Assembly: GCA_963514005.1 (NCBI GenBank)
Contig: OY740823.1
Location: forward strand, 620,001 to 684,000
Source: Raja brachyura
Taxonomy: Eukaryota
Direction: 5' to 3'
DNA length: 64,000 nucleotides
Position 1 is the stretch's first letter, and every line of letters starts with the position of its first letter. Shown one piece after another: positions 1 through 64,000 of this stretch. The translations under genes and the position numbers were made by a program. A model generated the notes under the pieces. The model had not been told where the DNA came from. It worked only from the letters and a program-made list of their open reading frames with translations, and did not search any database.

Positions 1-739
1 CATCACAAAGGAAAAGGAAGTTACGTGAATATGGCCCAGTTGATGAAAAAATAAATCCGTTGGTTAAAATTGATATCCATTTGAGTATCTGCATTTCATA
101 TTTCGCTTGCGCAGCTTGCAACCCAGTGGTATGAATATTGATTTAGCTAACTCAAAGAAACCCTTGCACTCCCTCTCTCTCCATCCCTCCCCACTCAAGT
201 TGCACAAGGTTCCCGTTCTCACCAAACAAGCAGCTAACAATGGCCTGTTCCCTTTAACATTGTATCATTTTTAAATATCTTTCATTCATTTGACCAATAT
301 CTCTCTACATCATCTATATCATTGTCTATATCTCTCGTTTCCCTTTCCACTAACTAGTCTGAAGAAGGGTCTCGACTCGAAACGTCACCAATTCCTTCTC
401 TCCAGACACGCGGCCAATCCCACTGAGTTATTCAAACATTTTCTGTCAATCATCGGTTTAAACCAGCATATGCAGTTCCTTTCTACCCATTGATTATACG
501 GCGGCTCTTGGAAGAATGTGCACATCTTCCGTCCTTGTGGTCTTTGATTAGATTATAGTCAGTGCATTAAATGTTATTTTCAATGTCATATATCATGGTT
601 TGACCACACAAAAATTACCGGACACGAATAGAATACACAGATTGTGGTGGATGAAGCAAGTGCCATACAGCCCGGTCGGCACAACTTACCCCTGTCTACA
701 GTGTCTACAAGCTATCCTATTTCGACTTGCTTCCATTTC

Positions 740-2200
740 CCCCTAGACCCATCTACCTGCTCTCAGACCATACCCCTCCATTCCCTTCCCGTCCATATCC
801 CTATCCACTTTGCCTTTAAATGTTAAAATCGATCCTGCCTCCACCATTTCTGCTGGAAGCTCATTCCACACAGCCACCACTCACTGAGCAAAGAAGATCC
901 CCCTCATGTTACCCCTAAACTTCTGTCCCTTAATTCTCATGTCATGCCCTCTTGTTTGAATCTTCCCTCCCTTCAATGGGAAAAGCTTATCGACGTCAAC
1001 TCTGTCTATCCCTTTCATCATTTTAAAGACCTCAATCAAGTCCCCCCTTAAAAGTCTGTGCTCCAAAGAATAAAGACATAACTTGTTCAACCTTTCTCTG
1101 TAACTAAGTTGCTGGAACCCAGGCAACATTCTAGTAAATCTCCTCTGTACTCTCTCTATTTTGTTGACATCCTTCCTATAATTAGGCGACCAAAATTGTA
1201 CACCATACTCCAGAATTGGTCTCACCAATGCCTTGTACAATTTTAACATCACTTCCCTACTCCTATATTCAATGCTCTGATTTATAAAGGCCAGCACACC
1301 AAACGCTTTCTTTCCCATCCTATCTGCATGCGATTCCACCTTCAGGGAACTATGTACAGTTGTTCCTAGATCCCTATGTTCCACAGCACTCCTCACTTAC
1401 CTACCATTTACCATGTACGTCCTATTTTGATTTGGCTTGCCAAGATGTAGCACCTCACACTTATCAGCATTAAACTCCATCTGCCATCTTTCAGCCCACT
1501 CTTCCAAATGGCCCAAATCTCTCTGTAGACGTTGAAAATGTACTGCATTATCCGTAACACGATATTAGTATCATCTGCATACTTACTTATCCAATTTTCC
1601 ACCCCATCATCCAGATCATTAATGTACATGACAAACAACAGTGGACCCAACACAGATCCCTGAGGCACCCCACTGGTCACCGGCTTCCAACCTGACAGAC
1701 AACCATCCACCATTACTCTCTGACATCTCCCATTCAGCCACTGTTGAATCCATCTTGCTACTCCGCCATTAACACCCAAAGATTGAACCTTCATAACCAA
1801 CCTTCCATGGGGAAACTTGTCAAAGACCTTACGGAAATCCATATAGACTACATCCACTGCTTTACCCTCATCAATTTCCCTAGTAAACTCTTCAAAAAAT
1901 TCAGGAAGGTTTGTCAAACGTGACCTTCCAGGCACAAATCCATGTTGACTGTTCCTGATCAAACCCTTTTTTTCCAGATGCTTATATATATTACCTCTAA
2001 GTATCCTTTCCATTAATTTGCCCACCACTGACGTCAAACTAACAGGTCTATAATTGGTAGGTTTATTGTTTGAGCCTTTTTTAAACAATGGAACAACATG
2101 CGCAGTACGCCAATCCTCCGGCACTATTCCCGTTTCTCATGACATTTGAAATATTTTTGTCATAGTCGCTGCTATTTCTGCACTAACTTCCCTCAACGGA
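740..2200 (-). mobile_element. CR1 RT fragment, copy A-specific
   Basis: ORFs 881-1396 and 1408-2124 closely match the 964-aa ORF2. Absent at the paralogous site ~45000-45150. Confidence 0.88.
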
Positions 2201-2386
2201 AGTGAGGGAAGTTACGGAACATTTTGTTAACTATGTACTTGCGCTCCTTTGCTCTGAGACATTGCCCAGCGCCCTGCCTTTTACTATGTGGGTCTTGCCC
2301 TCGTTTGATTTACCAAAATGCACCACCTCGCATTTATCTGCATCATTAACGATTAATCGGCCCAACTGGTCAAGTTTCTGCTGTAG

Positions 2387-3161
2387 TCTATATATTACTA
2401 AAACTATAATATTGTTTGTTATTCTGTGTGCGTGCCCAAGTGCGTGCCCAAGTGCTCCCGAAGCTACGCCAAAACGGAACACGATAGCGCTACGATTTGT
2501 GTACCACCGTACTCACAATTGTCTTGTGGTGTGTTTTCGTTCAGATTGATGATATATTTTACAAGTTATTCACATTTTTTACTTTACAAAATCCAGTTTG
2601 AGAAAGAATCACTTGAAATTTCTGCGGCAGTTGTAGTGACAGTTAGCAGGTATGACGTCACAATGGGATCTAATTTTCATAAACTGTCCGTAAGCAGTGA
2701 TCCAATCGACAATGACATCACAATGGGATCTAATTTATACTGCTGATTTGTGACATTGTTGCAAGGAGGGGAGGAGGATAAATGTTATTTCAACATTGAG
2801 TTTCGTGGCAGAGTGGGATAGGGGAGAGTTGAGGAGTGGGGGAGCAAGGCGATAGGAAAGGGGTTATGTAGGGTGATGTGCGGGTCTGAGGGTAGGCGAA
2901 AGAATGAAGTGGAGGTGAGGGAGGGAGTGGTGGAGCAGAGGAGGAGAGGGGAGAGAAGTGGGAGGGTGAAGAGGAGGGGAGGTAGTGTTGGCGTTTGAAG
3001 GAAAATGAGCCGTGACTGCGCAGTTTGGGACTATGGGTGAGTGGTGGAATATTGCGTTGGGGGACGGGTTGCGTTGGGGGAACGGGTGAGTGGTGGAAAT
3101 GGGTTGCTTTCGGGGGGACGGGTGATTGGTGGAATATTGCGTCGGGTCTCACTTGGTCTAG
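2387..3161 (+). mobile_element. Probable non-autonomous Helitron (5'-truncated paralog at 44381-45000, minus strand)
   Basis: Starts TCTATATATTACTAAAA and ends ..gggtctcacttggtCTAG|T. No TIR or TSD; G-rich interior. Confidence 0.6.
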
Positions 3162-3686
3162 TTGTTTATAAATATATTCGTTATCTATGACATAACCATG
3201 GTGTCCTGCTATCACCAAACATACTGATCATACCTCATATCTTCTCATCAGATGGAAAACACTGCTTAGATCACACTGGCATGTCATTGTGGCGTTTTGT
3301 TGGCAAGAGTACAGGATGGAGTTTCGATGATCCCAAGACTTGAGGGCCTGAGTTACAGGCAAACGTTGTGCATGTTAGGTCTCTATTTTTCGGAGCGCAG
3401 CGGATTAAGACTGATTTTATGGAGATATATAAAATCGCGAGATAAAAATATAGTGTGAATTAACTGAACTTTGTGACCAGAGTAGCGGAATCAAGAATCA
3501 GGGGAATATGTTTTAGATCGAAATAGCAAGATTTAGATTTAGAACCCGAGGAGCAGCATATTATTTCTCACAGTGTCCTGACTTTGGACACTTGGAAATT
3601 TCTGGTACACATAACGAGTGGAAAATGTCCTTGAGGTTATAACAGTTTTACCCCGTTGAACAGGTCAAGCCTTTGCGACTCAGGTC

Positions 3687-4236
3687 ATAGAAACATAGAA
3701 ATATAGAAACATGGAAACATAGAAAATAGGTGCAGGGGGAGGCCATTCGGCCCTTCGAGCCAGCACTGCCATTCATTATGAACATGGCTGATCGTCCGCT
3801 ATCAATAACCCGTGCCTGCCTTCTCCCCATATCCCTTGACTCCACTAGCACCTAGAGCTCTGTCCAACTCTCTCTTAAATCCATCCAGTGATTTGGCCTC
3901 CACTGCCCTCTGTGGCAGGGAATTCCATAAATTCACAACTCTCTGGGAAATAAACGTTTTTTCTCGCCTCAGTCTTAAATTACCTCCCCTTTTTTCTGAG
4001 AATGTGGCCCGGGTTCCCCAACATTGGGAACAGTTTTCCTGCATCTAGCTTGTCCAGTCATTTTTTATAATGTTATATGTTTCTATAAGATCAACCCTCA
4101 TCCTTCTAAACTCCAGTGAATACAAGCCTAGTATTTTCAATCTTTCCTCATATGACAGTCCCGCTATCCTAGGGATCAATCTCGTGAACCTACGTTGCAC
4201 GGCCTCAATCACAAGGATGTCCTTCCTCAAATTAGG
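3687..4236 (-). mobile_element. CR1 3' fragment with (TTTCTATG)n tail, copy A-specific
   Basis: TSD aggtc (3682-6 / 4237-41). Empty site at ~43855. Confidence 0.9.
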
Positions 4237-4584
4237 AGGTCCTTCTATGACGCTAGAGAGCTGATGATATATTTCCAAAGTGATGTGGGACGCGAGAAGT
4301 GTAGGAGCTCCTCTCCCCTGCGTCCACATTCTCGGTCAATGTAGCCGGTAAAAGACGTTGCTTGCGGCCTTAGTAGGTAACAGGTTACATACAGTAAGAG
4401 GTTGTAAGAGTGGACATAAATGACTGCTGTCGGAGGCAGTGTCGGTGTTTGGCTGCTGGATATTGTGGCAGAGAACTGGACTGCTTGTCCTCGTTGTTTG
4501 GCGGTTGCCAGACACACGACACGCAGGAGACGAAAGGTTTCCATTTTTATCCCGCTAACATGACGATGACGTTGTGTTTCCTAG

Positions 4585-4845
4585 ATACCCCCCAGAACAC
4601 GGTGGTCGAGTGGAACTTCAAAGATGCCAACACGACTTACCTCCGTTGTTCCAGTGACGCCAACCCCAGTGTCACTAGATTCTCCTGGTTCAAGGTAACC
4701 CGTGACCTTGAGACTTATCTATGGCAGGCAAGTCAAATTATCACCGTGCATCTTGAGTCGGAAAAGGCAACTACATGCTTCTGCTGCACGGCGACAAACG
4801 CTGTTGGGAGCTCACATTCCGCTTTCGTGCGAGTCCCCAGTCAGC
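4585..4845 (+). CDS. Siglec-like copy A, third Ig (C2) domain exon (261 nt, open)
   Basis: tgtgtttcctag| ... CAG C|gtgagt. Same length and phase as 43254-43514; LRCSSDANPS..FSWFK..CTATNAVG. Confidence 0.88.
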
Positions 4846-6221
4846 GTGAGTATTTCTTCTGATCGGATGACCGAGCCTTCGGCTGCTTGGTATCTGAGCT
4901 AAGGACTTCCTCCGATAAATGTCTATTGCCGCGTTTGCTAAACATCTACCTATTTGACGCAGCCTATCAATCAATTCCTCACAGTGAGTGCTTTGGAAAA
5001 ACTGCCGCAAGTACAGAAGGAACCCAAACGTTCACTGGAGCCGTTTCCATTATTCCGCCAGATACTGGTTCTAATTTGAGATCCAACTACACACATTGGT
5101 CCATCTACCGCCCCCATTAACTGTCAATAAAACTCAAACCAACCGCATCGATTCGTAACAATACTTAGACACAGGGGATATCATTAGGACCCTTTAGTTT
5201 ACAATGTCATACCCATGAATGCGCAGAACCTATATTCCTTACTCGTTCCGCAGATAGACACTACATGCAAAAGTAAATCAACGGGTCAGGGAACATCTAT
5301 GGAGAAGAGGTATGGGTCATAGACCAGGATAGTCATAGAACAATACAGCACAGATACACGCCCTTTGACGCACCACACCAAATATCAAACCTCGAATTGT
5401 ACACTGATCATTGCTCAATTCATTTTATTCCACATTCCCATCAACGCGTAGGTTTCCACTCGATGTTGAATGAGTAGCAGGATCTGCGCCATTGATCAAA
5501 ATGGAAGCTAATTAAATTGGAATTCGCGTACATGGGTAATTGATGATCGACATGCGTTTGCTCGGCCCAATGGCCTGGTTCATTGTTCCATATCCCCATC
5601 GTACAACTATGGCCAGATTACATCATTCATCTATGCATCGGAGACCACTTACATGGGCCAATTGACCTATAAAACAACATGTTTATTGGTTGGTGTAACT
5701 TAACAGATTCGGCAGTATATTTAGAGGAAGGATAACCGAAGTTTCGGGTCGGGACACATCTTCAACGATTGTAGTGAGTATATGGGAGAGAAATCTGGAA
5801 ACGAGGCGGGGCAGAACGAGTCAAATTGATGCTGCCGCATACATGCTGCAAGAACAAATCCTTCTTAGCCAATTCAGATTGATTATAGTACGGTGGAGAA
5901 ATCTGGAAGATAGTTGAAGGGGAGGGAGGAGATCACATTGATTGGTCAGCATCTACAGTCACTTTCAGTAGGATTCGGAACTGGTTTGTCTCCTTCTCCC
6001 GCATTATCAGTTTCCAAAGCGCCACATATTCTGCGACATTTGCAAACGTACACACTTACTTACCTACACTTACGTCCAAGGACATACATGTTATTTTTTT
6101 ACTGGAACGCCGAAGTCTCCGGACCCGAAACATATGTTCTCTCGTCTTTGACATTTCCTCTTTGCGAAAAATGACTTTAACTTCACACGATGGATGCCTC
6201 TCACAGTTTTCTAGATCAATC

Positions 6222-8400
6222 ACCATGCGAGGGAAGACACAGGGACTGACGAGGTAGGGTCACTGTGGACTGAGTTGAGGAATTGTAAAGGCAAGAAGAC
6301 ACTAATTGGTGTTATTTGCAGACCCCCAAATAGTAGCCCGTGTGCAGCGTGTAAGTTGCAGCAAGAGTAAAAACTGGCATGTGACAAAACTAATGTCCCT
6401 GTGGTGATGGAGGATTTCAATATGCAGGTAGATTGGGAAAATGAGGTTGGTTCAGGACCGCAAGAAAGGCAGTTTGTCGAATGCCTCAATGGATTCTTAG
6501 AGCAGCTTGTAATTGAACCGACCAGAGAAAAGGCAATTCTGGATTTAGTGTAGCCCAATTAACCAGATATGATAAGAAAACTCGAGGTAAAATAACCGCT
6601 TTCAGGTAGTGATCATAATATGATTCGTTTTAAACTTCAATTTAAGAAGGAGAACGTTAAATCAGAAGTGGCAGTGATGCAGTTGAACAAAGGGGAATAT
6701 GATGGCATGAGAGGGGAGCTGGCCAAGGTGGACTGGAAAGGGATCCTAGCAGGAATGACGGTGGAACAGCAATGGCAGGACATTTCTGGGCATAATCAGG
6801 AAGTGCAGGGTCATTTCATTCCAAAAAGGAAGAAAGGTTTTAAGGGGAGTAGGAGGCAACCGTGGCTGACAAGAGAAGTTAGGGATCGAATAAAACTAAA
6901 AGAAAAGATCTATAACACAGCAAACAGTAGCAGGAAGCCAGAGGGTTGGGAAATGTTCATGGGACAACAGAAGGAAACAAAACGGGCAATACGGGCTGAA
7001 AAGATGAACTAGGAGGGAAGCTGGCCAGGAATATAAAGAAGGACAGTAAAAGCGTATTAAGATATGTTAAGGGAAAAAGAGTAGCACAATGAAATGTGGG
7101 TCTCTTGAAGGCAGACACAGGTGAAATTATTATGGGGAACAAGGAAATGGCAGAAGAGTTGACTAGATACTTCGGATCTGTCTTCACTAAGGAAGACACT
7201 AACAATCTCCCAGATGTACTGGAGGACAGAATATCTAAGGGGGCAGAGGAACTGAAATAAATGTTCCTTATGCGAGAAATAGTATTGTGTAGGCTAATGG
7301 GACTGAAGAAAGATAAAACCTCTGGGCCTGATTGTCTGCATCCCAGAGTCCTCAGGGAGGTTGCTCTAGAAATAGTGGACGCATTGGTGATCATTTTCCA
7401 AAGTTCAATAGATTCAGGATCAGTTCCTGTGGATTGGAGGATAGCTAATGTTATCCCACATTTCAAGAAAGGAGCGAGAGAGAAAACGGGAATTACAGAC
7501 CAGTTGCCTGACTTCGCTGGTGGGAAAGATGCTGGAGTCAATTATTAAAGAGGTAATAATGAGGCATTTGGACAGTAGTAAAAGGATTAGTCCAAGTCAA
7601 CATGGATTTATTAAAGGGAAATCATCCTTGAATAATCTTCTGGAATTTTATAAGGATGTGAGAAGTAAAATTGTTGAAGCGGTGCCAGTGGATGTAGTGT
7701 GTCTAGACTTTCAGAAAGCCTTTGATAAGGTCGGGAAAATGGTGACTAAAATTAGAGCACATGGTATTGAGGGTAAGGTGTTGACTTGGATAGAAAATTG
7801 GTTGGCAGACCGGAAGCAAAGAGTAGGTGTGAACGGGTCCTTTTCAGAGTGGCAGGCAATGGCACGTGGAGTGCCGCAAGGCTCGATGTTGGGGCCGCAA
7901 CTGTTTACCATATATATTAATGATTTGGAAGAGGAAATTAGGAGCAACACTAGCACGTTTTTGGATGACACAAAGCTGGGTGGCAGTGTGAACTGTGAAG
8001 AGGATGTTAGGAGGTTGCAGGGTGACCTGGACAGGTTGAGTGTGTGGGCAGATGCTTGGCAGATGCAGTATAATATAGATAAACGTGAGGTTATCCACTT
8101 TGGCGGTAAAAACAAAGGGGCAGATTATTATCTCAATGGGGTTAGGTTAGGGAAGGGGAGGTGCAGCGAGACCTGGGCGTCCTTTTACATCGGTCACTGA
8201 AAGTTGACGTGCAGGTACTGCAAGCAGTGAAGAAAGTTAATCGAATGTTGGCCTTCATAACAGGAGGATTTCAGTGTAGGATTAAAGACGTTCTTCTGCA
8301 GATATATAGGACTCTGTTGAGACCACATCTGGAGTATTGTGTACAGATTTGGTCTCCTAATTTGAGGTAGGAAATCCTTGTGATTGAGGCAGTACAGCGT
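6222..8400 (+). mobile_element. Old CR1 ORF2 (EN-RT) relic in the copy A intron
   Basis: Fragmented ORFs with SDHNMI, QHGF, QGSMLGP and DDTK. Paralogs at 38410-41220 and 31015-32184. Confidence 0.88.
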
Positions 8401-8477
8401 TCTATGTATCTCCGAATGGACATTTGCGTTAATGGAGAACGATTGCATAAACTATTTTTTTCCCCAAGACCTTGCAG

Positions 8478-8710
8478 ATGAAGCGGCCGATCTGTCCTGG
8501 GCGCGAGGCACGACGTGTCCCACCAACGTGACCTGCCGCGGCATTGTGCAGGACATGGCCGGGGACATCCGGGCAGATTACGTTCGCGTCGGTTTGCTGG
8601 TGATCATCACACTGATGGCCGGCGAGTTAACCTGACGATGGAGACTGTGAACCTCTCGGCATCCAACCATCAGGAGCTGGAGGTCCCAATGGTCGATGGG
8701 ATGGGAGACG
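8478..8710 (+). pseudogene. Copy A, disrupted fourth Ig-like exon
   Basis: Splice sites are intact, but relative to copy B it has a 57-nt deletion, a 1-nt frameshift (TGA at 8633-8635) and a 9-nt deletion (300-67=233 nt). Confidence 0.85.
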
Positions 8711-10381
8711 GTAAGAACTGATTGTAAAGATGAACGCGGCGGAATTGGAAGAGGTTGTGGTTGGCGCGAGGAGAATATGTCTAAATGAAGTAGCCTCTTG
8801 CTGTTGCACACAACACACGTAAACCTCGCGCAGCGAGCAAAGCTTCCGCCTTGCGGCTCGACAGACCTGGGTTAGATCCGACATCCGCCGTTGTCTGTGT
8901 GGAGTTTTCGAGTTCTCCGTGTGACTGGGTGGGAGATGGAATACATCACAGCAAAGTGCGCGGTCATGCACTTTCCGAGTGGGAGTAAAGGAGTAGACTA
9001 TTTTCTAAATGAGGAACAGATTCAGTAAAGGGACTTGGGAGAGCTGGTGCAGGATCTCCAAATTGTTAATTTGCAAAACAAATCCGTTGTTAATAAGGGA
9101 ATGCAATGTGTCTCATCTATTTTGAGAGGACTATATATTTTTTCTCAAATTGGTACGTATGCTGAGCCTTTGGGCCGCACATCTGAGGGGAGATGCACGC
9201 GTTCCATAGACGGTTTACGAGAATGATGTTGAGGATGATTGGTGCAAAGTGTGACGAGCGTTCGAAAGCCCTGGGCTTCTATTCGCCTTATATTAGGTCG
9301 AGGTGGGGGGGGGGGGGGGTAATTGAAACTTGCCACATAATGAAAGGCATGAATACAGTGGATATGGGAAAGATGCAGTACAGAAGAGCATGGCCGAAAG
9401 ATAAAATTACGTGACTTGTTAAAGGAGATGAGGACATGTTTATTTAATCAGAAGATGGTGAATCGGAGGAATCTATTGCTGCAAACGGCTGTGGAGGCTG
9501 TCTTTGGGTATTTAAGAAGCGGATGTTGATAGATCCTTGAGTACCAAAAGTGTCAAAGGTTATGGGGAGAAGGCAGGACATTTGGTTTGAGATGGAAAGA
9601 CAGATTAGCCATTATTGAATGACGGGGTAGACTCGTTGGGCCAATTTTGCTTCCATGGCTTAAGAATCAAGAAGGTGTCGATGGTGACGATGTTGATATG
9701 TGTGATGAAATGCGCCACATCCATATCTCCCTGTAGTTTCTTGCTGTCGTGGACGGAATAGTTGGCAAATCAAGTTACGATGCAGCGCATATGATGTTTC
9801 TATAGTGCATATGTTGAAGCTGGTAAGAGACAGAAATTGGCAAGAGCCTGTGATGGAGCAGGTTGGTTAGGATGAGAGACTGTTTCTTTAGATTAGAAGA
9901 GGCAAGTAGATAAATCATTCGGGGTATAGTTTGGGTTACGGTAGGAAATTTATCGATTAGATTTATCAGGGTGTTACCTGAATTTATGATCGTAGGGTTA
10001 TACGGATGAGTTGCATTGGGTGGGAATCATCTTGGGAGTGTGGGAAACAGAGGCGGGGGTCAAATGTAGCCTAGCCACTCAAGTCCTTGCCTTACTTGTA
10101 GTGGAGCACCCAAAAGAGAGAGGTTTTGGTGGTGTAGCGGTAGAGCTGCAGTCTTACGGGGCCATCAACCGGTTTTGATACGGGTACTCTCTGCATCTTC
10201 TCCTCGTTGCCTGTGGATGTTTTCTCTGGGGAACTCCAGTTTCCTCGCACACGCCAGATTAGCTTGGTTTATACATGTAAATGTCCCTAACATGTAGGAT
10301 AGTGTTAGTGTGCGGAGATCGTTCTTCATGGTCCAGCTCTCCTGCACCTTTTTGCCCTCCTGATTTCCTTCTTAACCCTGT

Positions 10382-10645
10382 AGGTACAGTGGCGCAGCGG
10401 TAGAGTTGCGGCGAGACCCAGGTTGGATCCTGACCACGGGTGCAAATATGTACGGAATTCGTACGTTCTCCCTGGGACCTGCGTGGGTTTTTGTAAGGGT
10501 GCTCCGGTTTCCCCATCACTCCAAAGACGTAGGTTAATTAGCTTCGGTAAAAAGGTAGGATAGTGTTTGTGTACGGGGTGATCGCTGGTCAACGCGGACT
10601 CGGTTTGTCGAAGGGCCTGTTTCCACGCTGTTTCTCTAAACTAAA
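10382..10645 (+). mobile_element. tRNA-derived SINE (HE1-like); others at ~10128-10330, 16760-16957(-), 35995-36190, 48170-48370(-), 51790-51960(-), 61170-61380
   Basis: gtggcgcagcggtagag..ggttggatcc head, gaagggcctgtttcc tail, (ACTAA)n end. Confidence 0.75.
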
Positions 10646-13399
10646 CGAACTATGCACCTCAGTCCTCGAAATTCCACCCAGCCGCCGTCACTGATACCAT
10701 ACAATGATACAATGATATGATACAATTTATTTGTTGTCATTTGAGCCTCATTGAAGTTCAAACGAAATGTTGTTTCTGCAGTCATACAAACAATAAAAAG
10801 AAAAAAAGAGCCAAGACGCAACACAATTTACACAAACATCCATCACAGCGAATGGCCTCCTCACTGTGATGGAGGGCGAAGTCTTATCTCCGACCCACGG
10901 CAGCTTAGTTTTCCTGAGAAGATATTCAATTTCTCTCGTCCTCCAAGCTTCCACACTCCCACCTACCTTGACCTTCATTCCAACAGGAATATACATGCCA
11001 TAAAATTCTTGACATCACACTATAAAAAGCATCACACGACCCGGACGTTCCATTGATCGCAAACAACCCACTCGAGTAAATTTTAACAAGTTTCTGTTGA
11101 ATATCATAAAATATGCCGTTGCCAAATTTCGCAATTTTATCTTGTGGACACGTTAAATAACGTCATTCCTATGTGTTCTAAAGCTGATTGAAGAGCAGTC
11201 AAGCGCAGTCAAGCGTATTATGATAATCCCTGTCCATATTGGAAAATTCGAAATTCCCAACAATGACAATCCTATTATCTCTGCAAATGCCTGCTACCTC
11301 CTGGGATATGGGTTCTTGTAATCCCCGTTGACTATTTGGGGACTTTAATACACCTGCAACAAGGTGATAATTCCCTAATCTGTTTCTAATTCCACCCTTA
11401 CAGTAGCGCCGGAGGGAGCATTAATATTGTCACATCGGACTACTGCCGTGACATACTCATAGACATAAAAACATATATCAGAATTGGAGTCAGAATCAGA
11501 ATCACACATTATTCGCCAAGTATGTTTTGCAACATACAGGAAATATAGATTTCCCGCGTGCAAATAGGACCTTCGACCCAATTTGCCCACCGCTGCCAAC
11601 ATGTCCCATCTACACTAATCCCACATGCTTACGGTTGGCCCATATCCCTCTAAACCTGTCCTATCCATGTACCTGTCTAATTGTTTCTTCAAATTGGCAA
11701 TAGTCCCTGCCTCAACTCCTTTCTCTGGCAGCTCGTTCCATATAGCTACCAACCTTCGTGCGAAAAAGTTACTGACTTTTCTATTTCGGAATCCTATTAA
11801 TTCATTCCCTCTTCACTTTAAATCTAGATCCTCTGGTTCTCGATTCCCGTACACTGGGCAATATATCTACTCGATCTATTCCTCTCAAGATTTCATACGC
11901 ATTTATTAGATCGCTTTTCGTCCTCATGCTCTCAAAGTAATGAGTCACAGCCTGCTTAACCTGTCCCTGTACTCAGATCATCGAGTACTGCCAACATCCG
12001 CGTAAACCCTCTGCGTACCATTTCCAAGTTGACAACATATTTGCTGTAGCATTGTGCACAGAACGGAACACAATACTCTGAATCCGGTCTCCCAACATCT
12101 TAGCAAACTGCTACACGATTTCCAAAGTTATATACTCAATGCTATGCCTAACGTAGGCCTAAGTTCCGAAACCCCTTTTGTCCACCTATCGTCCGGCGAC
12201 GTTACCTTAATGGAACTATGTACCTGCACTCCAAGATGTAAAGCAACGCTCCTTCCACTTCCCCTCTTCATCTATATCTCCATAAGTACCACTATAGGTG
12301 GAGCATTACGCTGCCAGTCTTGGTCTTCCCGTAAACATGTTTTCGTAATGGCTGCCACATCCCAGTCACCCGTGCCTATCCACGTGCCCTGTTTGTCCGC
12401 CTTCCCCGTCAGATCCTTCGAACTAAAATGTATCCAACTCAATCCACCAGTCTTTCCCCGCCATTTGCCGAACTCCTGTCTGTGGTGTCCACTTAAATTT
12501 CACTCATTATCATATAGCCGACCTGCAGCCTCTCACCTGCAACTGTCCTGCATTGCATCCGGAACCCTGGCCATCTACCTTAAACGCACCGATGTAGCAT
12601 TAGTTAGCCTATTTATCATGGTTTTGGTTCAGGTGCAACTCCTCACTTGTAGAAATAACATCCCAGAAATCAATATAAATATCATGTATATTAATGATTT
12701 GGACGATGGGATTGAAGGGTTTGTGGCCAAGTTCTCGGATGATACTAAAATTAATGGAAGGGCAGGTCGGGTAGAGAAAGCAGGGACTCTGCAGAAGTAC
12801 CTGGACAAGTCGGAAGAGTTGGCAACGAAGTGGCAGATAGAATATTGTGTAGCAAAGTGTGGAGATTAGCATCTTGGTGGAAGGAAAAAGTGCGTTGACT
12901 TTTTTTCTTAATGAGGGAGAAACCAGAAATCTGAGGTGCAAAGGAATTTGGGAGTGCAGGTGTAGGATTCCCAAAAAGTTTAAACGGCACTGAACAAAGC
13001 AAACTCAATGCTAAAAAGTATTTCAATAGGGCTTGTATACAAAAATTGGTTTGTAATGCCGATGCCCTGTAAGGCGCTGGGAAGGCCGCATTTGGAATAT
13101 TCTGAGCAATTTTGGGCACAATATCTGAGGAAGGACGTGCTGGCTGCGGAGAGGGCCCTGGTGACGTTTACAATAATGATCCCAGTAGGTTAACCTAGGA
13201 TGAGCGTTTGTCGGCACTGGGCCTGTACTTGCTGGAGAGCTGATTAGTACAGATGTCAGAGGGCAGGCAGGTGAATGGGGCGCGGAGAGAAAGATAAATC
13301 AGCCATGATTGAATGGCGTAGTATAGGCCGAAAGGCCCAATTCTACTATATTACTTATGACATTATGGCAATATGAGAAGTAATTCTAATTGACACAAA

Positions 13400-13800
13400 T
13401 CCCGAATCCCAGCCATGTGCACCAATTTCTCAGCCATGCATTCATCTTTCAGATATTTCTGTTCCCACCCACACAAACACATAGCACTGCGAGTAATCCG
13501 ATATTTACCCTGTATGTCTTGCTTTTGTCTAACTCCCGATACGCATTTCGCAGCACCTCATCACTTTTCCTTTCCAGGTCGTGTGTGCTAGCTTGGGCAA
13601 ATAATCCTGTTTGCCCATCTACTCCCTTGAGAAAGATACGTAGCCGTACTGAGACATCCGGAATCCTGGCCACACGCAGGCAACTTATCTGGAGTATGAA
13701 TTGCCTCCATAGACAATAGGGAGCCTCCTGTTCGCCCCCCATAACTAACGAGTCTCCAGCCACGAAGACTTCCCGCGTGACACACGCTTCCCCACTTCGC
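13400..13800 (-). mobile_element. CR1 ORF1 (SGNH esterase-like) relic; paralog at 63487-63700
   Basis: GDSLV..CL.VARIPDVS..THDL.RK.DEVL..YREL pattern typical of CR1 ORF1. Confidence 0.7.
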
Positions 13801-16800
13801 ATAACGGCCAAGTTCGGAGCCATAGAGCTGACACCCTGAGAAAATTGATCAGATGTTTTTTCCAATGTTGATATTTGTCTTGTGCAATGTTGGTATTTTT
13901 CTGGATTGCACTGGCCCCTCGTCCGTCAGTTTCTTCTTTACCGCAAATATAGAAGAGAGGTATGCATTTAATACCTCTCCAATTTCCCGTGGTTCCGTAC
14001 ACAGGTTCCTTCACAGACCTTTAAGTGGGCCTAGGTGGTACACATACGTTATAAACAATAGGGTAACTGAGGAGACGACAGTACCACTGAAGACAACGGC
14101 GGAAAAATGTACGCCTGGAACCAGAGGTAGTAGGCGTAACATAGGAGTAGATTGTGTAGATATTTAAGAAGGGTAAGGTCAATCTAAGGCGGTATTCTAA
14201 TGAGTGATCATATTTTGAAAGATGTGGTATTTTTTTACAAGAATATTAAGCTGGATGGGTTGCAAGGTCTGATGAGATCTATCCCAAGATATTGTGGGAA
14301 GGAAATTATGCGATTACCGCCAGCTGGCAGAGTATGTCACAGACTCGTAGAGTGATAAAGCGTGAAAACATGCCCTGCTTCCCAGGTAGCCCACACCGGC
14401 CAACATGTCCCAGCAACACTAGCGCCACCTGCCTGCCTTTGTTCCATATCCCACCAAACCTGCCCTATTCAAGTACATGTCCAACTGTGTCTTCAAAGTC
14501 ATGAACGTCCCAACATCAACTACCTCCTCTGGCAGCTTGTTTCATAAACCCACCACCATTTGTGTGAAACGTTCTCCATCAGACTCGTATAAAATATTTC
14601 CCCCTTCAACTTAAACGTATGTCCTCTGGCTCTCGATTCGCCTAGTCAAGGCAAAAAAACTGTGTGCATCTACCCGATCTATTCCTCTCATGATTTTATA
14701 GACCTCTACATCCTACATGCGCGCCAGGGAATAGAATGTTAGCCTGCTGAACCACTCCCTGTAGCGCAGACCCTCTAGTTCTGGCAATATCCTCGCAAAT
14801 CTTCTCTGTACCCTTTCCAGCTTGACAACATATTTCCAATAACTTGGTGCCAAGGACTGAACACAGTACTCTAAATGCGGTCTCACCAACGTCTTATACA
14901 ACTGCAACATAACCTCGAAATATCCATACTCAATACTGATGAAGGCCAATGTACCTGCAACTCAAACTTCAAGGAACCATGCCCATGTACTCCTAGATCC
15001 CTCTGCCCAAGACCACTCCCCAGTGCCCGACCATGCACAGTGTAGGCCCTCCAACGTTCGTCATCCCAAAAACACCTCTCATTTATCTGTCTTAAATTCC
15101 ATCAAACATTACTGAGACCACCTGATCATTCGATCAAGATCCTGCTGCATTTTTTTCGCAACAAACGTGTCTCCATTTGTGAGCAACTAGAGAATGATAT
15201 AGGTACTCATTGTTGTTTCTATGTAAATGAACGTAGGAAGAGAAAGATTACAATGTTACAGACCGCTGAACCAGACGCAAGTAACAGGAAAATTATCGGT
15301 AAAATTATCAGTTCAAATAATGTCTCAAGTCTGCTGAAGTACAAACTATGTAAACTTTAGAAATGGCTTGGTGCGAGGGAATAGGTGTCTTACAATCTTC
15401 CTAGTCTCCCTCTTTTTCAGGTGCAGCGCATTCCAGTTCTACTGGTCACTTTTTCCCCAAACGAGATACCAATGCTCCATGAACAAGAACTCTCCCTCCT
15501 GCACCTGCTCCTCTGCCACACACTCGTTCACCTAATCGTTTTTTCCCCACGCTCACTAGAAGGTGACATAGCAATCCTGCGACTACATTCCAAGAGACAC
15601 TGCACCTCACCTTGTTCCTTAAATCCATATATTCACTCTGCACTCGNNNNNNNNNNNNNNNNNNNNNNNNNNNNNNNNNNNNNNNNNNNNNNNNNNNNNN
15701 NNNNNNNNNNNNNNNNNNNNNNNNNNNNNNNNNNNNNNNNNNNNNNNNNNNNNNNNNNNNNNNNNNNNNNNNNNNNNNNNNNNNNNNNNNNNNNNNNNNN
15801 NNNNNNNNNNNNNNNNNNNNNNNNNNNNNNNNNNNNNNNNNNNNNNNNNNNNNTAGGATAGAGTGAGAACGCGTCAGGGATAGTGGGGACTCGAATAAGA
15901 GAGCAGGAGTGCAGCCCATTGACGTGCACGGGCATTGGTAAATATTCAGAAGGCACGCAATCAGTCAGCGCCGTTGCCAAGATTGACTCGAACATCGTGT
16001 CCTGTTCGCAAACTCGCGGCGTCCGACCTTTCCGTGTCAATAGCTTATGACATCAATTGCAGGTGGAATTTTCCATCCAAGCACAACATATTACATCCCG
16101 AATTTATCAACTGTAGCTCTTCCCTTTCTGTTTCGATTCCAGGAGAAGGTGAGATACGAATTGAATCAGAAGTGTCGCCAATATGATGAATCAAGAATCA
16201 AACTGTCGTATGTGCAGTCAATGGAATAAATACATTCGTTTTTGCAGCAACATACCTGATCTTCAAGCTATACGATAATAGATAATAGATACGATAACTA
16301 AGCAAACAACCAATAATGTAATCATCACAATACAAATGAAATAAACAAAATGAGTGCAACCAAAGTCTCCGACCACCATTTCTCTGAAAGCGTTCCCCCT
16401 CAGATTCCTATTCATTATTTTCCTCTTCGACTTAAACATATGTCCTCTCGTTCTCGATTCACCTACTCTGGACAAGCGACTATGTGCATCTACCCGATCT
16501 ATTGCTCTCATAATTTTATAGACCTCTATGAGATCACCCCTCATGTCCATGAACGCCAGGGAATAAAATCCCAGTCTTCTAAACCCATCCCTGCAGCTCA
16601 GACCCTGTGGTTCTGGCAATATCCTCGTAAATCATCTCTGCACCCTTTCCAGCTTGACAACATCTTTCCAATAACTTGGTGTCAAGAACGGAACACAATC
16701 CTCTAAATGCGGTCTCACCAACGTCTTATACAACTTACGTTAGCTCCATCCATTTTCTGCACATGAAGGGCAATTTACGGTGGCCTATCATAGCTGCAGC

Positions 16801-17737
16801 ATTTGGATTGCGAGAGGAAACGGGAACGCCACGAAGAATCACACGAGGGCACAGGGAGAACGTGCAAACTCCATAGAGACGGCAGTCGAGGTAAGGATCG
16901 AAGCCGAGTCTTTGGCGCTGTGAGGCAGCAACTATACAAGCCTCGCCACTGTGCCGTAGTGTGAAAGAGCCTGATGGTTATCATGGAAACTGGCCCTTTG
17001 GCCTAACGAGCCAACGCCGAACATAGATCGCCTCGTCATATTATTTCTACGCTATCGCACCTTCACGTCGGCTCCCCGCACATTGGAGGCAATTTGTAAA
17101 GACCAGCTTCACGACAAACTCCTGCGGCTTTTGGAAGCGTTCGGAAACCGTGGGACACGGATTAAACGTACGCGGTTTAAGCATTATATGCTCTATTCTG
17201 TACTTGTACGTTATGGACAGCATGATCGTAATAATGTACAATCGGTGTTCTCACTGGATATCAAGCGACCAAAAAAAAAGTGTTTAACAGTACTTCGGTG
17301 AACGTGACAAAACACTAAACTAAACTGAACTGATCTGAACACGGTCAGGATCGAACCCGCTTTTGTGGCGGCGAGAGAGCAGCAACTCTCGCAGCTGCGC
17401 CACGGCACAGCCCCAAGTTAGGTTAAATTAAAATGTGTTGGAGATTAATGTGGAAAACCTACTGGTCCTGCACTTCCAACCTCCCAAGGTGGCCAGATGG
17501 ACGGAAATGCCACTCCCCCCCCCCCCCCCCGGAGTTGGGAACCGCTGGTAATTGCCCGGAGTTGGGAACCGCTCGTTCTCCTTGTCACCGCGTGGGTTTC
17601 CATGTTTGTTCCTGGGAGAACTTGTCGGTATTGTGAAGGAAATAGACGTAAACGTGGGATAACATATAATTAGTGCGAATGAACTAATGATGGTCCATTG
17701 AACCTCGATGGGCTAAAGGGCTTCCCCGTCTATCAAT

Positions 17738-17910
17738 AAACTAAACAGAACAAAACTGAAGGAAACGAAACTAAACTAAACTCAACTAATCCAAACTCAA
17801 CTCCACTCAAGTCAATTCAACGCAACACAATTCACCTCAACTCAACTCAACTCAACTAAACTAAACCAACCTGAACTAAATTAAACCAAACTGAACTAAA
17901 ATAAATTAAT
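17738..17910. repeat. (ACTAA/ACTCA)n array; inverted paralog at 57340-57500
   Basis: Direct reading of the sequence. Confidence 0.88.
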
Positions 17911-18039
17911 CCCTTCATGCATTACTCACTCACGATTCTCCTCGTTTCGTGTTCTCCAAGCAGGCGACATTATAAATGACCATCTCCAGCAGAGGCAGTT
18001 TCTGGTAGTTCTATATTATATATTAATGTATAAATATTA

Positions 18040-20850
18040 TTATATATTAATGATTTGGAAGGGGGAATTAAGAGCAACACTAGCAAGTGTTGCGGATGAC
18101 ACTAATCTGCGTGGCAGTGTGAACTGTGAATGGGATGTAAGGAGGTTGCAGGGTGACCTGGACAGGTTGAATGTGTGGGGAGGTGCGTGGGAGATGCAGT
18201 ATAATATATATAAATTTGAGGTTATCCACTTTGGGGGCAAAAACAAAGGGGCAGATTATTATCTCAATAGGGTAAGGTTAGGTAAGGAAAGTTGGCGCGC
18301 AAGTACAGCAGGCAGTGAAGAAAGCGAATGGAATGTTGGCCTTCATAACAATAGGATTTCAATTTGGTAGTAAATAGGTTATTCTGCAGGTGTATGGGGC
18401 TCTGGTAAGACCACATATGGACTATTGTGTACACTTCGGTCTCCTAATTTGAGGAAGGACATCCTTGTGATTGAGGTCGTCCAGCATAGGTTCACGAGAC
18501 TGATCCATGGGATGGCGGGACTGTCGTATGAGGAAAGATAAAAAATACTGGGCTTGTATTAATTGGAGTATTAAAGTATGAGGGGTGTCTTAAAGAATCA
18601 TTTAAAATTATAAAAAGGTCTGGATAAAGTAGATGCAGGAAATCTATTCCCAATGTTGGGCGAGTCCAGAACCAGGGTACACGGTCTTAGAATAAATTTG
18701 AGAAGGAGAAGGTTAAATCGGAAGTGGCAGTGATGCAGCTGAACAAAAGGGTTTATGAAGGCATGAGTGAGGAGCTGGCCAAGGTAGACTGGGAAGGGAT
18801 ACTAGCAGGAATGACGGTGGAACAGCAATGGCAGGAATGTATTTGCATAATCCGAAAGACACAGGATCATTTCATTCCAAAAAGGAGGAATTCTAAGGTG
18901 AGTAGGAGGCAACCCTGGCTGACAAGAGAAGTTAGGGATAGAATAAAACTTTAAATAAAAGATGTTTAACGCAGCAAAGAGTAGCCGAGGCCAGAGGACT
19001 GGGAACTTTCATAGGACAACAGAAGGAAACAAAATGGGCATACGGGCTGAAAAGATAAAGTACGAATTGAAGCTGGCCAGGAATATAAAAAAGGACTGTA
19101 AAAGCCTCATTAGATATGTTAAGGGAAAAAGAGTAGCAGCGTCAAATGTGGGTCCCTTGAAGGCAGACACGGTGAAATTATTATGGGGATAAATGAAATG
19201 GCAGAAAAGTTACTTCGAATCTGTCTTCACTAAGGAAAACACAAACAATCTCCCCGAAGTACTGGAGGACAGAGGATCTAATGGGGTCGAGGAACTGAAA
19301 GAAAGTTTCATTAGGCGAGAAATAGTATTGGGTAGGCTAATGGGACTAAAGGATGGTAAATCCCCGCGGCCTGATGGACTGCATCCCAGGGTCCTCAGAG
19401 ATGTGGCTCCAGAAACAGTGGACGCATTGGTGATATTTTTCTAATGTTCAATAGATTCAGGATCAGTTCCTGTGGATTGTCGGATACCTAATGATAGCCT
19501 GACTTCGGTGGTGGGAAAGATGCTGGAGTCAATTATTAAAGTGGTAATAATGGGGCATTTGTATAGCAGTAAAAGGATTAGTGCAAGTCCGCATGGATTT
19601 ATGAAAGTAAATCATGCTTGACTAATCTTCTGGAATTTTTTGAGGATGTGACAAGTAAATTGGATGAAAGGGAGCCTGTGGATGTAGTGCATCTAGTCTT
19701 TCGGAACGTGTTTGATTACGCCCCGCACGGGAGACTGGTGATTAAAATTAGACCCCATGGCATTGGGAGTCAAAGCAAAGAGTAGGAGTGAACGGGACCT
19801 TTTCAGAATGGCAGGCAGTGGCGAGTGGAGTGCCTCAAGGCTTGGTGTTGCGGCCGCATCTGTTTGACATATGTATTAATCAATTGGAAGAGGGAATTGG
19901 CAGCACCTCTAGCAAGTTTGCGGATGACACAAAGCTGGGTGGCAGTGTGAACAGTGAAGAGGATGTTAGGAGGTTGCAGGGTGACCTAAACAGGTTGAGT
20001 GGGTGAGCAGATGCGTGGCAGGTGCACTATTATATAGATACGTGTGAGGTTATCCACATTGGTGGCAAAAAACAAGGGACAGCTTATTATCTCAATTCGG
20101 TTAAGTTAGGAAAGGGGGAGGTACAGCGAGACCCGGGTGTCCTTGTACACGGGTCACTGAAAGTTTTCGTGCAGGTGCATCAGGCAGTTGAGAAAGCTAA
20201 TGGAATTTTGGCATTCATAACAAGAGGATTTCAGTATAGAAATAGAGAGGCTCTTCTGCAGTTTTATAGGGGTCTGGTAAGACCACATCTGGAGTATTGC
20301 GTACAGTTTTGGTCTCCTAATTTGAGGAAGGACATCCTTGTGATTGAGGTAGTGTAGCGTAGGTTCACGAGATTGATTTCTGGAATGGCGGGGCTGTCAT
20401 ATGAGGAAAGATTGAAAAGACTAGGCTTGTATTCACTAGAGTGTAAAAGGATGAGGGGGATCTCATAGAAACAAATCCAATTATAAAAGAACTGGAAAGC
20501 TAGATGCAGGAATAATGTTCCCAATGTTGGGCGAGTCCAGAACCAGGGGCCACAATCTTCGAATAAAAAGGGAGGTCATTTAAGACTGAGGTGAAAAAAA
20601 ACGTTTTGGCCCAGCGAGTTGTGAATTTGTGGAATTACCTACCTCAGAGGGCAGTGGAGGCCAAATCACTGGATGGATTTAAGAGAGAGTTAGATAGAGC
20701 TCCAGGGGCTAGTGGAGTCAAAGGATATGGGGAGAATGCAGGCACGGGTTATTGATTGGGGACGATCAGCCATGATCGCAATGAATGGCGTTGCTGGCTA
20801 GAAGGGTCCAACGGCTTCCTCCTGCACCTATTTTCTACTTTTTTTGTTCC
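18040..20850 (+). mobile_element. Two stacked degenerate CR1 fragments (paralog 54750-57200, minus strand)
   Basis: RT and C-terminal motifs in ORFs 18026-20357. Confidence 0.85.
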
Positions 20851-23800
20851 TAGTTCACTGAATTTGCACAGCGATTCTTACAGAATATTGTATTTGCACT
20901 TCCAGTATGATTTCCAAATGGTTTATGTCGTCCATCTCGAAAACTATCAACTTATTAAATATTTCTGAGGTTTCACAGGTTTTGAATCATTCCGGCAACG
21001 ATACACAAATATGGACCGAAGTGACCAAACCTGCAGAATCACATGATCCCGCAGATTCACAGAGACTCGGTGTGAGCTGCAACCCCGACAGCTTTGAAAG
21101 TAAGTAGGACTACCTTCTCTCGAATTTACCGAAATTGCTCACTATTCATATGACAAAAGAATTGGGGGGGGGGGGGGTTGTGGTCTGCTGGTGTGAATGG
21201 GGGGTTACATTTGATTAGTTACCTGCGTTGCTACTGTGTGGGTCTGTGTGAATGCGCGCACACCTTCCAGCTATGTCTTTATGGAAGGTTTGCATGCGTT
21301 TTATGTGCGAGAGCGCCTGTGTATGTGTGCGTTTTTGAATGCGTGTGTGTTATGTATATGCTGTGTTCTGTGTGTTCTCTATAGGCAGTATTGAGTGCAA
21401 GTGTGAGCGCAGGGTGGGGTGGGGTGTGTGTGCATGCCTGGGGGGGGATTTGTACGTATGTGTATGTGTGTATTCAATGATCAGATGATTCAATTATGCT
21501 TTATTGTTCACAAGTGCCTAGGTTCAGCGAAATACTTTGTTTTGCACACAACCCGGTAAAATCGTCAGACACCACGTCAACAGTCATGAAATGTAGTCAC
21601 GTTTCTAGTGCTGACGAAGTTACAAACGATTACGGACCAGTCCTATCTTCTGCCTGCCGCGGCACCTGGTATCAGACTCAATCCCTCCCCCCACACGCTT
21701 CCCCGCCGGATCCCCCCTTCAATCTCGCCGCCCGCCCCCCGCCCCCCCGCCCCCCCCCCCCCCCCCTCCCCCCCATTTTTGATCTCGGCATTGTCGCCTC
21801 CTTGCCAAAATAAAATGTCCATTTGACTCTCTAAAATACATTGGGAAATGTAAACTTTCGACGTTGTTTCTGGTAGAAGTGTTGCAACGGGGCCTCACGC
21901 AGATGTGCAATGCCGTTTTAGAGCAAAATGAATTTGGCTACAAATCCCACAGCAAACCCGAAGCCAAATTCATCACTGCTAAATGTCCAGGAGTCATGTG
22001 GATGGTGAAGTTCAAGATGGGTAGGATAACTAACCGTTCTGGCCCCGGACGATTGAGGCATTTAGTTGGGGGAATGAGTGTGTTGACAGCCAATATCACA
22101 ATTCAAATATGTTTCTTTTTGTGCCGAAATCCTTTTTTTGTCTGATTCGGGAATTTTGTTGAACTTACAGACCCCGAACGGTGATTAAAATCGTCGAGTT
22201 ATACATAACAGGAACATCCCAATTCAGTCCCTCTGATTCGTGCCGAACAGGTTACCTAACTGAGCTGGAAGAGAGACACGAACGGCTCGGTAAACTGAGC
22301 GAGTAAGGCAGCATCTTTGGAGAAAATGAATTTGTGACATTTCGTGTCGAGACTTCTTCAGACTGAGAATCAGGGGAAAGAGAAACGAGATATAGCAGTT
22401 GGTATGGAGATAGAGAACATTTGAATTAAAAATTTGCAAAATGTAACGATGATCAAGGAAAGGTGAAGCCCACAGTGGTCCATTTATATTATCTGCAGAA
22501 AATGCATATTCCAACAGAATCATTGGCTCATGCATCTAGTCCCACCTTACGAAAATGGTGGGGGCGTCTGGAACGCGCTGCCAATGGCAGTATTAGTATG
22601 CAGTATAAAATAGTATGCAGTATGCAGTATAAAATCTGCATATAATGAGATTTTATTATTTGAGTGTTTGGTATTGTATCCATGAATATTCGGATGACTT
22701 CTTATACTTTCTGCTAAAGGCTCGATCACTGGTGCAAATAACAGAGGCGATAGTGCGCACCCCTGCCTATTGCCCCTTGCTAATTGGAATTTCGGGGATA
22801 ACATATTATTAGTCATATAAGTTTAGTATTCTAGCTGTAGGCTTATCGAATAATAATTTTACCCATGTGATAAAGTTATCTCCCATGTTAAATCTTTGAA
22901 AAAATATTGCCATTCTACTTGATCAGAATTTTATTAATATCTTTAGGTAGTGTTAGTAATTCCCCATTGTCTAATTTAATTTTAGTAATTGTATTTACTG
23001 TTTCCCGTTTTTTTCAGTTGGCGTACTAAGAGTTTATGTGGTTTATAACCAAATTCGAATTTTTCTGGTTTTGTAATTTGAAATAATCTTATTATTCTGG
23101 CCGATAAAATTGTATTTAATTCATATTTTAGTATTGTTATCTTATTATGTTTGTCTATAGTTGGTTCTTTGGCATTTTCTAAATCTAATTGTCTAATTTC
23201 TCGTTCTAACTGCAGTTGTTCAGTGTTATTCTTGTTATTTTGGAAAGCTTGATATGAAATTATAGTTCCTCTAATAAATGCCTTAAAAGTTCCCCATAAT
23301 AAGGAAGGCGAAGTGTCTGGTGTATCATTTGTCTCAAAGAAGAATATCATCTGCTGTATTAAATATGTGCAACCTTGTGAGTTGTTTAAGATTTGGGGGC
23401 TAAACCTCCAGAACGATTTCTTATCAGGCATTCCTTCTAATTTTAAGGAAAAAGGTAACGGGGAATGATCAGAAATAATACTATTATGATATTTAGAATT
23501 ATATGTATATGGAATTAATTTCGTATCCACTAAGAAAAAATCAATACGTAAATATGTTTTATGTACCGTTGAATAAAATGAATATTCCCTACCTACTGGG
23601 TTAGCGATCCTCCATACATCTGTTATGTTGGTATTTTTCATGTATGTATTTAGGAATTCACTAGTTTTAGATTTTATGTTAATCCTTTTCTGTTTTGCTG
23701 ATTTATCCAGATATGGATCTAAAACACAATTCAACTCTCCCCCTATTATCACATTTTGATAGTTAAGTTCTGAAATTGTATCCAGAATTTTACTAAAGAA

Positions 23801-23895
23801 TTTGGGGTGGTCAAAATTAGGAGTATAAATATTTATCAAAGTAAGTGGAGTAGAATGAATTTCTCCCACGACTATGACGTACCTCCCCTCTTTAT

Positions 23896-26800
23896 AACCA
23901 TATAACCATATAACAATTACAGCACGGAAACAGGCCATCTCGGCCCTTCAAGTCCGTGCCGAACAACTTTTTTCCCTTAGTCCCACCTGCCTGCACTAAT
24001 ACCATAACCCTCCATACCCTTCTCATCCATATGCCTATCCAATTTATTTTTAAATGATACCAACGAACCTGCCGCCACCACTTCCACTGGAAGCTCATTC
24101 CACACCGCTACCACTCTCTGAGTAAAGAACTTCCCCCTCATGTTACCCCTAAACCTCTGTCCCTTAATTCTAAAGTCATGTCCTCTTGTTTGAATCTTCC
24201 CTATTCTCAAAGGGAAAAGCTTGTCCACATTAACTCTGTCTATCCCTCTCATCATTTTAAAGACCTCTATCAAGTCCCCCCTTAACCTTCTGCGCTCCAG
24301 AAAATAAAGACCTAACTTATTCAACCTATCTCTGTAACTTAGCTGTTGAAACCCAGGCAACATTCTAGTAAATCTCCTCTGTACCCTCTCTATTTTGTTG
24401 ACATCCTTCCTATAATTGGGCGACCAAAATTGTACACCATACTCCAGATTTGGTCTCACCAACGCCTTGTACAATTTTAACATTACATCCCAGCTTCTAT
24501 ACTCAATGCTCTGATTTATAAAGGCTAGCATACCAAAAGCTTTCTTTACCACCCTATCTATATGAGATTCTACCTTCAAGGAACTATGCACGGTTATTCC
24601 CAGATCCCTCTGTTCAACTGTATTCTTCAATTCCCTACCGTTTACCATGTACGTCCTATTTTGATTTGTCCTGCCAAGGTGTAGCACCTCACATTTATCA
24701 GCATTAAACTCCATCTGCCATCTTTCAGCCCATTTTTCCAACTGGCCTAAATCACTCTGTAGACTTTGGAAATCCTCTTCATTATCCACAACACCCCCTA
24801 TCTTGGTATCATCTGCATACTTACTAATCCAATTTACCACCCCTTCATCCAGATCATTGATGTACATGACAAACAACAAAGGACCCAACACAGATCCTTG
24901 AGGCACCCCACTAGTCACCTGCCTCCAACCCGACAAACAGCCATCCACCATTACCCTCTGGCTTCTCCCATTCAGCCACTGTTGAATCCATCTTGCTATT
25001 CCTGCATTTATACCCAACAGTTGAACCTTCTTAACCAACCTTCCATGAGGAACCTTGTCAAAGGCCTTACTGAAGTCCATATAGACAACATCCACTGCTT
25101 TACCCTCGTCAATTTCCCTAGTAACCTCTTCAAAAAATTCAAGAAGATTAGTCAAACATGACCTTCCAGGCATAAATCCATGTTGACTGTTCCTAATTAG
25201 ACCCTCTTTATCCAGATACTTATATATATTATCTCTAAGTATCTTTTCCATTAATTTGCCCACCACTGAAGTCAAACTAACCGGTCTATAATTGCTAGGT
25301 TTACTTTTAGAACCCTTTTTAAACAATGGAACAACATGCGCAGTACGCCAATCCTCGGGGACTATTCCAGTTTCTAATGACATTTGAAATATTTCTGTCA
25401 TAGCCCCGGCTATTTCTACACTAACTTCCCTCAATGTCCTAGGGAATATCCTGTCAGGACCTGGAGACTTATCCACTTTTATATTTTTCAAAAGTGCCAG
25501 TACTTCTTTTACTTTGAAACTCATAGTATCCATAGCTACTCTACTAGTTTCCCTTACCTCACATAATTCAATATCCTTCTCCTTGGTGAATACCGAAGAA
25601 AATAAATTGTTCAATATCTCCCCCATCTCTTTTGGCTCTGCAGATAGCTGTCCACTCGGTCTCTCCAATGGACCAATTTTATCCCTTGTTATCCTTTTGC
25701 TATTAACATAGCTGTAGAAACCCTTTGGATTTACTTTCACCTTACTTGCCAAAGCAACCTCATATCTTCTTTTAGCTTTTCTAATTTCTTTCTTTAGATT
25801 CTTTTTACATTCCTTATACTCAAGCACCTCATTTACTTCATGCTGCCTATAATTATTGTAGATCTCCCTCTTTTTCCGAACAAGATGTCCAATTTCCCTT
25901 GAAAACCAGGGCTCTTTCCAATTTTTACTGGTTCCTTTCAACCGAACAGGAACATAAAGATTCTGTACTCTTAAAATTTCCCCTTTAAATGTCCTCCATT
26001 TCTCCTCTACATCTTTCCCATAAAACAAAATGTCCCAGTTAACTCCTTTTAAATCATCTCGCATCTCGTTAAAGTTAGCCTTTCTCCAATCAAAAATCTC
26101 AACCCTAGGCCCAGTTCTGTCCTTCTCCATAATTATATTGAAACTAATGGTATTGTGATCACTGGACCCGAAGTGCTCCCCTACGCATACCTCCGCCACC
26201 TGTCCCGTCTCATTTCCTAACAGGAGGTCCAGCACTGCCCCTCCTCTAGTAGGCACCTCTATGTATTGCTGCAAAAAACTATCCTGCACAGATTTTACAA
26301 ACTCCAAACCATCCAGCCCATTTACAGAATGTGTTTCCCAGTCTATGTGTGGAAAGTTGAAATCTCCCACAATCACTACCTTGTGCTTACTACTAATATC
26401 TGCTATCTCTTTACATATTTGCTCTTCCAATTCTCGTTCCCCATTTGGCGGTCTATAATATACCCCTATAAGTGTTGCTACACCTTTCGCACTTCTAAGT
26501 TCCACCCAAATAGCCTCCCTAGATGAGCCCTCCAATCTATCCTGCCAAAGCACTGCTGTAATATCTTCCCTGACTAGCAATGCAACACCTCCACCTCTTG
26601 CCCCTCCAATTCTATCACACCTGAAGCAACGAAATCCTGGAATATTTAGTTTCCAATCACAGCCCTCCTGCAACCATGTTTCACTGATCGCCACAACATC
26701 ATACTTCCAGGTGTCTATCCAGACTCTAAGCTCATCCACCTTTCTTATAATGCTCCTAGCATTAAAATATGCACATTTAAGAAACCCCCCATCTCTTATT

Positions 26801-26954
26801 CTCTGTTTATTTCCTTTTTTCTTTCTCCTCTTGTGTCCGAGTGCTTCCCTTTTCTGCTTCCTGCCTCCCATTCTGTCTACTAGCTTTTGCTATTTGCATC
26901 CCTCGCCCCAACCATTCTAGTTTAAAGTCTCCCCAGTGGCCTTTGCAAATTTCC
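23896..26954 (-). mobile_element. Young 5'-truncated CR1-clade LINE inserted into L1 ORF2
   Basis: TSD ctttat (23890-5 / 26955-60), (ATATGGTT)n 3' tail, the last codons of ORF1, and a complete ORF2. Confidence 0.95.
23977..26871 (-). CDS. CR1 ORF2: APE endonuclease plus reverse transcriptase, 964 aa, uninterrupted
   Basis: YFNARS, ISETWL, GDFN and SSDH (EN motifs); QGSVLGP and YADD (RT motifs). Confidence 0.95.
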   Translation of the reverse strand: MGGRKQKREALGHKRRKKKGNKQRIRDGGFLKCAYFNARSIIRKVDELRVWIDTWKYDVVAISETWLQEGCDWKLNIPGFRCFRCDRIGGARGGGVALLVREDITAVLWQDRLEGSSREAIWVELRSAKGVATLIGVYYRPPNGERELEEQICKEIADISSKHKVVIVGDFNFPHIDWETHSVNGLDGLEFVKSVQDSFLQQYIEVPTRGGAVLDLLLGNETGQVAEVCVGEHFGSSDHNTISFNIIMEKDRTGPRVEIFDWRKANFNEMRDDLKGVNWDILFYGKDVEEKWRTFKGEILRVQNLYVPVRLKGTSKNWKEPWFSREIGHLVRKKREIYNNYRQHEVNEVLEYKECKKNLKKEIRKAKRRYEVALASKVKVNPKGFYSYVNSKRITRDKIGPLERPSGQLSAEPKEMGEILNNLFSSVFTKEKDIELCEVRETSRVAMDTMSFKVKEVLALLKNIKVDKSPGPDRIFPRTLREVSVEIAGAMTEIFQMSLETGIVPEDWRTAHVVPLFKKGSKSKPSNYRPVSLTSVVGKLMEKILRDNIYKYLDKEGLIRNSQHGFMPGRSCLTNLLEFFEEVTREIDEGKAVDVVYMDFSKAFDKVPHGRLVKKVQLLGINAGIARWIQQWLNGRSQRVMVDGCLSGWRQVTSGVPQGSVLGPLLFVMYINDLDEGVVNWISKYADDTKIGGVVDNEEDFQSLQSDLGQLEKWAERWQMEFNADKCEVLHLGRTNQNRTYMVNGRELKNTVEQRDLGITVHSSLKVESHIDRVVKKAFGMLAFINQSIEYRSWDVMLKLYKALVRPNLEYGVQFWSPNYRKDVNKIERVQRRFTRMLPGFQQLSYRDRLNKLGLYFLERRRLRGDLIEVFKMMRGIDRVNVDKLFPLRIGKIQTRGHDFRIKGQRFRGNMRGKFFTQRVVAVWNELPVEVVAAGSLVSFKNKLDRHMDEKGMEGYGISAGRWD

Positions 26955-28488
26955 CTTTATCTGCTATGATATTATTTAATTTAAATGGTATACCTTTACG
27001 AGTGATAATAGCCGTGCCTCTAGATTTAGAAGTAAATGAAGAGTAGTATATTTGCCAAATCTAATTTGCCTTCAGTCTTATCTGTGTTTGATGTTTCAGA
27101 TGGGTTTCTTGTAAAAAAAAATGATATCACCGTTGAGAGCTTTTAATTGGGCAAAGATATTACCCCTTTTAATTGGTTCATTAGCGCCCCTTATATCCCA
27201 GCTACAGAACGTGATTCCTCCAGTTTTCTTTTGTTTATCGTCTAGCATTATGGATCATGTTAATACCTTTACTTCATATGGTGCAACCAAGAACCTCATA
27301 ACTCTAGGTGAAGGATGGTCATCCCCAGCTGTTAAGTTTTGTTGGCATCTCCCTTTCAGAGTAGACCTTGAAAAATACCAGAAAGTGTAAAGTCGTGAAA
27401 CGATAATTAACAAACAAAAAGTGATATTATAATATCCAAAAATAAAGATATTATATATTTTTTTAAACACCAACAGGTGGTGGAAACATTCTTGTTCACT
27501 TCCGTAAGTGTTTTTATATGTTTCGCTCTGCCCCCTTGACCAATTATTATCAATTGGAAGAGAGCGCGAAACAAAGTTAAAATATATATATATATAATAC
27601 ATTTCTAATCTATCTATTGGAGTGCATATTCAGAGGGGAAAAACAGAATAAAAAAGAGCTTCCAAAATTAAGTACGTACTCTGTTATAACAGTAATTATG
27701 TTAGTCATATATCCATATCTACCGGTATGCCAAGAACTATTACAATTAAGTCTCAACCTTTTGTATCAGACAAAAGCAGGTTCCAAGGGGTTAACGAGAT
27801 TCAGACCCTTGGATAACTTCCAAGTATGTGAGTCTCCTCCTCCTCCCTTTACGCACAATTTAGACTAGATCTACTATATCCATAAAATTTGTTAGTATAT
27901 TATTAATACTTATCAATCATGTTTAACTCGTTATTCTTATATTTAGCAAGTAATTACCATCATGAAATAAACATCAGCCATTATTACGCTGTGCCTTAAT
28001 ATTACACAAGTTTATTAGTTATATTTTATGTTAGTATGTTATTGTGTGTTTCTTAAATCATAAATTTCTATATACAAGTCCATTGATAATATTTGTCCAT
28101 ATTCTCAAAATTCCGTTTGTTTTTTTGTTATTTTCCCCACCACAGTTTTTCTTCTTTTCCAATCCTTTGTTGAAGTGAAACATAAAATCCGATCTTGAGT
28201 TAACATTCCAAAGATAAAATGGCTAGACAACGCCTCGAGGAAAATTCGCCATCATAAACAGAGCAGTCTGTTTTGGTTGTTAAAAAAACACACAGTCCTT
28301 TCTTCGGCGCTTCTCCTCTGTGTTATTGTGGGAGACCGACTCCTGGTGATCAGTAGACCTCCTCTGTGATACTTTGTGCATATTTAAATGCCTCTTCTGG
28401 ATCCGTGAATGCACGTTCAGCAGAGTTATAAGTAATTCTCAATTTCGCGGGATATACTATCCCATATGTTATTCCCGAAACTTCTTTC

Positions 28489-29846
28489 TTTTTTTTACAC
28501 TTTAGTTTTTATTGCTTTTATGTATACACAAATAAAACACAAATATAACAACAAAACATACAACATTACAATGAAACGTACAACAGTGTAGCGGGGGTTC
28601 AGTTTACAATTAATGATGCAGTATACAGAACTATTTTCATATTAAAACATTTTCCAATAACTTACATTATTGTCTATAAAATTATACAATGTTGATTTCT
28701 ATACCTAATCCATTTTTCCCATTTTCTATTAAACTCGTCCTCTCTCACTCTTAGAGAATATGTCATTTTCTCCATGACAAATATTTCCTGTACTATGTCT
28801 AACCATTGTCTGAGTCTGGGTGTGTCCGCTCCAAGCCAGTTTCTTGTGATAGCCTTCCTGCCAGTTGTGAGTAGGATTTTAACCAAGTAATGGTCTTCCT
28901 TCAGCACCACTGTATTTATATTACCCAGGTATAAAATGGAACATTTCATGCAGACTGTATATCCTAATACCTCCGTTAAGTTACAGAGAACGGTTGAACA
29001 AGTTAGGTCTTTATTCTTTGGAGCGCAGAAGGTTAAGGGGGGACTTGATTGAAGTATTTAAAATGATGAAAGGGATAGACAGAGTTGACGTGGATAAGCT
29101 TTTCCCATTGAGGGTAGGGAAGATTCAAACAAGAGGGCATGACATGAGAATTAAGGGACAGGGGTTTAGGGGTAACATGAGGGGGAACTTCTTTACTCAG
29201 AGAGTGGTGGCTGTGTGGAATGATATTCCAGCAGAAGTGGTGGAGGCAGGATCGATTTTAACATTTAAAAGTAAAGTGGATAGGTATATGGACGGGTTGG
29301 GAATGGAGGGGTATGGTCTGAGTGCATGTAGATGGGACTAGGGGAAAATAAATGGTCGGCACGGACTGGAAGGGCCGAGTAGGCCTGTTTCCGTGCTGTA
29401 ATTGTTATATGGTTATATGGTTATATAATTCTGAATTCACTCTGACCTAAAATGGTTCTATTTTTGGGCAACTCCAGAAGATATGTGCATGATTTGCGTC
29501 TGTTTGACCAGATTGCCTCCAGCAGGTTTGCTGCCTTGAAATTTACTTGTTTTTTATGTTAGGCGTAATAAAGAAACGAATCAAAATTTTCCCATTAAAA
29601 TTATCTCCAATTTTGTGAATTAGTGAATGTCTGTAGTGTTAGACACTTATGCTGCCATTCTTCTTCTGAGATTGCCATATTCAATTCCTTTTCCCACTTA
29701 AAATGTACATAAAATGCAGTTTTAGCTTGACATTCCATTAAACTATGATAACGTTTAGAAATAATCCTTAATGTTTTTTGATGATATGCACCAGTTGCCT
29801 CCATTTTTACCTTTTTATTGTAATAATCTCTCAGTTGAAGGTATCT
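28489..29846 (-). mobile_element. 3' fragment of a second L1 inserted in ORF1 of the host L1
   Basis: A-rich tail at 28489, ORF2 C-terminal CWR..HIFWSCP knuckle and KWEKW. Near-perfect 11-bp TSD aaacttctttc / aaacctctttc. Confidence 0.85.
28981..29427 (+). mobile_element. CR1 3' end inserted into the inner L1
   Basis: LGLYSLERRRLRGDLIEVFK..FFTQRVV plus an (ATATGGTT)n tail. Confidence 0.9.
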
Positions 29847-30936
29847 AAACCTCTTTCAGTAGTCTTCTCGTCTTTGTAAACTTGTCCCTCTTTTCCTTGA
29901 CTTCAGCTGGAAAATCACGGAAGAATCTTAGTTTATCTACTCCAAACATCAAATTCACTCCATATGGAGTTTGTTTCATAATTCCTTCCAGGGTTGAAAT
30001 GTCATAGAATTTCACAATAATCTGGCTTGGTGGGGGGCAGATGGGCTTGCTTGATCCCTTGTGTCGGACCCGATCAGCCCTATCTATTATCGGGGCTTCG
30101 GACAGTTTAAGTACTTGTTTGAGTAAGTTGGCAGCAAACTCCTGAAGATGTTGTCCACTCTCCTTTCTTTCTTTTACTCCAATTATTCTCAGGTTTTGCC
30201 TCCTCGATCTCGCTTCCAAGTCCATACATTTATTCTTCATTTTAGTATGTTCCCTCCCAGTGCTTTCTTGTTCTTTTTTAGTCTCTTTATCTCCTTAGTC
30301 ATATCGGTTATCGTAGTATACATTCCTTCCATAGCCGCATCAGTAGACTTAAGCATTGCATCCAGCTTTTTATTACAGTCCTTATCAACCCGCTTAATTT
30401 TGTTGTTTAAATCCTCCTCAATCTCGACCACACGTTTGCTTTTCATCAATTTTCCCCATCAGCGTATCATTGCCTTGTTTAATTTTTTCAGAGAGTCTTT
30501 TGTCCAGCGCGACATTCCCCTCTCGTATCACTTTAGAAATAATTTCAGTGACTGAAGCTGATACTGACTTTTCCAGTTGTTCCATTTGTTCCCTTTGTTC
30601 CTCCATTGAAGTAATTTCTGTAGAAGGATTTCGAGAGTCAGCCTCTTCTTCTGAGCTTCCAGCTGATATTAGAGGGGATTCAGCAGTCTTTCCAGGTTTT
30701 TTCAAGTAGGCTCTTGTAGCAGGTCTTGCAACAGCTTTTGCAGGCTTCTGGCGGGGTTTCCCTTTTTTCATTTAAAACTGCCGTTATTCTCCGTTATCAG
30801 CAGGATTTCTGATAACACACAATTAAATAACAGCTCCGGTAGTTATTTCCAGAACTCCCCAATCTTCCAACTCGTATTTCAGCACATTAATGCATTCTTC
30901 GGGAGCGGACCAAAACAGCAGCGTCTCTCAACCCCC

Positions 30937-32184
30937 CATTGACATTTCTTCTTTGCGAAAAATAAATTTAACTTCACACGATGGATGCCTCTCACAGTTT
31001 TCTAGATCAATAGACCATGCAAGGAAAGTCACAGGGACAGACGGTGTAGGGTCACTGTGGATTGAGTTGAGGAATTGTAAAGGCAAGAAGACACTAATTG
31101 GTGTTATTTACAGATCCCCAAATAGTAGCCCGTATGTAGGGTGTAAGTTGCAGCACGAGTAAAAACTGGCAAGTAACAAAGGTAATGCCACTATGGTGAT
31201 GGGGTATTTCAAAATGCAGGTTGACTGGGAAAATCAGGTTGGTTCAGAACCCCAAGAAAGAGAATTTGGCGAATGCCTCACAGATGGATTCTTAAAGCAG
31301 ATTGTAATGGAGCCGATCAGAGAAAAGGCAATTCTGGATTTAGTGTTGTCTAATGAACCAGATATGATAGGAGAACTAGAGGTAAAGGAAGCGCTTGGAA
31401 GTAGTGATCATAATATGATTAGTTTTAAGCTGCAATTTAAGGAGTACATTATATCAGAAGTAGCAGTGATGCAGTTGAACAAAGGGGACTATGAAGGAAT
31501 GAGAGGGGAGCTGGCCAAGGTAGACTGGAAAGGGATCCCAGCAGGAATGATGGTGCAACAGCAATGGCAGGAATTTCTGGGCATAATCCGGAAGGCGCAG
31601 GATCATTTAATTCCAAAAAGGAAGAAAGGTTCTAAGGGGAGTAGGAGGCACCCTTGTCTGACAAGGTAAGTTAGGGATAGAATACAACTAAAAGAAAAGA
31701 TGTATAACACAACAAAGAGTTATCGGAAGCCAGAGGATTGGGAAACGTTCATAGAACAACAGAAGGAAACGAAACGGGCAATATGGACTGAAAAGATGAA
31801 CGACGAGGGGAAGGTGTCCAGGAATAGAAAGAAGGACAGTAAAAGTGTATTTAGATATGTTAAGGGAAAAAGAGTAGCAACGTGAAGTGTGGGTCCCTTG
31901 AAGGCAGACACGGGTGACATTATTATGGGGAACAAGGAAGTGGCAGAAGAGTTGAATAGGGAGTTCGGATCGGTCTTCACTAAGGGAGACACAAACAATC
32001 TCCCAGATGTACTGAACGACAGAGGATCTAAGGGGGTAGAGGAACTGAACTACATTTTCATTGGGCGAGAAATAGTATTGGGTAGGCTAATGGGACTGAA
32101 GGAAGAGAAATCCCCTGGGCCTGATGGTCTGCATCCCAGGGTCCTAAGGGAGGTGGCTCGAGAAATAGTGGACGAATTGGTGAT
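30937..32184 (+). repeat. Remnant of the copy C intron between the third and fourth Ig exons (paralog of 6148-7393)
   Basis: ttgacatttcttctttgcgaaaaat..cttcacacgatggatgcctctcacag plus the same CR1 junction as copy A. Ends at an N-gap. Confidence 0.88.
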
Positions 32185-32769
32185 NNNNNNNNNNNNNNNN
32201 NNNNNNNNNNNNNNNNNNNNNNNNNNNNNNNNNNNNNNNNNNNNNNNNNNNNNNNNNNNNNNNNNNNNNNNNNNNNNNNNNNNNNNNNNNNNNNNNNNNN
32301 NNNNNNNNNNNNNNNNNNNNNNNNNNNNNNNNNNNNNNNNNNNNNNNNNNNNNNNNNNNNNNNNNNNNNNNNNNNNNNNNNNNNNNNNNNNNNNNNNNNN
32401 NNNNNNNNNNNNNNNNNNNNNNNNNNNNNNNNNNNNNNNNNNNNNNNNNNNNNNNNNNNNNNNNNNNNNNNNNNNNNNNNNNNNNNNNNNNNNNNNNNNN
32501 ATAGAATGAATATAATTGAGAGTCCGACTGGATGTGTATGCTAAATGAGACTGCCGCAGAAGTCCAGGGTTTCACTGGGTCCTGAACCCGCCTAGTTAAT
32601 GGTGAGGGCAGATCCTGTGCGTTTAACGCTGCACCATTTTTGGCTCAGGATTGTAGCTTGAAAGGGTGTGCCTGGCTCGTATATCTCCAATCACTTTGGT
32701 GGAAGACCATAGAATAGTACAAAACAAAACAGGAATTTTTCGGCCCAAAAAAGGGAACAGGGCCAGCTG

Positions 32770-35700
32770 GACAGAAGGGCATGTTCCCGATGTGTATGAC
32801 TCTACAACATCTACAGCAATGATAGTCCAGACGAAATTTCCACATGAAAAACCCAAACCAGTTGCCACTGATCGGCTATCAGCTAATACAGAGGCTTGGA
32901 AACGTTTCCATACCCCTTGAACTTTTCCACATTTTGTCACGTTACAACCACAAACGTAAATGTATTTTATTGGGATTTTATCTGATAGACCAACACAAAG
33001 TGGTGCATCATTGCGAAGTGGAAGGAAAATGATTCATGGTTTCCAAATTTTATTACAAATAAAAAACTGAAAAGTGTGGCATGCAAAGGTATTCAGTCCC
33101 CCTGAGTCAATACTTTGTAGAACCACCTTTCGCTGCAGTTACAGCTGCAAGTCATTTGGGGGTATGTCTTTGCCAGCTTTGCACATATAAGACTAAATGT
33201 TTTGCCCATTCTTCTTTGGAAAATAGCTCAAGCTCAGTGAGATTGGATGGAGAGCGTCTGTGAACAGGCATTTTCAAGTCTTGCCAGAGATTCTCAATTG
33301 GATTTAGGTCTGGACTTTGACTGGGCCATTCTAACACATGAATATGCTTTGATCTAAACCATTCCATTGTAGCGCTGGCTGTATGTTTAGGGTCGTTGTC
33401 CTGCTGGAAGATGAACCTCCGCCCCAGTCTCAAGTCTTTTGCAGAATCTAACAGGTTTTCTTCCAAGATTGCACTGTATTTGGGTCCATCCATCTTCCCA
33501 TCAACTCTGACAATCTTCCCTGTCCCTGCTGAAGAAAAACATCCCCACAGCATGATGTTGCCACCACCGTGTTTCACAGCGGGGACGGTGTGTTCAGGGT
33601 GATGTATAGTGTTAGTTTTTCGCCACAAAATAGCGTTTTGCATTTAGGCCAAAAAATGCAATTATGGTCTCATCAGACCAGAGCACCTTCCTCCACATGT
33701 TTGCTGTGTCCCCCACATGGCTTGTGGCAAACGGCAAACGGGACTTCTTATGGCTTTGTTTCAACAATGGCTTTCTTCTTTCCACTCGTCCATAAAAACC
33801 AGATTTGTGGAGTGCACGACTAATAGTTGTCCTGTGGACAGATTCTCCCACCTCTGCTGTGGATCTCTGCAGCTCCTCCAGAGTTACCATGGGCCTCTTG
33901 GCTGCTTCTCTGATCAATGCTCTCCTTGCCCGGCCTGTCAGTTTAGGTGGACGGCCATGTCTTGGTAGGTTTTCAGTTGTGCCATACACTTTCCATTTTC
34001 GGATGATGGATTGAACAGTGCTCCGTGAGATGTTCAAAGCTTGGGATATTTTTTTATAACCTAACCCTGCTTTAAATTTCTCCTCAACTTTATCCCTGTC
34101 CTGTCTGGTGTGTTCCTTGGGCTTAATGATGCTGTTTGTTCACTAATGTTCTCTAACAAACCTCTGAGGCTTTCACAGAACAGCTGTATTGATACTGAGA
34201 TTATATTACACACAAATGCACTCTATTTACTAATTAGGTGACTTCTGAAGGCAATTGGTTGCACTGGATTTTATTTAGGGGTATCAGAGTAAAGGGGCGG
34301 AATAGTTTTGCACGCCACACTTTACAGTTTTTTATTTGTAAAAAAATGTGAAAACCATGTATCATTTTCCTTCCACTTCACAATTATGCGCTACTTTGTG
34401 TTGGTCTATCACATAAAATCCCAACAAAATACATTTACGTTTGTGGTTGTAACGTGATAACATGTGGGAAAGTTCACGGGGTATGAAAACTTTCGCAAGC
34501 CACTGTAAATAGGCAAACTGCTGCAGAACATCGATATTTGGGGAAGGCAAGAGACTGCAAATTCTGAAGTCTCCAATAAAAGATAAACTGCTGGGGAAAC
34601 TCGGCGTGTCGGGTGGAATGCTTGGAGGATAATGGACAGACGACATTTAGGGGCGTGCCTTTCTTCAGACTGGTCCATTTTTCTCCTCGCATTCTTCCTG
34701 GCCCACTGAGTTCCTCCAGAAGTTTGCCTTTTACTCGAGATTACAGCACCTGCTGTCTCTTACCTATCCCAATTACGTATGTTCGGCCCTTTATGTCTGT
34801 AATTTAGCAGGATATTCATCGCCGCCCTTCGTGAAAATCGGCACTATGCTTGCCCCCCTGCAATCGTACTATTTTGTCCGCTTGCAAATGCGTGCTCAAG
34901 ACGGTTCCGTTTGTCCCAGAACCATATTTTAGTTATTTTAGGAAGGAGATGAGGAAACATTTCTTTAGTTAGGCGTTGGTGAATCTGTGGAATTCGTTGC
35001 CACAGAAAGCTGAAGAGGCCAACTCAGTTGATACTGTTAAGGCAGAGAGGATAGGTTTTTAATTAGTTCAGGTGTCAGAGGTCATGGGGAGAAGGCAGGA
35101 GAATGGAGTTGGGAGGAAGAGATAGATAGCCATAAGTGAATGGCGAAGACGATGGGCCGAATGGTCTAATCATATTCCTATCACATGACCTTATGACTTA
35201 TGAACCACTTTGGCCTTTTGGAAAAGCATGTCTGCATTGACAAATGTCTCAGTATTGCCTCTACAGTGTTCAGTCGGTTTTGAAATCTGATCTCTGTCCT
35301 TAAAAGCCCGCCGGCACATGTGGATGAGAATTACCTCCAAGGTTGGTCACGTGTTGTTTCATCCTTCATGGTTACTTAGGGAATCCGGTTTTGCAGGGCC
35401 TTTTAAGAATGGCGTGTCTCTATGGCGGGGGCGGGATTTCCGACCATTTAGCCTCCTCGGAAGGTTGGAAATGCTGGACCGGTACGTTTTCCACATTACT
35501 GGAGAATATCCAACACGTTTTAAATTAATTTAATTTTGGTCTGCGCCATGGCGCAACTGGTAGAGTTGCTACACTCTCGCCGCCACAGAAGTGGTTTCTA
35601 TCCTGCCCGTGTTTATTTCTGTTAATTGTAATTTAGTGCATGGTCACTTTTACCGAGGTACTGTTAAAAAGCTTTTTTTGGTCGCTTGATATCAAGTAAG

Positions 35701-37370
35701 CAAAACGACTGTTCATTATTACGGTCATGCCGTCCATAACGGACAGGTACAGAACAGTGAATATCATGTTTAAACCGCGTACGTTTAATCCGGGTCTCCC
35801 GGTTTCCTCCCGCATCTAAAAGCCGCGTGAGTGTGTCGAGTAGCTGGTCTTTACAAAGTGCCTCCAATGTGTGGGGAGTCGACGTGATGGTGCGATAACA
35901 TAGAAATATTATAACTAGGCGATCTATGTTCAGCGTTGGATCGTTGGGCCATGGGTGCTGTTTTTCATGACAACAATCAGGTTCTTTCACAATGCAGCAC
36001 AGTGACGAGGCGGGTAGAGTTGCTGCGTCACTGCACCAAAGACCCGGGTTCCATCCTCAGCCTTGTGGGTTTGTACGCGCTCCCTGTGTCCTCGCTTCTT
36101 CGTGGAGTTCCCGTTTCCTCTTGCACTCCAAATACTGCAGCTTTGATAGGCCACCGTAAATTGCCCCTTATGTGTAGGAAATGGGTGGAGCTAACGTAAG
36201 TTGTATAAGACGTTGGTGTGACCGCATTTAGAGGATTGTGTTCAGTACTTGACACCAAGTTATTGGAAAGATGTTGTCAAGCTGGAAAGGGTACAGAGAA
36301 GATTTACGATGATATTGCCAGAATCAGATGGTCTGAGTTGCAGGGATGGGTTGACATGACTGGGATTCTATTCCCTGACAAGCATGGTGGATGAGGGGTG
36401 ATATTATAGAGGTCTATAAAATCATGAGAGGAATAGATCGGGTTGAAGGGCAGAAGTTTAGGGTTAACAGGAGGGGGAACTTCTTCACTCAGGGAGTGGT
36501 AGCTGTGTGGAATGAGCTCCCAGTGGAAGTGGTAGATGCAGGTTCGATTTTATCATTTAAAAATAAATTAGGTAGGTATATGGACGGGAAAGGAATGCAG
36601 GGTTATGGTCTGAGTGCAGGTAGATGGGAGTAGGTTAGGATAAGTGGTCGGCAGGGACTAGAAGGGCCGAGATGGCCTGTTTCCGTGCTGTAATTGTTAT
36701 ATGGTTATGTGGTTATCGAGGTGCACAGAGTGTCTTCTCCAGAGTAGGTGAATCGAGAACCAGAGGACATAGATTTAAGTTGAAGGAGAAAATATTTAAT
36801 AAGAATCTGAGGGAGAACGTTTTCACACAAATGGTGTTTTTTTCTTCGTTTTTTTATTTCACTTTTATTGTGATAATTACTTTATTGGTTATTTGCTTAA
36901 TTGACATTATCCATTCGCGTAGAGTTTGTAGATCCGTTATGCCGCATCAAAAACGAATTTCGTTGTTCCATTGACTGTGCATACTACAGTTAAATCCTTT
37001 TGATTCTTGATTCACAATATTGATTTATGTGACGCTTTTCATTGAATTCATGTCTCACTTTCTCCTGGAATCGAAACAGAAAGAGTAGTGCTACAGCTGA
37101 CAAATTCTGGATTTAATGTGTTATGCTGGGATGGAAAATTCCACCTGCAATTGATGTCATAAACTATTGACAATGAAAGTTCGAAATCCGCGAGTTTGTG
37201 AACAGGGCACGGTGCTCGAGTCAGTCTTGGCAACAGCGCTGCCTGATTGCGTGCCTTCTGACTATTTACCAATGTCAGTTGCAGCTCAATGGGCTGCACT
37301 CTTGACCTCGTGTTCGCGTCCCACTCTCCCTGACGCTTTCTCGCTCTATTCCAGTCTATTTATTTCAAAA
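32770..37370 (-). repeat. Intergenic segment of copy D, direct duplicate of ~58832-62297
   Basis: 34508-37366 is colinear with 59670-62297, and 32770-32886 matches 58832-58882 plus 59601-59666. Confidence 0.9.
32889..34505 (-). mobile_element. Full-length Tc1-family (Passport-like, DD34E) DNA transposon with an inactivated transposase
   Basis: ~210-bp TIRs (cagaggcttgga.. / ..gcaagccactg) and flanking TA at 32887-8 and 34506-7. Transposase ~34127-33108 has [26 protein letters not shown] and GGSTKY motifs, with start ATG>ATT, frameshifts and a stop. Confidence 0.96.
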
Positions 37371-37384
37371 TGTTGTATACTGAG

Positions 37385-37620
37385 ATCTCTCTCTACCTCT
37401 CTCCCTCTCGCCCTCCCTCTCCCCCTCACTCTCTTCCTCCCTCTCCCTTCCCTTGCTCTCTCTTGCTCTATCTTGCTCCCTTTCTCCCTCCCTCCCGTTC
37501 TCCCGCCGTCTCCATCCCTTTCCGTCCTCCTTCCCTCTCTCTCCCCCATTCACCTCCCACTCCCTCTTTCTCTCTCGCTCTTTCCTCACTGTTCCTTCCT
37601 CCCCACCCCCCTCCCCCATA
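37385..37620. repeat. CT-rich low-complexity tract (equivalent positions in copies B and C are N-gaps)
   Basis: Polypyrimidine tract. The flank matches the sequence next to gaps 15647-15853 and 62298-62573. Confidence 0.85.
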
Positions 37621-38041
37621 AAAAAAATCATGACTTCATGTCTCAGACCACAAATCCCCATTGATACTTGTCCTCCACGAATCCCAGGTTATTCGTTCCA
37701 CATTCCAATCAACTTCCCCGCAGGTCCCGCAACTCAACCCCCTACGCCTTTACTCCCACTCGGAAAGTGCATGACCGCGCACTTTGCTGCGATGTATTCC
37801 ATCTCCCACCCAGTCACACGGAGAACTCGAAAACTCCACACAGTCAAAGGCGGAGGTCGGAACTAGCCCGGTCGCTCGAGCCGCAAGGCGGAGGCTTTGC
37901 CCGTTGTGCAGGGTTTACGTGTGTCGTTTGCAACAGCAAGAGGCTGGAATGCCTGCTGCTACTTCAATTTGGCATGTTCTCCTCCCGCCAACCACAACCT
38001 CTTCCAATTCCGTCGCGTTCATCTTTACACTCAGTTCTTAC

Positions 38042-38341
38042 CGTCTCCCGTCCGATCGACTACCCGGACCTCCAGTTCCGCCCGCCACTGAGTGTTAGAT
38101 GCCGAGAGGTTCACAGTCTCCATCGTCAGGTTTGCCCCGCGGACGATCAGTCTGAGGAACACCCGCGATCCGACGCGAAGGCTTTCTGCCTGAACGTCCC
38201 CGGCCGTGTCCGTCATCGTGGCCGTCCGGTTCAGGAATCCCCATGTGACGTTGACGGGGGAGTTGGATTGCACAATGCCGCGGCAGTTCACGTTGGTGGG
38301 ATACCTCGAGCATCGCGCCCAGGACATACCGGCCGCTTCAT
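38042..38341 (-). CDS. Copy B, fourth Ig-like exon resembling MAG domain 5 (300 nt)
   Basis: gaccttacag| ... GAC G|gtaaga, phase 1-1 and open. CSRYPTNVNCRGIVQSNSPVNVTW..NRT resembles MAG d5 (CAAARDTVQCLCVVKSNP..RNVTV). A paralogous exon lies at 8478-8710. Confidence 0.82.
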
Positions 38342-38409
38342 CTGTAAGGTCTTGGGGGAAAAAACGAATTTATACAATCGTCCACCATTAATGCAAATGT
38401 CCATTCAAA

Positions 38410-41220
38410 GAAACATAGAAAATCGGTGCAGGAGGAGGCCATTCGGCCCTTCGAGCCAGCACCGACATTCATTGTGATCTGCTGAACATCCCGTATCAAT
38501 AACACGTGCCTGCATTCTCCCCATATCCCTTGACCACTAGCCCCTAGAGCTGTATCTAACTCTCTCTTAAATCCAACCAGTGATTTGGCCTCCACTACCC
38601 TCTGTGGCAGGGAATTCCATAAATTCACAACTCTCTGGGTGAAAAAGCTTTTTCTCAGCTCAGTCTTAAATGACCTCGCATTTACTCTAAGACTGTGGCC
38701 CCTGGTTCTGGACTCACCCAACATTGGGAACACTTTTCCTGCATACAGTCCTTTTTATAATTTTATATGTTTTTATAAGACCCCCCCCCCCCCCCCCCCC
38801 CGATCCTTCTAAACTCCAGTGAATAAAAGCCTAGTCTTTTCAATCGTTTCTCGTATAACACTCCCGCCACCCCAGGGATCGATCTCGTGAACCTACGCTG
38901 CACTGCCTCAATCACAAGGATTTCCTTCCTCAAATTAGGAGACCAAATCTGTACACAATACTCCAGACGTAGTCTCACCAGAGCCCTATACAACTGCAGA
39001 AGAACCTCTTTACTCATATACTGAAACCCTCTTGTTATGTAGGCCAATATTCCATTAGCTTTCTTCACTGCCTTCTGTACCTGCACGCCGACTTTCAGTG
39101 ACCGGTCCACAAGGACACCCAGGTCTCACTGTACCTCCTCCTTACCTAACCTAACTCTATTTAGATAATAATCTGCCCCCTTGTTTTTGCCGCCAAAGTG
39201 GACAACCTCTCATTTATCTATATTATACTGCATCTGCCACGCATCTGCCCACTCGCTCAACCTGTCCAGGTCACCCTACAACCTCCTAACATCCTTTTCA
39301 CGGTTCACACTGCCTCCCAGCTTTGTGTCATCCGCAAACTTGCTAGTGTTGCTCCTAATTCCCTCTGCCAAATCATTAATATATATGGTAAACGGTCGCG
39401 ACCCCAACACCGAGCCTTGCGGCACTACACTTGCCATTGCCTGCCATTCTGGAAAGGACCCGTTCACTCCAATCTTTGCTTCCGGTCTGCCAACCAATTT
39501 TCTATCTATGTAAACACCCTACCCCCAATACCATGTGCTCTAATTTTAGTCACCAGTTTCCCGTGCGGGACCTTATGAAAGGCTTTCCCAAAGTTTCGAT
39601 ACACTACATCCACTGGCACCGCTTCATCCATTTTAAATGTCACATCCTCAAAACATTCCAGATTAGTCAAGCATGATTTAGTCAAGCGTGGATAGGTATA
39701 TGGACGGGAAGGGAATGGAGGGGTATGGTCTGAGTGCAGGTAGATGGGACTAGGGGAAAATGAATGGCCGGCACGGATTGGAAGGGCCGAGAAGGCCTGT
39801 TTCCGTGCTGTAATTGTTATACGGTTATATGGTTATATGATTTCCCGTTCAAAATCCATGTTGACTTGGACTAATCCTTTTACTACTATCCAAATGCCCC
39901 ATTCTCACCTCTTTAATAATTGACTCCAGCATCTTTCCCAGCACCGAAGTCAGGCTAACTGGTCTGTAATTCCCCGTTTTCTCTCTCGCTCCTTTCTTGA
40001 AAAGTGGGAAAACATTAGCTATCCTCCAATCCATAGAAACTGGAACTGAATCTATTGAACATTGGAAAATGATCACCAATGCGTCCACTATTTCTCGAGC
40101 CACCTCCCTTGGGACCCTGGGATGCAGACTTCCTTCAGTCCCATTAGCCTACCCAATACTATTTCTCGCCTAATGAAAATGTATTTCAGTTCCTCTACCC
40201 CCTTAGATCCTCTGTCGTCTAGTACATCTGGGAGATTGTATGTGTCTTCCTTAGTGAAGACAGATCCGAAGTACCTATTCAACTCTCCTGCCATGTCCTT
40301 GTTCTCCATAATGATTTCACCCGTGTCTGCCTTCAAGGGACCCACATTTCACGTAGCTACTCATTTTCCCTTAACATATCTAAATAAGCTTTTACTGTCC
40401 TTCTTTCTATTCCTCGCCAGCTTCCCTTCGTACTTCACATTTTCAGCCCGTATTGCCCGTTTTGTTTCCTTCTGTTGTCCTATGAACGTTTCCAAATCCC
40501 CTGGCTTCCGGCTACTCTGTGTTGTGTTATACATCTTTTCTTTTAGTTGCATTCTATCCCTAACTTCTCTTGTCAGCCAAGGTTGCCTCCAACTCCCCTC
40601 AGAACCTTTCTTCCTTTTTGGAATGAAATGATCGTGCGCCTTCCGGATAATGCCCATAAATTCCTGCCATTGCTGTTCCACCATCATTCCTGCTAGGATC
40701 CCTTTCCAGTCTATCTTGGCCAGCTCCCCTCTCATTCGTTCATAGTCCCCTTTGTTCAACTGCATCACTGCTACTTTTGATTTAATGTACTCCTTAAATT
40801 GCAGCTTAAAACTAATCATATTATGATCACTACCTCCAAGCAGTTCCTTTACCTCTAGTTCTCCTATCATATATGGTTCATTGGACAACACTAAATCCAG
40901 AATTGCCTTTTCTCTGGCCGGCTCCATTACAATCTGCTCTTAGAACCCATCTCTGAGTCATTCGACAAATTCTCTTTCTTGGGGTCCTGAACCAACCTGA
41001 TTTTCCCAGTCTCTCTGCACATTGAAATCCCCCATCACCCCAGTGGCATTACCTTTGTTACATGCCCGTTTTTACTCCTGCTGCAACTTACACCCTACAC
41101 ACGGGCCGCTATTTGGGGGTCTGTAAATAACAACAATTAGTGTCTTCTTGCCTTTACAATTCCTAAACTCAATCCACAGTGACCATACATCGTCAGTCTC
41201 TGTGACTTCCCTCGCATGGT
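38410..41220 (-). mobile_element. Old CR1 relic in the copy B intron, with a young CR1 3' end at ~39688-39838
   Basis: Fragmented EN/RT ORFs. The tail ends ~65 bp before the fourth Ig exon acceptor. Confidence 0.88.
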
Positions 41221-41673
41221 TTACTGATGTAGAAAATTGTGAGAGGCATGCATCGTGTGAAGTTAAAGTCATTTTTCGCAAAGCGGAAATGTTAAAGACG
41301 AGAGAACATATGTTTCAGGTCCGGAGACTTCAACGTTCCAGTAAAAAAACATGTTTGTCCTTGGACGTAAGTGTAGGTAAGTAAGTGTGTACGTTTGCAA
41401 ATGTCGCAGACATTGTGGCGCTTTGGAAACTGATAATGCGGGAGAAGGAGGCAAACCAGTTCCTAACCCTACTGAAAGGGACTGTAGATGCTTACCAATC
41501 AATGTGATCTCCCCCCGCCCCCTTTCAACTATCTTCCAGATTTCTCCACCGTACTATAATCAATCTGAATTGGTCAAGAATGATTTGTTCGCGCAACATC
41601 TATGCGGCAGCATCAATCTGACTCGTTCTGCCCCGCCTCCTTTCCAGCTTTCTCTCCCATGTACTCACTACAA

Positions 41674-42321
41674 GGATAGCAAAAGGATTTGAGTATAGGA
41701 GCAGGGAGGTTCTACTTCAGTTGTATAGGGTCTTGGTGAGGCCACACCTGGAGTATTGCGTACAGTTCTGGTCTCTAAATCTGAGGAAGGACATTATTGC
41801 CATAGAGGGAGTGCAGAGAAGGTTCACCAGACTGATTCCTGGGATGTCAGGCCTGTCTTATGAACAAAGACTGCATAGACTCGGTTTATACTCTCTAGAA
41901 TTTAGGAGATTAAGAGGGGATCTTATAGAAACTTATACAATTCTTAAGGGGTTGGACAGGCTAGATGCAGGAAGATTGTTCCCGATGTTGGGGAGGTCCA
42001 GGACAAGGGGTCACAGCTTAAGGATCAGGGGGAAATCCTTTAGGACCGAGATGAGAAGGAATTTTTTCACACAGAGAGTGGTGGGTCTCTGGAACTCTCT
42101 GCCACAGAGGTAGTTGAGGCCAGTTCATTGGCTATATTTAAGAGGGGGTTAGATGTGGCCCTTGTGGCTAAGGGGATCAGAGGGTATGGAGAGAAGGCAG
42201 GTACGGGATACTGAGTTGGATGATCAGCCATGATCATATTGAATGGCGGTGCAGGCTCGAAGGGCCGAATGGCCTAATCCTGCACCTAATTTCTATGTTT
42301 CTATGTTTCTATGTTTCTATG
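41674..42321 (+). mobile_element. CR1 3' fragment, copy B-specific
   Basis: TSD tacaa and (TTTCTATG)n tail. Empty site at ~5770. Confidence 0.9.
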
Positions 42322-43253
42322 TACAATCGTTGAAGAAGTGTCCCGACCCGAAACGTCGGTTATCCTTTCTCCAAATATACTGCCGGATCTGTTCAGTTAG
42401 ATCAACCAATAAACATGTTGTTTGTGAGGTCAATTGGACGATGTTGGTTGGCTCCGATGCTTAAATGAGTGGTGTAATCTGGCCGTAATTTTACAATAGG
42501 GATATGGAACAAAGAACCAGGCCATTGGGCCGAGCAAACGCATACCGACCATCAATTGCACATGTACGCGAATTACAATTTAATTTGCTTACATTTCCAT
42601 CAAGGGCGCAGATCCTGCTACTCATTCATCATCTAGTGGAAACCTAACCGTTGATGGGGATGTGGAATAAAATGAATTGAGCAATGATCAGTGTACAATC
42701 CGAGGTTTGATGTTAGGTGTGGTGCGTCAAAGCGCCTGTATCTGTGCTGTATTGGTCCATGGCAATCCTGATCAATGACCCATATCTCTTCTCCACAGAT
42801 GTTCCCTGACCCGTTCATTTACCCTTGTATGTTGTGTCTATCTGCTGAACGATCAGAATGGCATTAAGGAATATTGGTTCTTTACAATCATGGGTATGAC
42901 ATGGTAAACTAAAGTGTCCGAATGATATCGCTCTGTGTCTAAGTATTGTTACGAATCGATGTGGTTTGTTTGAGTTTTATTAACAGTTAATGGGAGCGGT
43001 AGGTGGAGCAATGTGTGGAGTTGGACCTCATATTAAAACCGGTATCGGGCGGAATAATAGAAACGGCTCCAGTGAACGTTTGGGTTCCTTCTGTACTTGC
43101 GTCAAGTTTTTTCAAGGCAATCATTGTGAGGAGTTAGTGGGTCAAACAGGTAGATTTTTAGCAAACGCGGAAATAGACATTTATCGGAGGAAGTCCTCAG
43201 CTCAGATACCAAGCAGCCGATGTCTCGGTCATCCGATCACAACAAATACTCAC

Positions 43254-43514
43254 GCTGACTGACGACTCGCACGGGCGCGGAACGTAAGCTCCCAAGAATG
43301 TTTCTCGCCACGCAGCTGTAGGATGTAGTTGCCTTTTCCGACTCAAGGTGAACGGTGATAATTTGACGTTCCCACCTTAGATCAGTCTCAACGCCACGGG
43401 TGACCTTGAACCAGGAGAAACTAGTTGCACTGGGGTTGGCGTCACTGGAACAACGCAGAGCAATCGTGTTGGCTTCTCTGAAGACCCACTCGACCACCGT
43501 GATCTCGGGGGAAT
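43254..43514 (-). CDS. Copy B, third Ig (C2) domain exon (261 nt)
   Basis: tgtgtttccaag| ... CAG C|gtgagt. YSPEIT..LRCSSDANPS..FSWFK..YSCVARNILG is a C2-set signature. Confidence 0.92.
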
Positions 43515-46500
43515 CTTGGAAACACAACATCATCGGCATGTCAGCGGGAGAGAAATGGAAACATTTCGACTCCTGCGTGTCGTGTGTCTGGCAACCGCCA
43601 AACAACGAGGAAAAGCAGCCCAGTTAGCTGCCACAATAACCAGCATCCCCAACACCAACACTGCCTCCGACAACAGTCATTTATGTCCACTCTTACAACC
43701 TCTTACAGTGTGTAAGCTGTTACATACTGAGGCCGCAAGCTACATCTTCTGCCGGCAATATTGACCGAGGATTTCGACGCAGGGGAGAGGAGCTCCTACA
43801 TTTTACTCGCGTCCCACATCACTTTATATATCATCAGCTCTCTGTTATAGAAGGACCTGAGTCGCAAAGGCTTGACCTGTTGAACGGGATAAAACTGTCA
43901 TAATCGCAAGGACATTCTCCAATCGGTAAAGCCTACCAGAAAATTCCAAGTGTCCAAAGTCAGGACGGCGTGAGAGAGAATGTGTTGCCCCTCGGGTTCT
44001 AAATATAAATGTTGCTATTTCCATCTAAAACATATTCCCCTGATTCTTGATTCTCCTACTCTGCTCACAAAGTTCAGTTAATTCGCACTATATTTTTATC
44101 TCACGATTTTATAGACCTCAATATAATCAGGCCTAATCCGCTGCTCTCCAAAAAATTGAGACCTAGCATGCACAAGCTGTGCCTGTAACTCAGGCCCTCA
44201 AGTCTTGGGATCATCGTAATTCCATCCTGTACTCTTGCCAGCATAACGCCACAATGACATGTCAGCTGTGATCTAAGCAGTGTTTTCTATCTTGTGGGAA
44301 TATACGAGGTATAATCAGTATGTTTGGAGATGGCACGATACCATGGTTATGTCATAAATAACGAATAGATTTATAAACAACTAGACCAAGTGAGTCCCGA
44401 CGCAATATTCCACCACTCACCCGTACCCCCAAAGCAACACATTTCCACCCCTCACCCGTTCCCCCAACGCAACCCGTTCCCCAACGCAATATTCCACCAC
44501 TCACCCATAGCCCCAAACTGCGCAGGCACGGCTCATTTCCCCTCAACCCCCAACATTCCCTCCTCCTCCTCTTCGCCCTCCATCTTCTCTCCACTCTCCC
44601 CTCTCCTCCACCACTCCCTCCCTCACCTCTACTTCATTCTCCTTTCCCCTACCCTCAGCCCCAATCCCCCTCTCCTTCCATAACCACTTTCCTATCGCCC
44701 TGCTCCCCCACTCATCACCTCTCCCCTATCCCACTCCGCCACTAAACCCAATGTTTAAATAACATTTCTCGTCCCCCACTCCTTCTCTCTCCTTGTAACA
44801 ATGTCACAAATCTCTCACTGCACTGGGTGGAACACTGATGATGGGCAGTGTAAATGAGATCCTATTGTGATGTCATTGTCGATTGGAGCACTGCTCACGG
44901 GCAGTTTATGTAAATTAGATCCCATTGTGGCGTCATACCTGCTAACTGCCGCTGCAACTGACACATAAAGTTCAAATGTTTTTTCTCAAACTGGATTATG
45001 AAAGGTGGTAGATGTAATGAACGAGCGACCAGAGGCGTTAGTTGACGCAGAAATTAAAGCAACATATAAAAGGCATTTTGACAGATAGATAGATAGGAAA
45101 GGTTCAGAGGATTAAGGGGTAAATGCAGGCAGGTCGAACTAGGATACACTGTAGACATTGTAGACAGGGGTAAGTTGTGCCGACCGGGCTGTACGACACT
45201 AGCTTCATCCACCACAATCCGTGTATTCTATCCGTGTCCGGTACTTTGTTGTGGTCTAGCCATGATATATGACATAGAAAATAACATTTAATGCGCTGAC
45301 TATGATCTAATCAAAGACCACAAGGACGGAAGACGTGCACATTCTTCCAAGACCCGCCGTACAATCAAGGGTAGAAAGGAACTGCATATGCTGGTTTAAA
45401 CCGATGATAGACAGAAAATATTTGAGTAACTCTATGGGACTGGCCGCATCTCTGTAGAGAAGGAATGGGTGACGTTTCGTGTCGAGACCCTTCTTCAGAC
45501 AAGTTAGGGGAAAGGGAAACGAGAGATATAGACAATGATATAGATGATGTAGAGAGATATTGGTCAAATCAATTAAATATATTTTAAAAGGGTACAATGT
45601 TGAAGAAAACAAGCCATTGTTAGCCGCTTGCTTGGTGAGAACGGGAACCTTGTGCGACTTGAGTGGGAGAGGGATGGATTGAGAGGGAGTGCAAGGGTTT
45701 CTTTAAGTTGGTTAAATCAATATTCATACCACTGGGTTGCAAGCTGCCCAAGCGAAATATGAAATGCAGTTACTCAAATGGATATCAATTTTAACCAACG
45801 GATTTATTTTTGCATCAACTGTGCCATATTCACGTAACTTGCTTTTCCTTTGTGATGCCCTCTTTGAATGGATAATGTTCACAATGCAGATAATACTCTG
45901 GCAAGTGTTAGCTGTTTCAATTCCATATGCAAACCACGGCTGGATTTACAGATTCTCGGAGAGTATAACATAACAGAGAGTTATCTGACAAGATGTGGTG
46001 TACACGGTTCCCGGTATAGGAATTAGTGCGCAGTTCCCTGAACGTGTTTTTTGTTTATGTGGATAGAATGGCAAGAGGGGTTTCGCATGATTGACCGCTT
46101 TTGGAATGATATTAACGACAACATTCGTGATACCACGATGCAGCTGTTGGTGTCGGAAGTGCACATGTTATGGCTGCACAATTGGGCCATTCGGCCCATC
46201 GAGTCTACTCCGCCATTCACTCATGGCTCATCTAATCCCATTTTCCTGCCTCCTCCCCATAACCCATGACGACCGTTATGATCAATAATATCTACCTCTG
46301 CGTTACAAATATCCACTGACTTGGCCTCCACAGCCCTCTAGGGTAATGAGTTCCATAGATTAACTACCTTCTAACTAAATAGGTTCATCCTCACGTCATT
46401 TCTAAAAGAACGCCCGTTAATTCGGGAGGCTATGAACTCTGGTCTTGGACTCTCCCACAACTCCCAAAATCCTGTCCACACCCACTCTGTACATGCCTTC

Positions 46501-47228
46501 CTTTATTCTGTACGTTCCAATGATGTCCCGCTTCAACCTTCTATACTCCAGCCAGTAGAGGTCCAGTTCTGTCAAACGCTCATCACACGCTAACCCACCT
46601 ATTCCGGGAATCAATCCTGTAAACCTCCTCTGGACCATTTAGAGCCAGGGCATCATTTTTAGATATGAGGCCCATATTTTCTCACAGTACTCCACATGCA
46701 GCCTAACCATCGCCTTATAGAGCCTCAGCGTTACGTACCTCTTTTTTCATTCCAGTCCTCTTGTTATAAATGTTAATCATGGCGTGGATGTGCCCCACCA
46801 AAAATTTAAGGATATAATTACGATGGAACATATGCAGAAGAGATTCACTCAGGGTGTCAATTGAGTGTACAGGCTTGGATTATAGTGGTAGACTGGGCAT
46901 ACTTGGCCATTTTGTCTTTAGAACGCAGTGGGCTGACGGCTGATATGATGTTCGTGTACAAGAGCACGCATGAATTGAATCTATGGAAGAAGATTCTAAA
47001 ACTGGAGGATCACTCAGATTGTAATCCGTATCTGAACCTCTTTGCCTGGGGAAGCTATGAAGTAAAATTATAACTTTCAAAAGACGGCTTTGCAAATATA
47101 TGGATGGGAAGTATTTCGAGGGATGAGGCCCAAATGCAAGCAGACGCGAGGCCCCACGAACGCCAAATAGGTCAAGCTGTACGGATCGGTGACTCTTTGG
47201 CTATAATACTTTGTAAAAAAAAACTTAC

Positions 47229-47519
47229 ATTTTACATCCAGGGTAACGGAGTTTTCCAGTCTGTGACTCGTATCAAAGTAGTCAACCGTACAACGAACCG
47301 TTTCCCCGTGATGAGAGGCGAAAGGAATAAAAGACAAGACAGTGGTAATTTCTCCGCTCGTTTCCTCCCCAAGCGCATGGCGGATGGAATATGGCAGCTC
47401 ACTCCAGGTGAGAGATGGGCGTTGATCGGGACATGTGTAGAGGGCTTTGCAGAGGATATTCACCGGGATCCCCTCGATGAGAATTTCCGGGATTAAAATC
47501 TCCGGTTTTTCAGGCATAT
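47229..47519 (-). CDS. Copy B, second Ig (C2-type) domain exon (291 nt)
   Basis: tttccaatctccag| ... AAA T|gtaagt. DMPEKPEILIP..ILCKALYTCPDQRPSLTW..LSFIPFASHHGETVRC..SVTLDVK resembles Siglec/MAG domain 2, including the extra Cys (CP) for the V-d2 interdomain disulfide. Confidence 0.92.
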
Positions 47520-48602
47520 CTGGAGATTGGAAACATCTAGTAAAACAACATGCAGGACTGAAGTGGGATGGGGTGGGGGGCCGGTGATGCGATTTATATT
47601 TTAGACTCAAACTGTTGTTAGTCCACAACGCACTGCCTTGGAGGGAGCAAAGAACAATGTGCTGTAGGAACACCACCTGCTGAGCAGCATTTGTGGAGGG
47701 AAAGAGATGGTATGGAAGGCACAATCTCAACCCAAATTTTCAACCATCATTTTGACTCCATTGATGTTGGTCGCTGAGTCACTCCAACTATTTTTGTTCT
47801 CTTCCTCCGGAATCCACCATCTGTAGCCTCTTATCTGACCAAGAGCGTGGGGCATGCTATGATTCTCCGATAATTTAAAAAATCACCTGTCCATCCATCT
47901 ATCCACCCGTCTGTCCACCACCTGACAACCATCCGTCCACCATCTGTCCACCACTTCTCCACCCATACATCCCCCATCCGTCTACCGAAATTTCTACCCA
48001 CCCATCTATCCTTCGATCTATCCATCTACCTATTCTCTATATGTACCAATCTCATTTTTTAAGAGTGTCGCCGAGGACAAATCGCCATGACTGCACTATT
48101 CCAGAGTGCAAGGTCCTAGGAATCACGGCAGTTCCGCTGATCAATTTCACCAGGGGGCTTTCAAGGTTGTTTTACCTCCCTGCCTATTCGGCCAATCAAC
48201 CTACAAATATGTACGTCAGAGGAGTGCGGCAGAAAACCGTAGCACCCCGAGAAACCCCGCGTACTCCCAGGGAGAACGTGGAAAGATCACGTAGAAAGCA
48301 CCCGTAGAGAAGATGGAACCCCCGTCTTTGGCGCTGTGGAGCATAATCTCTACCACTCGCTTGAACCACGCGTGTTGGCCGCCAAGCCGTTACTAGCACC
48401 ACTCTCTCATTGAACATTTCGCCCTCTGTACTGTCGCTGTCCCAATACGCATTCCCATTGCTGTGCAATTCCCCAAGCTGCAAACCTCCTGCGCTCGTTC
48501 TAAAGGGACTGACAAAGGACTTAGAAAGGAAATTTCAAAATGGAGCGAAACCAACTCTGAAGTACGTGTGTACAGCGGACGCAAACTTTGAAGGGGCCTC
48601 AC

Positions 48603-48959
48603 CCAGAACGTGCAGTTGGACGGGGGGCAAGTAGGTGTAAGTATCAAATCCGTCCAATTCCACGTAAAAATAGTACACATCAGAGTCTTCGTGTCTGAGG
48701 TGATTGATCCTCAGCGAGCAGTCTTTCTCTTCCAGGTTACCAACGATTTCAGCCCGCCCTTTGAACGCGGCCATCCCGTAGTTGGGATCTCTGGAGTAAG
48801 ACACTGTGTACTTCCAGTAGTACCAGTACTTGAACCACGCTCCGTGGATAGCGGTGTAAGGATGCGAGGGGAAGTCGAACGTACAGGGTATCACCACGCA
48901 AGACCTCCTGATGGCACGAAGGGGCCGAGCCCGCATGGTCCATTCACCAGCCTGCACGC
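48603..48959 (-). CDS. Siglec/MAG-like gene copy B, N-terminal V-set Ig domain exon (357 nt)
   Basis: ccattccag| ... CTG G|gtgagg, phase 1-1. SCVVIPCTFDFP..HGAWF..FKGRAEIVGNLEEKDCSLRI..DSDVYYFYVE matches the Siglec/MAG V domain: B- and E-strand Cys, no F-strand Cys. Confidence 0.93.
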
Positions 48960-49029
48960 CTGGAATGGTGGAGCAGATAAGTTGACGATAGTGTTAAATT
49001 GTGCGGCAGGGACAACTAAAACAGCAATC

Positions 49030-49317
49030 GACAATCTACTTGAATGATTAAAGTTAAGTCATTGGTAGCTTCAACAGAAAAAATAAAATTCTGACGCTGC
49101 ACATTTTATACAATTACATAGCTACAATATGCCATAATTTAAAAAACCAGAAAATAACATTTCTACTGTCATGGACAATCTACTTGAATGATTAAAGTTG
49201 TCATTGGCACCTTCAACAGAAAAAAATAAAATTCTGACTTGCTGCACATTTTATACAATTACATAGCTACAATATGCCATAATTAAAAAAACCAGAAAAT
49301 AACATTTCTACTGTCAT
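49030..49317. repeat. Tandem duplication of ~144 bp just upstream of the V-exon acceptor
   Basis: gacaatctacttgaatgattaaag..ttctactgtcat at 49030-49172 and 49174-49317. Confidence 0.92.
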
Positions 49318-49719
49318 AGAGTTGAGGTGAAGGGGGAACATTTAATATGAATCTGAGGGGTAACTTTTTCGCCACAAATGTTTAGTTTAGTTTAGTTTAG
49401 TTCACACACAGAGCGGAAATGGGCCATTCGGCCCTCCATGTCCACGCCGACCAACGATTCCCGCACTCTAACACTATCCTACACAATCGGGACAATTTCC
49501 AATTTTACAGAAGACAATTAAACTATACTTCTTTGGCGTGGTGGGTGTACGAAACGACAGAGGAGGTAGCCGACGCATGGATTATTGCAACGTTGAATAT
49601 ACTATTAAACAAACACTTGGATAGGACAGAGTTGGCGGTATATGGGTCAAACGGCTGCAGGTGGGACTAGTATACAATGGCATGTGGGCCGGTGTGGACA
49701 ACATTGACCTAAGGGCCAG

Positions 49720-50628
49720 TTTTCATTCATTCATTCATTCATCCATCCATTCATTCATTATTTCATTCATTCAATCAATCATCAATCAATCAATCAAACT
49801 ACCAACCAACAGATCGATCAACAGACCGATCAATCAATCAATCGATCACTCGACTAATGAATCAAACAATGAAGCAAACAGAAAATCAATGAACGAATGA
49901 ATGATTGAATCAATCAATCAATCAATCAATAAGCATGCACATAAATAAATACATAAATAAATAAATAAATACATAAATAAATAAATAGGTCAGTAACTAG
50001 ACAGGTAGATAGATAAAGAAATTAATACATAAAAGACACGTAGAACAATAAGCAAATAAAACATAAATAAATGAACAGATAGAATAATAGATAGATAAAC
50101 GGATAAATAAATAGACAAATAAATAAATAGCAGGTGAATAAATAGATAGAGAAATAGATTAATAAGCGAACATATAGTCAAATGAATAAATAAGAGGATA
50201 AATAAATATATAAATAAGAGGATAAATTTATCATTAAATTGATAACTGTAAATATAAATAAATAAAACGATAAGGATAAATAAATGGATAAATAAACAAA
50301 CAGATAGATAAATAAAGCAATCAATTAGCTAACCTATCAATCGAGCCATGGATCAACTGATCAATCAATCAACCAATCAATCAATCAACGAATTAATCGA
50401 TCGATCGTTCAATCAATCATCGAATCGATCAATTAATCTATAAATCAATCAATCAAACGATCGATTATCCACGATCAATCAACCAACCAATCAATCAAAC
50501 AATCAACCAGTCAATCATAAATCAATCAATCAACCTACCAATCAACCTAACAATCAATCACTCAATCAACAATCAATCAATGAATCGATCAATCTATCTA
50601 TCAATCTATCTATCAATCAATCAATCAG
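49720..50628. repeat. Compound tetranucleotide microsatellite (TTCA/TCAA/ATAA/ATAG)
   Basis: ~900 bp of degenerate 4-mer arrays. Confidence 0.92.
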
Positions 50629-51315
50629 ATCTCCTCTACATCTTAAACTTTTGATCTCCCTTCTATTCTTTCAGACGCGTTAAGTGCCTCGACCCGGAAT
50701 GTTGTTTGTTCGGTTCTCTGCACAATGGTTGCCTGATCCGCAGGGAAATTCAGAAGATTGTTTGTTTATCCACAACATTGTCATCTGCAAATATTCGAGA
50801 TCGCTGCCCCAACGATAGGCTCCCTTGGATTTCTTATTTCTCATCCATATCACCGCAAACATAGAACCGTACACCAGAGGAACAGGTCCTATGGGCCACC
50901 ATTCCTGTGATGAAAATGCTGCCACATCAATCTCCTCCGCCTGCACATAAATCATATCACACCATTCACTGCACATCTATGGACCTATCTGAAATATTTC
51001 AAAATGTCACTATCGTATCTCCCTCCACCACTACCCCAGCTGTCCATTCCAGGCACCCGCCGTTCTCTGTGCACAAAACGTGCACCATGCAACTGCTGTT
51101 GGCGAAGTGGCAGGAAGGAGGAATGATCACAGGATGGATGATAGACGATGATTCCGACAATTGAGATGTTGAACCAATAGGCTCCATGGCCTCAACGGTG
51201 GTGGCCGACTCGTGTGCGTTATTACACTGCGTCCATGCTGACAATAGCCCCATCGTATCACTATTATAATTTGCAAGGGATGTAAGCAATACTTTCGCAA
51301 CGTTGCCGATTTTAC

Positions 51316-51355
51316 CTTGGAGAAGTAACAAGGGGAAGCAATATTGCCAGATCAT
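51316..51355 (-). CDS. Siglec/MAG-like gene copy B, signal-peptide exon (MIWQYCFPLLLLQ-G; full exon 51397-51316)
   Basis: Acceptor tttttttttacag, ATG with A at -3, hydrophobic leader, phase-1 donor AAG|gtaaaa. Joins in frame to the V exon to give MIWQYCFPLLLLQGVQA|GEW. Confidence 0.85.
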
Positions 51356-51433
51356 TGTGTTTTCTTGAATATATCGTCCGTTTACGGTTATCGGGATCTG
51401 TAAAAAAAAGAACACTCAAATAATATCACTATG

Positions 51434-51745
51434 GGCGGCACGGTGGCACAGCGGACAGAGTTGCTGCCTTGCAGTGTGGAGAGACCCGGGTTCCATCCTG
51501 CCTCCGGGAATTGTCTGTCCGGATTTTGTACGCTTCCACGTAACCTGCGTGGGTTTACGGCTGGCACTGCGCTATCCGCCCACACACCAAAGACGTTGTG
51601 GTTTGTAGGTCAATTGGCATCAATAACATTTTAAATTGTATCTAGTGTGTGTAGGGTGATGTTCGTGTACAGGAATCGTAGGTCGGCGCGGACTCCGCAG
51701 GCCGAAGGGCATATTACACCGCTATATCTATAAATTAAGCTAAAC
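51434..51745 (+). mobile_element. tRNA-derived SINE (HE1-like)
   Basis: ggcggcacggtggcacagcgg (A box), gggttccatcc (B box), and a CR1-like 3' tail. Confidence 0.75.
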
Positions 51746-53289
51746 TAATTCTTAAGAAATATATTCTCGCTTCGCCGTGTTGTGCCTCAGAAAACCGAAC
51801 GACAAATATTAATAACATAATCGATATACCAACAGATCGCAGGAGATCCCGGAGAAAATCTACGCAGTTCCCTGCGGGAACGTACACATTCCGTACAGAC
51901 AGCACACGTAGTCGGGAGCGGACACGGGTAAAGCCGCAAATCCACCGCAGCGCCACCGTGCCACCTTGCCACCGTATAGTTATATGAAGAGGAAAGATGC
52001 ATGGAAGTTAAGGTTCCGAGACCGGGTAATAGAAGAGCATAGAAAATAGAATTGCACGTGAACAGACCTTTGTACCCATAATGTTTGTGCCGAACACGAT
52101 GCCGTGTTAAAATATCCTCACCTGCCTACACGAGGCACAATCTTCCATATTTTGCATGTCCGAGTGCCTAATACCACTATCGGTCTGCTTCCAATACTAC
52201 CTTTGGCAGCGCGTTTCAGACGCCCCCACGTTGGGACTAGATGTATGAGTCAACGATTTTGTTGGAATCTGTATTTTCTGCAGATAATATCAATGGACCA
52301 CTGTGGGCTTCATCTTTCCTTGATCATGGTTACATTTTGCAAATGTTTCATTCAAATTTCCTCTATCTCTATATCACCTGCTATATCTCGTTTCTCTTTC
52401 CCATGATTCTCAGTCTGAAGAAGTCTCCGCACGAAATATCACAAATTCATTTTCTCTAAAGATGCTGCCTTACTAGCTCAGTTTCCCTAGCCACAGGTGG
52501 CTGTGTGGAAAGATCTTCCAGCAGAAGTGGTGAAGGCAGGATCGATTTTAACATTTAAAAGTTAAGTGGATATGTATATCGACGGGAAGGGAATGGAGGG
52601 GTATGGTCTGAGTGCAGGTAGATGGGACTGGGGAAAATAAATGGTCGGCACGGACTGGAAGGGCCGAGAGGGCCTGTTTCCGTGCTGTAATTGTTATATG
52701 GTTATTATATGGTTTCGTGTCTATCTTCCAGCTCAGTTAGGCAACCTGTTCGGCACGAATCAGAGGGACTGAATGGCCTGTTCCTGTTATGTATAGCTCG
52801 ACGATTTTAATCGTCGGTCTTGGTCTGTAAGTTCAGCAAATTCCCGAATCAGACAAAAAAAAAGGATTTTGGCTCAAAAGGAAACATATTTTAATTGCGA
52901 TAGTGGCTGTCAACACACTCATTCCCCCAACAAAATGGCTCAATCGTCCAGGGCCATAACCGTTAGTTACCCTACCCATCATGAACTTCACCACCCACAT
53001 GACTCCTGGACATTTAGCAGTGATGAATTTGCCTTTGAGTTCTGCTGTGGGATTTGTAGCCAAATTCCTTTGGCTCGAAAACGGTATTGTCACATCTGCG
53101 TGAAGCCCCGTTGCAACACTTCTACCAGAAACAAAGTCGAAAGCAGATTTACAATGAAACGTACATGTAATTTGACATTCCGAGGTTATTATAACTTCAC
53201 AAATAATGGGAGAGAAGAGTTTACATTTCCCAATGTATTTCAGAGAGTCAAATGGACATTTTACTTTGGCAAGGAGGCGATAATGCAGA

Positions 53290-53465
53290 GCACACATACA
53301 GACTTGCACCAACACACACACATACACACCCATATACCTACAAACACACACACGCTTACAAACACCGACCCACAAACAAACGCACACGCTTAGATACACG
53401 CATACACTTACAAACAGACAGACACACTTGCAGACACACACATCCAAACAAACACAGACACACAC
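53290..53465. repeat. Degenerate (CA)n
   Basis: Direct reading of the sequence. Confidence 0.85.
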
Positions 53466-54268
53466 GATGGCTCGGCGAGCAGCCGCCAAGATCAGAAGGG
53501 GTAGGGAGACGCCGAGAATGAAGAGCGAACCCGTCGGGGAAGCGGGTGGGGGGAGGGGATGAGTGATACCACGTGCCGCGGCAGGCAGAAGATAGGGCAC
53601 TTCGGTAATCGTTTGTAACTTCGTCAGCGCCAGAAACGTGGCTACATTTGTGGACTGATGACGTGATGTCTGACATACGATTTTACCGGGTTGTGTGCAA
53701 AACAAAGCATTTCGCTGTACCTAGGCACTTGTGAACAATAAAGCATAATCGNNNNNNNNNNNNNNNNNNNNNNNNNNNNNNNNNNNNNNNNNNNNNNNNN
53801 NNNNNNNNNNNNNNNNNNNNNNNNNNNNNNNNNNNNNNNNNNNNNNNNNNNNNNNNNNNNNNNNNNNNNNNNNNNNNNNNNNNNNNNNNNNNNNNNNNNN
53901 NNNNNNNNNNNNNNNNNNNNNNNNNAGGCATGCACACACACCACACCCAGCGCTCACAGATGCACTGAACACTGCATATGGAGAACACTCCCCATAACAC
54001 AGCACATACATTACACACACGCGTTCAATAAACGCACACATACACAGGCGCTCTCGCACATAAAACGCATGCACACCTTCCATAAGGACACAGCTCGAAG
54101 GCGTGCGTGCATTCACACAGACCCACACAGTAGCAGCGCAGGTAACGAATCAAATGTAACCCCCCATTCACGCAAACAGACCACAACCCCCCCCCCCCCC
54201 CCCCCCCAAATTATTTTGTCATATGAATAGTGAGCAATTTCGGGGAACTCGAGAGAAGTCCTACTTAC

Positions 54269-54544
54269 TTTCAAAGCTGTCGGGGTTGCAGCTTGCACTG
54301 AGTCTCTGTGAATCTGCGAGATCGTCTCTATGATTCTGCAGGTTTGGTCACTTCGGTTCGAAAACCGTCGCACCTGTAAATAGCAGACAGCCGCGTGAAA
54401 ACCTGCCACGGGCCCGCACGTTGCACTGATCTCTCCTCAGAACCGATGCTGATTTTGAAATGTCGAAATGAGCAGGATCGATCGGTTTATATAACAGCAG
54501 TGGGACGATTACTGGCCACGTCGTGGAGGCGGCGACTGGACGTC
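54269..54544 (-). other. Exon-like block: either a TATA promoter plus non-coding exon of copy B, or degenerate TM plus cytoplasmic exons of an upstream copy
   Basis: TATATAAA at 54493-54486, strong donor GAAA|gtaagt after 54269, acceptors before 54544 and 54373. Phase-1 translation gives GRPVAASTTWPVIVPLLL/(frameshift)/SILLISTF. Confidence 0.4.
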
Positions 54545-54749
54545 CTGTTAGAGGGTGTTTCCGAGTCCATATTTGAAACAGTTGCCGGAATGATTGAAAA
54601 CCTGTGAAACCTAAGACATTTTTAATAAGTTGATATTTTCGACCTAGACGACATAAACCACCACCATTTGGAAATCACACTGGAAGTGCAAATACAAACT
54701 TATGTAAGAATCGCTTTTCAAATTCAGTGAACTAGAAACATGAAAATAT

Positions 54750-57200
54750 AGAAACTTGCATTTAGCTTGTGCAGTCCTTTTATAATTGTATTTGTTTCTA
54801 TGAGATCCCCCTCATCCTTTTACACTCTAGTGAATACAAGCCTAGTCTTTTCAATCTTTCCTCATATCACAGCCCCGCCATCCCAGGAATCAATCTCAGG
54901 ACCCTACGCAGCACTACCTCAATCACAAGGATGTCCTTCCTCAAATTAGGAAACCAAAACTTTATGCAATACTCCAGATGTGGTCTTACCAGAGCCCTAT
55001 ACAACTGCAGAAGTGCCTCTCTACTCCTATACTGGAATCCTCTTGTTATGAAGACCAATATTCCATTAGCTTTCTCAACTGCCAGCTGTACCTGCACGCC
55101 AACTTTCAGTGACCCGTGTACAAGGACACCCAGTTCTCGCTGTACCTCCCCCTTACCTAACCTAACCCAATTGAGGTAATAATCTGCCCCTTGTTTTTGC
55201 CACCCATTTATCTATATTATACTGCATCTGCCACGCATCTGCTCACTCACACAACCGGTCCAGGTCATCCTGCAACCTCCTAACATCATCTTCATTGTTC
55301 ACACTGACAGCCAGCGTTGTGTCATCCGCAAACGTGCTGGTGGTGCTCCCAATTCCCACTTCCAAATCATTACTATATATGCAAACAGTTGCGGCCCACA
55401 CATCGAGCCTTGCGGCACTCCACTCGCCACTGCCTGCAATTCTGAAAAGAACCCGTTCACTCCTACTCTTTGACCCCCAATACCATGGGGTCTAATTTTA
55501 GTCACCAGTCTCCCGTGCGGGACGTTATCAAACACGTTCCGAAAGTCTAGATACAGTACATCCACAGGCTCCCCTTCATCCATTTTACTTGCCACATCCT
55601 CAAAAAATCCCAGAAGATTAATCAAGCATTATTTTCCTTTCATAAATCAATGCGGACTTGCACTAATCCTTTTACTGCTATCCAAATGCCCCATTATTAC
55701 CACTTCAATAATTGAGTCCAGCATATTTCCCAGCACAAAACTAGGCAAACTGGGATGTAATTCCCCGCTTTCTCTCTTGCTCATTTCTACAAACGTGGGA
55801 TAACATTAGCTATCCTCCAATCCACAGGAACTGATCCTGAATCTATTGAACATTAGAAAAATATCACCAATGCGTCCACTGTCTCTAGAGCCACATCCCT
55901 GAGGACCCTGGGATGCAGTCCATCAGGACGCGGGGATGTATCATCCTTCAATACCATTAGGCTACCCAATACTATTTCTCGCCTAATGAAAAAATATTTC
56001 AGTACCTTGACCCCCTTAGATCCTCTGTCCCCCAGTACTTCTGGGAGATTGTCTGTGTCTTCCTTAGTGAAGACAGATTCGAAGTACCTGTTCAACTCAT
56101 CTGCCGGTTCCCTTTTCCCCATAATAATTTCACCCGTGTCTGCCTTCAAGGGACCCACATTTGACGCTGCTACTCTCGTTTCCTTAACATATCTAAATAA
56201 GCTTTTACAGTCCTTTTTTTATATTCCTGGCCAGCTTCCCTTCGTACTTCATCTTTTCAGCCCGTATTGCCCGTTTTTGTTTCCCTCTGGCCTGGGCTAC
56301 TCTTTGCTATGTTAAACATCTTTTTTTTTAACTTTTATTCTATCCCTAATTTCTCTTGTCAACCACGGTTGCCTCCTACTCACCTTAGAATCTGTCCTCC
56401 TTTTTGAAATGAAATTAGCCTGAGCCTTTCGGATTATGCAAAGACATCCCTGCAATTGCTGTCCCACCGTCATTCCTGCTAGTATCCCTTTCCAGTCTAT
56501 CTTGGCCAGCTGCATCACTGCCACTTCCGATTTAACCTTCTCCTTCTCAAATTTATTCAAAAACTGTGGACCCTGGTTCTGGACTCGGCCAACATTGGGA
56601 GCATTTTTCCTGCATCTAGTTTGTCCAGTCCTTTAATAATTGTATACGATTCTTTAGGACTCCCCTCATCCTTTAAAACTCCAGTGAATACAAGTCCAGT
56701 CTCTTCAATCTTTCCTCATATATCAGTCCCGCCATCCCAGGGATCAATCTCGTGAACCTATGCTGCACTACCTCAATCACAAGGATGTCCTTCCTCAAAT
56801 TAGGAGACCAAAGGGCACACAATACTCCAGATGTGGTCTTACCAGAGTCCCATACACCTGCAGAATAACCTCTTTACTCCCAAACTGAAATCCTACTGTT
56901 ATGAAGGCCAACATTCCATTAGCTTTCTTAACTGCCTGCTGCACCTGCACGCCAACTTTCCTTACCGAACCTAACCCCATTGGGATATGAATCTGCCCCT
57001 TTGTTTTTGCCCCCCAAATGGATAACCTCACATTTATATATATTATACTGCATGTCCCATGCATCTGCCCACTCACTCAACCTGTCCAGGTCACCCTGTA
57101 ACCTCCTAACATCCTCTTCACAGTTCACACTGCCACCAAGCTTAATGTCATCCGCAAACCTGCTAGTGTTGCTCCTAATTCCGTCTTCCAAATCATTAAT
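54750..57200 (-). mobile_element. Stacked degenerate CR1 fragments
   Basis: Inverted paralog of 18040-20500 with RT motifs. Confidence 0.85.
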
Positions 57201-58899
57201 ACATAATAATATATATATACATTAATATATAACATATAACTATCCGACACTGTCCCTGCTGCAGATGGTCATTTATAATTTTACCTGCTTGGAGAATATG
57301 AAGCGAGGAGAATCGTGAGTAATGCGTGAAGGGATTAATTTAATTTAGTTCAGTTCGGTTTGGTTTGGTTTAGTTTAGGTTGGTTTAGGTTAGTTGAATT
57401 GATTTGAGTTGCGTTGAGTTGACTTGAGTAGAGTTGAGTTTGGATTAGTTAAGGTTAGTTTAGTTTCGTTTCCTTCAGTTGAGTTTAGTTCTGTTTAGTT
57501 TAGTGATACAGTGGGGAAGCCCTTTAGCCCACCGAGGTTCAATGGACCAACAGTTATTCTTTCGCGCTAATTATGTTATCCCACGTTTACGCCTATTTCC
57601 TTCACATTACCGACAATTTCTCCCAGGGGCAAACATGGAATCCCACGCGGTGACAAGCAGAACGAGCGGTCCCCAACTCACGGAAATTACCAGCCCCTCC
57701 CCTCCTACTACCCTTCATTACCCCCCACCCCCCACCCCAGCCCCTCCCCAGGCGCTGTCCCACTAACTCATTAATATAAAGGTATCTGTCCTCATTACCA
57801 GCCTCCTCTCTCGTCGTCAATGAACTATCCCGTATCCGCTGGGCCATATTGTCTCTCACATCCCTTGGGATTTTATATTTAAGCAACACAGGTAGGTATT
57901 CGGTTTGGAGTTGATGAATTTCAATGGTTTCTGCTAACTACCCCCGTAATTCTGAATTTCCACAAGTAACTCACTTGGAGGGCAGCGATCACATAATGCT
58001 CTACTCCGCTGGGGCGAAGGTTGCATCAATGGTGGTAATCAGTGCCATGTGCCACCACACGGGGTCGTCACCATTCGATGGTTCCCCTTGTTTGAGCTCA
58101 ATCGGTGATATGGTTACAAGCATGGCTGGCCCGAATCCTCCTATTTACTGGGATGTTTCCGCATGTCAAATTCTCGCGTCTGCACCTCCCTGCATGAGCC
58201 GAAATCCCGGTGGGCGGGGGTCGCGGTCAGTGACTCTGGGTAGACTGGGCCCAGCCTGTCCCACATCTCCGCTCCACCCGACTGACAGCCCGCAAATGTG
58301 CGGCCGCACAGGGGAGACGAGGCGGAGGACGGCCATGACCGTGGGAGAATGGGGGCTGTCACGAAGGATGCGCACCTGCGGCCGCTTACAAATTGATGCT
58401 TGGGTTCAGATTGCCCAGTTACCTTTGGCTTGTGTGGGAAAATGACCCCACCCTCCCGTCTCCACCGCCCAGTGATGTTACGGACGCGGGGGTCTGGACC
58501 AATCGCTGACAGGCCCCGCCCCGAGCAACGCCATGACAGTTATGTGACTTTTCTGTTGAGTGGCAATCGATTCGTTGGCTTGCAGGCGACGCAGCCATTC
58601 GGGTAGGTGGCGTTTCGGCAGACCGACCATTCGGCGAGTTTGCCTTTAGTTGGCTTTTAGGCGTCGCGCTCTCAGTTAGTTTTCGTTTAGCCGTCCCACC
58701 CTTTCGGTTAGTCACCGTTTCGGTTTCGTGCGCTTTCGGTTATTTGGCGTTTCGGCTTCGTTTCCATTCGCTTATTTAGTTTTCACTTCTTTGCTTCGGC
58801 TTCTCGTCCTTCGCCGCCACGTCCGCACACGGGACCGAATGGCCTGTTCCCGATGAGTATGACTACAACATCTACATCAATGTCTGCATAAAACCCGTC

Positions 58900-59590
58900 G
58901 TTATCTCATAAACATGCAAGTAGAGCAGGCAGTGAAGGAAGCGCATTGGCCTTTATAACAAGAGGAATCGAACAGAAGCAAAAAGGTAATTTTGCATTTG
59001 TACAGAGCCCTAGCGAGACCACACCTGGAGTATTGTGTGCAATTTGGTCCCCTAATTTGAGGAGGGCATTCTTGCTATTGATGGAGTGCAGCGTAGGTTT
59101 ACAAGGTTAATTCCCGGGATGGCGGAACTGTCATACGCTGAGAGATTGGAGCAGATGTGCTTGTACACTCTGGAGTTTAGAAGGATGAGAGGAAATCTCA
59201 TGGAAACATATTTGATTGTTAAGGATTTGGACACGCTAGAGGCAGGAAATATGTACCCGATGTTGGGGGATTCCAGAAACAGGGGGTCATCGTTCAAGAA
59301 TAAGGCGCAAGCAATTTAGAACAGAGATGAGGAAACATTTTTTTCTCACAGAGAATGGTGAGTCTGTGGAATTATCTGCCTCAGAAGGCGGTGGAGGTAC
59401 GTTCTCTGGATGTTTTCAACAGGGAGCTGGATAGGGCTCTAAACATTAGCGGAGTCAGGAGATATAGGGTGAAGGCGGGAACGCGATACTGATTGGTGTT
59501 GATCAGCCATGATCACATTGAATGGCGGTGTTGGCTCGAAGGGCCGAATTACCAAGTCCTACACATATTGTCTATTGTCTATTGTCTCCT
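58900..59590 (+). mobile_element. CR1 3' fragment absent from copy D
   Basis: QRRFTRLIPGM..EFRRMRG and a (TATTGTC)n tail. Empty site at ~32820. Confidence 0.82.
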
Positions 59591-62500
59591 TAGCAAATTG
59601 GATAGTTCAGACAAAATTTCCACATGACAAACCAAAACTATTTACCACTAATGGGCCAACAGCTACAACAATAGGCAAACTGCTGCAGAACATCGATATT
59701 TGGGGAAGGCAAGAGACTGCAAATGCTGTTGTCTCGAGAAAAAGATAAACTCCTGGAGGAACTCAGCGGGTCGGGTAGAATGCGTGGAAGATAATGGACA
59801 GACGACATTTGGGGGCGGGCCCCTTCTTCATCCTGCTCCATTATTCTCCCCATCTTCTTTCCGGCCCACTGAGGTTCTCCAGCAGTTTGCCTTTTACTCG
59901 AGATCCCAGCATCTGCAGTTTTTTGCCTATCCCAATTACGGGTGTTCGGCTCATTATATCTCCAATTTACCAGGGTATTCATCGCTGTCCTTCGTAAAAA
60001 ATGCTTGCAATCCTGCATTCGTCCTATTTTGTTCACTTGCAAATGCGTGCTCAAGGCGGTTCCAGTTCGCCCAGACCCATATTTTAGTTATTTTAGGAAG
60101 GAGATGAGGAGAGATTTCTTTAGTGATGGGAATTTAGTTATGGGAAGATGAATCTGTGGAATTGTTTGCCACAGAAAGCTGAAGAGGCCAAGTCAGTTGA
60201 CATTGTTAAGGCAGAGATAATAGATTTTTAATTGGTACAGCGTCAGAGTCATGGGGAGAAGGCAGGAGGATGGAGCTGGGAAGATGAGGTAGATCAGCCA
60301 TGATTGATTGCCGGAGACTTGATGGGCCGAATGGCCTAATTCTATTCCAATCACATGACCTTATGAATTATGAACCACTTTGGCCTGTTGGAAAAGCACG
60401 TCTGCATTTACAAATATCTTAGTATTGCCTCCCCAGTGCTCAGTCGGTTTGAAAATCTGATCACTGTCCTCACAAGTCCCTCGGCACATGGGGATGGGAA
60501 TTTCCTCCAAGGTTGGTCACGTCTTGCTTCATCCTGCATTGTTAATGACATCCGACTTCCCGGGCCTATTAAGAATTGTGTGTGTCTACCTCGGGGGGCG
60601 GGGTGTGAGTGGAATGTCCAACCATCTGGCCTCCTCGGGAGGTTGGAAGTGCAGGACCAGTAGGTCTTCCACATTACTGGAGAATCTCTAACACATTTTA
60701 ATTTAACTTAACGTGGGGCTGCGCCGTGGCGCAGCTGCTGGAGTTGCTGATCTCTCGCCGCTACAAAAGCGGGTTCGATCCTGACCGTGTTTGGATCAGT
60801 TCAGTTTAGTTTAGTGTTTTGTCACGTTCACCGATTACTGTTAAAAAACATTTTTTTTGGTCGCATCATATCCAGTGAGAACAACTACTGTACATTAATA
60901 CGATCATGCCGTCCATAACGTAGAAGTACAGAATAGAGAATATAATGTTTTAACCGCGTACGTTTAATCCGGGTCCCCTGGTTTCCTACCGCATGCAAAA
61001 GCCGCGTGAGTTTGTCGAAAAGCTGGTCTTTACAAATTGCCTCCAATGTGCGGGGAGCCGACGTGAAGGTGCGATAGCGTAGAAATATTATGACGAGGCG
61101 ACCTATGTTCACCGTTGGCTCGTTGGACCAAAGGGCAAGTCTCCATGATAACCATCAGGCTCTTTCACACTGCGGCACAGTGGCGAGGCGGGTAGAGTTG
61201 CTGCCTCACAGCGCCAAAGACCCGGCTTTGATCCTTACCTCGATTGTTGTCTGTGTGGAGTTCGCACGTTCTCCCTGTGCCCTCGTGTGATTCTTCGTGG
61301 AGTTCCCGTTCCCTCTCGCATTCCAAATACTGCAACTTTGATAGGCCACCGTAAATTGCCTTTTATGTGTAGAAAATTGATGGAGCTAACGTAAGTTGTA
61401 TAAGCCGTTGGTGAGACCGCATTTAAAGGATTGTGTTCCGTTCTTGACACCAAGTTATTGGAAAGATGTTGTCACGCTGGAATGGGTACAGAGAAGATTT
61501 ACGAGGATATTGCCAGCGGCAGAGGGTCTGAGCTGCAGGGATGGGTTTAGAAGACTGGGATTCTATTCCCTGGCGTTCATGGAGCATGAGTGATGATCTT
61601 ATAGAGGTCTATAAAATCATGAGAGGAATAGATCGGATAGATGCACATAGTCGCTTGGCCAGAGTAGGTGAATCGAGAACCAGAGGACATAGGTTTAAGT
61701 CGAGGGGGAAAATATTTAATAGGAATCTGAGGGGGAACGTTTTCGCACAAATGGTGGTCAGAGTCTTTGGTTGTACTCATTTTGTTTATTTCACTTGTAT
61801 TGTGATAATTACATTATTGGTTCTCTTCTTAATTGATATCATCTATTAGCGTAGAGCTTGCAGATCTGTTATGCTGCTGCAAAGTCGACTTTCATTATTC
61901 CATTGGCTGTACACCTGTACAGTTAAATCCATTTGATTATTGGTCCATCATGTTCGTGATGCTTGTGAATCAATGGTATCTCACCTTCTCCTGGAATCGA
62001 AACGGAAAGAGAAAAGCTACAGTTGATAAATGCGGGTTTTAATGTGTTGTGCTTGGATGGGAAATTCCACCTGCAATTGATGTCATAACCTATTGACACG
62101 GAAAAGGTCGAACGCCGCGAGTTTGGGAACAGGACACGGTGTTCGAGACAGTCTTGGGCAAAGGCGCTGACTGATTGCGTGCCTTCTGAATATTTACCAA
62201 TGCCCGCTGCACGTCAATGGGCTGCACTCTTGCTTCTCGTGTTCGCGTCCCACTATCCCCTGACGCGTTCTCACTCTATCACAGTCTATTTATTTCTNNN
62301 NNNNNNNNNNNNNNNNNNNNNNNNNNNNNNNNNNNNNNNNNNNNNNNNNNNNNNNNNNNNNNNNNNNNNNNNNNNNNNNNNNNNNNNNNNNNNNNNNNNN
62401 NNNNNNNNNNNNNNNNNNNNNNNNNNNNNNNNNNNNNNNNNNNNNNNNNNNNNNNNNNNNNNNNNNNNNNNNNNNNNNNNNNNNNNNNNNNNNNNNNNNN

Positions 62501-64000
62501 NNNNNNNNNNNNNNNNNNNNNNNNNNNNNNNNNNNNNNNNNNNNNNNNNNNNNNNNNNNNNNNNNNNNNNNNNATATGCGATGAATAGGCCGGTGTACAA
62601 AATCAGGGCAGTAACATTTCGGGTAGATGCACAGAGTCTCTTATCTCAAGTGCTTGAATCCAGCACTAAAGCACAAAGGTTGAAGGTGAGGGGGGGGGGG
62701 GTGTAATACTAACACGAGTAAACTTTTTCACACAACCTGTTCCCGCGTGGGTGTATGGGACGCGCTTCCGGAGGATGTTGTTGAGGCAGGTATATAGTAT
62801 ATGGAACATTTAGACAAATGCATAGATTGGGCAGGTTTAGAGGGCTATGCGTCAAATGCAGGTAGCTGTGCCTAGGGTATATGGAACACGATGGCTGCGG
62901 TGAGCAAGCTGTGCGGAAGGGCCTGTTTTCAGACTCTAAGACGCTATGACGCCATGACTGTCAGACGTACATCACTATCGGCAGTACTGAAGGATCTTTG
63001 CGCGGACATTCCACTTATTTTAATCTCCTCCACCTTGCAGTAACTCCTGTATTTGCCTAGGACAATAGCATCGTAATTAAAGTTATTTAAGGTGGTGGAA
63101 TCAAATAAAACGAGTGCGGGCCCTCCCCCTCCATATACAGATAATCACCAGTACCAAAGATCAAACACGGGTCTGTGGTGCTGGCAGTAACNNNNNNNNN
63201 NNNNNNNNNNNNNNNNNNNNNNNNNNNNNNNNNNNNNNNNNNNNNNNNNNNNNNNNNNNNNNNNNNNNNNNNNNNNNNNNNNNNNNNNNNNNNNNNNNNN
63301 NNNNNNNNNNNNNNNNNNNNNNNNNNNNNNNNNNNNNNNNNNNNNNNNNNNNNNNNNNNNNNNNNNNNNNNNNNNNNNNNNNNNNNNNNNNNNNNNNNNN
63401 NNNNNNNNNNNNNNNNNNNNNNNNNNNNNNNNNNNNNNNNNNNNNNNNNNNNNNNNNNNNNNNNNNNNNNNNNNNNNNNNNNNNNNGCCCAAGCTAGCAC
63501 ACACGACAAAGATAGGAAAAGTGATGAGGTGCAGCAAAATTCGTATCGGGGAGTTAGGGAAAAGGTTAAAAGCAAGACATACAGGGTAATTATCGGATTA
63601 CACCCAGTGCTATGTGCTTGTGGGGGTGGGAACAAAAATATGTGAAAGATGAATGCATGGCTGAGAAATTGGTGCACATGGCTGGGATTCGGGATTTTGG
63701 TCAATTAGGATTATTTCTCATATTGTCATACTGTCATAAGTAATAGAGTACAAATGGGCCATTCGGCCTATCCAGTCGACTACACCATTTCAATCATGGC
63801 TGATCTATCTTTCTCTCCTCTCCCCATTCGCCTGCCTGCCCTCTGACATCTGTACTAATCAAATCTCCAGCAAGTGCAGGCCCAGTGCTGATAAACGCTC
63901 ATCTTAGGTTAACCTACTGATATCATTATTGTAAACCTCACCAGGACCCTCTCCGCGGCCAGCATGTCCTTCCTCAGATATGGTGCCCACAATTACTCAG

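Follow-up and report, generated by a model that had tools for sequence, protein, structure and literature searches.

The window analysed here, a stretch of 64,000 nucleotides from Raja brachyura (contig OY740823.1, positions 620,001 to 684,000), carries a Siglec-type gene with a confirmed tyrosine at the position of the canonical sialic-acid-binding arginine, and this tyrosine is shared by a whole clade of shark and ray proteins. On balance, we lean towards the reading that this clade (hereafter the Tyr clade) is an old and conserved elasmobranch branch of the Siglecs, whose V domain likely works without the sialic-acid salt bridge and likely uses an aromatic face to hold a ligand that is uncharged and probably lipid-like, and that the copy in the window is likely secreted. 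A switch of ligand had already been proposed in the first-pass annotation of this DNA; it is the best reading of the present data and is supported by the conserved V domain and the invariant tyrosine.

Tyrosine at the canonical arginine position

Sequence alignment and structure model both place the tyrosine at the site of the essential F-strand arginine of Siglecs, as the annotation had stated. In the phmmer alignment against PDB entries, YYFY pairs with YYFR of MAG and YNFR of sialoadhesin with no gap close by, and the window tyrosine falls onto Arg118 of MAG. The AlphaFold model of the V domain (pLDDT 91.7), in which residue 95 lies within a strand spanning residues 90–99, is close to MAG (Z 19.9, rmsd 1.2 A) and sialoadhesin (Z 19.7; TM 0.92 in a structure comparison in which MAG and sialoadhesin ranged over TM 0.91–0.92). 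Moreover, Pfam V-set and Ig_CD22 both reach the cut-off on this domain, and its best PDB matches, by sequence and by fold alike, are Siglecs only. A misalignment by one residue could be ruled out, as Phe94 is invariant over 58 rows and the flanks align.

DVYYFYVE is encoded by 24 bases of the minus strand (48681-48658). Whichever arginine codon is taken as the starting point, at least two substitutions lead to TAC, so that the codon comparison upholds the earlier count. The four closest V domains of the genome (82–100% identity), the window copy among them, all have tyrosine, encoded three times by TAC and once by TAT. Sequencing error is excluded because TAC occurs in two and TAT in one of the three remaining paralogs; tyrosine is also found in the relatives, and contigs from four public runs agree. 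Among the contigs listed over the codon, those of runs X1 (which may be the source sample of the assembly), X3 and X6 showed 0, 2 and 1 differences across 183, 168 and 144 bases, and none of the differences in the best 40 of 74 rows falls inside the tyrosine codon.

Gene structure, copies and membrane anchor

Five minus-strand exons, coding for a signal peptide, the V domain and three more Ig domains, make up the window gene (Table 1); all are open and have AG/GT phase-1 junctions, with boundaries set by matches to relatives. The open frame and the Siglec-type cysteines reported earlier hold up: the three V cysteines and the extra cysteine of domain 2 are present, and C17, C22, C77 and F94 are invariant throughout the clade. 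This is the unusual arrangement of Siglecs, in which a B-E pair lies within one sheet, Phe takes the place of the common F-strand cysteine and a spare cysteine serves the bond between V and domain 2. From these residues we infer the disulfides of the V domain and domain 2; in MAG, a C37–C165 bond is described to tie the two domains together (PMC5150538).

Table 1. Features of the window gene and of its inverted paralog (positions within the window)
Feature	Position	Strand	Basis or remark
Signal-peptide exon, ATG at 51355, phase-1 donor	51316..51397	-	First 13 codons match residues of Amblyraja P0002
V-set Ig exon, Siglec type; Cys17, Cys22, Cys77	48603..48959	-	Pfam, PDB alignment, AlphaFold model
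WFKYWYYWKY, C strand and C-C' loop; Y41, W42, W45, K46, Y47 invariant	48808..48837	-	27/27 clade V domains
Tyr95 of the V domain, strand F, canonical sialic-acid-binding Arg position	TAC 48664..48666	-	Alignment, paralogs, clade V domains
Domain 2 exon, C2 type, extra Cys that in Siglecs pairs with the V domain	47229..47519	-	Relatives' matches
Domain 3 exon, C2 type	43254..43514	-	Relatives' matches
Candidate polyA signal AATAAA, ~260 bases past the domain-3 read-through stop	42976..42981	-	Kept in three recent copies; weak evidence
Domain 4 exon, membrane-proximal type, open; both canonical Ig cysteines replaced	38042..38350	-	Relatives' matches
Domain 3 exon, inverted paralog L003	4563..4856	+	V exon ~3 kb before the window
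Domain 4 exon, inverted paralog L003; deletion and frameshift	8465..8712	+	Relatives' matches

Reading through the domain-3 donor yields REYLL followed by a stop (TGA 43239-43237), and the Amblyraja model P0170 also terminates in REYLL. Retention of the candidate polyA signal counts for little because the flanking DNA is ~85–87% alike among the copies. The nearest named proteins to the window V domain are from skates (86% identity); the ESM Atlas returned only generic Siglec/MAG/CD22-like clusters for the homologue P0002, and a search for short-protein homologues gave no candidates.

The two genes of the window are tail-to-tail inverted duplicates (1-8996 on the plus strand versus 45857-37742 on the minus strand, 76–92% alike in the main blocks), with homology stopping ~300 bases past domain 4. 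In this domain the recent copies have lost both cysteines (window gene) or are frameshifted (L003), and domain 4 of the third copy, L002, was not found in the search. Elsewhere in the window, an inverted duplicate of the upstream region (13102-22594, plus strand, versus 64000-52193, minus strand) leaves off ~800 bases before reaching the signal-peptide exon and contains no Ig exon, and a 970-codon open frame (23980-26889, minus strand) resembles a LINE endonuclease/reverse transcriptase and is possibly a young insertion.

Hydropathy scan, tblastn and blastn revealed no transmembrane or tail exon for the window gene in C47:600-724 kb, whereas identical searches recover both for the fourth paralog, L004, ~400 kb off. 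L004 codes for a complete receptor, whose transmembrane segment is uncharged and whose tail reads DIYENY...SVYANV, and similar paired Y-x-N tails terminate several shark and ray members; we take the paired tyrosines to be Grb2-type and ITIM-like motifs. Within the clade, 19 of 29 proteins have a transmembrane segment at the hydropathy cut-off, and the Lys/Arg of activating, DAP12-coupled Siglecs is absent from the transmembrane core of L004 and of the other clade segments examined. Among the RefSeq models of Amblyraja and Leucoraja, all five full-length cluster mates as well as P0002 comprise three domains and no transmembrane segment; the Rhinoraja model P0003 has one, and its tail, used as a query, found no match genome-wide. 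Lacking a detectable membrane anchor, the window copy is likely secreted, with the reservation that a transmembrane exon may be distant or may have been missed.

Distribution and phylogeny of the Tyr clade

Searching the genome for the V domain gave 36 matches; among the 30 examined, the four closest have tyrosine and the other 26 of 26 have arginine. Protein searches returned 23 relatives at 62–86% identity, all from sharks and rays and all with tyrosine, with the next matches at no more than 43%. When cluster members were added and P0021 (partial V domain) and P0172 (fragment) left out, the resulting set of 33 rows contained 27 distinct clade V domains, every one with tyrosine, from 8 shark genera and 7 batoid genera plus the Raja brachyura genome. 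The clade is supported at 100/100 in both the V and the V+D2 tree and sits on a long stem branch (0.64–0.83). Inside it, the V+D2 tree parts batoids from sharks; as both carry tyrosine, the change is older than their split, ~270–300 million years ago.

Across 306 fish Siglec-like V domains, the residue at the arginine site was Arg in 193, a gap in 32, Tyr in 26 (23 of them in the clade) and another residue in 55; loss of the arginine as such is common in this wider match list. No holocephalan or bony-fish member of the clade was among the matches of the protein searches run. Database names of clade members are inconsistent, ranging over MAG-like, sialoadhesin-like, CD22-like and Siglec-5/10/13/14. 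In six shark models (P0007, P0009, P0011, P0012, P0017, and P0023), a Tyr-type V-D2 unit is joined to domains or tails resembling those of the arginine-bearing family, which suggests exon shuffling or fusion of gene models. The lamniform models P0010 and P0013 (Carcharodon, Cetorhinus) have domain 3 in tandem, with up to about eight repeats.

Selective constraint on family and window copy

In the Tyr family, constraint is stronger on the V domain than on domains 2 and 3. Shark-versus-batoid identity amounts to 66% for V, 55% for domain 2 and 47% for domain 3 (56 pairs), the last value being low partly because the third domains of some sharks are non-equivalent. With one shark, Heptranchias, as the yardstick against the Raja brachyura genome, identity in the Tyr family is 68–75% for V and 52–59% for domain 2, versus 51–62% (21 loci) and 58–64% (17 loci) in the arginine-bearing family; five more distant arginine loci (30–32%) form another group and stand outside this comparison. 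Between the window gene and L004, dN/dS is 0.19 for V, 0.33 for domain 2 and 0.45 for domain 3.

This pattern bears on the idea, also raised in the first-pass annotation, that the arginine was given up to evade a sialic-acid-mimicking pathogen, a possibility that we consider very unlikely. Primate Siglec-XII, -5, -14 and -17 have lost the arginine as well, with pathogen pressure proposed as the cause, albeit unproven (PMC6288428, PMC7379906), and the long stem would leave room for such an escape when the clade arose. Escape predicts, however, a variable or decaying site, and the tyrosine is invariant, in two different codons. For the window gene the claim is unsupported because the tyrosine is fixed in 15 shark and ray genera and V is the most conserved domain; as the force maintaining the tyrosine, escape is already largely refuted.

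That the gene is functional, as stated earlier, is firm for the family and less firm for the window copy, in view of the lacking transmembrane exon and a dN/dS of about 1 among recent copies. By these estimates the Tyr family is constrained and the recent skate copies less clearly so: dN/dS among the three of them is 0.6–2.0 (on 4–12 synonymous changes per comparison), and their fourth domain is decaying or missing, both in line with relaxed selection. The same observations would suit a functional family in which the window copy, a truncated duplicate, is turning into a pseudogene and has simply inherited its tyrosine. We regard this as unlikely, considering the five open exons with canonical phase-1 splice sites and the similar anchor-less models in two further skate genera. 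Furthermore, V to domain 3 is open in all three recent copies, which is improbable under neutrality (probability 0.003–0.04 in a simulation of substitutions only).

Putative ligand face and proposed mechanism

Invariant in 27/27 clade V domains are Y41, W42, W45, K46, Y47, Y51, Y57, M59 and Y95, which include a Y-W-x-x-W-K-Y motif at the C-C' loop, and likewise W3 and R65. R65 is invariant also in MAG and the arginine-bearing family (the MAG comparison covers 6 of 10 rows), and is presumably a structural residue of the Ig fold. Residues 93–107 contain no conserved Arg/Lys, and at the F-G turn positions 97 and 99 are acidic in 25/27 and 26/27 domains, respectively. The position of MAG Y127 is occupied by Tyr in 11/27 and by His in 16/27, with Tyr104 in the window copy. 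W42-x-x-W45 matches the WxxW consensus for C-mannosylation, which has been described for the C-mannosylated W22 of MAG (PMC5150538); it lies in the C-C' loop in the Tyr clade and at the N-terminus in MAG.

In MAG, the C-C' loop together with strands F and G is reported to form the binding site, and R118A to abolish ganglioside binding (PMC5150538). Considering this role of the arginine in MAG and other Siglecs, together with the acidic F-G turn and the lack of a conserved basic residue nearby, canonical sialoside binding would be lost in the Tyr clade. The invariant aromatic residues would ring the old pocket, judging by the alignment to MAG. With tyrosine in 27/27 domains, the clade is Siglec-derived and not a canonical Siglec lectin.

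For the ligand, Siglec-6 offers the best precedent. Its Trp and Lys are described to engage the bilayer, the canonical arginine being partly dispensable (PMC12953582, PMC10122656): R122A retains ~75% of liposome binding, W127A nearly none (PMC12953582), and R92 matters for this binding (PMC10122656). By analogy with this Lys-Trp membrane insertion, the Tyr clade could have a neutral glycolipid or a membrane lipid as its ligand; its anchored form would signal via the YxN and ITIM-like tail tyrosines, and the skate copies might serve as soluble binders or decoys for that ligand. The analogy is loose because the Lys-Trp pair of Siglec-6 sits on another loop, after strand F.

The earlier statement that loss of the arginine abolishes binding is overstated: Siglec-6 and, reportedly, MAG and Siglec-11 are published exceptions (PMC12953582). 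Contact with sialic acid is likewise conceivable in the Tyr clade, because Siglec-6 binds gangliosides without the arginine and because R65 and K46 persist in the clade, together with an aromatic residue or His at the Y127 site of MAG. Sialylated glycolipids might then be bound non-canonically, a mode for which the Siglec-6 papers leave room, with K46 or R65 supplying the charge and the Trp/Tyr loop anchoring on the membrane as in Siglec-6. The Siglec-6 mutants and the invariance of W3, K46 and R65 agree with such a mode, to which we nevertheless assign a minor chance: R65 is shared with MAG and the arginine-bearing family, Siglec-6 needs its arginine for the free sugar, and the bulky tyrosine together with the acidic residues 97 and 99 would disfavour a carboxylate.

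Relation to MAG

In the V+D2 tree, the Tyr clade is sister to MAG at 92/83, and it is never nested inside MAG. One could accordingly regard it as what corresponds to MAG (Siglec-4) in elasmobranchs, a sister or counterpart whose ligand chemistry changed in sharks and rays, an interpretation that we rate as quite improbable. It finds some agreement in a FastTree V tree (0.77) and in an evolution that is slow and species-tree-like; the support is, however, under the mark of the tree tool, and the V-only ML tree is unresolved. In BLAST, the Tyr and arginine-bearing families score equally well against MAG (~30%), and domain count, domain-3 type and tail are unlike those of MAG.

Searches for MAG itself also enter here. 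No MAG orthologue was found in the Raja brachyura genome with sturgeon or rodent MAG queries: the best V match reached 37–38%, and no MAG-like V exon exceeded 38% identity in three queries among the candidates scored (for two of them the best 70 of 465 and the best 59 of 316). Similarly, no named chondrichthyan was among the best 120 of 162 MAG matches, three of which have no species name. By level of identity, the Tyr clade falls outside the MAG range: V+D2 identity to sturgeon MAG is 27–33%, under the 46–74% of bony-vertebrate (non-acipenseriform) MAGs among the matches listed. The gene with the best V match to MAG, on C11, was ruled out as well, its other exons being 21–31% identical. This Siglec-like gene (L045; C11:59,923,000-59,940,300, minus strand) keeps the F-strand arginine, has no spare V cysteine and is unlinked to the other clusters. 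MAG is syntenic with the USF2/CD22 locus, and a fused USF2-MAG model (P0286) agrees with the USF2 linkage; a USF2 fragment as query gave no match in the Raja brachyura genome.

Pushed further, sharks and rays would have no canonical MAG, and its sister, the Tyr clade, would have swapped the salt bridge for a Trp/Tyr/Lys membrane face, possibly C-mannosylated, before the shark-ray split, and secreted decoys would be a later addition in skates. We give this scenario a small chance. If true, it would constitute a long-lived, conserved, sialic-acid-independent Siglec branch bearing on the origin of ganglioside binding by MAG. Apart from this scenario, the fruitless search for MAG in the Raja brachyura genome offers a lead on how myelin evolved.

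Comparison with known Siglecs

The V domains of MAG/Siglec-4 and sialoadhesin/Siglec-1 share fold, cysteine pattern and A-strand Trp with the Tyr clade, as well as the G-strand aromatic residue with the window copy, and the membrane-proximal domain of complete clade members likewise has an additional pair of cysteines. In contrast to both, the clade has Tyr for Arg and an aromatic Y-W-x-x-W-K-Y loop at ~30% identity, and for the window copy no membrane anchor was found. Siglec-6, whose binding leans on Trp and Lys rather than on the canonical arginine, would be a functional parallel if the Tyr clade binds lipid; it differs in that it retains the arginine, requires glycolipids to carry sialic acid and has its Lys-Trp pair on a different loop.

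Within elasmobranchs, the arginine-bearing family (C36, C50, C51) has the same V-C2 layout and adjoins a Tyr gene in at least one shark model (P0001). It differs in having arginine in 21/21 loci examined, many copies, a V domain no more conserved than domain 2 and 28–35% identity to the window V domain. At least 21 arginine-bearing Siglec-like V exons lie in large clusters (C36, C50, C51, and C1482), on contigs other than those of the Tyr genes.

Our literature search, with subscription reviews and supplements outside its scope, found no description of the Tyr clade; by term search, sharks are not mentioned in PMC7226832 and PMC13358205, and the accessible parts of PMC7916940 and PMC13262535 contain nothing on elasmobranch Siglecs or MAG. 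Primate Siglecs offer cases in which the canonical arginine is likewise replaced in an otherwise Siglec-type protein, e.g., human Siglec-XII (R122C) and SIGLEC17 (R to W), and Siglec-5/14 of great apes (R to H) (PMC6288428, PMC7379906), whereas Arg to Tyr is reported once, in one orangutan SIGLEC14 (PMC7379906).

These primate losses are recent, often polymorphic or pseudogene-linked, and published losses of the Siglec arginine have mostly been read as loss of function. The Tyr clade is the opposite, with the tyrosine fixed, the V domain under purifying selection and the ligand face most conserved. It consequently offers a testable case of a Siglec scaffold that may have been re-used for another ligand, with candidate residues named, and in skates it would add a paired membrane and (likely) secreted arrangement to the picture of the Siglec family.
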